Shown: positions 1-64,000 of the stretch, one piece after another
How the letters are laid out: every line of letters begins with the position of its first letter
How positions within the stretch are numbered: the stretch's first letter is position 1
NCBI GenBank assembly: GCA_964642725.1
Contig: CAZXQG010000005.1
Location: 16,597 to 80,596, forward strand
Origin: an uncultured Chitinophagaceae bacterium
GTDB lineage: Bacteria > Bacteroidota > Ignavibacteria > UBA10030 > UBA8401
DNA: 64,000 bases
Reading direction: 5' to 3'
Notes under the pieces: generated by a model
What the model was told of the DNA's origin: nothing
The model's input: only the letters and a program-made list of their open reading frames with translations
Database searches by the model: none
Program-made: the position numbers and the translations under genes

Positions 1-26
1 CGTCTTTTCTTAGGGAGATCCGACTA

Positions 27-362
27 ATGAAATTCACATCGAAAGAAATCGCAGGGGTTACCGTAATCACGCTGGAAGGAAATGTTCTTGGCGGCCCCGA
101 TGCGACGGAATTAAACAACACGCTTCACAAGTTTATTGACGCAAAGAAAAAGAAGATCGTTGTCGACCTGAAAGGCGTTTCCTCGATGAACAGTTCCGGG
201 CTCGGCATGCTTATCGGCGGCGTTACCACAATGCGCAACGTCAAAGGCGACCTTAAACTCGCGGGCGCTTCAGAAAAGATCCTCAAACTTCTGCAGGTAA
301 CAAAGCTGCTTTCCGTCTTCGAACATTTCGATACGACAAAGAAAGCGGTTGAAAGCTTCTGA
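27..362 (+). CDS. STAS-domain anti-sigma-factor antagonist (SpoIIAA/RsbV-like)
   Basis: 111-aa ORF; 'DLKGVSSMNSSGLGMLIG' matches the STAS phospho-serine loop; GGGAGA box 8 nt upstream of the ATG. Confidence 0.8.
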   Translation: MKFTSKEIAGVTVITLEGNVLGGPDATELNNTLHKFIDAKKKKIVVDLKGVSSMNSSGLGMLIGGVTTMRNVKGDLKLAGASEKILKLLQVTKLLSVFEHFDTTKKAVESF

Positions 363-380
363 ATATTTTCCTAATTACGA

Positions 381-420
381 AAAAGGCGCCTTGTCAATAC
401 AAGACGCCTTTTCTATTTTG
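381..420. terminator. bidirectional hairpin between convergent STAS and rpiB genes
   Basis: aaaaggcgccttgt-caat-acaagacgcctttt: 14-bp stem with one mismatch, A-run on the left and T-rich tract on the right. Confidence 0.55.
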
Positions 421-503
421 GACCGTCTGCGATCTGCGAAAAATATGCATCTTCCGAGAAATCACGGCATTTTCGCGCAACGTCTCCGTCGACACCGGGA
501 GTT

Positions 504-1181
504 TTACTTCGTAAATTTCTTTTCTACATCCGATATTTTATCGACACGCTTTTTATGCCTCCCGCCGCCAAACCAGGTTTCCAGCCACACTTTGACGATG
601 GATTTGATAAGTTCTATTCCAAGCACTTTTGCCCCGAGGGTAAGAACGTTGGCGTCATTATGTTCCCGGCTGCTCTGAGCAACGAATTCGTTGAAACAGG
701 CAGCAGCCCGTATCCCTGGAAGTTTATTGCACACAATGGATGAGGCTACTCCCGTTGCATCAATCATGATTCCCCGCCATGCTTCCCCCTTCGCTACAAT
801 TCGAGCAACCGCGTAAGCGTAATCAGGATAATCACAGGCATCTTCTGAATTTGTCCCAACGTCCAGGATCCGGAATCCAAGGTCTTCAAGGTATTTCTTC
901 AGCAGCTCTTTCGTTTGAAAGCCGCCGTGGTCGCTGCCGATAACAATTAACTTCGAACCAACTTTCGACGAAGAAATCGTCGCGGCCCTGTAGGATTCCG
1001 AAGACGGTGACGGCTTCGGCCCGTCCGATGCTTCCTTTGTATCGATGAAATGTACTTTCAGTTCCTTTGCTTTGTCTTTCGCAGAGGGAGTGACAATGGT
1101 ATTCCTGTCGGCGAAGATGCTCGTCTTCCCTTCTTTAACCGCTTTTACAATATCGCGTTCTGTGAGAACTGTTTTCGCCAT
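504..1181 (-). CDS. rpiB: ribose-5-phosphate isomerase B (RpiB/LacA/LacB family) with ~80-aa N-terminal extension
   Basis: C-terminal 145 aa 'LIVIGSDHGGF...ACDYPDYA...GIMIDATGVASSIVCNKLPGIRAA...REHNDANVLTLG' are typical RpiB. Start set at ATG 1181 (MAKTVL); the track start at 1229 is GTG and overlaps rlpA. Confidence 0.8.
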   Translation of the reverse strand: MAKTVLTERDIVKAVKEGKTSIFADRNTIVTPSAKDKAKELKVHFIDTKEASDGPKPSPSSESYRAATISSSKVGSKLIVIGSDHGGFQTKELLKKYLEDLGFRILDVGTNSEDACDYPDYAYAVARIVAKGEAWRGIMIDATGVASSIVCNKLPGIRAAACFNEFVAQSSREHNDANVLTLGAKVLGIELIKSIVKVWLETWFGGGRHKKRVDKISDVEKKFTK

Positions 1182-1201
1182 GGCTGGAAATTTCTTCTTA
1201 A

Positions 1202-1690
1202 CTATTTCGCGTACTCTTCGTCTCCCCACTCAACAACTTCAAGTTTCACTTTTGCGGTGCCCGTTCCTTTCATTCCCAGCTGTGTTGCCGCAGCAACCGA
1301 AAGGTCAATGATGCGCTCCAGCTTGAAGGGTCCGCGGTCGTTGATGCGCACGACAATCGACCGTTTGTTGTCAAGGTTTGTCACGCGGACTTTTGTGTTA
1401 AACGGCAGCGAGCGGTGGGCAGCGGTCATTTTATACATGTCGTACGTCTCTCCGTTCGCCGTTTTCTTTCCATTAAAATCATCCGCATAATAGGAGGCGA
1501 TGCCCTCCATGGTTTTCAACGACTTCGCCTCACTGTTCCCTTCATGAGATCTCGACTCAGTCGATCGCTCTCGAGTGAAGCGCGGCGACGATGCGCATCC
1601 TGAACTGATGAAAGCCGCAGCGAGTACACCGACAATGAACCCGGAATAAACGAACAGCACCTTCGTATGTTGCCGGCCGGACTCTTTCAC
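1202..1690 (-). CDS. rlpA: RlpA-like septal ring lytic transglycosylase lipoprotein (DPBB domain)
   Basis: Signal peptide with lipobox 'ISSGC'; 'GIASYYADDFNGKKTANGETYD...TAAHRSLPFNTKVRVTNLDNKRSIVVRINDRGPF' is the RlpA double-psi beta-barrel signature. Confidence 0.8.
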   Translation of the reverse strand: MKESGRQHTKVLFVYSGFIVGVLAAAFISSGCASSPRFTRERSTESRSHEGNSEAKSLKTMEGIASYYADDFNGKKTANGETYDMYKMTAAHRSLPFNTKVRVTNLDNKRSIVVRINDRGPFKLERIIDLSVAAATQLGMKGTGTAKVKLEVVEWGDEEYAK

Positions 1691-1726
1691 AGTTCTCGTT
1701 GTGGTGGATTTTCGGAAACCGTCGAG

Positions 1727-2824
1727 CTATAAATAATCGTTCATCTGTTTGCGGCGTATATGATCGACAATCTCTTTCACATCCTGCGATGCACCGCGTT
1801 TGCAGATCAACAACGCATCTCCCGTGCTGACGATAATGAGGTCGTCAACACCGACCGTCGCCACCAATTTGTCGTTCGTGTGAACATAGCAATTGTTCGT
1901 GTTGAAGGAAATCACTTTCCCGTGAAGCGAATTTCCATGTTCATCTTTCGACGAAAGACGGTAGACTTCGTCCCACGATCCGACGTCACTCCATCCGAAT
2001 GCCCCGCGTATCACGTACGCGTTCGTCGCTTTCTCCATTACGGCGTAATCGATCGAGATTCCGCGTATCAACCCATACGCGTGCTCGATGCTCTGTTCGA
2101 GAAGCGGCGTCCCAAGCGACGGTTCGATGCTCATCAAATGGTCGTAGAGTTCCGGAAGTGAATGCTTGATCTCTTTCAAAATGACGTCTGCCCTCCAAAT
2201 GAACATACCGCTGTTCCAGAAGAAGTCGCCGCTTTCGATAAATTTCTGGGCAGTCGCAAGGTTTGGTTTCTCGGCAAACGTCTTTACTTTGAAAATTTCT
2301 TGTGGCGGCGTTTTGCTTGTGCCCTGTTCATCATCAACGATCTGGATATATCCGTAACCGGTCTCCGGATGGGTCGGCTGAATTCCGATAGTGATAAGGG
2401 ACGATTGCTCGTGCGCCGCATTTACGCCAACCTTCAAAACACGACGGAATTCTTCCTCGTCGAGTACAATATGGTCAGAAGGGAGCACCACCATTACGCC
2501 GTCAGGGTCCAGCCTGCTGACAAATATTGCAGCCAGTCCAATGCAAGTCGCGGTATTTCGTCCGATCGGTTCGCAGATAATGTTTTCAACCGGGATCCCA
2601 GGCAACTGTTTGATTACGGCATTCTTTTGCAGTTTGTTCGTGACGATAAAAATATTTTCGGGAGCAACAAAGCCGTTCAGACGCCCGACAGTGTTCTGGA
2701 TCAGAGTATGCCCGCCCGCCATTTCCATCAGCTGCTTCGGCATTCGTTCACGGCTCCGCGGCCAGAACCTTGAACCGACTCCTCCCGCCATGATCACGGC
2801 ATAGATCGTTGTTTGTTCACCCAC
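1727..2824 (-). CDS. manC: mannose-1-phosphate guanylyltransferase (GDP-mannose pyrophosphorylase)
   Basis: 365 aa; N-terminal 'AVIMAGGVGSRFWPRSRERMPKQL' nucleotidyltransferase loop and 'VLPSDHIV', with no C-terminal PMI cupin domain. Confidence 0.8.
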   Translation of the reverse strand: MGEQTTIYAVIMAGGVGSRFWPRSRERMPKQLMEMAGGHTLIQNTVGRLNGFVAPENIFIVTNKLQKNAVIKQLPGIPVENIICEPIGRNTATCIGLAAIFVSRLDPDGVMVVLPSDHIVLDEEEFRRVLKVGVNAAHEQSSLITIGIQPTHPETGYGYIQIVDDEQGTSKTPPQEIFKVKTFAEKPNLATAQKFIESGDFFWNSGMFIWRADVILKEIKHSLPELYDHLMSIEPSLGTPLLEQSIEHAYGLIRGISIDYAVMEKATNAYVIRGAFGWSDVGSWDEVYRLSSKDEHGNSLHGKVISFNTNNCYVHTNDKLVATVGVDDLIIVSTGDALLICKRGASQDVKEIVDHIRRKQMNDYL

Positions 2825-2833
2825 ATTTCACCT

Positions 2834-4036
2834 TTAATGTTTAAGCAGCGCTTCGGGGTCTTGAAGAATTTGATTGATGCTTTCAAGCATTGCGGCTCCG
2901 TTGGACCTTTCAGTAAGCGCCTTCGAAAGACGTTCGCCGACTTCACGCATGACTTCCGCAACACGCTCGTCTTGAGCCAAACCCGATGAATCAACATACC
3001 GAATGAATTTTAGCACCGATAGAAAGAACTCGAGAATCTCCTTCTTCCCGTGCGCACGAGCGACCTCAGTTGAACCTCTCGCGATCATCGCTAGCACTGC
3101 AAACACGCTCTTGCGTTCAGAGGGAGTCTTCGTGCCGATCTTTGAAACAATTTCTGTGAAGCGCTGAAAGCCGAGCAAAAGATTTTGATCGAGAATGTCG
3201 GCGAGAGCCGGGGATTCCACGACAGCCGGCGGGGGCGGCGTTTGAGGTTCGGGCTTTGAAAACATCTCTGGCTGAACTTCAGCAGGAAGGTCAGTCGGTT
3301 CCTCCGCGACAAGAACAGGCGGTACCGGTTCCGTCTGAGGCTCGGCCTCAGGAAGATTCTCAGGCTGCGTCTCGGGTTCCAGTTCCGGAACAATTTCGGG
3401 CTGATTTTCTGTAAGAAGTTCCGTTGGTTCCTCCACAACATCGACAGGAGGCGCCGGTTCCATCTGAGGTTCAGGCTCGGAAATAATCTCAGGTTGAATT
3501 TCAGGAAGAACCTCCGCCGGTTCCTCGGCAACAGCGACTGGGGGCTCTGGTTCCATCTGAGGTTCAGGATCTGAAATAAACTCAGGCTGAACTTCAGGAA
3601 GAAGCTCCGCCGGTTCCGTCTGAACTTCCGGTTCGGGGAGAAGCTCAGGCTGATCGTGAGAAGCAAGTTCCGCCGGTTCCTCGGCGACAACGGCAGGCGC
3701 GGACATTGCGGTCTCAACCGGTGCGTCAAATGGTTCGCTGAGAAATGCTTCGAACAATTTGTCGCTCAGCAACATCGCATCGATGTCAAATTGATCAGGA
3801 GAAAAATCTTCGCCCGGCTGTGCGACGCGTTCCAGCAACCACTGCATGGAAAGTGCGGCTTTCGTGAAACCGAATACCTGGCTCAAATGGTGTAACTCGT
3901 CTTTTAGATTCGGCGCCTGCTCAAGCCGTTCGATCAAAACCCGCATCTTGCTCCCGTGAAAAGGAATCAAGCTGTCTTGCAATCCCGCTTGGGTTCGTTG
4001 AAGCACCTGCAATAAGTATTGTTCTGGGTTATCCAT
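2834..4036 (-). CDS. hypothetical acidic protein with central Pro/Glu-rich tandem repeats
   Basis: Long ORF, no signal peptide or TM segment. Helical-looking N- and C-terminal regions flank repeats of the type EEPAExLPExQPExxSxPEPQxEPxPPVxV. Start set at ATG 4036 (8-nt overlap with the alr stop); ATG 4084 is an alternative. Confidence 0.6.
   Translation of the reverse strand: MDNPEQYLLQVLQRTQAGLQDSLIPFHGSKMRVLIERLEQAPNLKDELHHLSQVFGFTKAALSMQWLLERVAQPGEDFSPDQFDIDAMLLSDKLFEAFLSEPFDAPVETAMSAPAVVAEEPAELASHDQPELLPEPEVQTEPAELLPEVQPEFISDPEPQMEPEPPVAVAEEPAEVLPEIQPEIISEPEPQMEPAPPVDVVEEPTELLTENQPEIVPELEPETQPENLPEAEPQTEPVPPVLVAEEPTDLPAEVQPEMFSKPEPQTPPPPAVVESPALADILDQNLLLGFQRFTEIVSKIGTKTPSERKSVFAVLAMIARGSTEVARAHGKKEILEFFLSVLKFIRYVDSSGLAQDERVAEVMREVGERLSKALTERSNGAAMLESINQILQDPEALLKH
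3230..3700 (-). repeat. in-frame tandem repeat array (units of 63, 93, 93 and 126 bp) inside the CDS
   Basis: Units 3421..3513 and 3514..3606 are 93 bp and near-identical (ccgYYggttcctc...ggttccatctgaggttcagg...caggaagaaSct). Flanking units share the ccgccggttcc head. Confidence 0.85.
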
Positions 4037-5147
4037 GTTTGTAATTTCTCGGAACTCTCTCGGAAACTGCACAGAATATTTCATACGGGATTGTGCCGAG
4101 CGTATCGGAAATCTTCCAGCAGGAAATTTCCGAATCGCCGTCCCGTCCCATTAACGTCACCCGGTCACCAACCTTGCACGCAGCCCGCTCGCCGACATCG
4201 ATCATGAGTTGGTCCATGCAAATCGCGCCGACGACAGGGTATTTTTTCCCATTGACGAGAACGTCCGCTTTGTTCGTCAGCCGCCTGCTGATGCCGTCAG
4301 CGTAACCGATTGAAACCGACGCGATATTCGTTTTTGACGATGTGTAATAGCGACGTCCATAGCTGACGCTTGTTCCCTTCTCTACTGTTTTCATAAACTC
4401 GATCCTTGAACGTATTGACATTGCAGGTTTCAACGGCAGAGGTTTTCGAGTCTCTCGAGAAGGATAGCAGCCATACAGCATGATTCCGGGGCGAACCATA
4501 TCGAAATATGACTCTTTCAATTGAAGGATCGCACCGCTGTTGGCGCTATGTTTTATGGGAATGTGAATACCGGCTGAATCAAGCCCGTGGAGAAGTGAAG
4601 TAAAATCCGACAATTGTTTGCGGGCAAACGACAGATTTTTCGCATCCGCTGTGGCGAAGTGAGTGAATATTCCAGCCACTTCAATATTGCCGAGCATACT
4701 CACTTCACGGATAAAAGCTGTCGCATCTTTAGGGGCGATGCCAATCCTTCCCATGCCGGTATCGACCTTCACGTGAACGACGGCTTTTTTCCCCGCACCG
4801 GCCGCGATCCGGTCAAGGTTCCGCGCAATCGAAATTGAACACAAAGTCGCTCCCAGATTGTGCTCGACGAACAACGCAAGCTGCGGTTCCGGCGGCGCCG
4901 TCAGCACCAGTACTGGAGCCTCGATTCCGTTTTGCCGGAGAGTGACTCCTTCTTCAACAATGGCCACGCCGAGGTGCGATGCCAGTTTCTCTTTCAATAT
5001 CGACTTTGCAACCGGAAGCATTCCATGACCGTACGCGTTGGCTTTGACAACCGCCATTATGTATGGCTGCTTGCCGACCTGTTTTCGAACTTGCTTGAGA
5101 TTGTGATGAATTGCTTTGAGGTCAATTTCTGCGTAGGTCGGTCTCAT
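4029..5147 (-). CDS. alr: alanine racemase
   Basis: 'MRPTYAEIDLKAIHHNL...AVVKANAYGHG' (PLP-lysine motif) and C-terminal 'YEIFCAVSERVPR'. ATG 5147 preferred over the TTG at 5180. Confidence 0.9.
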   Translation of the reverse strand: MRPTYAEIDLKAIHHNLKQVRKQVGKQPYIMAVVKANAYGHGMLPVAKSILKEKLASHLGVAIVEEGVTLRQNGIEAPVLVLTAPPEPQLALFVEHNLGATLCSISIARNLDRIAAGAGKKAVVHVKVDTGMGRIGIAPKDATAFIREVSMLGNIEVAGIFTHFATADAKNLSFARKQLSDFTSLLHGLDSAGIHIPIKHSANSGAILQLKESYFDMVRPGIMLYGCYPSRETRKPLPLKPAMSIRSRIEFMKTVEKGTSVSYGRRYYTSSKTNIASVSIGYADGISRRLTNKADVLVNGKKYPVVGAICMDQLMIDVGERAACKVGDRVTLMGRDGDSEISCWKISDTLGTIPYEIFCAVSERVPRNYKHG

Positions 5148-5214
5148 GAATTCAATCTTGGGAAAAAAAATCAATGCCAATATAGCAGATTAATGAAGAA
5201 GAATCAACGAACAT

Positions 5215-5252
5215 ACAAAAAAGCCCACAAACGGATTTAATCTTTGTGGGCT
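5215..5252 (-). terminator. rho-independent terminator of atpDC
   Basis: On the minus strand: AGCCCACAAA-11 nt-TTTGTGGGCT followed by TTTTTTG, 24 nt after the atpC stop. Confidence 0.7.
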
Positions 5253-5275
5253 GTGAGACAAACTATTACGGCGGC

Positions 5276-5683
5276 TCAGTGGTTTTCTGCAATTTTTAAA
5301 CGATTGATGGCGCGAATGAGGGCAATTCGAGCGCGCTCTTCGTCAATGCGTTCTTCCTTTTGCAAACGCTCGGCAGCACGCTCTTTGGCTTTCTCTGCTC
5401 TCTGCACGTCAATTTCATCGGAGCGTTCGGCCGTCTCCGCTAAGAGAATAACCTTGTTGCCGTTGACTTCAACGAAACCGCCGCTCGTTGCATAACGGCT
5501 GACTGCTCCGGCAGGATCGACGACTTTCACCTGCCCGACCGTAATCGATGAAAGAAAGGGTGCATGATCGAACAATACCTGGAAGCCCCCCGCCACACCC
5601 GGTGCGCTGAAACTTTGCACTTCCCCGGAGAAAACCGTTTTCGTCGGAGTCACTATATCGAGATTAAAATTCTTTCCTGACAT
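5276..5683 (-). CDS. atpC: F0F1 ATP synthase subunit epsilon
   Basis: 135 aa, directly downstream of atpD. Beta-sandwich N-terminus 'LDIVTPTKTVFSGEV' and helical C-terminus 'RAEKAKERAAERL'. Confidence 0.9.
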   Translation of the reverse strand: MSGKNFNLDIVTPTKTVFSGEVQSFSAPGVAGGFQVLFDHAPFLSSITVGQVKVVDPAGAVSRYATSGGFVEVNGNKVILLAETAERSDEIDVQRAEKAKERAAERLQKEERIDEERARIALIRAINRLKIAENH

Positions 5684-5704
5684 CAGAGTTCGTTGTTATT
5701 CTTT

Positions 5705-7138
<1,434 letters not shown>

Positions 7139-7237
7139 TCACAATATTCGTAGCTAATGTTTCAAATTAACTAATTTTTTAAGAAAAATCAATGCAAATC
7201 TAGGTGAAGAATGATTCCATAACTCAAATTATTCCGC

Positions 7238-7268
7238 GAAAAAGTATCTCGAACTGCGAAAGTTCAAG
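7238..7268 (-). terminator. putative terminator after the ypdA-like gene
   Basis: Minus strand: CUUGAACU-UUCGC-AGUUCGAG (8 bp, one G-U pair) followed by AUACUUUUUCG. Confidence 0.45.
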
Positions 7269-7304
7269 AACATAAAGTCATTGCATCACTTCACTTTTAA
7301 AAAA

Positions 7305-8261
7305 TCATCGTTTGAGAATGGAGGCTATGATAGCCTTCCCATGCAAACGCCCGTTTTCAATAAATATTCTGTTATTATTTTTTCCTGCTGCAATTGAACC
7401 GGCAATGTAGAGCCCCGGAATGTTTGTTTCCATCGTCACCTCGTCGTAATCGGGCGCCAGCGTCTCGGAATTCGTTTCCACTCCTATTGCTTTGAGAAAG
7501 CTGATATCGGGGTGGTAGCCTATCAGGGCAAAGACAAAATCGGTTGGAATTGAAAAGCGGCCCCGGGCGTTGTTTTCGAGAACAAGCGAATCTGCTTTTA
7601 TCTCTTTTACCTCAGTCGAAAAATGTGTTGTTATCGTCCCTTCTCTTATTCTGTTTTCGATGTCCGGAAGGATCCAGTATTTTATTCCATCGCTCAATTT
7701 TTCCCATCGATGAATAAGAGTGACGACCGCGCCGTGACGGTACAATTCTAGCGCGGCAATCGCGGCGGAATTTTTTCCGCCTATGACGGCAACATTCCGC
7801 CTGAAGTACGAAAATGGCTCTGAATAATAATGAGAGACGGTTGGAAATTCTTCTCCGGGGATATTCAAAAGGTTTGGATTGTCGAAGTAACCTGTTGCAA
7901 CGATGACGTTTCTTGTTTTGTATAAAGATTTGCTCGTCTTTAGTTCGAAGCCTTGGTCTGCTTTTCTTAAGGAAACTACTTGTTCAAAGAGTTGCAGCCG
8001 GAGCTTAAAATGTTCGGCGACTTTCATGTAGTACTCCAACCCGTCTGCTCTCGTAGGCCGCATTGACGACGAAGAAAAAGGAAGGCCGCCTATCTCGAGC
8101 AGTTCCGGCGTAGAAAAAAAGGACATCGCCGTTGGAAATTTTTGGATGGAATTGACCACCGCGCCCTTTTCAATAACGAGATAGTGCAAACCCGCTTTAT
8201 ATGCTTCGATAGCAGCCGACAGCCCCGCCGGCCCCGCTCCAATGATCACAACATCATACAT
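7305..8261 (-). CDS. ypdA: YpdA-family FAD-dependent disulfide reductase (putative bacillithiol disulfide reductase)
   Basis: 318 aa; 'YDVVIIGAGPAGLSAAIEA' FAD fold plus 'SIQKFPTAMSFFSTPELLEIGGLPF', which I recall as characteristic of YpdA rather than TrxB (no CxxC motif). Confidence 0.75.
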   Translation of the reverse strand: MYDVVIIGAGPAGLSAAIEAYKAGLHYLVIEKGAVVNSIQKFPTAMSFFSTPELLEIGGLPFSSSSMRPTRADGLEYYMKVAEHFKLRLQLFEQVVSLRKADQGFELKTSKSLYKTRNVIVATGYFDNPNLLNIPGEEFPTVSHYYSEPFSYFRRNVAVIGGKNSAAIAALELYRHGAVVTLIHRWEKLSDGIKYWILPDIENRIREGTITTHFSTEVKEIKADSLVLENNARGRFSIPTDFVFALIGYHPDISFLKAIGVETNSETLAPDYDEVTMETNIPGLYIAGSIAAGKNNNRIFIENGRLHGKAIIASILKR

Positions 8262-8276
8262 TAAAAGCCCTTTCTC

Positions 8277-8315
8277 ACAAAAAATCCGTCCTTCGTTTGA
8301 ACTTAAGGGACGGAT
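8277..8315 (-). terminator. rho-independent terminator downstream of tRNA-Thr
   Basis: Minus strand: ATCCGTCCCTT-loop-AAGGACGGAT followed by TTTTTTG. Confidence 0.6.
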
Positions 8316-8335
8316 CTCTCATGCATAATACGAAG

Positions 8336-8407
8336 AGCTGAAGGTGGGATTTGAACCCACGACCTGCGGTTTACGAAACCGCTGCTCTACCGCTGAGCTA
8401 CTTCAGC
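8336..8407 (-). tRNA. tRNA-Thr (anticodon CGU)
   Basis: Hand-folded cloverleaf: GCTGAAG-TA-GCTC-AGCGGTA-GAGC-A-GCGGT-TTCGTAA-ACCGC-AGGTC-GTGGG-TTCAAAT-CCCAC-CTTCAGC-T. All four stems are perfect; CCA is not encoded. Confidence 0.9.
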
Positions 8408-8430
8408 CATGCTTTGATAATATAAAAAAA

Positions 8431-9141
8431 TTAGAAGAAAATTCCAATAAACGGCCCGTGAACCATGCGCGCATAGTCTTGCGTTTTATCGCTCATCGAC
8501 CATTTCTGAGTCTCAAACCGGTAACCCGCCGTTACACCATCTCCGATAAGTTCACGAAACAAAAATTGAAGTTCGGCAACGACGGCAGTAGACGACCCGC
8601 TTTCTACACTGAACCCTGCCGTGCTGTAATAAAGAATTCCAACGCCGGTGAATTGAACTCCAAAATTCTCTGTTATGTGTTTGTACTCCAAACCTGTCCC
8701 AATTCCGACACTTGCAATGTTAAAATCTTTGGATGAATTTGATGCACCGCCGGCCTCTACAAAATTCGTCGAAAACACAACTGGCAAAAACAAATTTCCG
8801 CGGTCGGAGGAGGCGGTTAATGAAATATCGGTTATCGATTCAGCGGCCAGCGAAATTTCCGAGCGGCTGTCAGTGTTAAACCTGTATGACGAATAACCAA
8901 AGGCAATCCGCAAGCCCAGCTGCCGGTATTCAGCGGACCACAAAGGGGACTTGACATGGATTTTTGCTGAATCGGAGAGCGTATTCCCTCCCGCCGGCTC
9001 AAAATCCTGAACCGATGTGTTTATCCCGAACGAACGGAAATCCTCGAGCGAAGGATAGTTCTCTTCAAAAAGCTGGCTTCGAGATTCTTTCGACGAACAC
9101 ACGAGAAATAAGAAAATAAAGCAGCACCTGGAAACAGTCAT
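8431..9141 (-). CDS. putative outer-membrane beta-barrel protein
   Basis: N-terminal hydrophobic signal, alternating-residue beta-strand pattern, and a C-terminal '...GPFIGIFF' aromatic terminus typical of OMPs. Start at 9141 or 9165. Confidence 0.5.
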   Translation of the reverse strand: MTVSRCCFIFLFLVCSSKESRSQLFEENYPSLEDFRSFGINTSVQDFEPAGGNTLSDSAKIHVKSPLWSAEYRQLGLRIAFGYSSYRFNTDSRSEISLAAESITDISLTASSDRGNLFLPVVFSTNFVEAGGASNSSKDFNIASVGIGTGLEYKHITENFGVQFTGVGILYYSTAGFSVESGSSTAVVAELQFLFRELIGDGVTAGYRFETQKWSMSDKTQDYARMVHGPFIGIFF

Positions 9142-9221
9142 GTGTGTAACTCTTGCACCGTCCATAATATTTTTGCTGGTTGAATGTACATTTTTTTAAT
9201 GAAACTTTCATCCCGCTCAAT

Positions 9222-9250
9222 TTGAGAAACAAAAACATTCAACGTATATT
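9222..9250 (+). promoter_or_regulatory. putative sigma70-type promoter for the 9277 gene
   Basis: TTGAGA-17 nt-TATATT, 27 nt upstream of the ATG. Confidence 0.4.
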
Positions 9251-9276
9251 ATGCATTAGATAAGGGCAGGAAAAAT

Positions 9277-9690
9277 ATGATGAACCGGTTTTTCAAATTT
9301 GGATTCTCGATGGCAGGCTGTGTCGTAGCGTTAGTCTTCGTTCTCTCATCGTGCAAAGACACATCAAATTCGGTTTCGAACTTGGACGAAATAGTTTTCC
9401 CTGCAACGGGTATCAGTTATGAGAAGCAAGTGCAGCCGCTCTTTAACATCGGCTGCGCAACTACCTCATGCCATGATAACCAGGACAAGACGCTCAACCT
9501 TACAAGCTACGGTTTATGGAAGTTAGATCCGGGCGTTATCTATAGCGGGGATACAACCAATAGCAGATTCATATGGTGCATTGAAGCAAGGCCTGGATCA
9601 TCCCCCATGCCGCCGGCGAGGCCCCTGGTACAAAACCAAATCCAGGGATTGAAGAGGTGGATCTACGAGGGTGCAAAAGACACGCAGTAA
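9277..9690 (+). CDS. hypothetical lipoprotein with cytochrome-c-like C-x4-C-H motif
   Basis: Lipobox 'VLSSC'; 'VQPLFNIGCATTSCHD...' and C-terminal 'MPPARPLVQNQIQGLKRWIYEGAKD' resemble planctomycete-type cytochrome-like domains (from memory). The Cys spacing is 4, not 2. Confidence 0.5.
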   Translation: MMNRFFKFGFSMAGCVVALVFVLSSCKDTSNSVSNLDEIVFPATGISYEKQVQPLFNIGCATTSCHDNQDKTLNLTSYGLWKLDPGVIYSGDTTNSRFIWCIEARPGSSPMPPARPLVQNQIQGLKRWIYEGAKDTQ

Positions 9691-9695
9691 TCTGC

Positions 9696-10205
9696 CTACT
9701 TCTTTTGTAACAAATACACCAAATCGAACTCTATGCCTCCTTCCGAGTGTTCTACAATTCTTCCTATCTCTTTTCCGTCAGAAAGCAGAATAAACGTCGG
9801 CACTTTTGTCACGTGATACTTCTCCGTCACTCCCTCGCGATTTCTCTTTGACCTGTCGACGCCGTACAGTTCGATGTTCGCTTCAGGTATATGCGCTAAA
9901 GATGCCGTCTTAAAGAATTTTGGAAGTTCGCGTTTCGTGTCGCCGCACCATGTGCCGCCGATGACGATGAAGCGAATATCTTTCGCGGCTGAGGAGAGAA
10001 ACACGACGGATGCAGAGTCCGGTGTGAACGATGCAAAGTTTTTCGCGTACCAATCAAAAGAGGAGTCGGCCTCTAACAGCGAGGATGAAAACCTGCCGGT
10101 GATAATCTTCTGTCCGCGCGGTTCGACTGAAACCTGATAGGATTCGCCGGAACCACACCCGGCAATAAGTAACAATACCGCAAGAAAAACCGTTCTACGC
10201 GCCAT
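9696..10205 (-). CDS. thioredoxin-fold lipoprotein (monothiol 'WCGDT' site)
   Basis: Start at ATG 10205 gives 'MARRTVFLAVLLLIAGC' (lipobox). 'VIGGTWCGDTKRELPKF' sits at the position of the WCxxC motif; 'VPTFILL' cis-Pro loop region. Confidence 0.6.
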   Translation of the reverse strand: MARRTVFLAVLLLIAGCGSGESYQVSVEPRGQKIITGRFSSSLLEADSSFDWYAKNFASFTPDSASVVFLSSAAKDIRFIVIGGTWCGDTKRELPKFFKTASLAHIPEANIELYGVDRSKRNREGVTEKYHVTKVPTFILLSDGKEIGRIVEHSEGGIEFDLVYLLQKK

Positions 10206-10206
10206 T

Positions 10207-11097
10207 TCAATCCACCTTTGTGACTCTGATATCTTTGCCCCACATAAGCTTCGAGCGCAGAACATCGTAGTAGCTCTTGTCTTTGCGTTTCACCAGCTTC
10301 ACAGAATAATCCGCTTTTTGTACAAAGAGATTGACCGGAGGAGTGAATACTTTTTCCTGCTGGCCGTCCGCCGTCACGCGCACATTCTGAAGTTTCGACT
10401 CGACGAAGACCCGGACAACGCTCGAATCCGGAACGATGACGGACCGTGCAGTCAACGTATGGGGGCAAATAGGGCTGACGGTGAGAACGTCGCTCGCCGG
10501 AACGACGATTGGGCCGCCCGTCGCAAGGGAATAGCCTGTCGTTCCTGTGGGCGTGGAAACAATGATCCCGTCGCCTCGGTAGGTCATAAGATAATCGTTG
10601 TTGACGTATGTTTCGAGGTCGATTACGCGTGAAGAGTTACTTTTGTCGATGACGATATCGTTCACGCCGAACATCTGGACGTCGTCACCTTCCGCGGTAA
10701 CCTTGATAACCATTCGGTCTTCGATAACATGCTGGTTGTTCAGGATATCGTCTACAAACGATTCTACTTCGTCTATCGAAAGTTCAGCAAGGAAACCAAG
10801 TTTCCCGAGGTTGACGCCAAGGATTGGCACGGCGGCACGGCCGACGAGTCTTGCTGCCGAGAGAATCGTACCGTCGCCCCCGAAAGCAATAACCATGTCG
10901 CACTCGGCAACAATTTCCTCGAGAGGCGCAGTGTCTTTTTTGAGGATGACCTTTTTCCCAGCCTGTTTGTTGACGACCCTGGCAATTTCATCGTGGGTAA
11001 CAAATTCAATGAGGCGCTTTTCGCCGGTCCCTAACAGCCTCAATACAGCGTCTCCCAGCGTGTCTTTCGATAAATTCCCAACGATTCCGAATTTCAT
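10207..11097 (-). CDS. nadK: NAD kinase
   Basis: 296 aa; 'VIAFGGDGTILSAAR' and 'DGIIVSTPTGTTGYSLATGGPIV' motifs. Confidence 0.9.
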   Translation of the reverse strand: MKFGIVGNLSKDTLGDAVLRLLGTGEKRLIEFVTHDEIARVVNKQAGKKVILKKDTAPLEEIVAECDMVIAFGGDGTILSAARLVGRAAVPILGVNLGKLGFLAELSIDEVESFVDDILNNQHVIEDRMVIKVTAEGDDVQMFGVNDIVIDKSNSSRVIDLETYVNNDYLMTYRGDGIIVSTPTGTTGYSLATGGPIVVPASDVLTVSPICPHTLTARSVIVPDSSVVRVFVESKLQNVRVTADGQQEKVFTPPVNLFVQKADYSVKLVKRKDKSYYDVLRSKLMWGKDIRVTKVD

Positions 11098-11396
11098 TGC
11101 GCCGCCTCGTCCTTCACCGCCGGCGATGGAGTTTCTTTCGCCATCTCATCAACATAATTCAATTTCAGATCCTGAAGCACGCCGATAAGAAATCGTTCTT
11201 CATCGGGCGAACGATTTCCCTTCGTCTTTTCTTTCAGCATATCGATCAAGTCGATCGATAATTGCGCTTGTTCCATATTCTTTTCAATCTTATCGGTAAC
11301 GGGGTTTTTCATTTTCCCCATTTGTTGAAGCGCTGCGGCTTGAAACATCGAAACAAGCTGAATAAACATCATCTCATTCTTTTCTGAAGTATCCAT
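11094..11396 (-). CDS. DUF1844-like small protein
   Basis: 100 aa; 'FIQLVSMFQAAALQQMGKMKNPVT...AQLSIDLIDMLKEKTKGN' resembles DUF1844 as I recall it. 4-nt overlap with the nadK start. Confidence 0.55.
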   Translation of the reverse strand: MDTSEKNEMMFIQLVSMFQAAALQQMGKMKNPVTDKIEKNMEQAQLSIDLIDMLKEKTKGNRSPDEERFLIGVLQDLKLNYVDEMAKETPSPAVKDEAAQ

Positions 11397-11502
11397 AATT
11401 CACTTTCTTTCCGACGCTGAACGATGCAAAATGTTCGAAATAAAATCCAGAATTCTGCCTTGGCCGATGCAATGGTACGAAAGAGAAGAACCAAAATCAA
11501 CT

Positions 11503-12267
11503 TTACCTATTTCGCGAGGAATCGGAATTCCATATTTCCCATAGTTTTGCGTATTTTGTAAAAACGTATGCCGACGAAAGAACGGCAAGGATCAGTCCGG
11601 GAATTCCATCCAGGAAGCCTAATCGAAAACAATACATTCTAAGAAAAAGCCATGGAGGTCTGATCAACAGATCGACAAGCCGAAACGGTCTTCCGGCTTT
11701 GAACAATTCCTCGCTTGCCAATGTGGTATACCGATTGAATTTCTCTAAGTAATGGCGAAGATTGGGGTCGGTGAAGTGAAGCAGGTCGTGATGAAGTTCG
11801 CCGATTGTCCCTCGCACTACCAGCCCCTCGTGAACGGCCGAAGTAGTGAACGAAGCTGAGTCCTTGCGAAAAAGCCGTACGACTCTTCCCGGGTACCATC
11901 CGGAATGTTTCATCCAACGACCGAGAAAATACGCCCGACGAGCGACAGAATAAGCCGCCTTTGACGGGGAGGATCCCATCAATGATTGGATTTCAGCGCC
12001 TAACTCCTGTGTGACGCGCTCATCGGCGTCGAGCCATAGAATCCACTTATGATGCGATTTCTCTACTGCAAATGTTTTTGCTTCGGAAAAACTTTTCCAC
12101 GGCTCTATAAAGATGCTTTGAGTGAATTGCCGAGCCAGCGTTACCGTTGTGTCGCTGCTCTCAGCGTCAACGACAACGATTTCGTCCGCCCATTGAACGC
12201 TTTCGAGGCACGCAGCAATATTCCGTTCTTCATTCCGCGTAATGACAATGACTGACAACGGTGTCAT
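11503..12267 (-). CDS. family 2 glycosyltransferase (LPS core type)
   Basis: 'LSVIVITRNEERNIAACLESVQWADEIVVVDAESSDTT' and 'WLDADE' (DxD). Start at ATG 12267 forms an ATGA overlap with the upstream stop. Confidence 0.8.
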   Translation of the reverse strand: MTPLSVIVITRNEERNIAACLESVQWADEIVVVDAESSDTTVTLARQFTQSIFIEPWKSFSEAKTFAVEKSHHKWILWLDADERVTQELGAEIQSLMGSSPSKAAYSVARRAYFLGRWMKHSGWYPGRVVRLFRKDSASFTTSAVHEGLVVRGTIGELHHDLLHFTDPNLRHYLEKFNRYTTLASEELFKAGRPFRLVDLLIRPPWLFLRMYCFRLGFLDGIPGLILAVLSSAYVFTKYAKLWEIWNSDSSRNR

Positions 12268-13451
12268 ACACTCTCCGGGGCGGGAAGCTTCTTCACCGCA
12301 TAAGCCAACCCGACTGTGAACCAGACGAAAACCATTATTTGATGGCTGCCGAAATTCCATTCAAATAACCCATTGAGAAGAAAACCGATGAAGACGGCAA
12401 ATGCCCCCAGCGTAACCGATCCCGCAAGCCAATCGGCAGTTGAGCCTCTGAACATTTGATATTCCACGACGAGTATTTTACAGAACATAGCAACAACGAT
12501 GGAAAGGCCGATGAGACCGAGCGTCACCAACAGCATGACAAAATTATTATGAAGATGCCCCCCTCCTTCGGGGTCGTCCGCAGATTTGTATTGTGCGTAG
12601 ACTTCATGAACATCGGAATCTCCAATCCCGAGCAGAGGATGGTCGGCGAATATTTTCAGGCCCGTTGACCACATCACTAACCGAGAATGATTTGTCGGGT
12701 CGGAAAGGTCGACGATGCTTTTTGCCCGATGCACTTGGCTGGCAGGAGCGAACAAAAAAAACAACGCAAGGAATGCAACAAGAACGAAAAAGAGGTATTT
12801 ATTTTTCAAAATACTTATGACGATCACTCCGCCAAGAAATCCAACCCATGAACTCCGGGTATTGGTCAGGATTAACGCAAGAAATGACGGGACAAAAAAC
12901 AACGACAACCATCCTTTGACCGCCGCCGGTGTTTTCTTGTGGAGGATAAATGGAACAATCATCAGGCACGCGATCATTTTCAAACCGCCCGTCGTCATGT
13001 AGTGTTGAAACACGTATAATCTTCCCTCGTGGACAACATAGTAATAGACTATTTCAATGATTGATGTCACCGCCACCGCGCCAAAAATAATGAGCAGACT
13101 GTTCAACACTTTTTTCCTGGAGTCAAACGACAGCAGCACGAGATACAGAACGGAAATGAGCAGCAGCCGCTTTGTGTTGACAGCCGCCTGAGCCGGAAAC
13201 ACCGCGGTCGCGGTCGTCAAAAATTCGATGCACACATATGCAAGAAAAAAATAATCGAAGGAAGTTCCACAAAGCAACCATCTCCGCTCTGCAAAACTCC
13301 AATACACTACAAGCATCAACGATAGCCCGAAGACAATTGAGGAAGCCGCAATCGATATCGAAATGACGGCTACTTGAGTAACAAGAAGAGCAAAAAGAAT
13401 TGAACTCAGGAGCGCTTTTCGCGACTCGGGAAGAGAATCGGCGGTGGTCAT
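12264..13451 (-). CDS. O-antigen ligase-like (Wzy_C) polytopic membrane protein
   Basis: About 10 hydrophobic segments; 'TNTRSSWVGFLGG' and a periplasmic loop with 'GIGDSDVHEVY...HLHNNF'. Start at 13451 forms an ATGA overlap with the GT9 stop. Confidence 0.7.
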   Translation of the reverse strand: MTTADSLPESRKALLSSILFALLVTQVAVISISIAASSIVFGLSLMLVVYWSFAERRWLLCGTSFDYFFLAYVCIEFLTTATAVFPAQAAVNTKRLLLISVLYLVLLSFDSRKKVLNSLLIIFGAVAVTSIIEIVYYYVVHEGRLYVFQHYMTTGGLKMIACLMIVPFILHKKTPAAVKGWLSLFFVPSFLALILTNTRSSWVGFLGGVIVISILKNKYLFFVLVAFLALFFLFAPASQVHRAKSIVDLSDPTNHSRLVMWSTGLKIFADHPLLGIGDSDVHEVYAQYKSADDPEGGGHLHNNFVMLLVTLGLIGLSIVVAMFCKILVVEYQMFRGSTADWLAGSVTLGAFAVFIGFLLNGLFEWNFGSHQIMVFVWFTVGLAYAVKKLPAPESV

Positions 13452-14599
13452 TGGAAAACTATGTTGTTTGTGATATGTTCCGACGCAGCGGATCTTGTTT
13501 CTTCTATAGCATTGAGAACCGGTTTTAGCTGAAGCGTCTCCATGCATAAGACTGGACGTTTGTCCCTGCACAATTCCCACTGCTTCGGTTTAGGATTACG
13601 GGTTGCACAACCGATACATGGCAGGTCTACTCGTACATACCGTGAAATCTTCCTTGGATCATAGGGGCCAGTGTCCAACGGATCGGCAAATCCCATGAGC
13701 ATCACGACGGGTGTTTGCAGCGCACAGGCGATATGGAGCGCGCCGGTATCGGGCCCGACAACTAGATCGGCACGGTCAAGGAATGCCATGAGTTGTCGGA
13801 GCGACGTCATCCCGACGAGCGAAACGGAGCTATGTTTCATGCCGGACCGAATCGACTCAACTTCACGCTCGTCCTGCTCAATGCCTGTAAACACAATCTT
13901 CGCATCATACAGCTCGACGAGAGAATCTGCAAGCTCGCTGTACCGAACCGGAAGCCATTGGCGGACCGAATTGGGCGCGCTGCATCCCGGATGGAGGCAA
14001 ACAACATAGTCATTATCCGAGATTTGCAGACGATGGAGGTATTCCCTGGCGCTTTTCTTCTCTTCCTCTTTCGCAACGAGAAGAGTGCCGTCAACTTTGC
14101 CGGGGTCAGTCCATTCGAGAACTGTTTCAGTCTGCGCATCGACGGTGTGCAATCCGGGCGTCCGCGGAACCGGAACATCGAGAAGCATTCCGAGCGAATT
14201 GTCCATGCCGCAAAGATATTTCGCTCCGGCCAGTTTCGCCATGATCGTATAATGAGAGTTGGCTTCTTCAACGGCAATGATGTCATAGCGATAGCGCCGA
14301 AGATGGAGAAACAATTTTGTATGTTCGAGGAGTGAAAACTTCGCGGAGAGTGGAAAAACATTTCGGACGCCGGGAAAACCCTCAAGTAGAGAGACCGACC
14401 TCTCACTGACAACCGCGTCGATCGCAGCTTCTACAAATGTCGTATGGAGCCGCAGCAACACAGGTGTAATCGAGACAACATCGCCGAGCAAACCGTTGCG
14501 AATCACTAGAATGCTCTTTACTCGCTCCCGTTGCCCAGCAAATTGCAAAAAGCGCCCCTTCTTCTTGGAGGGTGCCAATGTTTGACCGGATGGAGTCAT
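13448..14599 (-). CDS. family 9 glycosyltransferase (LPS heptosyltransferase-like)
   Basis: 'ILVIRNGLLGDVVSITPVL', 'GPDTGALHIACALQTPVVMLMG', and a C-terminal Cys cluster common in GT9. Start at 14599 or 14632. Confidence 0.75.
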   Translation of the reverse strand: MTPSGQTLAPSKKKGRFLQFAGQRERVKSILVIRNGLLGDVVSITPVLLRLHTTFVEAAIDAVVSERSVSLLEGFPGVRNVFPLSAKFSLLEHTKLFLHLRRYRYDIIAVEEANSHYTIMAKLAGAKYLCGMDNSLGMLLDVPVPRTPGLHTVDAQTETVLEWTDPGKVDGTLLVAKEEEKKSAREYLHRLQISDNDYVVCLHPGCSAPNSVRQWLPVRYSELADSLVELYDAKIVFTGIEQDEREVESIRSGMKHSSVSLVGMTSLRQLMAFLDRADLVVGPDTGALHIACALQTPVVMLMGFADPLDTGPYDPRKISRYVRVDLPCIGCATRNPKPKQWELCRDKRPVLCMETLQLKPVLNAIEETRSAASEHITNNIVFQ

Positions 14600-14624
14600 G
14601 TCGGAAATATTTGTTTCCCAAACT

Positions 14625-16490
14625 TCATACATTGAACTGAAGGTCGTACAAACGTTTATACAAACCATCTTTCTGTTTCATCAACTCGACATGCCGCCCC
14701 ATTTGTTCGATTCTTCCGTTCTCAAGGACGACAATCCGGTCCGCATTCCGGATCGTTGACAACCGGTGCGCAATCACAAGAGAGGTGCGGTTCTTCATCA
14801 AACGTTCAATCGCTTCCTGAACGAGGATCTCACTCTCCGAATCGAGTGCCGATGTCGCTTCATCAAATATCATGATAGGAGGGTTCTTCAGCAATGCACG
14901 GGCAATAGAAAGACGCTGCCGCTGCCCTCCGGAGATTTTTACACCCCGGTCGCCGATGATCGAATCGAACCCTCTCGGCAACGCATCAATAAACTCGAGA
15001 GCGTTCGCAGCTGCAGCGGCATCGCGGATCTTCTCCTCAGGACAATCGCTCAACCCATAGGCGATGTTGCTGCGCACGGTATCGTTAAATAAAATTGTCT
15101 CCTGGGTCACAATCCCGATCTGCTTCCTGAGCGATTGCAATTCTATCAAACGTATGTCAACTCCGTCGATCGTAATCAATCCTTCGACTGGATCGTAAAA
15201 TCGCGCGAGAAGGTCAACGAGGGTCGTCTTGCCGCTGCCGCTCGGTCCGACAATTGCAACGACTTCCCCTTTCCGAACCCTGAGGTTGATACCGCGGAGG
15301 ATTTCTTTAGTCTCGCCTCCCTGCGGCACTCCGTTCGAATAGAAGAAGGAGACGTTTTTGAACTCAATGCAATCGCGAAGATTGCCGATGGAAGCGGCCT
15401 GAGGATGGTTTCGAATCGAAGGTTCAATATCGAGTATCTCAAAAATCCGTTTTCCCGCAGCTGAAAATTCTTGCAGCCGGTTAATCACGCTGCTCAGTTC
15501 CTTGACAGGAGGCATCACCTGGAATATCGCAAGAAGGAAACCGAGAAACTCCGCCGCCTTCATCTCTCCCGTCACGAGGACCTGCCGTCCACCGTACCAT
15601 ATGATGGCGACTGCCGCCAGAATCGAGAGGAACTCCGTGACCGGAGTTGACAGATTCCTGATCCTGGTCATTGTGAGAACAGTGCGAAAATAACTCTTTG
15701 TTTCTTTCCTGAATTTCTTGTCTTCGAAATCTTCCATCCCGAAGGCCTTGACCACCTTGACGTTCGAGATCGTTTCCTGCAAAACCGAAGTGATATCAGC
15801 CATCTTCTCCTGTATTACTCTGCTTTCTTTGTGAAGCCGCAAGCCGATCCAACTGATGATAAATAGGGAAAACGGGAATACGCCGAATGAAAGGAGAGTT
15901 AACTTCCAGCTTAAGGTAAAGGCAATACCCAGAAAAACCATAACAAGGAGCGGCTCTCGAATCAAAGTTACGAAGCTTGCCGAGACGCCGCCGTTGACGA
16001 CGTTGACATCGTTCGTTACCCGGGAAATGAGATTGCCCGTCCGCTCGTTGGTGAAATAGCTGAGCGAGAGATTGTGAAGATGACGGAACAACTCATTCCG
16101 AATATCCATCATCAAACCCTGCTCAACATGCGCCATCGTGTAGGATTGGACATAACCGAAGGCGTTCTTGAGCAGAAACACGACGAGAATGATAATGCAA
16201 ATCCGGTAGAGCGAGTCCGTTTTCGAGCCCGCGAATACGAATGATTGGAGCGATTGATCGAACCGTTGTTTAAAGCCGACTATTTCGTTCGGCACGACGC
16301 TGTTCCGCGGAGGAGTGGCTTGCTGGAGCGCTTGCGGGGTTGATTGATCGAACAGTGTTTCGAGAAGCGGGATCGAGAGATAAATTGAAGCGCCGCTAAA
16401 AATAGAATAGAATATCGTACACGCTACAGAAATCGTCAGCGACTTCCAGTACGGCCGGACATAGCGGAGTATTCTCAAGAACACACGCAT
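14625..16490 (-). CDS. msbA: ABC transporter permease/ATPase, MsbA-like lipid A exporter
   Basis: 621 aa; 6-TM N-terminal half; Walker A 'GPSGSGKTT', signature 'ISGGQRQRLSIARA', Walker B 'MIFDEATSALD'. Sits in the LPS-core cluster. Confidence 0.8.
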   Translation of the reverse strand: MRVFLRILRYVRPYWKSLTISVACTIFYSIFSGASIYLSIPLLETLFDQSTPQALQQATPPRNSVVPNEIVGFKQRFDQSLQSFVFAGSKTDSLYRICIIILVVFLLKNAFGYVQSYTMAHVEQGLMMDIRNELFRHLHNLSLSYFTNERTGNLISRVTNDVNVVNGGVSASFVTLIREPLLVMVFLGIAFTLSWKLTLLSFGVFPFSLFIISWIGLRLHKESRVIQEKMADITSVLQETISNVKVVKAFGMEDFEDKKFRKETKSYFRTVLTMTRIRNLSTPVTEFLSILAAVAIIWYGGRQVLVTGEMKAAEFLGFLLAIFQVMPPVKELSSVINRLQEFSAAGKRIFEILDIEPSIRNHPQAASIGNLRDCIEFKNVSFFYSNGVPQGGETKEILRGINLRVRKGEVVAIVGPSGSGKTTLVDLLARFYDPVEGLITIDGVDIRLIELQSLRKQIGIVTQETILFNDTVRSNIAYGLSDCPEEKIRDAAAAANALEFIDALPRGFDSIIGDRGVKISGGQRQRLSIARALLKNPPIMIFDEATSALDSESEILVQEAIERLMKNRTSLVIAHRLSTIRNADRIVVLENGRIEQMGRHVELMKQKDGLYKRLYDLQFNV

Positions 16491-16552
16491 GCAACGATTC
16501 TCTCTATTTTAAGGAAATATTCCTAATGGCAGACGCAGGCCTCTTCCCGGCA

Positions 16553-19123
16553 TCACTGTACAACAAAATTGACAAGCTTGTTCTTGACGATAATTTCTTT
16601 CACAACACGTTTGCCGTCGACATGCTGTTTCACATTTTGTTCCGCATACGCCAATTGTTTCAGGGCCGATTCATCGATGTCGACGGGAACATTTCTCTTC
16701 GCACGAATTTTTCCGTTCACCTGAAAGACCACTTCGACCGTTGTTTGCTCCATTTTCGATTCATCGAACGCCGGCCACGGTTCACAAGCCAACGATGATG
16801 TATGCCCCAGCTTTTGCCATAACTCTTCCGCAATGTGGGGAGCGAACGGCGCAAGCAGCAGGACGAACGGCTCGAGAACTTGACGTGGACGGGATTCAGC
16901 TTTTGTTAATTCGTTCACAAGGATCATCATTTGCGAGATCGCAGTGTTGAACCTGAGCGCTTCAATATCCTCGCCAACTTTTTTCACCGTCGAATGGAAG
17001 ATGCGTTCAAGCTCGGAGGAAATTTCAACTCTCTTTACAGCGGGATCAAGAGTTCCGTCTTCGCCGACATACAAACGCCATACGCGGTTCAGAAACCGAT
17101 AGACCCCTTCCACACCGCGCGTGCTCCATGGCTTCATCTCTTCAAGCGGCCCCATGAACATCTCGAACAACCGCACGGAATCCGCTCCGTACTCTTTGAC
17201 AACCTCATCCGGGTTGACAACGTTGCCGCGCGACTTCGACATCTTCCGTGAATCTTCGCCGAGGATGATGCCTTGATGCCTTAGCTTTGTGAACGGCTCC
17301 TTTGTGCTTACGAAGCCAAGGTCGTACAACACTTTGTGCCAGAACCTGGCATACATCAAATGCAGCACCGTGTGTTCGGACCCGCCGACGTACAAGTCAA
17401 TCGGCATCCATTTGCGTTCGAGCGCAGGGGAACAGAATTGCGTGTCATTTTTTGGATCGATGAACCGAAGATAATACCAGCAGGATCCCGCCCATTGAGG
17501 CATTGTGTTCGTTTCCCTGCGCCCCTTCATTCCGGTCTCCGCATCGACGACGTTAACCCATTCAGTCGCAAGAGCGAGCGGAGATTCGGTTGTTCCGCTC
17601 GGCTGGAATTTTTTCAGTTCCGGAAGAATCAGCGGAAGTTCATCGTCGCGGAGCGGTTTCATTGTTCCGTCTTCACAATGAACGATCGGAATCGGTTCGC
17701 CCCAATAGCGCTGGCGGGCAAAAAGCCAGTCGCGCAGCTTATAGTTTATTTTCCGTTCCCCGATTCGTTCAGATTCCAGCCATCGGATAATTTTTTCTTT
17801 CGCCTCATCGACATGCAGTCCATCGAGAAACGCGCTGTTGACAGCCGGCCCGTCTTCCGTATATGCTTTTCCTTGAAAACCTTCAGGCGGCTGCACCGTA
17901 CGGAGAATGGGTAAACCGAATTTTTCCGCGAATTCCCAATCTCTCTCGTCTTGGCCCGGAACTGCCATGATGGCACCCGTGCCGTAGCCTGTCAAAACGT
18001 AATCGGCGATCCAAATCGGAATTTCTTTTTTTGTCGCCGGGTTAATAACATAGCTGCCAGTGAATACTCCGGTTTTCTCCGTGTCGATGCCGCGCTCGAG
18101 GTCGCTTTTCAGGCTTGCTTGAGTTCGATAACTCTCGACGGCTTTTTTCTGATCTCCCGTCGTTATTCCATCCACAAGGGGATGTTCGGGGGCAAGCACC
18201 ATGTAGGTCGCCCCAAAAATCGTATCCGGCCTTGTCGTGAAAATTCTTACGTTGTCATTCCTCCCTTTCACCGGGAAATTAATTTCTGCTCCCTCTGACC
18301 GGCCGATCCAATTTCTCTGCTGCTCCAATGTTGAAGCGGGCCAATCAAGTTCTTTTCCATCTTCAAGCAGCCTTTCAGCGTACGCGGTAATCCTCATCAT
18401 CCATTGCCTCATCGGCCGGCGTTCGACAGTGTACCCCTTGTCGGTCCATTCAGCAACTTCTTCGTTCGCAAGGACCGTCCCCAGAGCCTCGCACCAATTC
18501 ACTGGAATTTCGGCGATATAGGCAAGGCGGAATTGCGCGAGGAAATCATGCTTATCCTTTTTGCTTTTCCGCTTCCATTCTTCAGCGGTGAAACTTTCTC
18601 CGACAGACAGACCCTTTGTCCCTTGACGAAGCAATTCCTCTTCAAGAGTTTGTATCGGCCTTGCCTTATGGACGCGTTCGTCGTACCATGAATTATAGAT
18701 TCGAAGAAAAATCCATTGCGTCCACTTATAATATGCCGGATCGGTCGTGTCTATTTCCCGCGACCAATCGTAACTCATTCCGAGCATTTTGATCTGACGG
18801 CGGAAGGTCGAAATGTTTTGTTCGGTGGTAATGCGGGGGTGGATATTTGTCTGCATCGCATACCGCTCAGCCGGCAGCCCGAACGCATCCCAGCCCATCG
18901 GATGCAGGACACTGTACCCTTTCATCCTTTTGAACCTGGAAAGAATATCGGTCGCCGTATATCCTTCGGGATGCCCGACATGAAGTCCGGCCCCGGAAGG
19001 ATATGGATACATGTCGAGAATGTAGACTTTGGGCTTTGCTGAAGAACTATCCGTTCGAAACGTCTGATTTGCTTCCCAGTATTGCTGCCACTTGGATTCT
19101 ATTTCTAAAAAATTGTATTTCAT
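16553..19123 (-). CDS. leuS: leucyl-tRNA synthetase
   Basis: 856 aa; '[16 protein letters not shown]' (HIGH) and 'KMSKSRGN' (KMSKS). Confidence 0.97.
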
Positions 19124-19213
19124 CCTTTTTGTCTTCTGTCGTTGTATATCTGCCTATCGCTAAACACTCTCCGTTGGAGCGAAATGAAAATGACTCCGTT
19201 CGTTGTGCGCTGC

Positions 19214-20128
19214 TCATGGTTCATTGTTGATTGTCTTCTTAATGTATAGCATTGCCGTCCCCTCCGTCCCGATTCGAAACCTCGACTGCAGCTCTTCTAC
19301 GGTTGCGCCATTCTGTGCCATAATCGTCGCAGCAGTGTGCCGCAGCGAAAACGCTGTAATCCGGCGAACTTTTCCGTTCTTCACGCCTGCTCTCTCAAGA
19401 TACATGTTGACGCGCTGCCTGATTCCGCGTGTCGTCATTCTCTTTCCACGTGTCCGATTCCCTGCACTCATGATCAATGGTTCATTTTCTCGGGCATCAT
19501 TTCTGAAGGCAAGATATCCGAGGAACGCTTCCTTCACATCGTTAGGAAGAAGAACGGTTGTTTCTTTTGTCGTTTTACCTTTGCCCTGAACATTGAAGAT
19601 CATTGTCGAGCTAACGATCTTCAAATCGCCGATATTCGCACGGATCAATTCTATCTCCGATAATCCGCATCCGACCATCGCTTTGATGATTGCGAAGTCT
19701 CGAAACCCCCGCTCATCATTCCGATCGATCGACTGAAAAATCGCTTGAATATCCTGCAACGAGATCGTCTCTCGAGAATGCTGCTGCGGTCTCTTGTTTC
19801 CTTTTACCTCTTTTGCAGGATTCCGTTCCAGGACTTTGACCTCGACCAAATAATCAAAAAGACGCCTCAGTGCCGTAAGGTAAGTGGAGACCGAAACTGG
19901 TGCAAGCTTGATTTTTTTTATTAAATATGTCTTGTATCGCTCTACATCCGCTACACGGAACAGAAATTTTTGATCCAACGGATACCAGCGCATGAATTCA
20001 TGCAGTGAGCGTTCATACGTGCCGCGAGTTTCGGGCTTGCTCTTTCGCAGTTCTTTCAGAAATCCCTCGAAATGGCCGAGCAATCGCTTGTGAGAAATCC
20101 GGACAGAAGAAAATTGCGACGATTTCAT
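19214..20128 (-). CDS. tyrosine recombinase-fold protein (XerC/XerD-like) with non-canonical active-site residues
   Basis: 304 aa; an N-terminal SAM-like core-binding region and a C-terminal 'LRHTAATIM...LYIKK' align by eye to XerD. Ser, Phe and Ile fall at the Arg-I, His-II and His/Trp-III positions. Confidence 0.75.
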   Translation of the reverse strand: MKSSQFSSVRISHKRLLGHFEGFLKELRKSKPETRGTYERSLHEFMRWYPLDQKFLFRVADVERYKTYLIKKIKLAPVSVSTYLTALRRLFDYLVEVKVLERNPAKEVKGNKRPQQHSRETISLQDIQAIFQSIDRNDERGFRDFAIIKAMVGCGLSEIELIRANIGDLKIVSSTMIFNVQGKGKTTKETTVLLPNDVKEAFLGYLAFRNDARENEPLIMSAGNRTRGKRMTTRGIRQRVNMYLERAGVKNGKVRRITAFSLRHTAATIMAQNGATVEELQSRFRIGTEGTAMLYIKKTINNEP

Positions 20129-20264
20129 TCTCCTACAGCAGAGTTTTTAGTGGGACGTTTCGCTCATCTTTCTTCTCAATAACAGAAATTAACGAAAATT
20201 GAAGAGAGAAGCAACGAAACGCGCTGCTGGGTACCGACTCAGTTTGATAAATTTTCTGGGTGGA

Positions 20265-20311
20265 ACAGGCATTCATGCCTGTCAGATAGGTCAGACAAGA
20301 ATGTCTGACCT
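20265..20311. repeat. REP-like twin palindromic hairpins
   Basis: ACAGGCA-TTCA-TGCCTGT (20265..20282) and AGGTCAGACA-AGAA-TGTCTGACCT (20288..20311), 5 nt apart in a 310-nt intergenic region. Confidence 0.5.
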
Positions 20312-20376
20312 ACAGATACATTGAAATTAAGTCACTACCCGCTGTTGCAAGCCGTCTGACTGCTTCTATCAATTGG

Positions 20377-20404
20377 ATGGATTGAAAATCAATCCATTTT
20401 TTTT
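20377..20404 (+). terminator. orphan intrinsic terminator-like hairpin upstream of proB
   Basis: ATGGATTGA-AAA-TCAATCCAT followed by T8 on the plus strand; no plus-strand gene lies upstream. Confidence 0.55.
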
Positions 20405-20430
20405 GAATTAGCATTTTTATTTATTATCAT
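20403..20430 (+). promoter_or_regulatory. putative proBA promoter
   Basis: TTGAAT-16 nt-TATCAT. The -10 box ends 8 nt before the proB ATG. Confidence 0.3.
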
Positions 20431-20438
20431 TTAACGGT

Positions 20439-21575
20439 ATGCATCGAATGAAAGAAATATTGCTTGCCGGGAATAGCGTCGTCATCAAGATTGGGACGAA
20501 CCTCCTGGCCGACCGGGCGAAAGGGATCAACCGCGACAGGATCGATACGATCGCGAAAAGTGTCTCCTCCCTGCAATCTCGCGGCAAGCAGGTCGCAATT
20601 GTTACATCGGGTGCGATAGGCGCGGGGATGTTATTGCTTGGAATGAAAGAACGTCCGAGGGCGATTCCCGAAAAACAGGCTGCCGCAGCCATCGGTCAGC
20701 CGATTCTCATGGAAGTATATGAGAATGCGTTCAGAAAATATCACTGTACGATTGCCCAAATTCTTTTGACAAAGGATGATTTCGTCAACAGGGCGCGGTA
20801 TATCAACACCAAGAACACATTCTCTGCCTTGTTCGAAAAAGGAGCCGTCCCGATCGTCAACGAGAATGATACCGTAGCCGTAGAGGAAATCAAGCTCGGG
20901 GATAACGATAATCTTTCGGCCCTTGTTGCCAACCTTATCGAAGCAGACCTGCTGATTATCCTCAGCGATGTCGATGGACTTTTTTCAGATAACCCGACGA
21001 GAAATCCGAAAGCTCAATTGATTTCCGTTGTGGACAAGGTTACGCCAAATGTTGAAAAACTGGCGAAGAAGCATGGCAGTGAAATGAGCACCGGCGGGAT
21101 GTTTACCAAGGTCCAAGCAGCGAAGCAATGCGTTTCCGCGGGAATTCCCGTCATCATCGCAAACGGAACGAATCCCGGCATTCTCGATGAAATCTTCGCC
21201 GGCAAGAATTCAGGAACGCTGTTCCTGCCCGCAAACAATAAAATGAATGTGCGAAAAAAGTGGATCGGATTTGTGTCGGATTCAAAAGGGGTCGTCGTTG
21301 TTGACGGCGGGGCAAAAAGCGCTTTACTCATAAAACAAAAAAGTCTTCTTCCATCCGGAGTTCTGGAAGTGCGTGGAGAGTTTGAGACGGACGATACGAT
21401 TTCAGTCGTAGACACGGAAGGAAATGAAATTGCACGGGGCGTTGCGGGATATGCATCATCCGACCTCAATAAAATTAAGGGGAAGAAAACCAGCGAGATT
21501 CAGAAAACCCTAAACCGGAAAGGCAGCGACGAAGTCATTCACCGTAATAATCTTGTGTTGATTGGAACAGAATAA
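20439..21575 (+). CDS. proB: glutamate 5-kinase (with PUA domain)
   Basis: 378 aa; 'VVIKIGTNLL', 'VTSGAIGAG', 'VPIVNENDTVAVEEIKLGDNDNLSALVA', and a C-terminal PUA-like region. Confidence 0.95.
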   Translation: MHRMKEILLAGNSVVIKIGTNLLADRAKGINRDRIDTIAKSVSSLQSRGKQVAIVTSGAIGAGMLLLGMKERPRAIPEKQAAAAIGQPILMEVYENAFRKYHCTIAQILLTKDDFVNRARYINTKNTFSALFEKGAVPIVNENDTVAVEEIKLGDNDNLSALVANLIEADLLIILSDVDGLFSDNPTRNPKAQLISVVDKVTPNVEKLAKKHGSEMSTGGMFTKVQAAKQCVSAGIPVIIANGTNPGILDEIFAGKNSGTLFLPANNKMNVRKKWIGFVSDSKGVVVVDGGAKSALLIKQKSLLPSGVLEVRGEFETDDTISVVDTEGNEIARGVAGYASSDLNKIKGKKTSEIQKTLNRKGSDEVIHRNNLVLIGTE

Positions 21576-22828
21576 TGGCCGCCGGCAACGTCCCCAAAAA
21601 AGCCAGATCGGTAAAAGAAGCAAGCAGCGTATTGTACAATTGCTCATCACGGCAGAAGAACGCCTTGCTCAAAGCGATTGTCTTTCGACTACGCGATCAA
21701 ATTCCAGAGATTCTCCAAGCGAACAAAAAGGATCTCAAAAGCGCCGCAGCCGCAAAGTTATCAGACGTGTTAACAGATCGCCTCACATTGAATGAACAAC
21801 GGATAGCGCAAATGATGGAAGGGGTAAAGGACGTCATTAAATTAAGCGACGCCGTCGGCACTGTAGTCGAGAAAATAAAGAGACCGAATGGACTCTGTAT
21901 AGAGAAAATGCGAGTTCCCCTGGGTGCAGTGGGTATTATTTACGAATCGCGGCCTAATGTGACAATCGATGCGGCAGCGCTCTGCCTAAAATCCGGAAAT
22001 GCAGTATTGCTTCGCGGAGGTTCCGAAGCAATCCACACAAACAAAAAACTTGTTGCCGTTATCAAAACAGCGCTGAACGAGGTCGACCTTCCTGCGGGCT
22101 GCGTCGAGTTTATTGATACCACGGACCGAGCCGCAGTGCTGGAGATGTTGAAGCAAGAAAAATATCTCGACGTGGTCATTCCCCGAGGGAGTCAGCAACT
22201 GATCAGTTTTATTCAGGCAAACTCCTCCGTGCCCGTAATCGCACACGGCGAGGGCAATTGCCATATCTATGTGGACAACTCTGCCGACATTGCAATGGCA
22301 GAAGAGATTGTCTTCAATGCTAAAGTCCAAAGGCCGTCAGTCTGCAACGCTGCTGAAAAACTGTTAGTCCACAGTTCCATTGCCGCACAATTCCTTCCTC
22401 GCGTAGCACGAAGGCTATCGCGCGCGGGAGTTGAAATCAGAGGGGACAAAGAAACGCTTGCATTTGTTGAGAATGCAATTCCTGCTGCACAAACCGATTG
22501 GAGTAAAGAATATCTGGACTTGATCATCGCAATAAAAGTAGTAAAAAACCTCGATGCAGCGATCATGCATATCAACCGGTACGGTTCACACCATTCCGAT
22601 GCGATCGTCACGCAAAACACAAGTCATGGCGAACGATTCTTACGGGAGGTCGATTCGGCCGCTGTGTATGTGAACGCTTCGACGCGGTTTACCGATGGTT
22701 TTGAATTCGGCCTTGGCGCGGAAATAGGGATAAGCACGCAAAAGCTTCATGCGCGCGGTCCGATGGGACTCGTCGATCTGACAAGCATTAAGTACGTCGT
22801 TCACGGGAAGGGACAGATCAGAAAGTAG
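21575..22828 (+). CDS. proA: glutamate-5-semialdehyde dehydrogenase (gamma-glutamyl phosphate reductase)
   Basis: 417 aa; 'GAVGIIYESRPNVT', 'VCNAAEKLLVH', 'GSHHSDAIVT', 'YVNASTRFTDG'. TAATG overlap with proB. Confidence 0.95.
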   Translation: MAAGNVPKKARSVKEASSVLYNCSSRQKNALLKAIVFRLRDQIPEILQANKKDLKSAAAAKLSDVLTDRLTLNEQRIAQMMEGVKDVIKLSDAVGTVVEKIKRPNGLCIEKMRVPLGAVGIIYESRPNVTIDAAALCLKSGNAVLLRGGSEAIHTNKKLVAVIKTALNEVDLPAGCVEFIDTTDRAAVLEMLKQEKYLDVVIPRGSQQLISFIQANSSVPVIAHGEGNCHIYVDNSADIAMAEEIVFNAKVQRPSVCNAAEKLLVHSSIAAQFLPRVARRLSRAGVEIRGDKETLAFVENAIPAAQTDWSKEYLDLIIAIKVVKNLDAAIMHINRYGSHHSDAIVTQNTSHGERFLREVDSAAVYVNASTRFTDGFEFGLGAEIGISTQKLHARGPMGLVDLTSIKYVVHGKGQIRK

Positions 22829-22900
22829 GAATTTAAGAGCCAGGAGTATGCCGAAGAATTCGCTTCACTGTTTGCTCATTGTTGATTGTTCATTGATGTT

Positions 22901-24658
22901 TCACTCAACGCATTTCATCACAACAAGTGTGATATCGTCGGATTGCGGCGCGCCAGAAGTGTAGCGCGCAATTTCGTTTTGAATTTCATCGAGAGTGCGC
23001 TGAGCTGTCAGCGGGCCGATAGTTCGCAAAAACTCTTCAACCTTCTCTTCTGTATAATCAACCCCTTCGACATTCATCGCTTCGCTTATTCCGTCGGTGA
23101 ACATGACAACGACGTCTCCGGGAAATAGCTGAACGTCTCCCTCGATGTACGGCGCCGCCTCTCTCGTCACGCCGAGAATAATTCCCCCTTCCTTCAGCCT
23201 TTCGATTGACTTGTTCTTCCGCACAACGAAAGGATAATTATGACCCGCATTTACATAACGGAACATTTTAGTGACCGGATCAAAAATTCCCCAGCAAAAG
23301 GTGATGAATTTATCGCTGCCGGTATTGTCGCAAATGAGGCGGTTCACCCGCGAAGTCATTTCAGAGAGAGGAAGATCGAAATGAACAAGCGTTCGGATCG
23401 TTGCCTGGACATTCGCCATCAAAAGCGAAGCGGGCGCCCCTTTGCCCGACACATCACCGATGGCTATTACGCAACGCCCGCCTTCCAGAACAACGACGTC
23501 GTAGTAGTCCCCGCCAACCTGCTTTGAGGAGATGTTCAAGGCCGCAAGATCCAGTCCCGGAATTTTCGGCAGTGAACGTGGAAGCAGGCCTTTTTGAATC
23601 TCGCGGGCGATGTTCAATTCATTTTCCATCTTTTGCTTTTCGACAGCTTCGTAAAAGAGGCGCGTGTTTTCCAATGAAATGATGGCGAGATTTCCAAGAC
23701 TGTAGATGAACTCCAGGTCCGAATCCGAGTACACTCCTCCGCGAAGCCGCTCGCCAAGGCACAACATCCCTTTCACTTCATTCTGCACCTGAAGCGGAAT
23801 AAGAGCAACGATCCCCTGCTCCTCACAGGCCTCCCGAAGAGTCAACAAAACTTTTTTTCGCTGAAGGTCAGATACTAACACGGGTGAAGTGATGTTTTCG
23901 AACAGCACCTGCTTGTATTCTGAAAAATCCTGTGTATTGATCCGCGAAGCAACGGTCTCGCCGTTCCGGAGAAACACTGCATAGCGGCTTGCCCCCACTT
24001 GCCCCATCAGCGTAAACGTGAAAAGCTTCAACAGCTTTTCCCTGTCAAAAATAGCGTTGAACTCTTTGCTGAGCTCGAACAGCGTGCGCAATTCCTGGAC
24101 TTTTTCGTCGAGTGCCCGGTTGACATTCTTCACTTCCCCGAAGGCAATTCCTTTTTCAATCGCCGCTGCGGAGATGCTGATAATTGCCTCGACAAAACCT
24201 TTCTCCTCTGTCGTCAGTTTTTCTTTGCTCACACGTTTGCCTATCCCAAAAAACCCCAGGACGATGCCGTGAGATACGATCGGAAACATCCTCACAATGC
24301 CGATTTTGAAAAGCTGCACCTCATCGGGGCTCATGGTATGGGAAAGGGCAAAGCTCCTTCGTGGAACGCGCGGGAAAACAAATTCTTTTGAAGCAAACTC
24401 AACGGGAATTCCTTTAGAGTTTTCTATACGGAAGTGCTTCTCTTTCGTTTTAATGAGCACAACGCTCTTAGACATCAGGAGTTTCCCCATCAATGTTAAG
24501 AGAACGGTTCCGAGTATGAATTTCAGGTCGAGGGAAGAATTCACAATGTTGCTGAATTCAAACAACGGCGTAATATCGGCAAGGCGATTGATGTTCGGCG
24601 AATGCGTGGAAGGCTTCAAAAGGAACGATCCTTGGCGTTCATAATTCGGATGCCTCAT
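22901..24658 (-). CDS. GAF-GAF-PP2C (SpoIIE/RsbU-type) serine phosphatase
   Basis: 585 aa; the C-terminal 'GGDYYDVV...IGDVSGKGAPASLLMA...FTDGISEA...SDDITLVVMKC' are PP2C/SpoIIE motifs, and the N-terminal two-thirds look GAF-like. Confidence 0.8.
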   Translation of the reverse strand: MRHPNYERQGSFLLKPSTHSPNINRLADITPLFEFSNIVNSSLDLKFILGTVLLTLMGKLLMSKSVVLIKTKEKHFRIENSKGIPVEFASKEFVFPRVPRRSFALSHTMSPDEVQLFKIGIVRMFPIVSHGIVLGFFGIGKRVSKEKLTTEEKGFVEAIISISAAAIEKGIAFGEVKNVNRALDEKVQELRTLFELSKEFNAIFDREKLLKLFTFTLMGQVGASRYAVFLRNGETVASRINTQDFSEYKQVLFENITSPVLVSDLQRKKVLLTLREACEEQGIVALIPLQVQNEVKGMLCLGERLRGGVYSDSDLEFIYSLGNLAIISLENTRLFYEAVEKQKMENELNIAREIQKGLLPRSLPKIPGLDLAALNISSKQVGGDYYDVVVLEGGRCVIAIGDVSGKGAPASLLMANVQATIRTLVHFDLPLSEMTSRVNRLICDNTGSDKFITFCWGIFDPVTKMFRYVNAGHNYPFVVRKNKSIERLKEGGIILGVTREAAPYIEGDVQLFPGDVVVMFTDGISEAMNVEGVDYTEEKVEEFLRTIGPLTAQRTLDEIQNEIARYTSGAPQSDDITLVVMKCVE

Positions 24659-24684
24659 TCGATGTCAATGAGGGGCAAGAATTC

Positions 24685-25122
24685 TTAGTGGAGATATTTA
24701 ATAAGTCTCACGACGTTCTTTTTAGGATGAATCGTGTACTCCACTTTATCCATCAACTTCTTCATCAAATACATTCCCAATCCGCCCCGTTTGTAGTGAG
24801 ACATGTACTCTTTCATGTTCGGGACCGGTATCTGGTTGGGATTAAAATGTTTTCCATGATCCTCGATAAGAATTTCAAACTCCGGCTTTTTCATCGAAAC
24901 GACAATGTCAATTTGCTTGTCCGCGGCATAGCTGTAGGCGTGCTTGATAATGTTCGTACATGCTTCATCAACAGCGAGGGCAATATTGTTGACGTCATCT
25001 TCCTTAAAGCCGAAGACCTTTGCCGCATCGGCGACAAATTCGCGCGCCATGTTCAGCTTCTCCGTCTGGCTTGGAATGCGCAAATTCAATCGAGTTGTCT
25101 TTTGATTACCGCCGCTGGTCAA
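24685..25122 (-). CDS. anti-sigma-type serine kinase (RsbW/SpoIIAB-like, HATPase_c)
   Basis: 145 aa; N-box 'DEACTNIIKHAY' and G-box 'GGLGMYLMKKLMD'. Confidence 0.8.
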   Translation of the reverse strand: MTSGGNQKTTRLNLRIPSQTEKLNMAREFVADAAKVFGFKEDDVNNIALAVDEACTNIIKHAYSYAADKQIDIVVSMKKPEFEILIEDHGKHFNPNQIPVPNMKEYMSHYKRGGLGMYLMKKLMDKVEYTIHPKKNVVRLIKYLH

Positions 25123-25160
25123 CGTTCCAATCTCCTTTTTCCCGTGAGGTTCATGGTTTC

Positions 25161-25541
25161 CTACTTGCTCGATTGTTTCTTTGCATCGAACTTTTTCACC
25201 GCCTCGTGTTCATCGGTGAAGATTTCGTACAACATCGGAAAACCGAGAAGGTCGAAGATATTGTAGACTTTCGGCGACATGTTGGACATCTTGATGTCTC
25301 CCCCACCCGTCCGCACATCCTCGATGAAGGCCATAAACACTCCCAGCCCCGCGCTGGAAATGTATGCCAGGTCCTTGCAATTGACCAAGATATTTAGTTT
25401 CTCTTCTTTGATGAGTTTTTGAAATGCCTCTTCAAGGTTTGGGGCGGTATGCGCATCCAAATATCCCTTCAAGTCCATGACATGGACTTTTCCGCTCACC
25501 CGAAATGAAATCTTGAATTCGTTCATCTGATAACTCCTCAC
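25161..25541 (-). CDS. STAS-domain antagonist (RsbV/SpoIIAA-like)
   Basis: 126 aa; 'NCKDLAYISSAGLGVFMAF' with the conserved phosphorylatable Ser. Confidence 0.8.
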   Translation of the reverse strand: MRSYQMNEFKISFRVSGKVHVMDLKGYLDAHTAPNLEEAFQKLIKEEKLNILVNCKDLAYISSAGLGVFMAFIEDVRTGGGDIKMSNMSPKVYNIFDLLGFPMLYEIFTDEHEAVKKFDAKKQSSK

Positions 25542-25565
25542 AATAATAGTTGAAAATCGTCTCTC

Positions 25566-27662
25566 TCACCGTGGCGCTCCCTTCCATTTCACCACGAACA
25601 CAGTGAGATCATCATCATATCCTTGAGCGTCCGTGTAACTCCAGACGCGTTGAATGATTTCTTCCTTAATCTCTTCCGCAGAATGCGAGCGCTTTTCTTG
25701 AACAACGCTCATCAAACGCTCGTAGCCGAATTCTTCTCCCGCTGAGGAGCGCGATTCCGTAACGCCATCCGTATAAAAAACGCAGACATCCCCCTTATTC
25801 ATCATGATCCTTTTTTCTTCAAGCGAGTCTTCGAATAACATTCCGGCACTCAACCCTAAACCCATGCCGGTCGGTGTAATGTACTCAATCGAGGCAGAAG
25901 TTGCATACAACATCGGGCAATGTCCGGCTCGGCTGAGAACAAGCTCCCCTGTCGAAACATCGAGGACGGCATAAATTAAACTAATAAAAGATCGTTTGTC
26001 AATGCTCGAGATCAGCGACTGATTTGCTTTGATGAGAAATGTTCTGGGAGATGAATAAATTTTGCTGAGCGACTGGAAAATACCTTTCACTTCTGCCATA
26101 TAAAAAGCGGCTCCGACTCCTTTGCCCGAGACATCGCCGATGACGATGCCGACATGGCGGTCATCCAGTATTGCAATATCATAATAGTCGCCGCCAACTT
26201 CGAGGGCCGGTGCGGAGACAGCCTGCATTTCCACGTTCGGGAATATCGGGAGCGTTTGCGGGAGAAGGCGCTTCTGCATTTCCTGTGCGAGTAGTAATTC
26301 CCGCTGAAGACGCTCCTTTTCCAGCGACCGTTGAATCAATGTTGCGTTCTCGATCGCAATGGTCACTTGGTCGGCAAACCCGGACAACACTTCGATGTCG
26401 TCTTGGTCAAAACCGAAATCCATTTGTTTCGTCGCGTAAAGGATTCCTATCAGATTTTGATGCGACACCAGCGGCACCACCAAAAGCGATCCGACCTTCT
26501 TGAGCTTTGTCATATATTTCGTGCGACGGTCGGTGCTCACATCATCGATGAGCAGGACTTTTTTTGAGGAGAATACGAGCGAGCGGATCGAAACCTGATC
26601 GCCGAATAAGATCGTCTGGATATCCTCGGTTGAAATATTCCTCGCAGAGACAATTCCATTGCTGGCGTGGGAGGATTTTCTCTCTCCTTCGTTTGGAAAA
26701 ACTTCCAGCCACGAACTCGACGCCTCACAAACCTCAAAGGTCATCTTCGTGACAGTCTCCGCCAATTCGTTAAGGTCAAACACCTGCGTAATGAGCCTGC
26801 TGAGGTTGTGGAGCGAACTCAATTCGGTCTGTTTCCGGTCGAAGGCTTCTGCCGTCGGCAAATGGAAGAGTGTGCTGATGAATGCCATTCCAAAATACAC
26901 GGCGCCGAACAACGAGGTCAATTGAACAAACGTGTGCAGCGGATAACTGAAATAGAGGAGTGCCTTTGCCAAAAACGGTTTGTCTGAAATGGAGAGAAGA
27001 ATGTTGACCGCCATGAAAGCAAAAAAAGCGAGCAAGGCGTAGACCATCGCATAAATCTTCTCACGACGCGACAGGTACGCGATCCATGACAATCGGAACG
27101 AGTTAACGATAATCATGACGACGGCAAGAACAAAAAAGACGGTCGTGTAAACCGACAGCTCGAGCGGCCGGAGGTTGATCGTCGTCGCAGATGCTAGGAA
27201 GAAAAAGATCAGCAGAATCCAAAAATTGCGCCGCGTCCCTTTTTTCCTTTTATACAACAGCATGTCCTTGATATTGAGCATTGTCATAACCGCCACAATG
27301 CCGGCAGCGATGCTCAGAACGGTGGAAAAAAGAATGGTGATATAATCGCGGGGAAATAATTTGAACGCCCGAGTTTCAAATTCATTGAAGTGCAGCACAC
27401 TTGCAGTGATCGACAGGGCGACAAAGATTCCAGCCCATGCAGCAACCCGACCGATTCGCTGAATCATTGTGAACTGGCGTTCTTTTCTCAGCGTTTCGAT
27501 GTAGAATGTGCAGAGAATAAAAGCAAGAATAACTAACGCTCCGCGGCCAACGGAAAAATTTCCGAGCTCAGCATCGAGGCTCTTCATCGTGGCATCGATA
27601 ATGAACACCGAGCTAAAAAGGAGAATGGAAACGAGGAGTGAAAGTAGTTTTCTAATCTTCAT
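25566..27662 (-). CDS. integral-membrane GAF-PP2C (SpoIIE-type) serine phosphatase
   Basis: 698 aa; about 8 hydrophobic helices in the first 290 aa, a central GAF-like region, and 'GGDYYDIA...IGDVSGKGVGAAFYMA...YTDGVTES...DDDLTVFVVKW'. Confidence 0.8.
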   Translation of the reverse strand: MKIRKLLSLLVSILLFSSVFIIDATMKSLDAELGNFSVGRGALVILAFILCTFYIETLRKERQFTMIQRIGRVAAWAGIFVALSITASVLHFNEFETRAFKLFPRDYITILFSTVLSIAAGIVAVMTMLNIKDMLLYKRKKGTRRNFWILLIFFFLASATTINLRPLELSVYTTVFFVLAVVMIIVNSFRLSWIAYLSRREKIYAMVYALLAFFAFMAVNILLSISDKPFLAKALLYFSYPLHTFVQLTSLFGAVYFGMAFISTLFHLPTAEAFDRKQTELSSLHNLSRLITQVFDLNELAETVTKMTFEVCEASSSWLEVFPNEGERKSSHASNGIVSARNISTEDIQTILFGDQVSIRSLVFSSKKVLLIDDVSTDRRTKYMTKLKKVGSLLVVPLVSHQNLIGILYATKQMDFGFDQDDIEVLSGFADQVTIAIENATLIQRSLEKERLQRELLLAQEMQKRLLPQTLPIFPNVEMQAVSAPALEVGGDYYDIAILDDRHVGIVIGDVSGKGVGAAFYMAEVKGIFQSLSKIYSSPRTFLIKANQSLISSIDKRSFISLIYAVLDVSTGELVLSRAGHCPMLYATSASIEYITPTGMGLGLSAGMLFEDSLEEKRIMMNKGDVCVFYTDGVTESRSSAGEEFGYERLMSVVQEKRSHSAEEIKEEIIQRVWSYTDAQGYDDDLTVFVVKWKGAPR

Positions 27663-27834
27663 GAAAAACGGTTGATGGAATACGTATGATACTTACTTTA
27701 CTTCGTTGAAAATGAGGGAAAGTTGCAGCCAGCCGCATCAAAAATATCGAAAAGCGGGTTGAATAACAAGGAGAAGAGAGGAGTGCTTTTCGGCCTATTT
27801 CCCCTGTTGGGTCAAAACAATTCTCAAAAATCTA

Positions 27835-27863
27835 TTGCAAAGAATGAGAAAATTTCTTATCTT
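27835..27863 (+). promoter_or_regulatory. putative rpmB promoter
   Basis: TTGCAA-17 nt-TATCTT, 45 nt upstream of the ATG. Confidence 0.3.
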
Positions 27864-27908
27864 CATTGAAGAAATTAAGCATGTGAAGGAAAGGAATTTT
27901 TAGATATT

Positions 27909-28100
27909 ATGGCAAAAGTCTGTGAAATATGCGGTAAAAGGCCGATTGCGGGAAACAATGTAAGCCATGCAAACAACCGGTCTCCGCGTCGATGGCTTCC
28001 AAATCTTCAGGAAGTGCGGGCAATGGTCAACGGCTCCGTCAAGCGTGTGAGGGTATGCAGTTCTTGCTTGAAAGCAGGAAAAATTCAGAAAGCCATCTGA
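27909..28100 (+). CDS. rpmB: 50S ribosomal protein L28
   Basis: 63 aa; '[34 protein letters not shown]' is the L28 signature. Confidence 0.93.
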
Positions 28101-28124
28101 CCAATAACGAGGTTTTAAGATTGC

Positions 28125-28156
28125 AAAGGTCATCGTCACGATGGCCTTTTTTGTTT
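28125..28156 (+). terminator. rho-independent terminator of rpmB
   Basis: AAAGGTCATCG-TCA-CGATGGCCTTT (one G-U pair) followed by TTTGTTTG. Confidence 0.7.
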
Positions 28157-28257
28157 GTCCGGCGCCAGAACATTAATGCGATTTAATGAGCCACTTTGCC
28201 CACGCGCTTTCATTTTTCGATATAAATAGGTAGATTAGGCAGAATTGAGGAGATGAG

Positions 28258-28881
28258 ATGTCCCCACCTAATCAGCTTACACTGCTGCGAATCATTTTAA
28301 CGCCTGCATTTGCGTTACTCCTGTTTTCTGACTCTCCGACAAATAAACAGTTAGCATTGCTCGTGTATTGCCTTGCGGCGCTGACCGATTGGTACGACGG
28401 ATGGGTTGCACGGCGATGGGGCTACATTACACGGTGGGGAAAGTTTCTCGACCCGCTAGCAGACAAAGTGCTGACATCGGTTGCGTTTATTTCTTTTATC
28501 TATATCGGGTACGCAAGCGCGTGGATGGTGTGGATTATTGTTACAAGGGATATCTTTATAACGCTTCTCCGTTCATATTCTGAATACAAGGGTAAGCCGG
28601 TCGAAACAATAAAATTTGCGCGGACAAAAACATTCTTCCAACTCGTCGTCATTTACCTCTTCCTCGTCGCATACGTCATCAGAAGCTCTCCGACGCTCTA
28701 TGCCCATTACGGTATTTGGGTTGAAATTGCAGCCGCCAAAGAAATCATGTTCGGGCTGATGTTGATAGTAACAATCCTTACTGCATGGTCGGGAGTTCTC
28801 TATCTCGTCCAAAACTGGAATATCATTAAAGAATTATTCATGCCGAATGATCGAGCCGCCGAAACTGAACAACCCAACTGA
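28258..28881 (+). CDS. pgsA: CDP-diacylglycerol--glycerol-3-phosphate 3-phosphatidyltransferase
   Basis: 'DWYDGWVARRWGYITRWGKFLDPLADK' matches the CDP-alcohol phosphatidyltransferase motif D-x2-D-G-x2-A-R-x8-G-x3-D-x3-D. Confidence 0.88.
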   Translation: MSPPNQLTLLRIILTPAFALLLFSDSPTNKQLALLVYCLAALTDWYDGWVARRWGYITRWGKFLDPLADKVLTSVAFISFIYIGYASAWMVWIIVTRDIFITLLRSYSEYKGKPVETIKFARTKTFFQLVVIYLFLVAYVIRSSPTLYAHYGIWVEIAAAKEIMFGLMLIVTILTAWSGVLYLVQNWNIIKELFMPNDRAAETEQPN

Positions 28882-29359
28882 CACAATCGTTGTAGAATCT
28901 CAGCCGTCGCCGGCTGTATCTCCGCTTATTAAGATTTTTGCGTCCGCTCTTTTTTCAGGCTATGCACCGTTTGCCTCTGGAACAGTGGGAACGTTGGTCG
29001 GAATTCTCATTTACCTCATCCCCTCATTTTCCCAAACAGCAATCCTGCTGCCAGCGTGCGCCTTTGTGTTCGTCCTCGGAAGCCTTGCAGCCGGTACAAT
29101 GGAAAAAGCATACGGCCATGACCCGTCGATCGTTACTATCGACGAAGTCCTGGGAATCTGGGTCAGCCTTCTCTTTCTGCCAAAATCATACGTCATTATC
29201 GCGGCTGCTTTCTTTTTCTTCCGACTATTCGACGTGCTCAAGCCGTGGCCCGCGAACGTGTTCGACAAAAGGCACGGCGGCTGGAATATCATGCTCGACG
29301 ACGTCGTTGCTGGAATATACACGAACGTCGTTCTTCAAATCGCTTTCAGAGTTTTTTAG
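28847..29359 (+). CDS. pgpA: phosphatidylglycerophosphatase A
   Basis: 170 aa; 'GYAPFASGTVGTLVG', 'VTIDEVLG', 'FRLFDVLKPWP' PgpA motifs. 35-nt overlap with pgsA. Confidence 0.8.
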   Translation: MIEPPKLNNPTDTIVVESQPSPAVSPLIKIFASALFSGYAPFASGTVGTLVGILIYLIPSFSQTAILLPACAFVFVLGSLAAGTMEKAYGHDPSIVTIDEVLGIWVSLLFLPKSYVIIAAAFFFFRLFDVLKPWPANVFDKRHGGWNIMLDDVVAGIYTNVVLQIAFRVF

Positions 29360-29396
29360 TGCATTCAAACCTCCCAACATTTTATGGACAGTCATC

Positions 29397-30668
29397 ATGG
29401 ACGGTGAAGTCATCACCATTGGCGACGAGCTTCTCATCGGTCAAGTCATTAACACAAATCAGGCGTACATTGCCGAAAAGCTCAACACCGTAGGAGTGTT
29501 CGTCGAACGAATGACGACAGTCGGCGACAACCGGGTAGATATTCTTCGGGCGTTCCGCTCGGCGTGGGAAATGTACGACGTTGTGTGCGTTACCGGCGGA
29601 CTCGGGCCGACGCATGATGATATCACAAAAAAACTTGTTTGCGAATTTTTCACAACCGACCTGGTGAGAAACGAAGCTGTCTTTAACGACGTCAAAGCTC
29701 TTTTCGCAAAACGCAACATGGCATGGACAGCATCGGCAGAGGGGCAGGTGCTTGTTCCGCGCACATGCAAAGTCCTTCGCAACAGCAGCGGCACGGCACC
29801 GGGAATGCTTTTTGAAGAAGCAGGCAAAGAGGGAAAAAAATACTTTGTTGTGATGCCGGGAGTCCCCTTCGAAATGAAAAGCATTATGGACGAAGAGCTT
29901 CTCCCCTACTTTGAAAAAGAGCATTTCGGCACGGTCGTTCGTCATCGCACACTGAAGACAACCGGCATCGGAGAATCAACACTGGCCGCAGAAATTGGAA
30001 GTATCGATGAAGTGATCGGAACAGACGGAACCACAACACTTGCATTTCTCCCTAATCCTCTCGGCACGAAAGTGCGCATCACCGTTCGGGATAACTCCGT
30101 CGAAGCCGCAGAACGGAAATTAACGGCGGCTGAACAAAAACTGAGGACGCATGCGCAACAATACATCTACAGCTCGAACGAAATGGAACTTGAAGATGTC
30201 GTCGGAGCACTTCTGACAGAGAGAAAACTAACGATTGCCGTCGCCGAATCGTGCACAGGGGGATTGATCGCGCACCGCATTACAAACGTCTCCGGAAGTT
30301 CAAATTACTTCAAACGTGCCTTCGTCACGTATTCGAACGAGTCGAAGATTGAGACGCTGTCCGTTGCGAAAGAGCTGATCGAGCAACACGGAGCAGTGAG
30401 CTGTGAAGTTGCGTCGGCGATGGCAGCAGGAGCACGAAAGAATGCCGATGTTGACATCGCGCTTTCAACCACAGGAATTGCCGGACCAACCGGGGGAACG
30501 CCGGAAAAGCCGGTCGGTTTAGTGTGGATCGGGTATGCCGATTCAAAAGACTCCCTCGCCTTGAAATTCAATTTTAACGACCATCGCCTTCGATTCAAAG
30601 AGCGGGCGTCACAGGCCGCCCTTGAGCTGCTGAGAAGAAAGTTGTTAAAACTTGAAATTCGAAAATAG
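29397..30668 (+). CDS. cinA: CinA family protein (MoCF-binding domain plus nicotinamide-nucleotide amidohydrolase PncC domain)
   Basis: Family N-terminus 'MDGEVITIGDELLIGQVINTNQAYIA'; 'VTGGLGPTHDDITK'; C-terminal 'AVAESCTGGLIA...STTGIAGPTGG'. The track ORF start at 28938 is an out-of-family extension. Confidence 0.88.
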   Translation: MDGEVITIGDELLIGQVINTNQAYIAEKLNTVGVFVERMTTVGDNRVDILRAFRSAWEMYDVVCVTGGLGPTHDDITKKLVCEFFTTDLVRNEAVFNDVKALFAKRNMAWTASAEGQVLVPRTCKVLRNSSGTAPGMLFEEAGKEGKKYFVVMPGVPFEMKSIMDEELLPYFEKEHFGTVVRHRTLKTTGIGESTLAAEIGSIDEVIGTDGTTTLAFLPNPLGTKVRITVRDNSVEAAERKLTAAEQKLRTHAQQYIYSSNEMELEDVVGALLTERKLTIAVAESCTGGLIAHRITNVSGSSNYFKRAFVTYSNESKIETLSVAKELIEQHGAVSCEVASAMAAGARKNADVDIALSTTGIAGPTGGTPEKPVGLVWIGYADSKDSLALKFNFNDHRLRFKERASQAALELLRRKLLKLEIRK

Positions 30669-30674
30669 CCCCCG

Positions 30675-31241
30675 ATGAAAGGCATGCGGACGTTCATTGG
30701 CATTTTCCCCCCTCCCCACATTCAATCGGCTATAGCAGAAATTCAATCGTCGCTCAAAATCGACGATTCCGGAATTCGCTGGGAAGATCAAAAAAAATTT
30801 CACGTAACAATGAAGTTTTTAGGCAACGTGCCGCAGGATCAACTTCATCAGCTTTACATTGTATTGGAACGGAAGAGCCAATCAATCAGCCGGTTCGAAA
30901 TAACTCTGACAAATGCCGGTTGTTTTCCTACCGCGCGGGCTCCAAAGACAGTGTGGATCGGCTCTTGGATGGATCAAAACATCCTGCTTCAAGACTGTTT
31001 CACGGCTGTCGAAAATGCGTGCGCCTCTGCCGGCTTCAAGAAGGAAGAACGCCGGTTCCATCCCCATATAACGCTCGGCAGGGTAAAAGGAAAAATTTCT
31101 GAAAACTTGATTAAGAAGATTGAAAATACTACCTTTGAACCATTACAATTCCTCTGTACCGAGTTGCTCATCATGAAAAGCGACCTCTCCCCCTCGGGTT
31201 CAGCATATTCACAACTATCCAGTATTCCATTGAAACAATAG
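30675..31241 (+). CDS. thpR: RNA 2',3'-cyclic phosphodiesterase (2H family, ThpR/LigT)
   Basis: 188 aa with the two H-x-T motifs 'HVTMKFLG' and 'HITLGRV'. Confidence 0.85.
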
Positions 31242-31249
31242 GAGCTTTT

Positions 31250-32329
31250 ATGTCCGAAGAAAAAGAGTCGAAGATCCAGGCGTTGAAAGTCGCCATCGAT
31301 CAAATTGAAAAGCAGCACGGCAAAGGATCGATCATGAAACTGGGCGAAGGGCCCATCGTGAAGATTGATTTCATTCCGACCGGCTCGATTTCGCTTGATG
31401 CTGCGCTGGGCATCGGCGGAATTCCCCGCGGGAGAGTAACCGAAATTTACGGACCGGAATCGTCCGGTAAGACGACGCTCTGCCTTCACATCATCGCAGA
31501 AGCGCAAAAGACGGGCGGGCTCGCAGCGTTCATCGATGCCGAACACGCGCTCGACACGGCGTACGCAAAGCGCCTCGGCGTCGATACAAATAATTTATTG
31601 TTGTCGCAGCCCGAGTTTGGCGAGCAGGCTCTTGAGATCGTCGAAACGCTCGTCCGAAGCGGCGCGTTGGATGTCGTTGTCATCGATTCTGTCGCAGCGT
31701 TAACGCCGCGCGCGGAGATCGAAGGAGAAATGGGCGACCCCTCAATGGGCGTGCAGGCACGCTTAATGTCCCAGGCGCTAAGGAAACTGACTGCAGCCAT
31801 CAGCAAATCGAAAACATCCGTCATTTTCACCAACCAGCTCAGGATGAAGATTGGCATTATGTTTGGAAACCCTGAAACGACAACCGGCGGCAATGCATTG
31901 AAGTTTTACGCATCGGTTCGGCTCGACGTGAGGCGCATCGAAGCGCTGAAAGACGGCACAAACGTTATCGGCAACAGGACAAAAGTAAAAGTCGTAAAAA
32001 ATAAAGTTGCCCCGCCATTCCGAGAGGCACAGTTTGATATTCTGTACAACGAAGGAATCTCAAAACTCGGAGATTTGATCGATATCGCCGTCGAGCACAA
32101 CATCATCGTAAAAAGCGGGTCATGGTTCTCCTATAAAGAAGACCGCATCGGGCAGGGACGCGATGCCGTAAAGGCGTACCTGACAGCGTCTCCAAAAATC
32201 GCCGAGGAAATTTTTATTGCTGTCCGTAAAAAATTGGGAATGATTCCAGACACCGATACGGCAGCGCCGGCGAAGCAGGCTCCGGCAAAACAAGCCGAGC
32301 AGGCATCCCCGAAAAAGGCAGCGAAATAG
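31250..32329 (+). CDS. recA: recombinase RecA
   Basis: 359 aa; '[17 protein letters not shown]', '[10 protein letters not shown]', 'VVIDSVAAL', '[37 protein letters not shown]'. Confidence 0.98.
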
Positions 32330-32345
32330 AATCCGTCGAAGCGCG

Positions 32346-32984
32346 ATGCGCATTACGAAAATACAGCGGCAAAAGAAACGAGCGTCGCGGAAGTCGGTGT
32401 TTATCGACGGGAGTTTTGCTTTTGGCGTCAGCGATGATGTGCTTCTTAAATTTGCACTGCACGAAGGGGCTGAACTCGATCAGGGGACAATAGACCAAAT
32501 TCTTGAAACCGAGGACGAAGAGACGGCAAAGCAGAAAACACTTCGGTTTCTCTCCATCCGGCCTCGCAGCAAGAAAGAGATCCGTGACTATTTGTTCAGA
32601 AAAGAATTCTCGGCCGACATCGCAGAAAAAGTCGTCCGGCGGTTAGAAGCACTGAACATGCTCGACGACCTCGCATTCGCGCGCATGGTTTGCCGGGATG
32701 CCATAGCGAAAAAACCGGCTGGTGCGAAATTACTCCGGCAGGGACTAATGAAAAAAGGCGTTCCCGGTCCGATCATAGAATCCGTCCTTCCCGAATTTTC
32801 GACGCCCGAGTTGGAACTCCAAATGGCGCTTAAAGCGGCAGAACGCCAAAGCGTGCGGATCGGACGTTCATCAAAGCAACTCGACAGCGATCATTTTAGA
32901 AAGAAGATAGTCGACTATTTAATACGACGCGGCTTTACATTTGACACTGCATTGAGCGCGACCAGACAACTCCTTTCGAAATAG
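32346..32984 (+). CDS. recX: RecA regulator RecX
   Basis: 212 aa immediately after recA; repeated three-helix 'L..RPRSKKEIRDYL..K' pattern typical of RecX. Confidence 0.8.
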   Translation: MRITKIQRQKKRASRKSVFIDGSFAFGVSDDVLLKFALHEGAELDQGTIDQILETEDEETAKQKTLRFLSIRPRSKKEIRDYLFRKEFSADIAEKVVRRLEALNMLDDLAFARMVCRDAIAKKPAGAKLLRQGLMKKGVPGPIIESVLPEFSTPELELQMALKAAERQSVRIGRSSKQLDSDHFRKKIVDYLIRRGFTFDTALSATRQLLSK

Positions 32985-32986
32985 TT

Positions 32987-34033
32987 ATGCACAAATTCTT
33001 TAGAAGCCGGCACTGGAAAGTTTTTCTCGTTACGTTCGGTATCACCGGATCGATTTTTGCTCTTTCCCTTCTTGGCCAAGTGTTCCTCCTGCTCACGATG
33101 TCGTTTATACTGACGATGGTCCTGAAACCGCTCGTCGATTACCTGGAGAACAACGGAATTCCGAGACCGGCAGGAATTCTTGCAATGTATGTCATCATCG
33201 GCGGAATTCTTGTCTTTGCATTGATCAACGTCTATCCAATTGTTATTCTTCAATTATCAAGCCTCTCTTCGTTGATGAACAGCGAGCATCTTTCGGCATT
33301 GCTGAAACAGATGGCTGCCTCAATCTCGGATAAAATCCCTTTTATCAAAGCAGACATTATTCTCAAGAAGCTGAATACTCTCCTTCCCGAATTAGCCAAA
33401 ACGGCGGAAGATTCCCTGACAAGCGCTCTCAGTCTTGTTGCATCCTTCATTATTGTCCCGTTCATCACATTCTTTCTGCTTAACGATTATTATAAAATGC
33501 AGAAGGCGTTGATTGAAAACGTCCCCAATAAATATTTTGAGATGGCGTTGAACGTCGTTCACACGCTCGATCGTCAAATCAGCAAGTACATTCGCGGCGT
33601 CTGTATCGATTCGCTTGCAGTGGCAATTCTATACATCATCGCATATTACATTATCGGTGTTCAATACGCGACCCTGCTCGGACTGGTAGGTGGAATTGCA
33701 AATATCATCCCGTTGGCAGGGCCTGTTATCGGCGCGATTCCAGTCATGATTGTGTCAATTATTCAATTCGGCGATTTTCGAATGATCATACCGATCGTGA
33801 TTTCAACCGTCGTCGTGCGGCAGCTGGACGATATTTTCGTCCAACCGAACCTCTACGGCAGGCTACTCAACATGCATCCGTTGACGATTCTTATCGTCAT
33901 TCTCTTAGGAGGCGAAATGCTGGGGATTCTGGGAATGGTGCTGGCAATTCCGGTTTACACGGTTATTACGGTAACAGCACGTGAAACAAACTGGGGACTC
34001 AAAAACTATCGGATCACGGAGTCCAATGGATAA
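32987..34033 (+). CDS. AI-2E family transporter (PerM/UPF0118), copy 1
   Basis: 348 aa polytopic protein; 'NIIPLAGPVIGAIP', 'QQLD..FVQPNLYG', 'GILGMVLAIPVY'. Confidence 0.8.
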   Translation: MHKFFRSRHWKVFLVTFGITGSIFALSLLGQVFLLLTMSFILTMVLKPLVDYLENNGIPRPAGILAMYVIIGGILVFALINVYPIVILQLSSLSSLMNSEHLSALLKQMAASISDKIPFIKADIILKKLNTLLPELAKTAEDSLTSALSLVASFIIVPFITFFLLNDYYKMQKALIENVPNKYFEMALNVVHTLDRQISKYIRGVCIDSLAVAILYIIAYYIIGVQYATLLGLVGGIANIIPLAGPVIGAIPVMIVSIIQFGDFRMIIPIVISTVVVRQLDDIFVQPNLYGRLLNMHPLTILIVILLGGEMLGILGMVLAIPVYTVITVTARETNWGLKNYRITESNG

Positions 34034-35066
34034 TTTTTTTACAAGCCGGTATTGGAAAGTATTTGTCGTTACTTTCGCCATCGCTGCGCCGATATTTATC
34101 CTCTCGCTGTTCGGAGAAATTTTTCTTCTCCTTGTGCTGTCGCTTGCCATGACGATGATCCTGAAACCCCTTGTTGATTTCTTTGAAAAAAAAGGTTTAC
34201 CCCGGGCCGTCGGAATACTTGTCCTCTATCTTGTTATCGGTTCTCTATCGTTCGGCGGCTTCCTGACGGTATATCCCGTTATCGTGCGTCAGATTACAAA
34301 TATTGCAGTGTTCGTAACAGGAGACCGCCTCAACCTTGTGTTAAACCAGCTCAGTTCATCGATAACAGGGAGTCTCCCTTTTCTCAAATCAAGCGATTTA
34401 ATGACAAAAATTGAGACAACGCTCCCTGTCCTTGCAACCAAGGCCGAAGGCGCAATGACAAGCGCACTCGGCATAGCCGGATCGTTCATCATTGTCCCGT
34501 TCATAACCTTCTTCTTGCTGAACGACTATGACCGAATGCAGAAAGCGTTCATCGAAAACATACCGAACAAATATTTCGAAATGTCGCTGAATGTGATCTA
34601 TAAACTCGAACAACAACTCGGCAAGTACATCAGGGGAGTGTGCATCGAATTGATGTCCGTAGCACTCCTCTACATCGGCGCATATTCGATCCTTGGGTTT
34701 CGATACGCCATAATTTTTGGCATGGTGTGCGGATTCTCGAATATTATTCCGATGGCCGGCCCATTGATCGCCGCGGTACCAATCATCGTCGCCTCGCTGA
34801 TTCAGTTTGGCGACTTTCGCATGCTGCTTCCGATCGTTCTCACGACATTCGTCGTTCAGCAAATCGACCAAATGTTTATCCAGCCGAACGTGTACGGGAA
34901 AATCCTGGATATGCATCCTTTGACTATCGTGCTTACCATCCTTATCGGCAGCGAGTTGCTCGGAATACTCGGGATGGTGCTTGCAATTCCGATCTTCACC
35001 GTTATCAAAGTTACTGCTCGAGAAACTAACTGGGGGTTAAAACATTATAGGATCACACGCTCATGA
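34026..35066 (+). CDS. AI-2E family transporter (PerM/UPF0118), copy 2 (tandem paralog)
   Basis: Start at ATG 34026 gives 'MDNFFTSRYWKVF', parallel to 'MHKFFRSRHWKVF' in copy 1. Collinear similarity over the full length; 8-nt overlap with copy 1. Confidence 0.8.
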   Translation: MDNFFTSRYWKVFVVTFAIAAPIFILSLFGEIFLLLVLSLAMTMILKPLVDFFEKKGLPRAVGILVLYLVIGSLSFGGFLTVYPVIVRQITNIAVFVTGDRLNLVLNQLSSSITGSLPFLKSSDLMTKIETTLPVLATKAEGAMTSALGIAGSFIIVPFITFFLLNDYDRMQKAFIENIPNKYFEMSLNVIYKLEQQLGKYIRGVCIELMSVALLYIGAYSILGFRYAIIFGMVCGFSNIIPMAGPLIAAVPIIVASLIQFGDFRMLLPIVLTTFVVQQIDQMFIQPNVYGKILDMHPLTIVLTILIGSELLGILGMVLAIPIFTVIKVTARETNWGLKHYRITRS

Positions 35067-35746
35067 CACGCGTCGTCTTTGATATCGAAACGCTTGCCCT
35101 CCCGCTCGATTCGTTCGACCAACCGACGCGGGAATATCTTTTTAAGTTCGCCGACACGGAGGAAAAAATTGAAGAAGCAAAACAGAACTTGAACCTTCAC
35201 GCGCTCACTTCTCAGATTGTGGCAATTGCTCTTTTGAATCCGGATACAAACATGGGGAAAGTGCTCTTTCAATCGGATTCAAAAGAAGAGTTCACCGCTG
35301 CGGACGGCCTTGTGCAATACAAATCCGGATCGGAAAAAGAAATCCTCGAAGCGTTCTGGAAACTGATTGCATCATACCACCAATTCATTACCTTCAACGG
35401 CCGGGGATTCGATTGTCCCTTCCTGATGGTCCGATCGGCGCTCTTAAACGTCCAGCCGACACGAAACCTTGTTCCCTACCGGTACGATGCGAGTCAGCAC
35501 TGCGACCTTTTGGAACAGCTCACGTACTACAATACTACGCGCAGATTCAGCCTTGATTTTTATTGCAAATCGTTCGGCATCGACAGTCCGAAAGCTCACG
35601 GGATCACCGGGCTTGATATGGGAAAGCTGGTCGAAGAAAAGCGATTTCATGACATTGCTGAGTATTGCCTCGGCGACGCCCGGGCAACAGCGGAGTTGTT
35701 CAGACGATGGAGTCAATACCTCGACTTTAGCAAAAATAGTTCTTGA
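35063..35746 (+). CDS. RNase H-fold 3'-5' exonuclease (PolB-exonuclease-like, COG3298-type)
   Basis: 227 aa; 'VVFDIETLALP' (ExoI D-x-E), 'ITFNGRGFDCPFL' (ExoII), 'YCLGDARAT' (ExoIII). 4-nt overlap with the upstream gene. Confidence 0.65.
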   Translation: MTRVVFDIETLALPLDSFDQPTREYLFKFADTEEKIEEAKQNLNLHALTSQIVAIALLNPDTNMGKVLFQSDSKEEFTAADGLVQYKSGSEKEILEAFWKLIASYHQFITFNGRGFDCPFLMVRSALLNVQPTRNLVPYRYDASQHCDLLEQLTYYNTTRRFSLDFYCKSFGIDSPKAHGITGLDMGKLVEEKRFHDIAEYCLGDARATAELFRRWSQYLDFSKNSS

Positions 35747-35771
35747 CAGGAGCAACTTTTTTTGTTAGTTT
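35743..35771 (+). promoter_or_regulatory. putative ars operon promoter
   Basis: TTGACA-17 nt-TAGTTT, immediately upstream of the first ATCAA-N6-TTGAT palindrome. Confidence 0.35.
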
Positions 35772-35776
35772 TACGT

Positions 35777-35792
35777 ATCAAACTTAGTTGAT
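35777..35792. promoter_or_regulatory. candidate ArsR operator 1 (ATCAA-N6-TTGAT)
   Basis: Palindrome tATCAAacttagTTGATg between the putative -10 box and the arsR ATG (35802). Confidence 0.5.
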
Positions 35793-35801
35793 GGATAAAG
35801 T

Positions 35802-36146
35802 ATGGTCGAAGTAACCACAGCACTTAAAGCGTTGTCAGAAGAAATTCGAATCAGGCTGCTCCTCGTACTATTACATGAGGAAGCGTGCGTCTGCGAACTC
35901 ATGGCAACGTTTAATATGGCTCAGTCAAAGCTCTCTCATCATTTGATTGCTCTTCGCGATGCTGGATTCATCAAAGATGAAAAAAGAGGAAAATGGAATT
36001 ACTATCGGATCGATACGAACAGCCTCGACCCGATGAAAAAAGAACTTCTCTCTTCACTCACTGGCTGGGTTGACGATGATTCGATCATTGAGAAAGATCG
36101 ATTGACGCTCGAAAAAGTAAAGAACAAAATGCAGATCTGCTGCTAA
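35802..36146 (+). CDS. arsR: ArsR/SmtB family metalloregulator
   Basis: 114 aa; 'EACVCELMATFNMAQSKLSHHLIALRDAGF', the metal-binding CVC motif plus a wHTH. Confidence 0.85.
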   Translation: MVEVTTALKALSEEIRIRLLLVLLHEEACVCELMATFNMAQSKLSHHLIALRDAGFIKDEKRGKWNYYRIDTNSLDPMKKELLSSLTGWVDDDSIIEKDRLTLEKVKNKMQICC

Positions 36147-36163
36147 TTTTTTTGAATTAACAT

Positions 36164-36179
36164 ATCAACAATAATTGAT
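36164..36179. promoter_or_regulatory. candidate ArsR operator 2 (ATCAA-N6-TTGAT)
   Basis: tATCAAcaataaTTGATg, with the same half-sites and spacing as operator 1, 16 nt upstream of the arsM ATG. Confidence 0.45.
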
Positions 36180-36194
36180 GAAAGGATTTTCCTC

Positions 36195-36974
36195 ATGAAT
36201 ACCGACCTGGAAATTAAAGAAAACGTTAAGGAGAAGTATTCACAGATAGCAAAGGGCCAGATTTCTGTTATTGCCACGAAAACTTCCTCCTGCGGTTCGG
36301 GGCAGAGTTCTTGCTGCGGAACCGGCTCCGAATCCCTGGTGCAGATGTCGTTGGACTACCATCCAGAGGATCTTTCAAACTTGCCGGAAGGGGCTGACTT
36401 GGGGCTTGGCTGCGGTGTTCCGACTGCGTTTGCTGATTTGAAAGAGGGGTATACGGTTCTTGACCTCGGTTCCGGCGCCGGCATTGATGTATTCATCGCG
36501 GCCCGGCATGTTGGCATTACTGGAAAGGCCATCGGCGTCGATATGACAGAGGCAATGATCGATAAGGCAAAAATCAACGCGAAGAAAATCAATGCAACAA
36601 ACGTCGAATTCCGGCTCGGCGAAATCGAGGCATTGCCGGTTGAAAACGCTTCTGTTGACCGCGTCATCAGTAACTGCGTGATCAATCTTGTGCCAAACAA
36701 GGAGAACGCATTCCGGGAAATCTATCGCGTCCTGAAACCGGGAGGCAAATTCACCGTGTCCGATATCGTTGTTGATGGCGCCATTTCCGTGGAAGAAAGA
36801 AACAACGCCGCATTGTGGGCAGGATGTATCAGCGGGGCGATCGACAGAAACGAATACATCGCGATCATTAAAAACGCGGGTTTCAAGAATGTTGACATCG
36901 TCTCTGAAAAACATTACGATTACAAGCTCGACAATGCGCGTTTGAATTCGATAACCATTTCCGGGACAAAATGA
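36195..36974 (+). CDS. arsM: arsenite S-adenosylmethionine methyltransferase
   Basis: SAM motif 'VLDLGSGAGIDVF'. Cys residues at the positions recalled for ArsM: 'SSCGSGQSSCCG', 'GLGCGVP', 'SNCVINL', 'WAGCISGA'. Confidence 0.85.
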   Translation: MNTDLEIKENVKEKYSQIAKGQISVIATKTSSCGSGQSSCCGTGSESLVQMSLDYHPEDLSNLPEGADLGLGCGVPTAFADLKEGYTVLDLGSGAGIDVFIAARHVGITGKAIGVDMTEAMIDKAKINAKKINATNVEFRLGEIEALPVENASVDRVISNCVINLVPNKENAFREIYRVLKPGGKFTVSDIVVDGAISVEERNNAALWAGCISGAIDRNEYIAIIKNAGFKNVDIVSEKHYDYKLDNARLNSITISGTK

Positions 36975-37402
36975 AACCGAAGATTCTCATTCTCTGCACT
37001 GGCAATTCCTGCCGAAGTCAAATGGCCGAGGGATTTCTGAAGTCATTGGATCCTTCACTTCATGTCTTTTCAGCGGGAACCAACCCCGCGGCGCGCGTCC
37101 ATCCGCTCGCCTCAAAAGTGATGAAAGAAGTCGGTATAGACATCGGCGGCAATAAACCAAAGGATGTCGAGGAGTTTATCAACGATTCTTTCGATTACGT
37201 AATTACAGTTTGCGATAATGCGAAAGAAACATGCCCTGTCTTCATTGGAAAGGTTCATCATAGATTACATATGGGATTCGACGATCCTGCTGAAGCCGTC
37301 GGAACGGAAGAAGAAGTTGCGGCTGTGTTCCGGCGTGTTCGTGATGAAATAAGAAAAACGTTCACCAGATTCAATGAACAGAAGATCACAAAGGCATCAT
37401 AG
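36971..37402 (+). CDS. arsC: arsenate reductase, LMW-PTP / thioredoxin-coupled type
   Basis: 'ILILCTGNSCRSQMAEG' P-loop and 'VITVCDNAKETCPVF' (Cys82/Cys89-type pair). ATGA overlap with arsM. Confidence 0.88.
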   Translation: MKPKILILCTGNSCRSQMAEGFLKSLDPSLHVFSAGTNPAARVHPLASKVMKEVGIDIGGNKPKDVEEFINDSFDYVITVCDNAKETCPVFIGKVHHRLHMGFDDPAEAVGTEEEVAAVFRRVRDEIRKTFTRFNEQKITKAS

Positions 37403-37499
37403 AGCAATTTGACAATCCATCATTAACAACATTAACAACGGAAGGCCCTTTGGGAAAGAAACAATTCTGTTTGCTTGCGTCCACATAGGATAAGAACTC

Positions 37500-38537
37500 A
37501 TGGACAACATACGCAAGCAACTCTCACTGATTGATCGATACCTGACGCTTTGGATTTTTCTAGCCATGGGCTTAGGTGTCGGGCTTGGATCATCGTTGCC
37601 CCGCATAGCGGATTTCTGGGACTCGTTAAGCTCCGGAACAACAAACATTCCGATCGCTATCGGGCTCATCCTGATGATGTATCCGCCCCTGGCGAAAGTA
37701 AAGTACGAAGAACTCGGCGATGTGTTCAAGAATAGAAAAGTGCTTCTCCTCTCGCTTATTCAAAATTGGCTCGTCGGCCCGGTGTTAATGTTTCTTCTCG
37801 CAATAATATTTCTGCATGGATATCCAGAATTCATGGCCGGACTGATCATAATTGGCCTGGCTCGCTGCATTGCCATGGTCATTGTATGGAACGAACTCGC
37901 TCAAGGCGATACGGAATACGCTGCAGGCCTTGTCGCGTTCAATTCGATCTTTCAAGTTCTTTTCTTCCCTCTGTATGCCTACTTGTTTCTGACGATCTTC
38001 CCTTCGTGGTTTGGGCTGCAGACATTCGTCGTCAATATCACCATCACCCAAATTGCAAAGAGTGTTTTCATCTATCTCGGCATTCCATTCTTAGCCGGAA
38101 TGATCACGCGATTCATACTGCTGAAACTGAAAAGTAAAGAGTGGTATCAAGAAACATTCATACCGAGAATTTCTCCCATCACGCTTATCGCTCTTTTGTT
38201 CACGATCGTTGTGATGTTCTCTCTCAAAGGAGAATACATACTTAAAATTCCGCTTGACGTTGTTCGCATTGCGATCCCCCTTATTGTCTATTTCGTCACA
38301 ATGTTCGGCATTTCATTCTATCTTGGGAGAAAGAGCGGGGCGGGATACGCAAAGTCAGCGACGCTATCTTTCACAGCAGCAAGTAATAATTTTGAATTAG
38401 CGATCGCTGTTTCTATTGCCGTATTTGGAATTCATTCCGGTGTGGCATTTGCAGCGGTGATTGGTCCCTTGGTTGAAGTGCCGGTGTTGATATCGCTTGT
38501 AAACGTGTCGTTGAGATTGAAGAAGAAATATTATTAA
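37500..38537 (+). CDS. acr3: ACR3 family arsenite efflux transporter
   Basis: 345 aa, about 10 TM segments; '[18 protein letters not shown]', '[13 protein letters not shown]', '[12 protein letters not shown]'. Confidence 0.9.
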
Positions 38538-38679
38538 CATGACAATTGTCCACTCGCACACTCAGTCTTCTCTTCTGCGGTAAGCTGCATGCCTTCGCAG
38601 TATGGCAATTCTTCCCTTTCACTCTGTGCAATCTTAATAACCAGGATGATACAATAAGAAAAATTCATAAACTCTCAAA

Positions 38680-38715
38680 CAAAAAAGCCTCTCATAGACT
38701 GAGAGGCTTTTTGTT
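38680..38715. terminator. bidirectional rho-independent terminator (bioY and ars side)
   Basis: A6-AGCCTCTCA-TAGAC-TGAGAGGCT-T5GT4; 17 nt after the bioY stop and about 145 nt after the acr3 stop. Confidence 0.7.
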
Positions 38716-38731
38716 TTGCCAAAGAGCTTTT

Positions 38732-39322
38732 CTATGCAGGGAGCTTCCTATATCGTCTCGCAAACTCATTGTAGATCGCTGCTGCTGCTGAAAGCTTCAA
38801 CAAATCCCACCATGAAAAAATCAAAAATCCGCTGACAAGCGACTCCTCAAAATTATGGAGGTAAAAAAGATTCAGAAATGTTGCCCCGCTCGCAAAAACT
38901 ACAACAAGTCCTAAGAACATTACTGCGAAAGTCCACAAATATCCGGAACGGATTTGAATAAGATGTCCCACCAAGAGCGCCGCGATCGGGAAACTGAGCA
39001 GGTATCCTCCCGACGGCCCAATCATTCGCGCGAAGCCAAAACTGCCGCCAAAAAAAACAGGCGCGCCGGCCATTCCAATGCCCAAGTACAACAGTTGGCT
39101 CAACGATCCGTTGCGGCCTCCCAGGAATGCAGCTCCCAGCAGAACAAAAAATGTTTGCAACGTATATGGAACAGGTTGATGGGGAATCTCAGCTTGCGCT
39201 CCAAGAGCAGTCAGCGCAGCAAATACTACAATCCACACAGCCTGAACGAGGATGGTTGATTTTTCTCCCGTCAACGGCAATACCGTCGCACGTTGGAAAA
39301 ATGGACCTGTTGTTTCCATCAT
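38732..39322 (-). CDS. bioY: BioY family biotin transporter (ECF S component)
   Basis: 'TLQTFFVLLGAAFLGGRNGSLSQLLYLGIGMAGAPVFFGGSFG...GPSGGYLLSFPIAA'. Start ambiguous (ATG 39322/39319, or GTG 39340 overlapping the upstream stop). Confidence 0.8.
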   Translation of the reverse strand: MMETTGPFFQRATVLPLTGEKSTILVQAVWIVVFAALTALGAQAEIPHQPVPYTLQTFFVLLGAAFLGGRNGSLSQLLYLGIGMAGAPVFFGGSFGFARMIGPSGGYLLSFPIAALLVGHLIQIRSGYLWTFAVMFLGLVVVFASGATFLNLFYLHNFEESLVSGFLIFSWWDLLKLSAAAAIYNEFARRYRKLPA

Positions 39323-39336
39323 GTCTCCTACTATTA

Positions 39337-40197
39337 TCACAAATGTTTATGAAACCAGGCGGAAGTTAATTCGAGAACTCGATTCATGGCCGGAGCCGGT
39401 TTTGTATACGGATGCCGCGCTCCATACATATGGCCAATTCCATCCAGAAGGATGAGATCAGTCAGCGTCTTATCTGAAACATCGTAGAGGCTTTTTACTT
39501 CTTCAATCGGAACCGGAATGTCGTTGGTTCCATGGATCAAAAGCAGCGGTTTCCTCAGATCGTGCACTGCCTGCTTTATATTTAGTCTCTCCCCATTTTT
39601 CTCAAGATCGTCGAGCAAGTCCGTCCGTAATCTGAACAAACTCTCTGGGTTAATGGACGGAAGTCCGACATACCCTTTTTCCCGCCACCGCTTTCGCTGT
39701 CCTTCTGTATACCGGTTAAAATACGAAACCGTCGACCATCCCGCAACGGCTTTGATTCTCTCATCTTCTTGAGCTTTGATGATCGCAATTCCGCCGCCCC
39801 GGGAATGGCCTGCAATTCCGATCTTCGATTTGTCGATAATTGGACAATCAATTCGCCCCGTCGAAATTCCGTCCAGAATTGCTGCAACATCATCCAGCTC
39901 AAGGCTGAATGTATTGATTGAAAACTTTTCCCGTTCCGAAAACTTCCTGAAATTTTTCCCGATGCCATTATGAGAGAAATTGAAAACGATGGAGACAAAA
40001 CCGGCTTCGGCAAAATACCGGCCTATCGCAGGAAACGGCCCCCAATCTTTGAACGCTTTGAAGCCGTGGCAAACGATGACAACGGCCAATTTTCCGCCTG
40101 CAGTTTCCGGCGCCTCTTTTCTCCACCTGATGTCCCCGTACAATTCAACTTCCGAGGACGTTGAAATTTGGAATACACGTTCAATGATTTCATCCAT
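39337..40197 (-). CDS. alpha/beta hydrolase (esterase/dienelactone-hydrolase-like)
   Basis: 286 aa; nucleophile elbow 'GIAGHSRGG', 'LLIHGTNDIPVP', and a late 'GIGHMY' His. Confidence 0.65.
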   Translation of the reverse strand: MDEIIERVFQISTSSEVELYGDIRWRKEAPETAGGKLAVVIVCHGFKAFKDWGPFPAIGRYFAEAGFVSIVFNFSHNGIGKNFRKFSEREKFSINTFSLELDDVAAILDGISTGRIDCPIIDKSKIGIAGHSRGGGIAIIKAQEDERIKAVAGWSTVSYFNRYTEGQRKRWREKGYVGLPSINPESLFRLRTDLLDDLEKNGERLNIKQAVHDLRKPLLLIHGTNDIPVPIEEVKSLYDVSDKTLTDLILLDGIGHMYGARHPYTKPAPAMNRVLELTSAWFHKHL

Positions 40198-40383
40198 AGA
40201 AAACCACTAAGAAAATAGCCAACAGTCGAGTGAATGTCAAGAAAGGGATCCTTGAGCGGCCCCTCTTGTGCAGGCTTCAGCGATGCATTAGTTTCATGAT
40301 CAAAGCTCAAACACTATCGCGATGTGTATTTACAATATGCCTAGGGTCATGGTACCGCTCAAAATCTCCCCTTCAAAAAATTA

Positions 40384-40412
40384 TTGACTCTTTTCGCGGT
40401 ATTGCTTATATT
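40384..40412 (+). promoter_or_regulatory. putative prs promoter
   Basis: TTGACT-17 nt-TATATT, about 105 nt upstream of the prs ATG. Confidence 0.45.
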
Positions 40413-40517
40413 TATAGGCTTAAAAGAAATGCTATTGAGAGTCTCCCGCCGTTGCGGGGCCAAGAAACCGGCCAGCTGAGCCGATACTCCAGTTCGTTCT
40501 TACGAAGTGAACCTCTC

Positions 40518-41471
40518 ATGTATCGATTAAGAGTTTTTTCCGGCAGGGCAAACCCCCAGTTGGCAGAACAGATTTCGAAAAATCTGGGCGAGGAATTGGG
40601 CAAACTGGATATTCGGAACTTTAGCGACGGCGAACTTTGGGTCAAGTTCATTGACAATGTCCGCGGTGCCGACGTCTACATCATACAGCCGACGAATCCG
40701 CCCGGGGACAATTTAATGGAGCTTTTGCTGACGATCGACGCTGCGAAACGCGCCTCCGCGCGAAAGGTGACGGCCGTTATCCCGTATTTTGGCTACGCAC
40801 GTCAGGATCGTAAGGATCAGCCGCGTGTGGCGATCACGGCAAAGCTCGTTGCTAATTTGTTGACGGAAGCAGGCGCCGACAGAATTATTACTATGGATTT
40901 GCATGCGCCGCAGATCCAGGGATTCTTTGATATACCCGTTGACCATTTATATTCCTCCGTGGTCTTTGTTGATTACTATCGGAAGAAAAAGATTCCCGAT
41001 TTGACCGTCGTGTCCCCCGATGTGGGCGGAATCAAAATGGCCCGGGCATATGCAAAAAGGCTGGAAGCCGACTTGGTGTTGATCGATAAGCGCCGGCCGG
41101 CCCCAAACGAAGTTGAAGTCATGAACATCGTAGGCGAGGTCAAAGGAAGAAACGTCCTTATCGTTGACGATTTGATTGATACCGCAGGAACATTTACCAG
41201 CGCAGTCAAGACCCTGAAGGATGCCGGTGCAAAGGATGTGTACGGAGCGTGTACACACCCGATCCTTTCAGGAAAGGCAATGGATCGCATTAACGGCTCC
41301 CAAATTTCCAAATTGCTCGTGACGGACACTATTCAGCTGAAGCAATCATCTTCGAGAATCGAAGTCATGTCCGTCGCAAAGATTTTTGCCGAAGCCATTC
41401 ATCGCTCCTTCGACAACAAATCCATCAGTTCGCTTTTTGACGTTGATAAAGATAAAACCCAGGACGATTAG
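40518..41471 (+). CDS. prs: ribose-phosphate pyrophosphokinase
   Basis: Family start 'MYRLRVFSGRANPQLAEQI'; 'VIPYFGYARQDRK', 'DLHAPQIQGFF', 'VLIVDDLIDTAGT'. The track ORF start at 40230 is an upstream extension. Confidence 0.95.
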   Translation: MYRLRVFSGRANPQLAEQISKNLGEELGKLDIRNFSDGELWVKFIDNVRGADVYIIQPTNPPGDNLMELLLTIDAAKRASARKVTAVIPYFGYARQDRKDQPRVAITAKLVANLLTEAGADRIITMDLHAPQIQGFFDIPVDHLYSSVVFVDYYRKKKIPDLTVVSPDVGGIKMARAYAKRLEADLVLIDKRRPAPNEVEVMNIVGEVKGRNVLIVDDLIDTAGTFTSAVKTLKDAGAKDVYGACTHPILSGKAMDRINGSQISKLLVTDTIQLKQSSSRIEVMSVAKIFAEAIHRSFDNKSISSLFDVDKDKTQDD

Positions 41472-41492
41472 TTTTTCTAAAAGGAGTAAGAT

Positions 41493-42266
41493 ATGTCAGA
41501 AGTAGTTCTTCAAGCAGAAGTTCGCTCGCACGTCGGGAAACATATAAAGGCACTGCGACGCTCCGGGAAAATTCCGGGTGAATACTATTCGCGCGGTGAA
41601 AAGAACATTCACCTTGCGGCGACTCCGCTTGGATTGAAGCCGCTCATCTACACTTCAGAAGCTCACATTGTAAGCCTGAAGCTTGACAACGGTGAATCAA
41701 AGACGTGCGTGCTTCGCAACGTTCAGTTCGACCCCGTATCAGAATTACCAATCCACTTCGACCTGCAGGGCGTTCGCGCAGACGAAGAATTAACCATCGA
41801 GGTGCCTGTGATGCTCAACGGCACGCCGAAAGGCGTCAAAGACGGCGGGACCGTTCAGCATGTGATGCACCGACTCAAAGTATCCTGCTTACCGAAATTC
41901 ATTCCCGATCATATTGAAGTAAATATTGCGGAACTTGGAATTAATCAGTCCATCCACATTCGCGATATTAAGGTCGACAATGTCAAGATTCTCGAAAGCG
42001 AATCCAGTACGATTGTCGCAGTTGTTCCTCCGACCATCTTGAAAGAGGAAACACCTGCCGACGCGGCTGCTGCAACTGCCATTGCCGAACCCGAAGTTAT
42101 TGCTAAGGGCAAGAAGCCAGAAGAGGGTGAAGAAGGCGCGGAAGGTGCACCTGCCGGAGCAAAAGCGGCGGCACCGGGTGCAAAGGCGGCTCCAGCGGGC
42201 AAAGCGGCAGCACCCGCAGCAAAAGCTGCCCCGGCAGCTCCCTCTAAGAAGGAAGAAAAGAAATAG
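41493..42266 (+). CDS. rplY: 50S ribosomal protein L25/general stress protein Ctc with Ala/Pro/Lys-rich C-terminal tail
   Basis: 'LQAEVRSHVGKHIKALRRSGKIPGEYY' L25 N-terminus; beta-barrel 2; last ~70 aa are low complexity (AAPGAKAAPAGKAAAPAAKAAPAAPSKKEEKK). Confidence 0.88.
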   Translation: MSEVVLQAEVRSHVGKHIKALRRSGKIPGEYYSRGEKNIHLAATPLGLKPLIYTSEAHIVSLKLDNGESKTCVLRNVQFDPVSELPIHFDLQGVRADEELTIEVPVMLNGTPKGVKDGGTVQHVMHRLKVSCLPKFIPDHIEVNIAELGINQSIHIRDIKVDNVKILESESSTIVAVVPPTILKEETPADAAAATAIAEPEVIAKGKKPEEGEEGAEGAPAGAKAAAPGAKAAPAGKAAAPAAKAAPAAPSKKEEKK

Positions 42267-42336
42267 TTTTGCGTTCGGTAGAAATATTTTTAATCTCTGT
42301 TCTTTGAAACGTTTTTCTTAATCAGCATCTCCCTCA

Positions 42337-42978
42337 TTGCAGAATTTCCTTGACGAAGAAGCAGATTCAGAGAAAATAGCATGCGTTGTCGGATTGGGAA
42401 ACCCCGGCAAGCGGTATGGTCTGACGAGACACAACGTCGGCTTCAATGTTGTGTCGTCGCTTTCGCGCTCGCTACGGTCGCCCATGATAGAAGGCAACGG
42501 GGAATTCTTTTTTTCTGAGTGTGCAATCGAAAGCCGGCGCTTTCTTCTGGCGACTCCGTCGACGTACATGAACGAAAGCGGAATGGCCGTCCTTCAACTG
42601 ATGGACCAATTCAATGTCGCGGCTTCGGACCTGCTGATCATCGTCGACGATTTTCAACTGCCGCTTGGGACTTTAAGAATTAGGGAAAACGGAAGCGACG
42701 GCGGACACAACGGACTCGGCTCTGTCATTTACCATCTGCAAACGGATAATATTCCGCGATTGCGTTTGGGCATCGAAGGTCCGACATGTCCAACGGAAGA
42801 TAGAAAGGAGTTAATGGCTGCCTACGTGCTTTCTCCATTTGATAAGGAAGAAATCCAGCGCTCTGAAATGATGATTACGCATGCATGCGACGCCGTGCTC
42901 GCTCTGGTTCTTCACGGAATTGAATTCGCTATGAACAATTTCAATAGATCGTTCTTAGACGATGACATGACAGTGTAA
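42337..42978 (+). CDS. pth: peptidyl-tRNA hydrolase
   Basis: 'VVGLGNPGKRYGLTRHNVGF', 'TYMNESG', 'DGGHNGL'. TTG start as given by the track. Confidence 0.9.
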   Translation: MQNFLDEEADSEKIACVVGLGNPGKRYGLTRHNVGFNVVSSLSRSLRSPMIEGNGEFFFSECAIESRRFLLATPSTYMNESGMAVLQLMDQFNVAASDLLIIVDDFQLPLGTLRIRENGSDGGHNGLGSVIYHLQTDNIPRLRLGIEGPTCPTEDRKELMAAYVLSPFDKEEIQRSEMMITHACDAVLALVLHGIEFAMNNFNRSFLDDDMTV

Positions 42979-42979
42979 A

Positions 42980-43021
42980 TAAGTTTTAAGTATTAAGTTC
43001 TAAGTTTTACGCTATAAGTTT
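42980..43021. repeat. heptanucleotide tandem repeat (TAAGTTN)x6
   Basis: taagttt taagtat taagttc taagttt tacgcta taagttt, immediately after the pth stop codon. Confidence 0.6.
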
Positions 43022-43136
43022 TGTTTATTTATCCATGTAATTGGTCGTAAATTTTTAACTTTTAATCTAAACTCAACACCCTGTTCCATCATAAAAGAGA
43101 TGGAGCCATCATTACACGTCCATAGGAGACATATCG

Positions 43137-43520
43137 TTGGAAAAAGAACACAAGATTTACGAGACGACATTTATCGTCAATGCGGCGCTTGATGACGCCC
43201 AGATTGACGCCGTCATCGAAAAAGTCAAAGAAGTCATCGTGAAAAACGGCGGCGAGGTCCGCTCGCTGGAAAAATGGGGCCGCAAACGCCTCGCCTATAC
43301 GGTCGACAAAAAAAACAACGGGTTCTACGCTTTCTTTGAATTCAAAGGTCCCGGCGACCTCATCGCCAAAATGGACCGGCATTATCAATTGGATGAGCAA
43401 ATTATCCGCTATTTGACGATCCAATTGGACAAGAAAGCGCTGAAAGCAAAAGAAATCGCCACTGCGCTCCTAAAAAGTCAAGCGGCGGCAGCACCCGGCG
43501 TCGGAGATGTAGTCGCTTAA
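43137..43520 (+). CDS. rpsF: 30S ribosomal protein S6
   Basis: 'YETTFIVNAALDD...LEKWGRKRLAY...GFYAFFEF'. TTG start preceded by AGGAGA. Confidence 0.92.
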   Translation: MEKEHKIYETTFIVNAALDDAQIDAVIEKVKEVIVKNGGEVRSLEKWGRKRLAYTVDKKNNGFYAFFEFKGPGDLIAKMDRHYQLDEQIIRYLTIQLDKKALKAKEIATALLKSQAAAAPGVGDVVA

Positions 43521-43591
43521 CTTATCATAAAGTGGACAATTTCACCAAACTTTTTCGAAACCAGCAATAGAATTTAAAAGGAGAATTCACC

Positions 43592-43876
43592 GTGTTCCAT
43601 CAAAGTCAAAATCGGCGAGGAGGCGACGACCGGCGGGAAAAGCGCGACTCGAATGCAATTCGAAAAAAACGCACATGCCGTTTCTGCGACTCGAAAGAAA
43701 TCTACATCGATTACAAGGACGAAAAAAAATTGTACCGTTTCGTCACCGAGCAAGGGAAAATAATTCCCAAGCGTATTACCGGTTCGTGCGCCAAACACCA
43801 GCGCCAATTGGTGAAGGCGATCAAGCGAGCACGGCATCTTGCGCTGCTCCCCTTTGTGTCCGACGCCATTAAATAA
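43592..43876 (+). CDS. rpsR: 30S ribosomal protein S18
   Basis: '[15 protein letters not shown]...[40 protein letters not shown]'. GTG start preceded by AAGGAGA. Confidence 0.93.
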
Positions 43877-43906
43877 ATTGCACTCATTAAGAATGCTGGA
43901 GAAAGT

Positions 43907-44350
43907 ATGAAAGTCATTTTACGTCAGGATTATGAAAGCCTGGGAAAAATCGGCGAAGTCGTTGCAGTGAAGGACGGCTACGCGCGGAATTACCTTATTC
44001 CGAGGAGCATCGCGTACCGGGCAACGACAAGCAGCCTGCGCGCCCTGGAAGAAGAAAAGAAGCAACACGAACGGCAGGAACAAAAGCAGTTCAAGGAAGC
44101 GGAAAAACTCGGCGTTGAACTCGAAAAACTCTCCGTCACTATTCCGATGAAAGTCGGCGAGGATGACAAACTGTTCGGTTCCGTCACTTCCCAAATGATC
44201 GCCGATGCACTGAAGGAAAAGGGATTCACGGTAGACAAGCGGACGATCGAGCTTGAAGAGCCGATCAAAACCCTCGGCATATTCGAGGTCCCCGTGAAAC
44301 TTCATACTAAAGTCAGTGCAAAAGCAAAAGTGTGGGTTGTCCGGGAATGA
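43907..44350 (+). CDS. rplI: 50S ribosomal protein L9
   Basis: 'MKVILRQDYESLGKIGEVVAVKDGYARNYLIPR'. Confidence 0.92.
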   Translation: MKVILRQDYESLGKIGEVVAVKDGYARNYLIPRSIAYRATTSSLRALEEEKKQHERQEQKQFKEAEKLGVELEKLSVTIPMKVGEDDKLFGSVTSQMIADALKEKGFTVDKRTIELEEPIKTLGIFEVPVKLHTKVSAKAKVWVVRE

Positions 44351-44370
44351 CCTGACAGTATCCCTTTTTT

Positions 44371-44410
44371 ATACCTGACGTCACGAAAGAGACGGTCAGG
44401 TATTTTTTTT
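44371..44410 (+). terminator. rho-independent terminator of rpsF-rpsR-rplI
   Basis: ATACCTGAC-loop-GTCAGGTAT followed by T8. Confidence 0.8.
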
Positions 44411-44433
44411 ATCACAAACACTAGAGTGAGGAC

Positions 44434-45834
44434 TTGTTCATGGCACATCAACAGCCGTTGTGGAGCGGAAGGTTTAAAGAGCCGCTGTCGGAAATAGCTC
44501 TCAAATTCTCTTCCTCTGTCGACCTCGATAAGCAGTTGTACCAGGAAGATATTGCCGGAAGTATCGCTCACGTCGAAATGCTTGCCGCGGTAAAAATTAT
44601 TTCACTGGAAGAATCGCGCCGCATTCGAACCGCATTGAGGGCGATTGCGAAAGAAATCGACTCAGGAAAACTCGAGCTTTCGTGGGAGAAAGAAGATGTT
44701 CATATGGCGATTGAACAGCGGCTCATTCAAAAAATCGGACCTATGGGAGGGAAACTTCATACTGGGCGCAGCAGGAACGATCAGGTTGCGTTGGACGAAC
44801 GGCTGCATCTCCGGGGCGCGATTCGCGAGATGCAGAAGCTCACTCTCCAGCTTCAACGAGTGCTGCTATTTAAAGCGGAGAAATATTTCGACACAATCAT
44901 GCCCGGGTATACGCATCTCCAACGGGCACAGCCGGTCTACCTCTCACATCACCTTCTCGCTTACACTTCAATGTTCGAACGGGACTTTGAGCGGTTGACG
45001 GACTGCTACAAACGACTGAACAAACTTCCTCTCGGCGCAGCGGCGTTGGCCGGCACATCCTTTCCAATAGACCGGGCCCTTGTGGCGCGGAAGCTCGGAT
45101 TCGACGGAGTGATTGAAAACAGCATGGATGCGGTCAGCGACCGCGATTATCTGATTGAGTTCATTTCCGTATGCAGCATCGTCATGACTCACCTTAGCAG
45201 GCTCGCGGAGGAGATCGTCCTTTGGAGCTCGCAGGAATTCAATTTTGCAAGAACTGACGACGCGTATACTACGGGGAGCAGTATTATGCCGCAGAAAAAA
45301 AATCCCGACATGGCGGAGCTTGTGCGCGGAAAAGCCGGCAGAGTGTACGGCGACTTAATGAATATTCTGACAATCATGAAAGGGCTTCCGCTCGCCTATA
45401 ACCGCGACATGCAGGAGGACAAGTTCCCGCTCTTCGATGCGGTCGCCACCACGCGTCAGTGTTTGTTCATTTTCTCGCACATTCTTATCCATACGAAGTT
45501 TGACAAGAACAGATTTGAAGAAGAATTAAAGAACGATTTTCTGACTGCGACCGAGATCGCCGATTATCTGGTAAAAAAGGGAACGACCTTCCGCGATGCT
45601 CATGCGATTACGGGAAACATTGTTGCTCATGCTATCGAACACAAAAAAAGCCTTGCACATCTAACGTTGTCCGAGTTGAAACGCTTCTCTCCCCTGCTTG
45701 AAGAGGACATGTTCGATCTGCTTGACCCGCATAAGAGTATCGAGCACAAAAAGTCGGCAGGAAGCACGTCTTCCCAGGAAGTAAAGAAGCAAATCATACA
45801 TTGGTCGCGTGTGCTGAGGGGGAGAAAATTGTAG
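44434..45834 (+). CDS. argH: argininosuccinate lyase
   Basis: 466 aa; 'LWSGRF', 'HTGRSRNDQV', 'GYTHLQRAQP', 'GSSIMPQKKNPD' (fumarate-lyase signature). Confidence 0.95.
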   Translation: MFMAHQQPLWSGRFKEPLSEIALKFSSSVDLDKQLYQEDIAGSIAHVEMLAAVKIISLEESRRIRTALRAIAKEIDSGKLELSWEKEDVHMAIEQRLIQKIGPMGGKLHTGRSRNDQVALDERLHLRGAIREMQKLTLQLQRVLLFKAEKYFDTIMPGYTHLQRAQPVYLSHHLLAYTSMFERDFERLTDCYKRLNKLPLGAAALAGTSFPIDRALVARKLGFDGVIENSMDAVSDRDYLIEFISVCSIVMTHLSRLAEEIVLWSSQEFNFARTDDAYTTGSSIMPQKKNPDMAELVRGKAGRVYGDLMNILTIMKGLPLAYNRDMQEDKFPLFDAVATTRQCLFIFSHILIHTKFDKNRFEEELKNDFLTATEIADYLVKKGTTFRDAHAITGNIVAHAIEHKKSLAHLTLSELKRFSPLLEEDMFDLLDPHKSIEHKKSAGSTSSQEVKKQIIHWSRVLRGRKL

Positions 45835-45859
45835 GAGCTGTGAAGCGCTCGGATTTTAG

Positions 45860-47515
45860 CTATCGGGCTTCTTTCAACGATTTCAACCGCACAGCCTCAA
45901 ACTCATCCCCCTTGTTCCATTGAGGCATCGTTCCCCGGTTGGCAAGAAGATAGGCAAGGTGGAAATAAAATTTTGCCTGCTGAATCGTCCCTTCGTACGT
46001 CCAATCGCTTCGAATCTCGTCGCTCGGCTGGTGATAATTATAGGCGTTGTATTCTTCAGCCATTTTCATTCCCCAACCTGCGGGTTTTCCTACATAATCA
46101 ATTCCGGGGTCAAAGTAGGCCGTAGGAACGCCGACTGCGGCAAAGCTGAACTGGTCTGACCTGTAGAACATCCCCTGTTCCGGAAATTGATCGGGTTTGA
46201 CAATAAAATTCGCCACCGCTGCTGCCATATTCACTGCTTCATCGATTGTCGTCCGTCCCCTCCCTATCATCGAAATATCCCGCGTCTCGCCAAACATGTT
46301 CACACCATCCATGTTGATATCGGCGGCGATCTTTCCGAGAGGAAATGTTGGATGAGCAGCATAGTATTCCGATCCAAGCGTGCCGGCTTCTTCTCCTCCC
46401 ACCAGCAAAAACAACACTGATCTTTTCGGCCGTTGTGCGAGATGTGTGAAACCCTGTGCGAGGGTCAACACCATGCTTACGCCGGATGCGTTATCGACAG
46501 CGCCGTTGTCAATAGAATCTCCGTTCACCGGTTGAACAATCCCTAGATGGTCGAAATGAGCCGTGAAAATTACCACTTCATGCGATAGAGCCGAGTCGCT
46601 TCCGCGCAACAAACCGGCAACGTTGGCAGTCATCATTTTCCTGATCGTGTTATGAATATGCACCGAAACATTTGTGCAAAGCGAAATCGGTTTAAATTTT
46701 CTTGACCTCGCCGCTTTCATCAATGCTTCGAGATCTTTTCCTGACATTGCTGTTAAGCGTTTGCTGGCGCTTGCAGATAGCCACGATTCCAACTTTATCG
46801 GTTCCTCTTTGGAGCCGGCGAGCGAAAAGTTTTCTCCGGTCCATGACGTTTGGACCACTTGGAAAGGATAACCGGCAGATTCAGTGGTATGAATGATGAT
46901 AGCACCTGCCGCCCTTTTCCGGGCTGCGATTTCATACTTGTATGTCCATCTGCCGTAATACGTCCTCGCCTTGCCGCCAAAAAATTTTGGGTCGCTCCCG
47001 GGAGGATCGTCGTTCATCATCAACAAAACTTTTCCTGCCACGTCAACACCTTTATAGTCGTCCCAATTTTGTTCCGGCGCGACAATGCCGTATCCGACGA
47101 AAACAACTTCTGCATTGTTGATGTCAACATTTTCATCAGGCGTGCCTGAAAAACCGACGAATTCCTCCCGAAACTTAAAGTGCTCTTCTTTTACGCCGCA
47201 TCGGGCGACAAAATCCATCGTCGGATCGGCCGTCGTTCCGATAATAGGGAATCGCTGAAGGTAAGTTCCATTCTCGCCCCCCGGTTCGAGGCCGAGAAGC
47301 TGAAGCTGGGAGAGAAGATATTTTTGCGTTACCGCGTCGCCGCGAGTCGCGGGCGCACGTCCTTCCAACAAATCGCTGGCTAAGAATTTTAGGTGACTCT
47401 GAAAAACGTGCGCATTGATCGCGGTGAAGGCCTGTCTCTCATCATCCGTCATTTGAGCATGGAGAAAAGCGATAAAGATCATCGAACAGGAGACGACAAA
47501 AACGGTTTTTTTCAT
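45860..47515 (-). CDS. M28 family Zn aminopeptidase with PA domain, secreted
   Basis: Start at ATG 47515 (AGGAAG box upstream) gives a signal peptide 'MKKTVFVVSCSMIFIAFLHA'. 'FTAHFDHLG', 'DNASGVSMVL', 'GGEEAGTLGS' metal ligands. Confidence 0.75.
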   Translation of the reverse strand: MKKTVFVVSCSMIFIAFLHAQMTDDERQAFTAINAHVFQSHLKFLASDLLEGRAPATRGDAVTQKYLLSQLQLLGLEPGGENGTYLQRFPIIGTTADPTMDFVARCGVKEEHFKFREEFVGFSGTPDENVDINNAEVVFVGYGIVAPEQNWDDYKGVDVAGKVLLMMNDDPPGSDPKFFGGKARTYYGRWTYKYEIAARKRAAGAIIIHTTESAGYPFQVVQTSWTGENFSLAGSKEEPIKLESWLSASASKRLTAMSGKDLEALMKAARSRKFKPISLCTNVSVHIHNTIRKMMTANVAGLLRGSDSALSHEVVIFTAHFDHLGIVQPVNGDSIDNGAVDNASGVSMVLTLAQGFTHLAQRPKRSVLFLLVGGEEAGTLGSEYYAAHPTFPLGKIAADINMDGVNMFGETRDISMIGRGRTTIDEAVNMAAAVANFIVKPDQFPEQGMFYRSDQFSFAAVGVPTAYFDPGIDYVGKPAGWGMKMAEEYNAYNYHQPSDEIRSDWTYEGTIQQAKFYFHLAYLLANRGTMPQWNKGDEFEAVRLKSLKEAR

Positions 47516-47552
47516 AATCTCTTCCTTCAGATGGAGCTTCTGGGCATCAGCA

Positions 47553-47981
47553 CTACTTTGCGCCTGCATTCAATTGCAATAAGGCAATGAATGTCAGCGC
47601 CATTGCGAATAAACTAAATGCCGCAGCAAAAGGAAAAAAGAAAACCAACTCATTGATGCCCCACAGTAAAAGGGTCGCCGAAATTGTGATAAGAATGTTC
47701 TTCGCGAGGCTCGGATTTTGGGCTGCAGAACCAGAAACGATCCATAGAATAACAGAGATCAATAATATTGCTAATGCTGACGCGTATCCATATCCATCGT
47801 AATAGTCGCCCATGCTTCTCATTGCACCCATAAACGGAAACCTGTGCTCGGTCATTTGTTCGATGACCTGCTGTTTTTCCAGCTCAGCTGTCTGTTTCCA
47901 CGTCAGGCTTCCGATCATGTGTCCGACATCATGGAGAATCATAACTATGGAAGCAACTCTCAGCAAAATTTTCGGCTTCAT
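47553..47981 (-). CDS. hypothetical 4-TM membrane protein
   Basis: Start at ATG 47981 (GAGGGA box upstream); four hydrophobic segments; no family recognised. Confidence 0.45.
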   Translation of the reverse strand: MKPKILLRVASIVMILHDVGHMIGSLTWKQTAELEKQQVIEQMTEHRFPFMGAMRSMGDYYDGYGYASALAILLISVILWIVSGSAAQNPSLAKNILITISATLLLWGINELVFFFPFAAAFSLFAMALTFIALLQLNAGAK

Positions 47982-48051
47982 AAATATTCCCTCTGTTCTT
48001 GATAGACACAACCGCCGACTCAAATGAATATGTCATAGCTATTTCAATTGC

Positions 48052-49260
48052 TTAGCAGAGAATCTTTACAATGTCTTGTTGAATGGGTTCCCCGGGTATG
48101 ATGATCTTCTTTTCTTTAGAAATGTACACGTCAATTTCCAAACGTACGCCAAATTCACCCGGTAGGTAAATTCCGGGTTCGATAGAAAAACATGTTTCAG
48201 GAATAATCTCGCGACGGTCATGGGTCTCCAGGTTGTCGATGTTGGCGCCGTTCCCATGGACTTCTGTTCCGATATTGTGCCCCGTGCGGTGAATAAAATA
48301 TTCGCCATATCCGTTGCCGGCGATAAATTTGCGGGTAATATCATCCACGTCGCATCCCCGTACTTTGCGCCCGCCGGCGAATTCTTTCTTCAAATAATCC
48401 ACTGCCGCATCACGCGCTCCTTTGACGATTTCAAAAACTTTTTGATATTTGGCGGGGATATTCTCTCCGGCATATGCTACCCAAGTAATATCAGAATAAA
48501 CACTCTCTGGCTTGTCCTTCTTCGCCCAGAGATCGATCAAAACATAATCTCCTTTTTTTACTTCCGAAAAAATCTCTTTTGCCGGTTCATAGTGAGGATT
48601 TGCTGCGTTCGCGTTCACCGAGCAATTTGGAGCATCGTCGATAACGAGATTGTTCTCTTTGAAGTATTCGACCATTCGCTGCTGCACGTCGTACTCCGTC
48701 ACTTTTTGTCCAGCGCGCAATCTCTCGCCGATGAATCCGAATGCGACATCGACCGTCTTTCGCAATACTTTTGACGTTTCAAACTGATCGTTCCGCTGTT
48801 CATCCGTCCAGCGGGCTTCAAAATATTGAACGATATCTGCGGATGAAACGACTTCGACCCCGAACGAACGGATAAGCTCTACCGTCCCCGCATCGACTTT
48901 TGAAACATACGGGATATCATTGTTCGGAGAATATTCCATCGCAACCGATTTCATTCCGCGAAGAGTTCCCTTGAGGGCTTCCTGGAGCGATTGCCAGCTA
49001 ACATAGACTGTTTTGTTGCCGGGGAGATGGTCGAGATTGTATTGTTCAATGCCATGAACAAGTTTCTGCGGCGTGCCTTGTGCAGGGATGAAGTAGAAAT
49101 ATCGCCGCATTTGCGTGAGGTGCGACGGGAGTTCCAGTAATTTCGAAGCAAAAATATTGGATTGCCTGAAATTATATAACAGCCATCCATCTAGGTTGTA
49201 GGTTTTAAGCGTTGTCTGAATCGCTGAAATTCTTTGAATTAATTCGCCAGCTTTTGACAT
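48052..49260 (-). CDS. M24 family Xaa-Pro aminopeptidase/dipeptidase
   Basis: 'GDYVLIDLW', 'HRTGHNIGTEVHG', 'FSIEPGIYLPGEFGVRLE' pita-bread metal-ligand motifs. Confidence 0.8.
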   Translation of the reverse strand: MSKAGELIQRISAIQTTLKTYNLDGWLLYNFRQSNIFASKLLELPSHLTQMRRYFYFIPAQGTPQKLVHGIEQYNLDHLPGNKTVYVSWQSLQEALKGTLRGMKSVAMEYSPNNDIPYVSKVDAGTVELIRSFGVEVVSSADIVQYFEARWTDEQRNDQFETSKVLRKTVDVAFGFIGERLRAGQKVTEYDVQQRMVEYFKENNLVIDDAPNCSVNANAANPHYEPAKEIFSEVKKGDYVLIDLWAKKDKPESVYSDITWVAYAGENIPAKYQKVFEIVKGARDAAVDYLKKEFAGGRKVRGCDVDDITRKFIAGNGYGEYFIHRTGHNIGTEVHGNGANIDNLETHDRREIIPETCFSIEPGIYLPGEFGVRLEIDVYISKEKKIIIPGEPIQQDIVKILC

Positions 49261-49334
49261 GGAATGTGTCCTCTGCTAATGTCGGGAAATGTCGTTGCCT
49301 GCTACATGTCCGCCAATATAAATAATTCTTACTC

Positions 49335-49371
49335 AAATAAAAATCCCCGAACGCGTTTTCGCATTCGGGGA
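49335..49371 (-). terminator. rho-independent terminator of groESL
   Basis: Minus strand: TCCCCGAA-loop-TTCGGGGA followed by TTTTTATTT, 29 nt after the groEL stop. Confidence 0.7.
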
Positions 49372-49399
49372 CTTTGTATTCTGCTTGCTGCAATGCTTC

Positions 49400-51073
<1,674 letters not shown>

Positions 51074-51077
51074 TCAA

Positions 51078-51368
51078 TTACTTAGGCATGATCGCGAAAA
51101 CGTCGCTCTCACGCATGATAAGGACTTCTTCCCCGTCGACCGTAACCTCTGTTCCAGAGTATTTTCCATAAAGAACTTTGTCGCCCACTTTCACTTCCAT
51201 CGGAACTTTCTTCCCTTCCTCTGTAAGTTTCCCGGGTCCTGCAGCCACCACCTCGCCCCATACCGGTTTCTCTTTGGCAGTATCCGGAAGGATAATTCCG
51301 CCTTTTGTTTTTTCTTCAGCCTCGGCAGGCTTTACAACAATTCTGTCAGCCAAAGGATGTAATTTCAT
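51078..51368 (-). CDS. groES: co-chaperonin GroES
   Basis: 96 aa; '[33 protein letters not shown]'. Confidence 0.97.
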
Positions 51369-51440
51369 ACAAGTCTCCTTAACTTTAGGTTGATACCGTG
51401 TAACTATGTTATTTTATGTAATTTAGAGCGTCAAGATCTA

Positions 51441-51467
51441 TTAGCACTCATCACCTATGAGTGCTAA
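51441..51467. promoter_or_regulatory. CIRCE operator (HrcA binding site)
   Basis: Perfect TTAGCACTC-N9-GAGTGCTAA, 73 nt upstream of the groES start. Confidence 0.9.
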
Positions 51468-51494
51468 TATACATACGATTGTTGGGAATGTCAA
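51466..51494 (-). promoter_or_regulatory. putative groESL promoter
   Basis: Minus strand: TTGACA-17 nt-TATATT, with the -10 box overlapping the CIRCE left arm. Confidence 0.55.
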
Positions 51495-51504
51495 GCCTCT
51501 GAGG

Positions 51505-52194
51505 TCAGATTTTGGTCCCGGAAACGATCAGGACGAATTCCCCCTTAATTTGGCGGGACGAGAGCACTTGCCGGATAGAAGATAGTCTCCCTCGAAGGAT
51601 CTCTTCAAATTTTTTTGTCATTTCACGACCGATGACGGCTTCCCGGTCGCCAAAACTATTTTGAAGATCTTCAAGAGTTTTAAGGATGCGGTGTGGAGAT
51701 TCGTAGAAGATAATTGTCCGGGGCTCATCTTTCAATTGTGATAATTTTGTTAAACGCCCTTTCTTGTGCGGAAGAAATCCTTCGAAAACAAACGACTGGG
51801 TCGGCATTCCGCTCGCAACAAGTACCGGAACAAAGGCTGTCGGGCCCGGAAGCGGGACAACCGGCAGCTCGTTCCGAATGCAGGCTTGAATAATCGAGTA
51901 CGCGGGGTCTGAAATCCCAGGCGTCCCTGCATCAGAAACGAGAGCGACAGCCAAACCTTCTTTCAGCTTTTCAATTATTTGTGGAACACGAATCGTCTCG
52001 TTATGGCTGAAAAAGCTAAGAAGCGGTTTTTGGATTTGGAGATGATCGAGTAGAACTTTTGTCGTGCGCGTGTCTTCCGCCGCAATCACATCAACTGCCG
52101 ACAGAATTTTCACCGCTCGATAGGTGATATCGTCAAGGTTGCCAATCGGAGTTGGAACAATGTACAGCGTTCCTGGGCGAATTTCTTCCGGCAT
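51505..52194 (-). CDS. rsmI: 16S rRNA (cytidine1402-2'-O)-methyltransferase
   Basis: 'TLYIVPTPIGNLDDITYRAVKIL...IAAEDTR', 'SDAGTPGISDP'. Confidence 0.9.
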   Translation of the reverse strand: MPEEIRPGTLYIVPTPIGNLDDITYRAVKILSAVDVIAAEDTRTTKVLLDHLQIQKPLLSFFSHNETIRVPQIIEKLKEGLAVALVSDAGTPGISDPAYSIIQACIRNELPVVPLPGPTAFVPVLVASGMPTQSFVFEGFLPHKKGRLTKLSQLKDEPRTIIFYESPHRILKTLEDLQNSFGDREAVIGREMTKKFEEILRGRLSSIRQVLSSRQIKGEFVLIVSGTKI

Positions 52195-52198
52195 CGGC

Positions 52199-53047
52199 CT
52201 ATATACCCCAATCGCGAACGTAACGGAAATCTACGTTGACAGTCCGTTGTGATATCTTTGCCACGACCGGCGGCCGTCGCTTGAATTGGTTTTGTTTCAC
52301 GCGCTTCTTGATTTTGGCAATAAACTTTTTCTCAAACCCCAACGCCGCCAGTTCATCATCCCTGCGGCGCTCATCAATCATGTAGTACAACAGCCGGTCG
52401 ACATCGCTGTACAAAAAACCGAGCTCGCCTTCATCCGTCTGGTCCTGCCATAGATCCGCCGTCGGCTTCTTTTCAATAATCTTGCGAGGAACACCTAGAG
52501 CTTGCGCCAGCTGCCATACCTGCGTTTTAAAAAGGTCGCCGAGCGGGTTCACCGCGCATGCCATGTCGCCAAACAATGTGCCGTACCCCAGCATCGTTTC
52601 TGTCTTGTTCGACGTTCCTACAACGAGCGCGTTGTGATGAAGGGATCGATCATAGAGAATGATCATTCGCATCCGCGCCATAATGTTGCCGCGACGGACG
52701 TTGTCTTTGATATGCTGAGATGTAATAAACGGATCAACCATCGGAGTAATATCGACAATTTCCGAATGGACCTTCAGTTCCTTCACAACCGACTCAGCAT
52801 CGGATTTGCTTTCCGGGCTGCTCGACGAATACGGCATCAAGACAACAAACACATTTTCTTTCCCCAATGCTTCCGCAGAAAGATAAGCGGAAACGGCAGA
52901 ATCCACTCCCCCGGACAATCCGATCACCGCCTTTGTAAATCCGGCATTATGAATCTGGTCACGGACAAAATCAACCAGCATTTTACGCACAAATACTGGA
53001 TTAAGAAGCAGCTCATTACCGGAAATGGTTCTAGTCGTAGTTTCCAT
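52199..53047 (-). CDS. nadE: NH3-dependent NAD+ synthetase
   Basis: 282 aa; PP-loop 'GLSGGVDSAV', 'GTSNKTE', 'PTADLW'. Confidence 0.88.
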   Translation of the reverse strand: METTTRTISGNELLLNPVFVRKMLVDFVRDQIHNAGFTKAVIGLSGGVDSAVSAYLSAEALGKENVFVVLMPYSSSSPESKSDAESVVKELKVHSEIVDITPMVDPFITSQHIKDNVRRGNIMARMRMIILYDRSLHHNALVVGTSNKTETMLGYGTLFGDMACAVNPLGDLFKTQVWQLAQALGVPRKIIEKKPTADLWQDQTDEGELGFLYSDVDRLLYYMIDERRRDDELAALGFEKKFIAKIKKRVKQNQFKRRPPVVAKISQRTVNVDFRYVRDWGI

Positions 53048-53059
53048 AGTTTTCTGTTT

Positions 53060-54496
53060 TCAAAGTTCGCCAATGTTGAGTTCTTGAAGAGCTTTTCGCA
53101 TGATGGTGAATCCCTCTTCCAGCTCGCCGCGTTGAATTGTCAACGGCGGCCTGAAGCGAATGGAACGGTCACCGCATCCAATGATGATCAAGCCTTCTTC
53201 GTACGCTTTCTGGCGCAGCTGATCCCGGTTTTGCGCCGAGTCCATGTCGATAGCGCACATCATTCCACGCCCGCGCACATTGGAAACTAACGACGGAAAC
53301 TCGGCTCCCATCGCATTCAACTCTTGCAGCATGAATTCTCCTTGCACGTGTGCGTTTTCTACCAAGCGTTCTTCCTCAATGATCTCCATTATTCTCGTGA
53401 AACGCACCATGTCAACTAAATTGCCGCCGAATGTCGAGTTGAGTCGGCTCGGCTTGTGAAACACATTGTCAAGAACATCATCAATACGCGTGCTGCTCAT
53501 AAAGCCGCATACATGAGTCTTCTTGCCAAACGCCATCAAATCCGGTTTCACAAAATATTCATGAGCCCACATTTTTCCCGTAAGCCCGATTCCTGTCTGG
53601 ACTTCATCAAAGATAAGAAGGATTTCATTCTCATCACAGATCTGACGAAGCTTCACCAGAAATTCCTTCCGGAAATGATTATCGCCTCCCTCGGCTTGGA
53701 TTGGTTCGATAATGATTGCCGCAATGTCGTCCGGATTGTTAATGATCGCTTCTTTGATTTGACGGACGGCAGCCTCTTCATCATCCATTACTTCTTTTAA
53801 ATGAACGCCATTGAGCGGGAACGTAATGGCGGGATTTAAGATTCGGGGCCATTTGAATTTGGGGAAATAATTCGTTTTCGTCGGATCTGTGTTGGTAAGC
53901 GATAATGTGTAGCCGCTGCGTCCGTGAAACGCTCGGCGAAAATGAATGATCTGCCTTCCCCTCTCTTCTGTATAGCCTTTGATAAAATTCTTACGAACCT
54001 TCCAATCGAACGCTGTCTTCAATGCGTTCTCAACTGCCAGCGCGCCGCCGTCGACAAAAAAAGCGTAGGGCAAATACTCCGGTTGTACGATGCGCGAAAA
54101 GGTCTCGACAAACTCGGCCATTTCCACGCTGTAAACATCGGAATTAGAAGGCTTGTTGACCGCTACTGCTGCGAGCTTCTCAAGAAACTCCCGTTCCGTC
54201 ATCTTCGGATGATTCATTCCAACCGCGGAGGAACCGAAGAAGGAGAAAAAATCGAGATATCGTTTGTTGAAGCGCGAATCGTACAAATAACAACCTTGAC
54301 TCTTCTTCAGATCGACAACCAGGTCGAATCCGTCAACAAGCATATGATGCGAAAGCGTGAGATGGACGTCTGTCGACGGGACGGTAATTGGAGTTTTCGT
54401 GGTAGGCTTGCTCAGTGGTTTCTTTTGACGGCTGTCGCCGCCGTTATTTTTTGTTCCACCATCGTCGCTCGCCTTTTTGACGGCTGATTCTGACAT
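53060..54496 (-). CDS. lat: class-III aminotransferase, L-lysine 6-transaminase-like
   Basis: 'VVDLKKSQGCYLYDSRFNKRYLDFFSFFGSSAVGMNHP' and the PLP-Lys region 'DLMAFGKKTHVCGF' resemble LAT as I recall it (M. tuberculosis / Flavobacterium). Start at ATG 54496 (GAGGTG box upstream). Confidence 0.7.
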   Translation of the reverse strand: MSESAVKKASDDGGTKNNGGDSRQKKPLSKPTTKTPITVPSTDVHLTLSHHMLVDGFDLVVDLKKSQGCYLYDSRFNKRYLDFFSFFGSSAVGMNHPKMTEREFLEKLAAVAVNKPSNSDVYSVEMAEFVETFSRIVQPEYLPYAFFVDGGALAVENALKTAFDWKVRKNFIKGYTEERGRQIIHFRRAFHGRSGYTLSLTNTDPTKTNYFPKFKWPRILNPAITFPLNGVHLKEVMDDEEAAVRQIKEAIINNPDDIAAIIIEPIQAEGGDNHFRKEFLVKLRQICDENEILLIFDEVQTGIGLTGKMWAHEYFVKPDLMAFGKKTHVCGFMSSTRIDDVLDNVFHKPSRLNSTFGGNLVDMVRFTRIMEIIEEERLVENAHVQGEFMLQELNAMGAEFPSLVSNVRGRGMMCAIDMDSAQNRDQLRQKAYEEGLIIIGCGDRSIRFRPPLTIQRGELEEGFTIMRKALQELNIGEL

Positions 54497-54790
54497 GTTA
54501 CACCTCAAGTTTTTTTTCGGTTCGATGAAAGAGTGGTGCCGTACCTCAGCCACCGTACCTCAGAAAAACTCCTGATGCTCGAATAACGAAACGAAATACA
54601 GGTGAAACATGCTTGTCATTCAAATACTGTTACAATTGAAAACTTTTCTTGCCTACCGTCAAGTCGCCGAATGCCAAAGGTATTGTGTTGGTCTTTATCG
54701 CCATCACTTATTGGCGCACTTGGCCTCTCGTGCCGAAGGCATCACTTCGTGAGCGGTGAAAGATACAATATCAATTATTTGGAGTTGACT

Positions 54791-56278
54791 CTAGTAATTG
54801 TCTATTTGTGCCCGTTGCAACGTGCCGCTGTAATCAACATAGACAGCTTTCCATTCCGTGAAGAAATCGTAGACAGTCCAGCCACCTTCACGATGGCCGT
54901 TGCCGGTTTGTTTCACACCTCCGAATGGCAGATGCGCCTCTGCTCCAATTGTAGGAACATTGACGTATGTGATACCGGCTTTGATATCCCGTACCGCGAT
55001 GAAGGCTTTATTGACGTCGCGAGTGTAGATCGACGACGAAAGGCCGTATACAGTGTTGTTGAGAATCGAGATGCTCTCATCCAATGACTTCGAACGAATC
55101 ACTGACAACACCGGTCCAAAAATCTCTTCTTTCGCTATCCGCATTTCCGGAGTGACATCGGTAAAAATCGTCGGCTCGTGAAACCACCCTTTGCTCAGTC
55201 CGTCTCCTTTTGCTATCGAACCGCCGGCTGTGAGCCTTGCTCCTTCTGCCTGTCCTACCTCAACATACTCATGCACATTCTCACGTTGTTTTTCGTTCAC
55301 ACACGGACCAACGTCGGTTGTGGGCAACAACCCGTCGCCAAGCCGCAATTTCTTCGTTCGCTCAAGGAGCATGGACATGAATTTATCGTAAATCTTTTCA
55401 TGCAGGATGAGCCGGCTTGTGGCAGTGCACCGCTGACCAGTAGTTCCGAACGCGCCCCACAATACGCCATCCAATGCAAGGTCGAGGTCGGCATCGTCCA
55501 TCACGATTTGCGCATTTTTTCCCCCGAGCTCAAGCGAGACACGCTTGAGCGTTTCAGTCGCGTCCTTTTGAATTTGTTTTCCCACGACAGTCGAGCCGGT
55601 GAAAGAAATCAAATCAATATCGGGGTGGGATGTAATTGCGCTGCCGACTTCACTTCCTGCCCCGTGAACAATGTTGACCACGCCTTCCGGGATACCGGCA
55701 TCCATCATAATCTCAACCAATGTGGCAGCGGTTTTCGGCGTGTCTGTCGCCGGTTTAAAAACGACGGTATTGCCGGAAAGAACGGCGGGAAAAATCTTCC
55801 ATGTTGGAATCGCCATCGGAAAATTCCAGGGAGTGATAATGCCTGCAACTCCGATCGGAACACGGATTGCCATTGCAAATTTGTTTGGAAGCTCCGACGG
55901 AACGGTGTGGCCGAACAACCGCCGTCCTTCCGACGAAGCATAGTACGCAGTATCAATCCCCTCCTGCACATCGCCGCGAGTTTCCGCGATGACTTTTCCC
56001 ATTTCCCGCGTCATTTCCCGCGCCAGTTCCTCTTTGCGGGCAACCATGATGTCCCCGATCTTCCGCAGAATGTCGCCGCGCTTCGGAGCGGGAACAAGCC
56101 GCCATTTCTCAAAAGCCGCGCGCGCAGCCTTCACCGCTTCGTCAACATCCTCTTTGCCCGACTTCGGAAAAACGCCGATCAATTCATCCCAATTCGCGGG
56201 GTTACGATTCTCGAAAGTCCTCCCCGATTTCGCGTCAACCCGCTTTCCGTTGATAAGGTTTTGAAATTTCTGTGACAT
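54791..56278 (-). CDS. NAD(P)-dependent aldehyde dehydrogenase (possibly alpha-aminoadipic semialdehyde dehydrogenase)
   Basis: 495 aa; 'ITPWNFP', 'VVFKPA', 'FTGST.VG', 'LELGGKN', 'GQRCTA'. The substrate guess rests only on adjacency to lat. Confidence 0.85.
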
Positions 56279-56327
56279 GAATACTCCAATGTGCGGCGTC
56301 AGCGTGAGATTCTATTTTCGCGTATAC

Positions 56328-57626
56328 TTATTTCCCTAAACCGACTCTCTCAAATATATAATCGACATGGCGCAGGCTTTTCGAGGGATCGAACGCCTCG
56401 TCCAGATCCTCACCGGAGAGCAGTGCTGTTACTTCCGCATCTCCTTCCAGCACTTCCTTAAAATTCTTTTTTGACTGCCAGACATCCATGGCATTTTTTT
56501 GGACAATGCGGTAAGCATCTTCCCGCTTCATTCCTTTTGTCGTCAAGGCGAGCAAAACGGGCTGCGAAAAAACCAGGCCGTGAGTGAGCTCGATATTCAC
56601 TCTCATATTTTGAGGATACACGAGGAGCTTATCAATAACATTCGTCGTCAGAGCAATCATGTAATCGAGGAGGATGCAGCTGTCGGGGACGACAATTCGT
56701 TCGACGGATGAATGTGTGATATCCCGCTCGTGCCAGAGGGCGACATTCTCAAGCGCTGCCTGTGCATTCCCCCGAAGAACACGCGACAGGCCAGCGATTC
56801 GCTCGCAGGTAATCGGGTTGCGTTTGTGCGGCATCGCTGAGGAGCCTTTTTGTCCTTTCGAAAAATACTCTTCGGCTTCCAACACTTCCGTTTTTTGGAG
56901 ATGACGGATTTCAGTCGCGAATTTTTCCAGTGAGCTGCCGACCACCGCAAGAGTCGCCATAAATTCGGCATGACGGTCGCGCTGAAGAATTTGTGTCGAT
57001 ACCGGCGCCGGTTTAAGACCCAGTTTTGCACAAACGTATTCTTCAACGCTGGGGCTCAAATGCTCGAACGTTCCGACTGCCCCTGAAATCTGCCCAACGG
57101 AAATCGTCTCAATGGCGTGCAGAAGGCGCTGAATGTTCCGCCGCGTCTCATCGAACCAGAGCGCCAACTTCAGTCCAAATGTGGTCGGTTCGGCATGGAT
57201 GCCGTGCGACCGTCCGATCATTACCGTTGTCTTAAATTCTTTGGCGCGGCGGGCAAGAACATCACGTAATTCTTCCAATCCTTTCAGCAGAAGCTCGCCC
57301 GATTGCTTCATCTGCACCGCCAACGCAGTGTCGAGTACGTCAGACGATGTCATTCCAAGATGGATGTAGCGCGATTCCGGACCGACGTATTCGCCGACGT
57401 TCGTCAAGAAAGCGATGACGTCATGTTTCACTTCCTGTTCAATCTCGTCGATCCGCGCTATATCGAACTTTGCTTTCTCACGAATAACCGCTACCGCATC
57501 TTTCGGGATGACGCCCAACTCAGCCTGCGCTTCGCATGCAAGGATTTCTATTCGCAGCCAAATGGAGAATTTGTTTTGATCATTCCATATTTTGCCCATC
57601 ACCGGGCGGGTATATCGTGCAATCAT
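56328..57626 (-). CDS. purB: adenylosuccinate lyase
   Basis: 432 aa; 'MIARYTRPVMGKIW', 'GMTSSDVLDT', 'GSSAMPHKRNP'. Confidence 0.95.
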   Translation of the reverse strand: MIARYTRPVMGKIWNDQNKFSIWLRIEILACEAQAELGVIPKDAVAVIREKAKFDIARIDEIEQEVKHDVIAFLTNVGEYVGPESRYIHLGMTSSDVLDTALAVQMKQSGELLLKGLEELRDVLARRAKEFKTTVMIGRSHGIHAEPTTFGLKLALWFDETRRNIQRLLHAIETISVGQISGAVGTFEHLSPSVEEYVCAKLGLKPAPVSTQILQRDRHAEFMATLAVVGSSLEKFATEIRHLQKTEVLEAEEYFSKGQKGSSAMPHKRNPITCERIAGLSRVLRGNAQAALENVALWHERDITHSSVERIVVPDSCILLDYMIALTTNVIDKLLVYPQNMRVNIELTHGLVFSQPVLLALTTKGMKREDAYRIVQKNAMDVWQSKKNFKEVLEGDAEVTALLSGEDLDEAFDPSKSLRHVDYIFERVGLGK

Positions 57627-57640
57627 TTGCTATCAGAGCC

Positions 57641-58831
57641 TTATGTTCGTTTCTCGAGTGTCAGATTAACTTTGAATGTCCTTTTATCACGGTAGACTGT
57701 TAAATTGAGGATATCGCCTGCTTTTGCATCGTTAATGATTGCGATAATCGTTTCTTCGGTTTGAATTTTTTCGCCGTTGATTTCCAGGATAATGTCGCCG
57801 ACCTTTAAGTCCGCCTTCTCTGCGGGACTGCTTTTCTTGATGTCGCTGATGATAACCCCCTCGGCATTTTTTAGACCAAAATACTTCGCGATGCGCTGGT
57901 CGACAATATTCACTTCCATTCCCGTCCAGAAGTTGCGTTCGACTTTCCCTTTTTTCTGAAGTTCATCCACGATCGACTTCACCCGGTTGATCGGAATGGC
58001 AAAGCCGTAGCCGATATACGCCTGGCTCACACCGGCAGTGTAAATGAGCGTGTTGATCCCGATAACCTCTCCCGCGCTATTGACAAGCGGCCCGCCGCTA
58101 TTCCCAGCATTGATCACCGCATCGGTCTGTATCAGGCCGCGGTATGAGCGATTCTCGTCGACATTCAGGTTCATTCCCTTGGCGCTGACAACGCCAACGG
58201 TAACAATCGGCTTGTCGATATTCTCAAATAGTCCGAACGGGTTGCCGAACGTGATCACCCATTCGCCGATGATAACATCGTCGGAATTCCCGAGCTTGAC
58301 ATACGGAAAGTCTTTCCCTTTGATCTTAAGCAACGCAACGTCCGAAACCATGTCCGTGCCGACAAGGTCAGCCGGAAATTTTTCTCCGTTCGTCATCGTT
58401 ACGATAATTTCTTTTGCATTCCCGGCCACGTGGTCGTTCGTAAGGATGTATCCTTCAGGTGAGATGATGAATCCGGACCCTAAACCTTTTACTTCCTGCT
58501 TTAGACTCCTATTGCCAAAAAACTGACGGAAGAACGGGTCATCCCCGAAAAAATTTGAAAACGGATCCCGATATTCCCTCACCTCGGTTACGGTAATGCC
58601 GACGATCGCCGGGCTCACGCTCTCCACCGTCGCCGTAATAGCATTCTTCCTCGATTTCGAAATATCGTCGTCCGAATTTTTCTGCTGTTCCTGGGAAGTA
58701 AACAACGAGCTTTGCAGCTGTGAGCCCGTCGTACCGGCATTCGACGCATTGCTTCTCGGTGCGAGAGAATATCCGAGTACGCCGCCGGCACCAATGCAGA
58801 CGATAAATAACAAAAGCGCCTTTCGTGACAT
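57641..58831 (-). CDS. HtrA/DegP-family periplasmic serine endoprotease with one PDZ domain
   Basis: 'TNDHVA', 'DVALLK', 'GNSGGPLVN' triad context; C-terminal PDZ ('GVIISDIKKSSPAEKADLKVGDIILEING'). Confidence 0.88.
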   Translation of the reverse strand: MSRKALLLFIVCIGAGGVLGYSLAPRSNASNAGTTGSQLQSSLFTSQEQQKNSDDDISKSRKNAITATVESVSPAIVGITVTEVREYRDPFSNFFGDDPFFRQFFGNRSLKQEVKGLGSGFIISPEGYILTNDHVAGNAKEIIVTMTNGEKFPADLVGTDMVSDVALLKIKGKDFPYVKLGNSDDVIIGEWVITFGNPFGLFENIDKPIVTVGVVSAKGMNLNVDENRSYRGLIQTDAVINAGNSGGPLVNSAGEVIGINTLIYTAGVSQAYIGYGFAIPINRVKSIVDELQKKGKVERNFWTGMEVNIVDQRIAKYFGLKNAEGVIISDIKKSSPAEKADLKVGDIILEINGEKIQTEETIIAIINDAKAGDILNLTVYRDKRTFKVNLTLEKRT

Positions 58832-58832
58832 T

Positions 58833-59456
58833 TTATTTCCCGTTTCTTGTTCGTGATAAAATCAAATCCCGGAGGGGTCCGATATGCCGGATGAACAGAA
58901 CTGCAGACATCACGGAATAGGCCAAAAGAATCTCAGCGTCTGAAAAAGCTGCAATCGTGAACTTCACAATGAATTCGTTCGGCAAAATGAAACCCATCAT
59001 TGGCGACCCAATGATCGCAACAACGTTTCCGACATGGACATTCTTCGAAAAAGAATATCCTACAACCCAACAAAGAAGCCACATTGCGACGAAAATCCAG
59101 CTTACCATCAGCATTGCCCCAGCGGCGGGGGCCAACCCTCGCCCCCCCTTAAACTTCAGCCACACGGGATAACAATGCCCCACGACAATACCAAGGAGAG
59201 CCGTAAAAAGAGGCGCCGTCGTTGAACCAAAAAATAGAGATGTAAGGAAGATTGCGAATGCGCCTTTTAACACATCGATAACAAGCACAAAAAGACCGAC
59301 AAACCGTTCACCAGTCACTTCGTATGCATTGAGCGTCCCAACGTTGCCGCTGCCTGCGGTCCGAATATCGAAATGTGCTCTTCGTTTGACAACAATGTAG
59401 GCAGTAGGCAGGGAACCGATGAGATAACTAAGGACAAAAGCTTCCAGGATTAGCAA
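58833..59456 (-). CDS. plsY: glycerol-3-phosphate acyltransferase PlsY
   Basis: 'YLIGSLPTAYIV', 'GSGNVGTLN', 'VGHCYPVWLKFKGGRGLA'. TTG start. Confidence 0.8.
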   Translation of the reverse strand: MLILEAFVLSYLIGSLPTAYIVVKRRAHFDIRTAGSGNVGTLNAYEVTGERFVGLFVLVIDVLKGAFAIFLTSLFFGSTTAPLFTALLGIVVGHCYPVWLKFKGGRGLAPAAGAMLMVSWIFVAMWLLCWVVGYSFSKNVHVGNVVAIIGSPMMGFILPNEFIVKFTIAAFSDAEILLAYSVMSAVLFIRHIGPLRDLILSRTRNGK

Positions 59457-59589
59457 AAAATTGCTGCCGCACTATTGAGTGTTTAATGTTTGCGAAAGCA
59501 AAGTAGCAAAAAATCGTCCGATAGTCAAGGTAAGCAGCGGGACATTTCCGTATAACTTGAAGTCAACACAGCAGTTGTACCGGCCTTCC

Positions 59590-59618
59590 TTGATTCTTCA
59601 AGCTGAAACGAGTATATT
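59590..59618 (+). promoter_or_regulatory. putative larB promoter
   Basis: TTGATT-17 nt-TATATT, 19 nt upstream of ATG 59638. Confidence 0.4.
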
Positions 59619-59637
59619 CGATAAGAAAAAAAATCAA

Positions 59638-60387
59638 ATGGACCAGACCTACCTTAAGAAACTTTTAGCCGACCTGAAACGCGGACGGATTTCGGAACAG
59701 AAGGCACTTTCTTCGATCCAAAATTTTTCTTATGAATCGCTCGGCTTTGCGACGATCGACCATCATCGTCAATTCCGTCAAGGTTTTCCCGAAGTTATTT
59801 TATGCGAGGGAAAAACTCCGCAGCAGATTTCGATCATCGCAAAAAAAATCGCAGAACGCGGCAGCGTTCTGCTGGCAACCCGGGCGAGCCGAAAGGACTT
59901 TGCCGCCGTGCGAAAAACTGTGAAGAACGCTCATTACATGTCCGATGCGCGAACGATTACGGCGAACGAGCCATTGCCGGCCGATTCGAAAAAGAAACTT
60001 ATTCTTGTGGTCACAGCAGGAACTTCGGATATCCCCGTTGCAGAAGAAGCTGTTGTCACGGCAAAGATGATGAAGCAAAATGTAGAAACAATGTACGACG
60101 TGGGAGTCGCCGGTATTCACCGCCTGTTGAACCAAAGCGACAAACTCCATAAAGCAAGCGTCATCATTGTTGTGGCAGGAATGGACGGCGCCCTCGCAAG
60201 CGTCGTCGGCGGCCTCGTGCGCGTCCCAGTTATCGCTGTTCCTACCTCGACAGGGTACGGCGCATCATTCGGCGGCATTGCACCGCTGCTGACTATGTTG
60301 AATTCATGCGCTGCAGGGGTCACCGTAGTGAACATCGATAATGGATTCGGCGCCGCCTTTGCGGCTTGTCTCATAACAAAGTTGTAG
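59638..60387 (+). CDS. larB: LarB-like NCAIR-mutase-fold protein (nickel-pincer cofactor biosynthesis carboxylase/hydrolase)
   Basis: 'DHHRQFRQGFPEVILCEGKT', 'VVTAGTSDIPVAEEA', 'VVAGMDGALASVVGG...PVIAVPTSTGYGASFGGIAPLLTMLNSCAAGV'. Start at ATG 59638. Confidence 0.78.
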   Translation: MDQTYLKKLLADLKRGRISEQKALSSIQNFSYESLGFATIDHHRQFRQGFPEVILCEGKTPQQISIIAKKIAERGSVLLATRASRKDFAAVRKTVKNAHYMSDARTITANEPLPADSKKKLILVVTAGTSDIPVAEEAVVTAKMMKQNVETMYDVGVAGIHRLLNQSDKLHKASVIIVVAGMDGALASVVGGLVRVPVIAVPTSTGYGASFGGIAPLLTMLNSCAAGVTVVNIDNGFGAAFAACLITKL

Positions 60388-60434
60388 GCAAACAATTTTA
60401 TCGGTATTCGGTGTAAGGAAGAAGGAAAACGTTC

Positions 60435-61823
60435 ATGCTCAGCGACTTGAAAAAAATACAATTCAGACAAAACATTTTGGAAACAATCGGGAACACCCCG
60501 CTGGTAAAGCTCAATAGGATTGCGAAAGGGTATAAGCCGCATATCTTTGCTAAGGTGGAAATCTTCAACCCTGGTGGCTCTGTGAAAGACAGGATTGGGG
60601 TGGAAATTATTGAGGATGCGGAGCGGAGCGGACGGCTGAAGCCAGGCGGAACAATCGTCGAATCAACTTCCGGAAACACTGGAATGGGGCTTGCGATTGT
60701 GGCGGCAATCAAAGGCTACAAAACTGTCTTCACAATGCCTGATAAAATGAGCGGCGAGAAAATTCAGCTGCTCCGCGCGTTTGGAGCGGAGGTTATCGTT
60801 ACGCCGACAGCAGTCCCGCACGATTCTCCCGAAAGCTATGCGGAAGTTGCAAAGCGTATCGTCCGCGAAACGCCAAACTCAATTCTCGCCGACCAGCACT
60901 TCAACCCGAAAAACGATGAGTCGCATTACCACACAACGGGTCCGGAAATTTGGGAACAAACCGGCGGCCAAATCGACTACTTTGTGTGCGGCATCGGTAC
61001 GGGGGGAACGATCAGCGGTGCCGGAAAGTTTTTGAAAGAGAAAAATCCCAAGATTAACGTGGTCGGCATTGACCCGAAAGGATCAATCCTTCGCGAGTTT
61101 TTCTACACAAAAGCATTCTCCCCCGTTTTCCGAACATACAAAGTGGAAGGCATCGGACAGGATTATATACCGGGTACGCTCCATTTCGAATACATCGACG
61201 AAGTGATCGAAGTGACCGATAAAGAATCGTTTCTCACGGCGCGAAAGCTTACACGGGATGAAGGTATTTTTGCAGGCGGTTCAAGCGGCGCTGCGGTTGC
61301 AGGAGCATTCAAGCTCGCCGAGCGCCTCTCGGAAAAAGACGTTGTCGTCGTTCTGCTGCCGGACGGCGGTTCCAAGTACCTCAGCAAAATCTACAACGAT
61401 GATTGGATGAAAGAAAACGGTTTCCTCGCCCCCGAACGCATCACACTCCGGTATGTGCTCGAATCAAAATCATCGAAACTTCCGCAGTTGATAACCGTTG
61501 ATGCTTCCTCGACAATTCGCACCGCGCTCGATTTGATAACCGGTAAGAACATTTCCCAGTTGCCGGTCTTCGAAAATAAAAAATGTATCGGGAGCGTTTC
61601 CGAAGGAAATCTCCTTACCATCTTACTGAAAGATTCGTCCAAGTTTGATGCGAAAGTGCAATCAGTGATGGAACCTCCTTTCCCCGAAGTCCACATGAAC
61701 GAAGAAATCAGCCGGGCGGTGGAATACTTTGCAAAAAAAGAGCCCGCAGTCTTAGTGAAGGACGATACCGGCCTCATCGGAATCATTACCCGGTTCGACG
61801 TTTTAGGGTACCTTTCCCGGTAA
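60435..61823 (+). CDS. cystathionine beta-synthase (PLP fold type II plus C-terminal CBS-pair)
   Basis: 'IGNTPLVKLNRI', 'NPGGSVKDRIG', 'ESTSGNTG', 'GIGTGGTISG', then a Bateman module ('ISQLPV...', 'LIGIITRFDVL'). Confidence 0.85.
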   Translation: MLSDLKKIQFRQNILETIGNTPLVKLNRIAKGYKPHIFAKVEIFNPGGSVKDRIGVEIIEDAERSGRLKPGGTIVESTSGNTGMGLAIVAAIKGYKTVFTMPDKMSGEKIQLLRAFGAEVIVTPTAVPHDSPESYAEVAKRIVRETPNSILADQHFNPKNDESHYHTTGPEIWEQTGGQIDYFVCGIGTGGTISGAGKFLKEKNPKINVVGIDPKGSILREFFYTKAFSPVFRTYKVEGIGQDYIPGTLHFEYIDEVIEVTDKESFLTARKLTRDEGIFAGGSSGAAVAGAFKLAERLSEKDVVVVLLPDGGSKYLSKIYNDDWMKENGFLAPERITLRYVLESKSSKLPQLITVDASSTIRTALDLITGKNISQLPVFENKKCIGSVSEGNLLTILLKDSSKFDAKVQSVMEPPFPEVHMNEEISRAVEYFAKKEPAVLVKDDTGLIGIITRFDVLGYLSR

Positions 61824-61830
61824 CTCGCTT

Positions 61831-62103
61831 ATGCAATGGGAGAAATCAGCAGTTGATAAACTTGATGAATTGGTACAGGTTGTCCGCGACCCGTTTCGCG
61901 AGATCATCAAGAACTCTGCACAGGCGCATGCCGAACGGTACGCGGCGCAGCGGGAGAAACCTCACGTCACGATAAAAGACGCCGTGCTCGGATTTCTTCG
62001 CGCACGTTCTCACAAATTGAACTCGGAGGGCTTGATGCTGCTCAAAGAACACGCGATCGAAGAAAAGGAATTTACCGACTACGAAAACAAGGGAATGATA
62101 TGA
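61831..62103 (+). CDS. hypothetical 90-aa protein, translationally coupled to the CGL gene
   Basis: Starts 8 nt after the CBS stop and ends in an ATGA overlap with the next gene. Helical and charged; faint resemblance to PCP-reductase-type small domains (very uncertain). Confidence 0.5.
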   Translation: MQWEKSAVDKLDELVQVVRDPFREIIKNSAQAHAERYAAQREKPHVTIKDAVLGFLRARSHKLNSEGLMLLKEHAIEEKEFTDYENKGMI

Positions 62104-63239
62104 AGTTCTCATCAAAGACCGTTCACGCCGGACAACGACCCGACCCGACGACCGGCGCCGTGATGACGCCGGTCTTTCTCACATCGACGTACGTCCAGGA
62201 AGAATTAGGAAAAAATAAGGGGTACGAATATTCCCGCGTTTCAAATCCAACACGGACAGCGCTCGAAATGAACATTGCTTCTCTTGAAAATGCGGGAGAA
62301 GGAATGGCGTTCGCATCCGGGATGGCGGCGATCGATGCTCTCTTCCGACTTCTGTCGCCCGGCGATCATATCATCGTGACAAACAACGTTTACGGCGGAA
62401 CCTACCGCATCGCTAAAATGGTGCTTGAACAATTCGGACTACAGTTCGATTTTATCAACACGACCGACATGAACAGTGTTGTTCGCGCGCGCAAACCGAA
62501 CACAAAAATGATCTTCATCGAAACACCGACAAATCCAACGATGGAAATTGCCGACCTCGGGGCGATCGCAAAATTCGCGCGCACGCATCATCTCATTTCT
62601 ATCGTCGACAATACGTTCGCCACGCCGTATTTGCAGCGGCCCATTGAATTCGGTATCGAGGTCGTCGTTCACAGCGTTACAAAATATTTGAACGGGCACA
62701 GTGACATGCTCGGCGGGATGATTGTTACGAACAACATCGGCATCGCCGAGAAGCTTCGCTTCTGTCAAAAAGCCGTCGGGGGAATTATGAGCCCCTTTGA
62801 TGCATGGCTTTGTTTGCGCGGAACAAAAACGCTGGCGGTACGAATGAAGCAGCACTGTGAAAACGCGACGATTATTGCCGAATGGCTGGCGGCGCAGAAA
62901 AAAATCCTGAAGGTAAACTACCCCGGTTTACGAAGCCATCCTCAGTATGCGCTCGCCAGAAGGCAGATGAGCGGGTTTGGCGGAATGATTTCGTTTGACG
63001 TCGGAAGCCTGAACAATGCCAAACGATTTTTGAAACGAGTCCGCCTTTGCGCGCTCGCCGAAAGCCTGGGAGGCGTCGAGACACTCATTTCCCATCCTGC
63101 GACAATGACGCACGCTTCAGTTCCGAAACCAGATCGAATCAAAAACGGCGTCACTGACGGGTTGGTTCGAATTTCGGTTGGAATCGAAGATGTAGAAGAT
63201 TTGATCGACGATTTAAAGAATGCGCTGAAGGGAATCTAA
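62100..63239 (+). CDS. cystathionine gamma-lyase / gamma-synthase family PLP enzyme
   Basis: 379 aa; 'YSRVSNPT', 'DNTFATPY', 'HSVTKYLNGHSD' (PLP-Lys), 'SLGGVETLISHPATMTH'. Confidence 0.85.
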   Translation: MKFSSKTVHAGQRPDPTTGAVMTPVFLTSTYVQEELGKNKGYEYSRVSNPTRTALEMNIASLENAGEGMAFASGMAAIDALFRLLSPGDHIIVTNNVYGGTYRIAKMVLEQFGLQFDFINTTDMNSVVRARKPNTKMIFIETPTNPTMEIADLGAIAKFARTHHLISIVDNTFATPYLQRPIEFGIEVVVHSVTKYLNGHSDMLGGMIVTNNIGIAEKLRFCQKAVGGIMSPFDAWLCLRGTKTLAVRMKQHCENATIIAEWLAAQKKILKVNYPGLRSHPQYALARRQMSGFGGMISFDVGSLNNAKRFLKRVRLCALAESLGGVETLISHPATMTHASVPKPDRIKNGVTDGLVRISVGIEDVEDLIDDLKNALKGI

Positions 63240-63248
63240 AGAATAGTT

Positions 63249-63274
63249 ATGCCATGAACCTAGAGCCATGGCAT
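63249..63274. terminator. hairpin between convergent genes (weak terminator candidate)
   Basis: ATGCCATG-10 nt-CATGGCAT, with no U-tract on either side. Confidence 0.3.
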
Positions 63275-63280
63275 GACTTG

Positions 63281-63817
63281 CTATCTAAGAAATTGTTTCC
63301 TCACCAATAACCACGCTGCAAGCGTCATCCCATCCCAAATCTCCCCGCGTGCCATCATCGCCTCAAGTTCATCGGGAGCAACACATACAATTTCAAATTC
63401 TTCAGTCGCTTCAGGCTTTGCCTTTACATACGAAAGATTTCGCGCTATGAATACTCTGCACATTTCGTCTGTGACTCCGTTGAAAGGATTGAACTCTCCC
63501 CCCATGATCCATGATTGCGCAATATATCCTGTTTCTTCTTCCAACTCCAACCTGGCCATCTCATCGTACGTATGTCCTGGCTTCACTCCGCCGCACGGGA
63601 ATTCAATGCTCTCTCTGTCTCTCAAATAGCGATATTGATTGACAAGAACGATTCTGCCGTCATCCATCACCGGAACGATCATGCTCGAGCCTTCCGTATG
63701 CACGTAGTGATATTCCCCCTTGACCCCGTTTGGAATCTGGAATGAATCAAGATAATAATTCCACCAGGGATTCTTATAGATAATTTTTGACGTGAGTTTC
63801 TTCCAGCGGGAAAGCAT
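63281..63817 (-). CDS. NUDIX hydrolase (ADP-ribose pyrophosphatase-like)
   Basis: Nudix box 'GGVKPGHTYDEMARLELEEETGY'. Confidence 0.8.
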   Translation of the reverse strand: MLSRWKKLTSKIIYKNPWWNYYLDSFQIPNGVKGEYHYVHTEGSSMIVPVMDDGRIVLVNQYRYLRDRESIEFPCGGVKPGHTYDEMARLELEEETGYIAQSWIMGGEFNPFNGVTDEMCRVFIARNLSYVKAKPEATEEFEIVCVAPDELEAMMARGEIWDGMTLAAWLLVRKQFLR

Positions 63818-64000
63818 ATCGGATGGATAGAGTATGATAGATGATTTTGAGACTTCCCTTAAAAAGGATCAGCCCATTCCGCTATTGGCAGCAGAAACAA
63901 CGGAGAATTATCTGATTCATAAGAGAAATGCCATTAATGCCGCTATATGGGTTCTGACTTCTGTCTCCTGACTCCTAAAATCTTTCAGATCAATTCGCTC

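Follow-up and report, generated by a model that had tools for sequence, protein, structure and literature searches.

A chromosomally conserved Xer-type tyrosine-recombinase homologue with substituted catalytic residues, and its possible role as a DNA-binding protein

Locus, architecture and genomic setting

The window, by which we mean the whole 64-kb stretch of DNA that was analysed, carries on its reverse strand a gene for a 304-residue Xer-like homologue of the tyrosine recombinases, with an ATG start and a TGA stop. We refer to the encoded protein as YRL. The gene, its likely operon partner, its two domains and a conserved upstream block are arranged as follows.

16553..19123, (-) strand: leuS, co-directional and 90 nt downstream of the YRL gene (TIGR00396, 1046 bits); probable operon partner
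19214..20128, (-) strand: YRL gene, Xer-like tyrosine-recombinase homologue; 304-aa open reading frame with PF00589 and SAM-like domains, AF2 pLDDT 88
19226..19762, (-) strand: catalytic-fold domain of YRL, residues ~123-301, from PF00589 (residues 123-283) and profile alignment to the XerD catalytic domain 5dcf
19811..20080, (-) strand: N-terminal core-binding (SAM-like) domain of YRL, residues ~17-106; PF13495, PF13102, PF02899
20177..20216, (-) strand: conserved promoter-like block CGTTGCTTCTC-N-TTAAnTTCTGTTATTG, ~50-90 nt upstream of the start codon, with invariant columns in the window and 10 related loci

YRL carries the fold of the tyrosine-recombinase (YR) superfamily. Pfam recovers PF00589 with a score of 59 bits (cut-off 27.1) and PF13495 with 31 bits, and the 304 residues accommodate the SAM-like and catalytic domains only, without an arm-binding domain. 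The core-binding domain, folded into four helices in the AF2 model, includes the family-invariant motif PETRGTYER, where E33, T34, T37, Y38 and R40 are invariant columns of the family alignment. Foldseek searches with this model, which was generated from the family alignment, returned XerA (E 2e-12), Cre, IntI4 and XerH as the best PDB matches, with TM of ~0.7 to DNA-bound Cre, XerH and IntI4. The best NCBIfam models are those of XerD and XerC, at ~99 bits each, yet all of the specific families remain well below their cut-offs: 99.5 bits against 330 for the XerD equivalog TIGR02225, 98.8 against 335 for the XerC equivalog TIGR02224, 87.7 against 220 for the archaeal XerA model NF040815, 38.3 against 265 for the integron integrase model TIGR02249, and 12.7 against 159.3 for the FliZ model TIGR03823.

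On the side opposite leuS the gene is flanked by proB and proA. The first-pass annotation of this DNA had described a lone gene between leuS and proBA without cargo, and this holds, with leuS, proB and proA all matching above their curated cut-offs and neither the window nor any flank containing cargo genes. Scanning a single genome for each species, we identified 128 carriers of YRL, of which 80 loci were fetched. In ~65 of these 80 species loci YRL is followed by leuS on the same strand, including relatives down to 47% identity, and the intervening gap has a median of 35 nt, with 0-6 nt in many loci, so that co-transcription of YRL and leuS is likely. An MsbA-like ABC transporter gene comes after leuS in the loci of this type. 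Upstream lies a conserved cluster that, judging from our reading of its sequence, probably includes a SpoIIE-like protein, for which no NCBIfam model matched; it is followed by an RsbW-like gene, with an NCBIfam match under the curated cut-off. The divergent proBA pair represents an insertion that is seen in most of the closest relatives of the window. In Kapaibacteria-type loci YRL instead neighbours degP, recO, a gene for a small membrane protein and corA, a setting no less typical of housekeeping genes, as is that of the relative in Rhodocaloribacter litoris described below. No partner gene is common to all lineages, the neighbours being leuS in Ignavibacteria, corA and recO in the Kapaibacteria-type loci, and def and dnaE in Rhodothermales.

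Several lines of evidence identify YRL as a chromosomal housekeeping gene rather than a mobile-element integrase. A second tyrosine recombinase is found neither in the 64-kb window nor in ~1.2 Mb of flanks (up to 10 kb each) from 80 genomes, a survey that says little on whole genomes; cargo is lacking; no relatives are present in 2.9 million viral contigs; and PADLOC gives no match at the locus. Matches to PHROG are confined to generic integrase families. Considering these PADLOC, viral-contig and PHROG results, an origin in a defence system or a phage is unsupported.

The region between YRL and proB spans 310 nt and houses three hairpin-type inverted repeats, at 20265-20282, 20287-20312 and 20377-20397. 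The placement of the gene beside palindromic repeats, as noted previously, is therefore correct as a description, but a functional link between the two does not survive comparison: each repeat occurs once in the 64-kb window, and at the corresponding site orthologous loci have other hairpins or lack them altogether. Being single-copy and unconserved, the palindromes are not evidence for a recombination site, and we rejected them as cognate sites for binding or recombination. Nor is there a conserved site between YRL and leuS across the orthologous loci. The 40-nt block CGTTGCTTCTC...TTAAnTTCTGTTATTG is conserved at the sequence level without obvious covariation, and looks like a promoter. A structured RNA or riboswitch was discarded, as the YRL flanks including this block yielded no Rfam match at E<=1.

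Catalytic positions, conservation and the C-terminal tail

The catalytic positions were assigned through phmmer alignments to XerD (1a0p) and XerA (5hxy and 4a8e), and through alignment of a 24-sequence family profile to the same chains and to XerD 5dcf and XerH 5jjv. All are locally gap-free at the catalytic motifs. GLSEIEL of YRL aligns with GLRVSEL, which places Ser157 at Arg-I; FSLRH aligns with HVLRH, with Phe260 at His-II and Arg263 at Arg-II; and RIGTEGTAMLY aligns with GHSDLSTTQIY, with Ile286 at His-III and Tyr295 at the position of the nucleophile. Lys183, in the GKG motif, aligns with K172 of XerD, and Glu160 with the structural Glu (E176 in Cre). Three of the six residues of the R-K-H-R-H/W-Y signature are consequently kept (S157, K183, F260, R263, I286, Y295), a pattern that is fixed in the family. 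In the lines below, the counts refer to the 120 closest database homologues and to a set of 79 genome-encoded orthologues.

19244..19246, (-) strand: Tyr295 codon, nucleophile position, kept; Y in 120/120 and 78/79, followed by 9 residues and the stop
19271..19273, (-) strand: Ile286 codon, His/Trp-III position; I81/L39 of 120, I49/L29 in the genome-encoded set
19340..19342, (-) strand: Arg263 codon, Arg-II, kept; R in 120/120 and 77/79, Thr in 120/120 Rhodothermales relatives
19349..19351, (-) strand: Phe260 codon, His-II position; F55/Y33/L31/H1 of 120, F39/Y20/L18/H1 in the genome-encoded set
19580..19582, (-) strand: Lys183 codon, beta-hairpin catalytic Lys, kept; K in 120/120 and 79/79
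19658..19660, (-) strand: Ser157 codon (TCG), Arg-I position; S in 119/120 homologues and 77/79 genome-encoded orthologues

Congruent with these alignments, the by-eye assignment made in the first-pass annotation is accurate: Ser157, Phe260 and Ile286 occupy Arg-I, His-II and His-III, Arg263 and Tyr295 are retained, the beta-hairpin Lys is present, and every residue number given there is correct. The annotation had itself raised the prospect of a shift in register, but profile alignment does not move Arg, His and His onto the catalytic positions, and with phmmer, the family profile against PDB chains, MAFFT with XerD and hmmalign all in agreement, a shifted alignment was rejected.

The substitutions extend across the entire family. 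Some ~200 orthologues, 44-100% identical and derived from metagenome-assembled genomes (MAGs) labelled Ignavibacteria, Kapaibacteria or 'Bacteroidota', keep S at Arg-I, F/Y/L at His-II and I/L at His-III. Among the 120 closest database homologues (52-100% identity, MAGs labelled Bacteroidota or Ignavibacteriales) the Arg-I column reads S119, T1. The 79 genome-encoded proteins, 78 from the 80 loci together with that of the window and with identities down to 44%, read S77/H1/A1 at the same column, and the structural Glu is present in 79/79. Comparison of YRL with six close orthologues gave a dN/dS of 0.05-0.10 (dS 0.8-1.4), i.e. the gene is under strong purifying selection, and the open reading frame is intact in 78 of the 80 loci examined. 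The substitutions are ancient and maintained by selection. Strain-specific decay, which had been put forward as a possible explanation of the altered residues, is not what the orthologues display, and a pseudogene was rejected on the basis of the dN/dS, the intact frames and the fixation of the substitutions across the ~200 orthologues.

The protein also differs from its canonical relatives beyond the nucleophile position. Only 9 residues follow Tyr295, and the AF2 model stops with the helix that bears this tyrosine. In the family of the window the tail has a median of 9 aa (IQR 6-14, minimum 3, n=197) and its sequence follows no conserved pattern, as compared to a median of 21 (minimum 17, n=98) and a recurring pattern such as YLHDKNRIENACEKLIDF in canonical sisters, and to 19 residues in XerD. 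In the structures of Cre, XerD, lambda Int and XerH, the segment after the tyrosine docks on the adjacent protomer, coupling the active sites. Judged by its length, the YRL tail is too short for such a trans-docking helix, an independent argument against a classical cyclic recombination tetramer.

The Arg-I-less clade and a candidate relocated arginine

Searching 1.84 billion cluster representatives with a profile retrieved 945 proteins at E<1e-30, the best 150 of which were aligned to the family HMM. In ~45 of these best 150 the Arg-I position is without Arg, whereas the remainder are canonical, R-E-K-H-R-H-Y in the order Arg-I, Glu, Lys, His-II, Arg-II, His-III, Tyr, and display the family-like motifs GLRTIEVxRA and SNRNxGxRLTTRSI. 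Neighbour-joining (NJ) trees cluster the Arg-I-less proteins apart from these canonical sisters. With the seven catalytic columns removed, the NJ tree of the full data has a single Arg-I-bearing intruder (P0134) in the Arg-I-less group, and 14 of 20 NJ bootstraps have two intruders or fewer, so that monophyly of the Arg-I-less clade has moderate support from these crude trees.

Within the clade the other catalytic residues vary by lineage. The signature is SEKFRIY in the family of the window and SEKHTHY in Rhodothermales, and TEPARLY, SEPYHIY, SQKHSII, TERNKLF and NESNTE- are encountered elsewhere among the Arg-I-less proteins, a distribution best described as mosaic loss. The Rhodothermales set comprises 120 proteins that are 69-87% identical to the query P0131, one of them from the cultured Rhodocaloribacter litoris, where the YRL relative is located between the gene for a 2-oxoacid dehydrogenase E2 and def/dnaE. 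In all 120, Ser is found at Arg-I and Thr at Arg-II, with both His and the Lys likewise in 120/120 and the Tyr in 118/120, and the proteins are still 70-87% identical among themselves. It is very unlikely, from these sequences, that a conserved housekeeping protein devoid of either catalytic arginine performs YR chemistry; by parsimony, this suggests that the shared function of the Arg-I-less clade is independent of such chemistry. The named canonical sisters come from scattered taxa (Bipolaricaulia, Lactococcus), which hints that the clade may have descended from mobile-element integrases.

We then compared the Arg-I-less and canonical proteins systematically for an arginine that might stand in for Arg-I. 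Few positions are basic in the former yet not in the latter, and one of them merits attention.

19280..19282, (-) strand: Arg283 codon, clade-specific basic residue three positions before His-III; R/K in 189/198 family members and in 120/120 Rhodothermales

Canonical sisters have M/F/L at position 283. Arg/Lys283 is the only clade-specific candidate that we found for a relocated arginine, and from its place beside the His-III loop it could in principle reach the scissile phosphate. R163, N224/R225/T226 of the SAGNRTRG loop, and R285 were rejected as substitutes for Arg-I, as they also occur in the R-E-K-H-R-H-Y sisters. R163, R225 and R285 are therefore ancestral, not compensatory.

Possible functions of YRL

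Saturation mutagenesis of Cre demonstrated that activity depends strictly on the Tyr and the Lys (Gibb et al. 2010, PMC2943603). A single substitution is tolerated at each Arg, with only His or Lys accepted at Arg-I; at His-II most residues are tolerated, including Phe, Tyr and Leu, and at Trp/His-III large hydrophobics are, with weak activity for Leu and Met (PMC2943603). The earlier statement that an enzyme would very rarely lose Arg-I goes too far, as only 91% of YR sequences have Arg there, the others carrying Ala, Ser and further residues, and for the Arg-I-less proteins the same authors propose either alternative active sites or an inactive group that retains Arg-II and Tyr (PMC2943603). 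With Ser at Arg-I and with Arg-II and Tyr kept, YRL fits this ~9% exactly. It is a concrete, well-delimited example of a class that in the 2010 paper is a statistic only, with no clade, taxonomy, context or function attached (PMC2943603). A literature search retrieved no paper describing the YRL clade.

The first-pass annotation had left two options, a non-catalytic DNA-binding derivative or a mechanistically divergent enzyme. Both stand, and the evidence favours the former without proving it, because of the clade-wide mosaic loss, the sister subclade devoid of both arginines and the missing C-terminal docking segment. We lean, if only somewhat, towards YRL being an Xer-type homologue, chromosomal and passed on vertically, that was exapted to bind DNA rather than recombine it and has little or no catalytic activity left. 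In such a scenario Arg-I would have been lost once, at the base of the wider clade, after which the other catalytic residues would have been free to change in each lineage. The lineage of the window would have kept Lys, Arg-II and Tyr and lost both His; Rhodothermales would have kept both His and lost Arg-II; and other members would have lost Lys or Tyr. YRL would clamp DNA with both domains, the retained Lys183, Arg263, Tyr295 and Glu160 together with new basic residues (Arg283) gripping the backbone within a C-shaped clamp, with no cleavage. Without a trans-docking tail, it would form no cyclic recombination tetramer. An Xer-derived architectural or regulatory DNA binder is one possibility for its role; that Xer proteins can do more than resolve dimers is evident from XerD of B. 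subtilis, considered below.

Alternatively, YRL may still be active, either as a recombinase or as a nicking-closing enzyme akin to a topoisomerase, through a rewired minimal site of Lys183, Arg263, Tyr295 and a relocated basic residue, the candidate being Arg/Lys283, and may serve as the lineage's own Xer at a dif-like site. We regard this as unlikely, despite the observations in its favour. Lys, Arg-II, Tyr and Glu are essentially invariant in the ~200 orthologues, and these are the residues that Cre needs the most; His-II and His/Trp-III are substitution-tolerant positions in Cre (PMC2943603), and Arg-I to Ser is therefore the only clearly disabling change. Arg/Lys283 arose along with the loss of Arg-I, and YRL, much like xer genes, stands as a single gene in a housekeeping setting. 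The possibility of 'alternative active site compositions' is expressly left open by Gibb et al. (PMC2943603). Set against this, in sister subclades that share the Ser at Arg-I, Arg-II (Rhodothermales, 120/120), Lys or Tyr is gone as well, which is hard to square with conserved catalysis in the clade, and the C-terminal trans-docking segment is missing. The F/Y/L variation at His-II implies that this position has no chemical role, and R163, R225 and R285 are present in canonical sisters that have Arg-I, and are hence no compensators. At Arg-I of Cre itself, only His and Lys work (PMC2943603). A more specific version would have YRL cleave DNA with a site rebuilt from Lys183, Arg263, Tyr295 and a relocated Arg283 of the His-III loop, with neither histidine, without C-terminal exchange between protomers and hence with no classical tetramer. 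This we consider quite improbable; if true, Ignavibacteria and their relatives would possess a housekeeping tyrosine recombinase, or topoisomerase-like enzyme, that works by a new type of mechanism.

XerC and XerD act as heteromers, and at some sites (cer/psi recombination) the catalysis of one partner is dispensable. Such behavior is compatible with YRL being the partner, with weak or no catalysis of its own, of a canonical Xer protein encoded elsewhere, in a heteromeric complex at dif where the canonical partner alone performs strand exchange. YRL is equally XerC-like and XerD-like (99 bits each), and an Xer protein can be stimulated when its partner carries an active-site mutation, as discussed in PMC2943603. 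However, the extreme C-terminus, which in XerC/XerD provides partner contacts and catalytic control, is absent or unconserved in the YRL family, and neither the window nor the ~1.2 Mb of flanks from 80 genomes contains a second YR, although xerC and xerD are usually unlinked. We judge this arrangement to be rather doubtful. Far less credible is a mobile-element or prophage-remnant integrase on its way to becoming a pseudogene. The matches to generic PHROG integrase families and the taxonomic scatter of the nearest canonical-site relatives (Bipolaricaulia, Lactococcus), as expected for mobile-element integrases, agree with such a history. On the other hand, the frame is intact in ~200 orthologues with a dN/dS of 0.05-0.10, the position beside leuS is fixed across a bacterial class, and there is no cargo, no second integrase-type gene, nothing in the 2.9 million viral contigs and no PADLOC match. 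As a present-day state, decay is refuted by synteny and selection.

Of the known systems, XerC, XerD and XerA resemble YRL the most. They share a SAM-like and a catalytic-fold domain in ~300 aa, no arm-binding domain, a single chromosomal gene in a housekeeping setting, and the Lys, Arg-II, Tyr and structural Glu, and they provide the best matches in both sequence and fold. They differ in that Arg-I, His-II and His-III are replaced in YRL, which scores 99 bits against the XerC and XerD cut-offs of 330-335 and lacks the docking segment.

IntDOT, the integrase of CTnDOT from Bacteroides and a protein of the FCB group, is an active recombinase with Ser at Arg-I, where the arginine reportedly comes from a non-canonical position. 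It is a precedent for a rewired enzyme. It is however a mobile-element integrase of a conjugative transposon, has an arm-binding domain and keeps both His residues. YRL shares with it the Ser at Arg-I, but has 304 aa, no arm-binding domain and a chromosomal housekeeping location.

Whichever reading applies, the YRL clade represents a class-wide, strongly conserved housekeeping group in Ignavibacteria and Kapaibacteria, with Rhodothermales as the sister group. Tyrosine recombinases are taken to be enzymes by default, and automated annotation labels YRL proteins XerC, XerD or integrase; annotation pipelines should no longer infer dimer-resolution capacity from genes of this type. Were YRL still active, it would define an alternative active-site solution. 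If it is non-catalytic, as we tend to think, it would give content to the unexplained ~9% of Arg-I-less YRs noted in 2010, and would clearly illustrate, in bacteria, the exaptation of a recombinase fold to bind DNA at its full length.

A possible parallel for the latter is offered by FliZ and by the domesticated YR genes derived from eukaryotic Cryptons, YR-derived proteins that have been exapted as DNA-binding regulators. FliZ keeps the core-binding-like part only, whereas YRL keeps the whole two-domain fold. Analogously, XerD of B. subtilis is a sequence-specific SMC unloader at XDS sites (PMC12322038), i.e. an Xer protein whose site-specific binding to DNA serves the organisation of the chromosome and not strand exchange; unlike YRL, it retains the complete active site, and it carries out recombination at dif as well.

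Conserved and variable elements upstream of YRL

The intergenic region upstream of YRL, the 304-aa Xer-like tyrosine-recombinase homologue, holds a conserved block and a variable part, with the following elements recovered in the window.

20177-20216, minus strand: 40-nt block, CGTTGCTTCTC-N-TTAAnTTCTGTTATTG
20265-20312 and 20377-20397: hairpins, ACAGGCAT-tc-ATGCCTGT and TAGGTCAGACA-agaa-TGTCTGACCTA

The 40-nt block is near-invariant in 11 related loci, including loci devoid of proBA, and yielded no match in Rfam. Judged by its sequence, with a TTG located about 20 nt ahead of TAAnTTCTG, the block appears promoter-like. In the variable part, the hairpins differ from genome to genome, as observed for the window and the related loci L001, L002 and L004. 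The latter three carry inverted repeats of about 15 nt, GTTGTCGGACACCTT ... AAGGTGTCGGACAAC, which enclose about 50 nt, share a GTCnGACA core and sit upstream of position 10001, at a distance of approximately 150-250 nt. The hairpins may represent REP- or MITE-like insertions.

Gene neighbourhood and the YRL-leuS spacer

Further upstream of the YRL-leuS pair, a gene cluster is kept across the Ignavibacteria loci, at equivalent positions in most of them.

22901-25122, minus strand: SpoIIE-like protein, RsbW-like anti-sigma kinase and 698-aa ORF

In most Ignavibacteria loci this cluster directly adjoins the pair, without proBA. The name of the SpoIIE-like protein is a reading of the sequence, as no NCBIfam match was detected for it, and the RsbW-like kinase scores below the NCBIfam cut-off. 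In another relative, L008, a tRNA-like sequence, GGGCGTGTAGCTCAGGGGTAGAGCA..., is found directly upstream of the YRL gene (upstream of position 10001 by about 120-200 nt), in place of the SpoIIE-like and proBA neighbours.

The spacer downstream of YRL is also occupied in certain relatives. In one Ignavibacteria sublineage (L020-L023, L027, L028, L036, L057 and L075), a small lipoprotein-like ORF is inserted between the YRL stop and leuS, a distance of about 500-880 nt, with a signal peptide followed by ...GTWLVYEGxLPCADCSEIKTRLE.... In L024 and L039, the spacer is filled with tandem repeats of about 100 nt, GAATTGATTCAATGATCCATTGATTCATTGAGTCAATAACGATAGA....

Observations on PDB 9i5v and Rhodocaloribacter litoris

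The profile of 24 YRL family members matches residues 55-279 of the 401-aa chain 14 of PDB 9i5v, which carries the deposited name 'ribosome-associated translation inhibitor RaiA'. The matched region is fully canonical and XerC-like (GLRRSEI, HVLRHSF and GHDSLSTTVQY), and the chain is a fusion or else comes from a misjoined gene model. Beside the Rhodothermales YRL homologue of Rhodocaloribacter litoris (locus L081), Pfam annotations place an intein that contains a LAGLIDADG endonuclease domain in dnaE (9519-14285 of that locus).

Follow-up and report, generated by a model that had tools for sequence, protein, structure and literature searches.

The sigma-B switch of Bacillus subtilis (RsbU/RsbP-RsbV-RsbW) brings two separate PP2C inputs to bear on one STAS-kinase pair, and in this it resembles the four-gene cassette described here, with which it shares three protein families and its logic. 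In C. difficile, the sigma-B pathway (RsbV-RsbW-SigB) is served by RsbZ, a tandem-GAF PPM phosphatase that acts as a general-stress-response input through a linker mechanism (PMC12143880). Partner switches that lack a SigB-type sigma factor have also been described. The RsbU-RsbV1/RsbV2-RsbW system of C. trachomatis is comparable to the cassette in its Gram-negative host, its two STAS proteins and its membrane-anchored RsbU-type phosphatase (PMC8256260); Soules et al. 2020, as cited in that paper, describe a periplasmic sensor domain in the chlamydial RsbU. Likewise, SypE-SypA of V. fischeri, HmpWUV and HcyA-D of Nostoc, RbaVW of R. capsulatus and BtrUVW of Bordetella are encoded in operons that combine STAS, RsbW-like kinase and PP2C genes with no identified sigma partner, and their outputs are either non-sigma or not identified (PMC8256260, PMC9127174).

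The window, that is, the whole 64-kb stretch of DNA analysed here, contains the following components:

25566..27662, minus strand: membrane input phosphatase, 698 aa (open reading frame list and Pfam)
Residues 1 to ~268 of the 698-aa protein, minus strand: amino-terminal module of eight transmembrane (TM) helices, residues 1-290 corresponding to nucleotides 26793-27662 (hydrophobic segments and AlphaFold2 model)
Residues 296-439 of the 698-aa protein, minus strand: GAF domain (Pfam, 1.2e-10)
Residues 500-694 of the 698-aa protein, minus strand: SpoIIE/PP2C domain (Pfam PF07228, 1.5e-42, near full length)
25161..25526, minus strand: single-domain STAS protein (RsbV/SpoIIAA-like), 121 aa (orthologue-supported ATG)
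24685..25122, minus strand: RsbW-like GHKL serine kinase or 'anti-sigma' binding protein, 145 aa (Pfam HATPase_c_2)
22901..24658, minus strand: cytosolic input phosphatase, 585 aa (Pfam SpoIIE and GAF)
Residues ~27-175 of the 585-aa protein, minus strand: first GAF domain (profile-profile homology to the second)
Residues ~205-331 of the 585-aa protein, minus strand: second GAF domain (Pfam GAF, 23.6 bits, cut-off 22.4)
Between the second GAF and the PP2C domain of the 585-aa protein, minus strand: helical linker (domain layout)
Residues 393-582 of the 585-aa protein, minus strand: PP2C/SpoIIE domain (Pfam PF07228, 1.4e-46, near full length)
27..362, plus strand: second STAS protein, 111 aa, last gene of secD-secF-STAS (Pfam STAS, 3.4e-14)

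A conserved four-gene cassette

A sequence-only reading had proposed an RsbU/RsbP-RsbV-RsbW-type core with one membrane and one cytosolic GAF-PP2C input, and our analysis bears this out, as all four families are strongly matched and their motifs are intact. The STAS frame spans 25161-25541 and encodes 126 aa if begun at the GTG at 25541, which is the length first proposed; the frame itself is real, but orthologues and gene calls on identical contigs use an inner ATG, and the gene is therefore placed at 25161-25526 (121 aa). With this start the same-strand genes are separated by 39, 38 and 26 nt, which preserves the close spacing noted earlier and replaces its values of 24-38 nt. No terminator-like hairpin is present in these intergenic gaps. 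The flanking genes, previously named as proA and rpmB, both exceed the NCBIfam cut-offs, and when the cassette proteins are used as queries in an iterative search of every ORF in the window, a single kinase, two STAS proteins and two PP2Cs are found.

The cassette STAS protein consists of a single domain (Pfam STAS, 1.7e-17) and scores 70.1 bits against TIGR00377, the anti-sigma-factor-antagonist superfamily (cut-off 53.45). Its predicted phospho-acceptor is Ser58, which lies in the motif YISSAGLG and aligns with Ser58 of SpoIIAA, the residue that is phosphorylated there. Positions Y55-I56-S57-S58-A59-G60 are kept in 78 of 78 sequences, so that the ISSAGLG phospho-loop is intact, as first read, and offers a conserved phosphorylatable serine of the (D/S)S(S/A)GLG type. 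The 145-aa kinase covers the whole HATPase_c_2 profile (PF13581, 3.1e-32), and among solved structures it comes closest to B. subtilis RsbW, as seen in its complex with RsbV (6m36, 1.2e-16). The N, G1 and G2 boxes of a small GHKL serine kinase are intact: the N-box A50-N57 (AVDEACTN, including E53), G90, F93, G114 and G116 are kept in 80/80 orthologues and D88 in 75/80, and the N-box and G-box motifs quoted earlier are thus present and conserved. Residue R27 aligns with R20 of SpoIIAB, a residue in contact with both sigma-F and SpoIIAA. Although the kinase matches NCBIfam RsbW with an E-value of 6.8e-26, its scores fall below both RsbW equivalog cut-offs (NF003144, 90.6 bits against 145; TIGR01924, 76.3 bits against 155.05); the SpoIIAB and SpoIIAA equivalogs are likewise missed (TIGR01925, 62.8 bits against a cut-off of 135; TIGR02886, 51.6 bits against 114.75). 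By curated cut-off, the kinase is classed as a relative of RsbW and not as an RsbW orthologue, and its function can be transferred at the family level only, since it scores below the equivalog cut-offs for both RsbW and SpoIIAB.

The two phosphatases are paralogues, with 27% identity over the GAF-linker-PP2C region, and both are retained. The PP2C aspartates of the GGDYYD, GDVSGKG, TDG and DDxT motifs are kept in 58-59 of 59 orthologues of the 698-aa protein (metal-binding D492, D495, D510 and D632 in 59/59, D684-D685 in 58/59) and in 70-71 of 71 orthologues of the 585-aa protein (D384, D402 and D522 in 71/71; D387, D574 and D575 in 70/71). About eight TM helices had been suggested for the membrane phosphatase; eight hydrophobic segments are found within residues 1-266, and an AlphaFold2 model (pLDDT 89.8, pTM 0.86) has eight long helices, the last reaching residue 289. 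By both approaches the helices are joined by short loops and there is no periplasmic domain. This module has no Pfam match at E<=10 and no specific fold match in the PDB. In the cytosolic phosphatase, residues 27-175 have no Pfam match; they are homologous to the second GAF domain of the same protein (hhalign 99.6%, E 1.2e-23), and the GAF-GAF-PP2C architecture originally assigned is therefore correct.

The four genes occur in identical order in 69 of 80 species-level genomes, and 7 further loci are cut by contig ends; with one strand and gaps of 26-39 nt, the components are encoded together, as in other partner-switching systems. The genomes are labelled mostly Ignavibacteria or Bacteroidota, and they include the cultured Ignavibacterium album, which has the full cassette; a Melioribacter MAG has at least the first three genes, its contig ending there. 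The cassette is a trait conserved in the Ignavibacteria-like lineage and is not peculiar to the source genome. Orthologues are only 35-60% identical overall, yet the catalytic residues show little or no variation (59-80 orthologues). Because the kinase and STAS protein do not reach the equivalog cut-offs set for the Bacillus families, one might suspect a decayed remnant with a pseudo-kinase or pseudo-phosphatase. Degeneration of the kinase or PP2C domains, which had been named earlier as a concern, was checked, and the motifs proved intact and near-invariant across these divergent orthologues; the frames are full length, an identical protein occurs on more than 24 contigs and the gene order is kept. 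Decay is refuted in practice by this conservation, and we give it next to no credence.

A second STAS protein linked to secD-secF

The second STAS protein scores 63.8 bits against TIGR00377 (cut-off 53.45), and its N55-S56-S57-G58 positions are essentially invariant in 73 sequences. It had been described as an extra orphan; a STAS frame is indeed present at 27..362, but it is no orphan, since it closes a conserved secD-secF-STAS operon. In contigs that extend the window, secD and secF lie directly upstream, to the left of the window, and SecF is directly upstream of the gene in 59 of 61 metagenome loci. The second STAS gene adjoins the cassette in several loci (L015, L016, L018-L021, L108, L109, L112-L114, L128 and L136), and the adjacency takes two different arrangements; in L163 the gene directly follows a GAF-PP2C gene. 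In a group of loci with similar relatedness, the secD-secF-STAS operon lies next to the cassette and diverges from it. In most of the adjoining loci the proteins have much the same identity to those of the window, and these loci may form a single clade; two single loci make up the remaining cases. Because its phospho-serine is invariant and the cassette adjoins it in some relatives, the kinase and the phosphatases probably take the second STAS protein as a further substrate, the link to the kinase being drawn from synteny.

Proposed switch and its output

Judging from domain content, catalytic motifs and gene order, the cassette, which Ignavibacteria-like bacteria conserve as a unit, very likely works as a partner-switching phospho-switch. 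In the scheme that we infer, phospho-transfer would run from the 145-aa kinase to Ser58 of the 121-aa STAS protein and probably also to Ser56 of the SecDF-linked STAS protein. The two anciently diverged PP2Cs would strip the phosphate from STAS, each gated by its own sensor, namely the 8-TM membrane module plus one GAF domain in one and the cytosolic tandem GAF domains in the other. These sensors would be expected to act via the helical linker that leads into the PP2C domain, a mechanism already put forward for RsbU, RsbP and RsbZ. Dephosphorylated STAS would bind the kinase and phosphorylated STAS would release it. With two gated phosphatases acting on one STAS-kinase pair, the switch would thus combine a signal from the membrane or envelope with that of a small molecule in the cytosol. 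The output of the switch is encoded outside the cassette.

As noted in the sequence-only reading, no sigma factor lies in or beside the operon: probes that were validated, and that gave positive matches in other loci, find no sigma-70-family ORF in the whole 64-kb window, and hence none of the co-encoded group-3 sigma factors that mark canonical SigB/SigF-type systems. About 85 related loci likewise have no sigma gene in the 10 kb to either side of the cassette, with two exceptions, so that the statement covers the window and +/-10 kb of related loci rather than the genome. One exception, L023, has a single ECF sigma gene that is not operonic and is the sole case among the kinase-centred loci, of which 89 were searched. 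The other, L136, is the only such case among the additional cassette loci to which the second STAS led; here the genes for an ECF sigma factor and a membrane protein immediately precede the cassette in the same orientation, across a gap of 14 nt. Genes for a RsbR/RsbS/RsbT stressosome are absent from the window ORFs and the conserved flanks. The cassette neighbourhoods are made up of housekeeping and envelope genes, not flagellar or stress genes, and in Ignavibacteria they are rich in LPS/envelope genes (GT9, an acyltransferase-like gene, GT2 and an MsbA-like ABC transporter).

The kinase could nevertheless be a true anti-sigma factor in a split Rsb system, holding a sigma factor encoded elsewhere, such as a FliA-type group-3 or ECF factor, which the phosphatases would release as stress inputs. 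Its closeness to RsbW in both NCBIfam and the PDB, the match of R27 to SpoIIAB R20 and the gene arrangement in L136 are consistent with this. Cultured relatives are also rich in sigma factors, I. album having 16 together with a flagellar gene cluster (PMC3362086), and kinases that bind sigma factors other than SigB/SigF exist, for example for sigma-66 in Chlamydia (PMC8256260). However, sigma genes near the cassette are confined to L023 and L136, and its surroundings are of the housekeeping and envelope kind. We also know of no RsbW-type kinase that binds ECF sigma factors, which counts against such a system. Several of the sigma-less modules studied so far proved to be without a sigma partner (PMC9127174, PMC8256260), and we regard a split Rsb system as possible but rather doubtful.

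Alternatively, the output may lie in whether one or both of the STAS proteins are phosphorylated, with either paralogue, when dephosphorylated, acting on a non-sigma target, as for SypA, HmpV, RbaV and BtrV; in one version, the SecDF-linked STAS protein would modulate SecDF or another envelope process. That there are two STAS paralogues, both conserved and each with an invariant phospho-serine loop, argues for this, as do the locking of one of them into the secD-secF-STAS operon, the divergent placement of that operon next to the cassette, the abundance of LPS/envelope genes in Ignavibacteria and the precedent for non-sigma outputs (PMC8256260, PMC9127174). The support is purely syntenic, however, and the adjacency may reflect inherited synteny rather than selection, just as the housekeeping surroundings may be coincidence; an output through STAS is a serious candidate that, in our view, falls a little short of an even chance. 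A literature search found no paper on, and there is no known case of, a STAS protein regulating SecDF. It is improbable, though worth stating, that the module is no sigma regulator at all and that its effector is the SecDF-linked STAS protein, whose phosphorylation state would be set by membrane (8-TM) and cytosolic (GAF) signals and would tune SecDF-dependent export or envelope biogenesis. If true, this would be a link to SecDF and the envelope that is undescribed for any partner-switching system.

Comparison with described partner switches

To our knowledge, no partner-switching system has been studied so far in Ignavibacteria-like bacteria, in which a complete and strongly conserved cassette is now documented as a lineage trait. 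It provides a clear case in which two sensor phosphatases of different kinds feed into a single STAS-kinase pair, and cultured hosts are available for its study in I. album, with the full cassette, and Melioribacter. The novelty is reduced by the fact that both sigma-less partner switches and tandem-GAF PP2C inputs have already been described (PMC8256260, PMC9127174, PMC12143880), and for the same reason the general picture of partner switching is unchanged. The smaller novelties are the unclassified 8-TM input module, which has neither a Pfam family nor a solved structural relative, and the SecDF-linked STAS protein; this sensor module and the near-universal secD-secF-STAS operon of these lineages may deserve follow-up.

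In comparison with B. subtilis, the cassette lacks a downstream sigB as well as RsbR/S/T, RsbQ and RsbX genes, and its inputs are 8-TM plus GAF and GAF-GAF in place of the RsbU N-domain or PAS. The 585-aa protein matches C. difficile RsbZ by architecture (tandem GAF, helical linker and PPM; PMC12143880), but the cassette has no sigma factor nearby of the kind that RsbZ serves. The window resembles Chlamydia in holding two STAS paralogues and one kinase; it differs in its additional cytosolic phosphatase, in the tie of the second STAS protein to secDF, and in a GAF-bearing membrane phosphatase. Since the latter spans the membrane with eight TM helices joined by short loops and lacks a periplasmic domain, the resemblance to the Chlamydia-type Rsb system is one of logic and not of architecture. 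The Bordetella btrUVW locus also carries an ECF sigma gene, btrS, an arrangement that L136 alone among the cassette loci resembles. The Syp, Hmp, Hcy, Rba and Btr systems differ from the cassette in input domains and genomic contexts, and only in the cassette is the STAS-kinase pair flanked by dual GAF-PP2C inputs.

Gene content and distribution of the cassette

The four minus-strand genes that the sequence-only reading had described as a sigma-less partner-switching operon (the cassette) lie exactly where it placed them and are listed here with the start of the STAS gene revised.

25566-27662, minus strand: membrane phosphatase, 698 aa (eight-TM module, GAF, PP2C)
25161-25526, minus strand: STAS protein, 121 aa
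24685-25122, minus strand: kinase, 145 aa
22901-24658, minus strand: cytosolic phosphatase, 585 aa (GAF-GAF-PP2C)

Pfam assigns SpoIIE/PP2C (1.5e-42, residues 500-694) and GAF (1.2e-10) to the 698-aa protein; STAS (1.7e-17) to the open reading frame 25161-25541; HATPase_c_2 (3.1e-32, whole profile covered) to the 145-aa protein; and SpoIIE/PP2C (1.4e-46) with a single GAF to the 585-aa protein, whose N-terminal 150 residues have no Pfam match. In a profile-profile comparison, with a query profile built from 67 orthologues, this N-terminal region aligns with the protein's own second GAF domain (99.6% probability, E 1.2e-23), so the GAF-GAF-PP2C label given to it earlier is correct. The STAS gene starts at the inner ATG in orthologues and in gene calls on identical metagenome contigs, which gives 25161-25526 (121 aa) and intergenic gaps of 39, 38 and 26 nt; the close spacing reported before is thus upheld, but not the values of 24-38 nt and 126 aa. 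As also reported, proA and rpmB are neighbors: proB and proA are convergent with the cassette, rpmB is divergent, and all three exceed NCBIfam cut-offs. The 246-nt leader that separates the operon from rpmB was searched for small open reading frames and RNAs and gave no credible candidate; scans for promoters and terminators were uninformative, since their counts did not exceed the shuffled expectation.

An identical kinase in the same gene order is found on at least 24 metagenome contigs. A protein-collection search retrieved 1572 relatives (E<=1e-10), of which those with names are labeled as Bacteroidota metagenome-assembled genomes (MAGs). A scan limited to one genome for each species retrieved 579. 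The best 80 loci of these 579 come mostly from MAGs labeled Bacteroidota, Ignavibacteria or Ignavibacteriales; a few carry the label Calditrichota and some have other bin labels. Ignavibacterium album and a Melioribacter MAG are among the 80. The order membrane PP2C-STAS-kinase-cytosolic PP2C is kept in 69 of the 80; contig ends cut the cassette in seven, and the membrane phosphatase is missing from four, three of which carry an extra short PP2C instead. Both paralogous phosphatases are retained. Judged from these comparisons, the cassette is a conserved lineage trait under purifying selection and not a peculiarity of the window. On both sides, its conserved neighbors are of housekeeping or envelope type. 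Those upstream encode a TPR protein, a MATE transporter, a GT9 heptosyltransferase and an acyltransferase-like protein; those downstream are a XerC/D-like recombinase gene, leuS, and genes for a GT2 glycosyltransferase and an MsbA-like ABC transporter. We found no papers on partner switching in Ignavibacteria.

Other features of the window are as follows.

8335-8407, minus strand: tRNA-Thr(CGT), the single tRNA of the window
8431-9165, minus strand; 9277-9690, plus strand; 47553-48023, minus strand: three open reading frames (137-244 aa) with no Pfam match
11503-16490, minus strand: LPS/O-antigen envelope block downstream of leuS
within 19214-22828: XerC/D-like tyrosine recombinase, located between leuS and the cassette in the window and in 14 related loci
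35802-38537, plus strand: arsenic resistance operon arsR-arsM-arsC-acr3

The envelope block encodes a GT2 glycosyltransferase, a Wzy_C O-antigen ligase-like protein, a GT9 heptosyltransferase and an MsbA-like ABC exporter; in many Ignavibacteria genomes, the GT2, GT9 and exporter families are found beside the cassette as well. The recombinase scores under both the XerC and XerD equivalog cut-offs; proB-proA, on the opposite strand, separates it from the cassette in the window lineage, and in L010 (L-numbers denote related loci from other genomes and metagenomes) it directly follows the cassette. In the arsenic operon, ArsR is an HTH_5 protein, the ArsM-like protein is a SAM methyltransferase, ArsC is of the low-molecular-weight phosphatase type and Acr3 is an Acr3/SBF-family transporter. 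The remaining window genes are ordinary housekeeping genes.

Enzyme motifs and the membrane input

The STAS loop YISSAGLG aligns with the SpoIIAA loop FMDSSGLG, which places cassette Ser58 on the phosphorylated Ser58 of SpoIIAA. In the kinase, the N-box reads AVDEACTNIIKHAY, the G1 box DxGxxF and the G2 box GGLGMYLM; both phosphatases carry four Asp-bearing motifs (GGDYYD, GDVSGKG, TDG and DDxT). Among orthologues that are merely 35-60% identical overall, the motif positions vary little or not at all, and the following are invariant: E53 and N57 of the kinase (80/80), S57 and S58 of the STAS protein (78/78), D492, D495, D510 and D632 of the membrane phosphatase (59/59), and D384, D402 and D522 of the cytosolic phosphatase (71/71). 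This bears out the intact phospho-loop and N-box described earlier, and by their motifs all the cassette enzymes are intact. A reading of them as degenerate or pseudo-enzymes is ruled out by motif conservation across the 59-80 orthologues. Among solved structures, the kinase is closest to B. subtilis RsbW bound to RsbV (6m36, 1.2e-16), the STAS protein to SpoIIAA and RsbV, and the PP2C domain to Rv1364c, RssB and SpoIIE. The two phosphatases are paralogues, 27% identical over GAF-linker-PP2C.

The membrane phosphatase has eight hydrophobic segments within residues 1-266, and an AlphaFold2 model of residues 1-290 (pLDDT 89.8, pTM 0.86) consists of eight long helices, as the earlier count of about eight TM helices had it; the last runs unbroken to residue 289, toward the GAF domain. 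This module (26793-27662, minus strand) matches no Pfam family at E<=10 and, despite the confident model, has no specific match among solved structures. It is seen solely as a fusion to GAF-PP2C, and represents an unclassified sensor of modest novelty.

Mechanism, output and the second STAS protein

A standard partner switch is the best-supported model, and its core mechanism is probably correct. The kinase would phosphorylate the STAS protein; either phosphatase, once activated through its sensor domains and the helical linker that precedes PP2C, would dephosphorylate it; and dephospho-STAS would then bind the kinase. Two inputs, one membrane and one cytosolic, would thus converge on a single STAS-kinase pair. 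A tandem-GAF PP2C input, C. difficile RsbZ, has been described, as has the linker mechanism (PMC12143880).

Sigma factors were searched for by jackhmmer over every open reading frame of 60 aa or more, both in the window and in all fetched loci with their flanks of up to 10 kb, using RpoE, SigF, SigB and FliA probes that Pfam confirmed to contain Sigma70 r2/r3/r4. None of the four probes found a sigma gene in the 64-kb window. The first 89 loci gave one ECF sigma gene, in L023, which is not operonic with the cassette, and a second set of 80 loci gave six; these six matches indicate that the probes are sensitive and that the negative is meaningful for open reading frames of this size. Among the loci searched, L136 (618-10339) alone has a sigma gene adjoining the cassette: immediately before it, on the same strand, are genes for an ECF sigma factor (8981-9577) and a 418-aa membrane protein (7702-8958), both upstream of the cassette. 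With this exception, the absence of a sigma factor in or beside the operon extends from the window to its relatives. The L136 cassette also carries an extra PDZ-GAF-PP2C gene. The arrangement of L136 is reminiscent of the Bordetella btrS-btrUVW locus.

The output is encoded elsewhere than in the cassette. Among studied modules that lack an adjacent sigma gene, more have proved to act through the STAS protein or a non-sigma partner (SypA, HmpV, RbaV, BtrV, HcyA-D; PMC8256260, PMC9127174), and fewer hold a sigma factor encoded outside the module, as in Chlamydia (PMC8256260). Given this balance of precedents, a non-sigma or STAS output is our leading, if tentative, candidate; a trans-encoded sigma factor ranks just behind it as plausible but somewhat doubtful. 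In I. album, 16 genes for sigma factors are present, as is a flagellar gene cluster (PMC3362086).

The 111-aa STAS protein at the left edge of the window (the second STAS) had been called an orphan, a label that no longer applies, since secD and secF precede it on contigs that extend the window leftward, both with domain models above cut-off.

27-362, plus strand: second STAS gene, part of a secD-secF-STAS operon (also L087, 5128-8336, and L090-L168)

A scan of metagenomes placed secF directly before the STAS gene, in the same orientation, in 59 of the 61 loci that had sufficient sequence, at identities as low as 41%. The NSSGLG loop shows essentially no variation among 73 sequences. The operon is divergent beside the cassette in L015, L016, L018-L021, L108, L109, L112-L114 and L128, a set whose identities to the window proteins are similar. 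In L136, some 400 nt separate the second-STAS gene, on the other strand, from the start of the ECF-cassette operon. In L163 (14-1662), a 432-aa GAF-PP2C gene overlaps the start of the second-STAS homologue by 4 nt, which supports the view that this family may be a PP2C substrate. On synteny alone, there is moderate support for the second STAS as another candidate substrate of the same switch; two such substrates would be comparable to RsbV1 and RsbV2 of Chlamydia (PMC8256260). Control of SecDF or of envelope functions by the switch, with the second STAS as the link, is improbable. We found no papers linking SecDF with STAS proteins, and the conserved secD-secF-STAS operon is of modest novelty.

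Relation to known partner-switching systems

The component types are all known from other systems, as are the sigma-less condition and the tandem-GAF input. The likeness to RsbU/RsbP-RsbV-RsbW proposed earlier holds for the working logic but not for equivalog status: the kinase and STAS protein score under the curated cut-offs for RsbW, SpoIIAB and SpoIIAA, while both STAS proteins exceed the 'anti-sigma factor antagonist' superfamily cut-off, which makes them family members and not orthologues of the Bacillus proteins. SigB and SigF regulators differ from the cassette in these equivalog scores and in their defining feature, a cognate sigma factor in the module. The cassette should therefore be classed as a partner-switching system with its output encoded elsewhere and not as a SigB or SigF regulator, one that works like Bacillus RsbU/RsbP-RsbV-RsbW and is similar in logic to the Chlamydia Rsb system.
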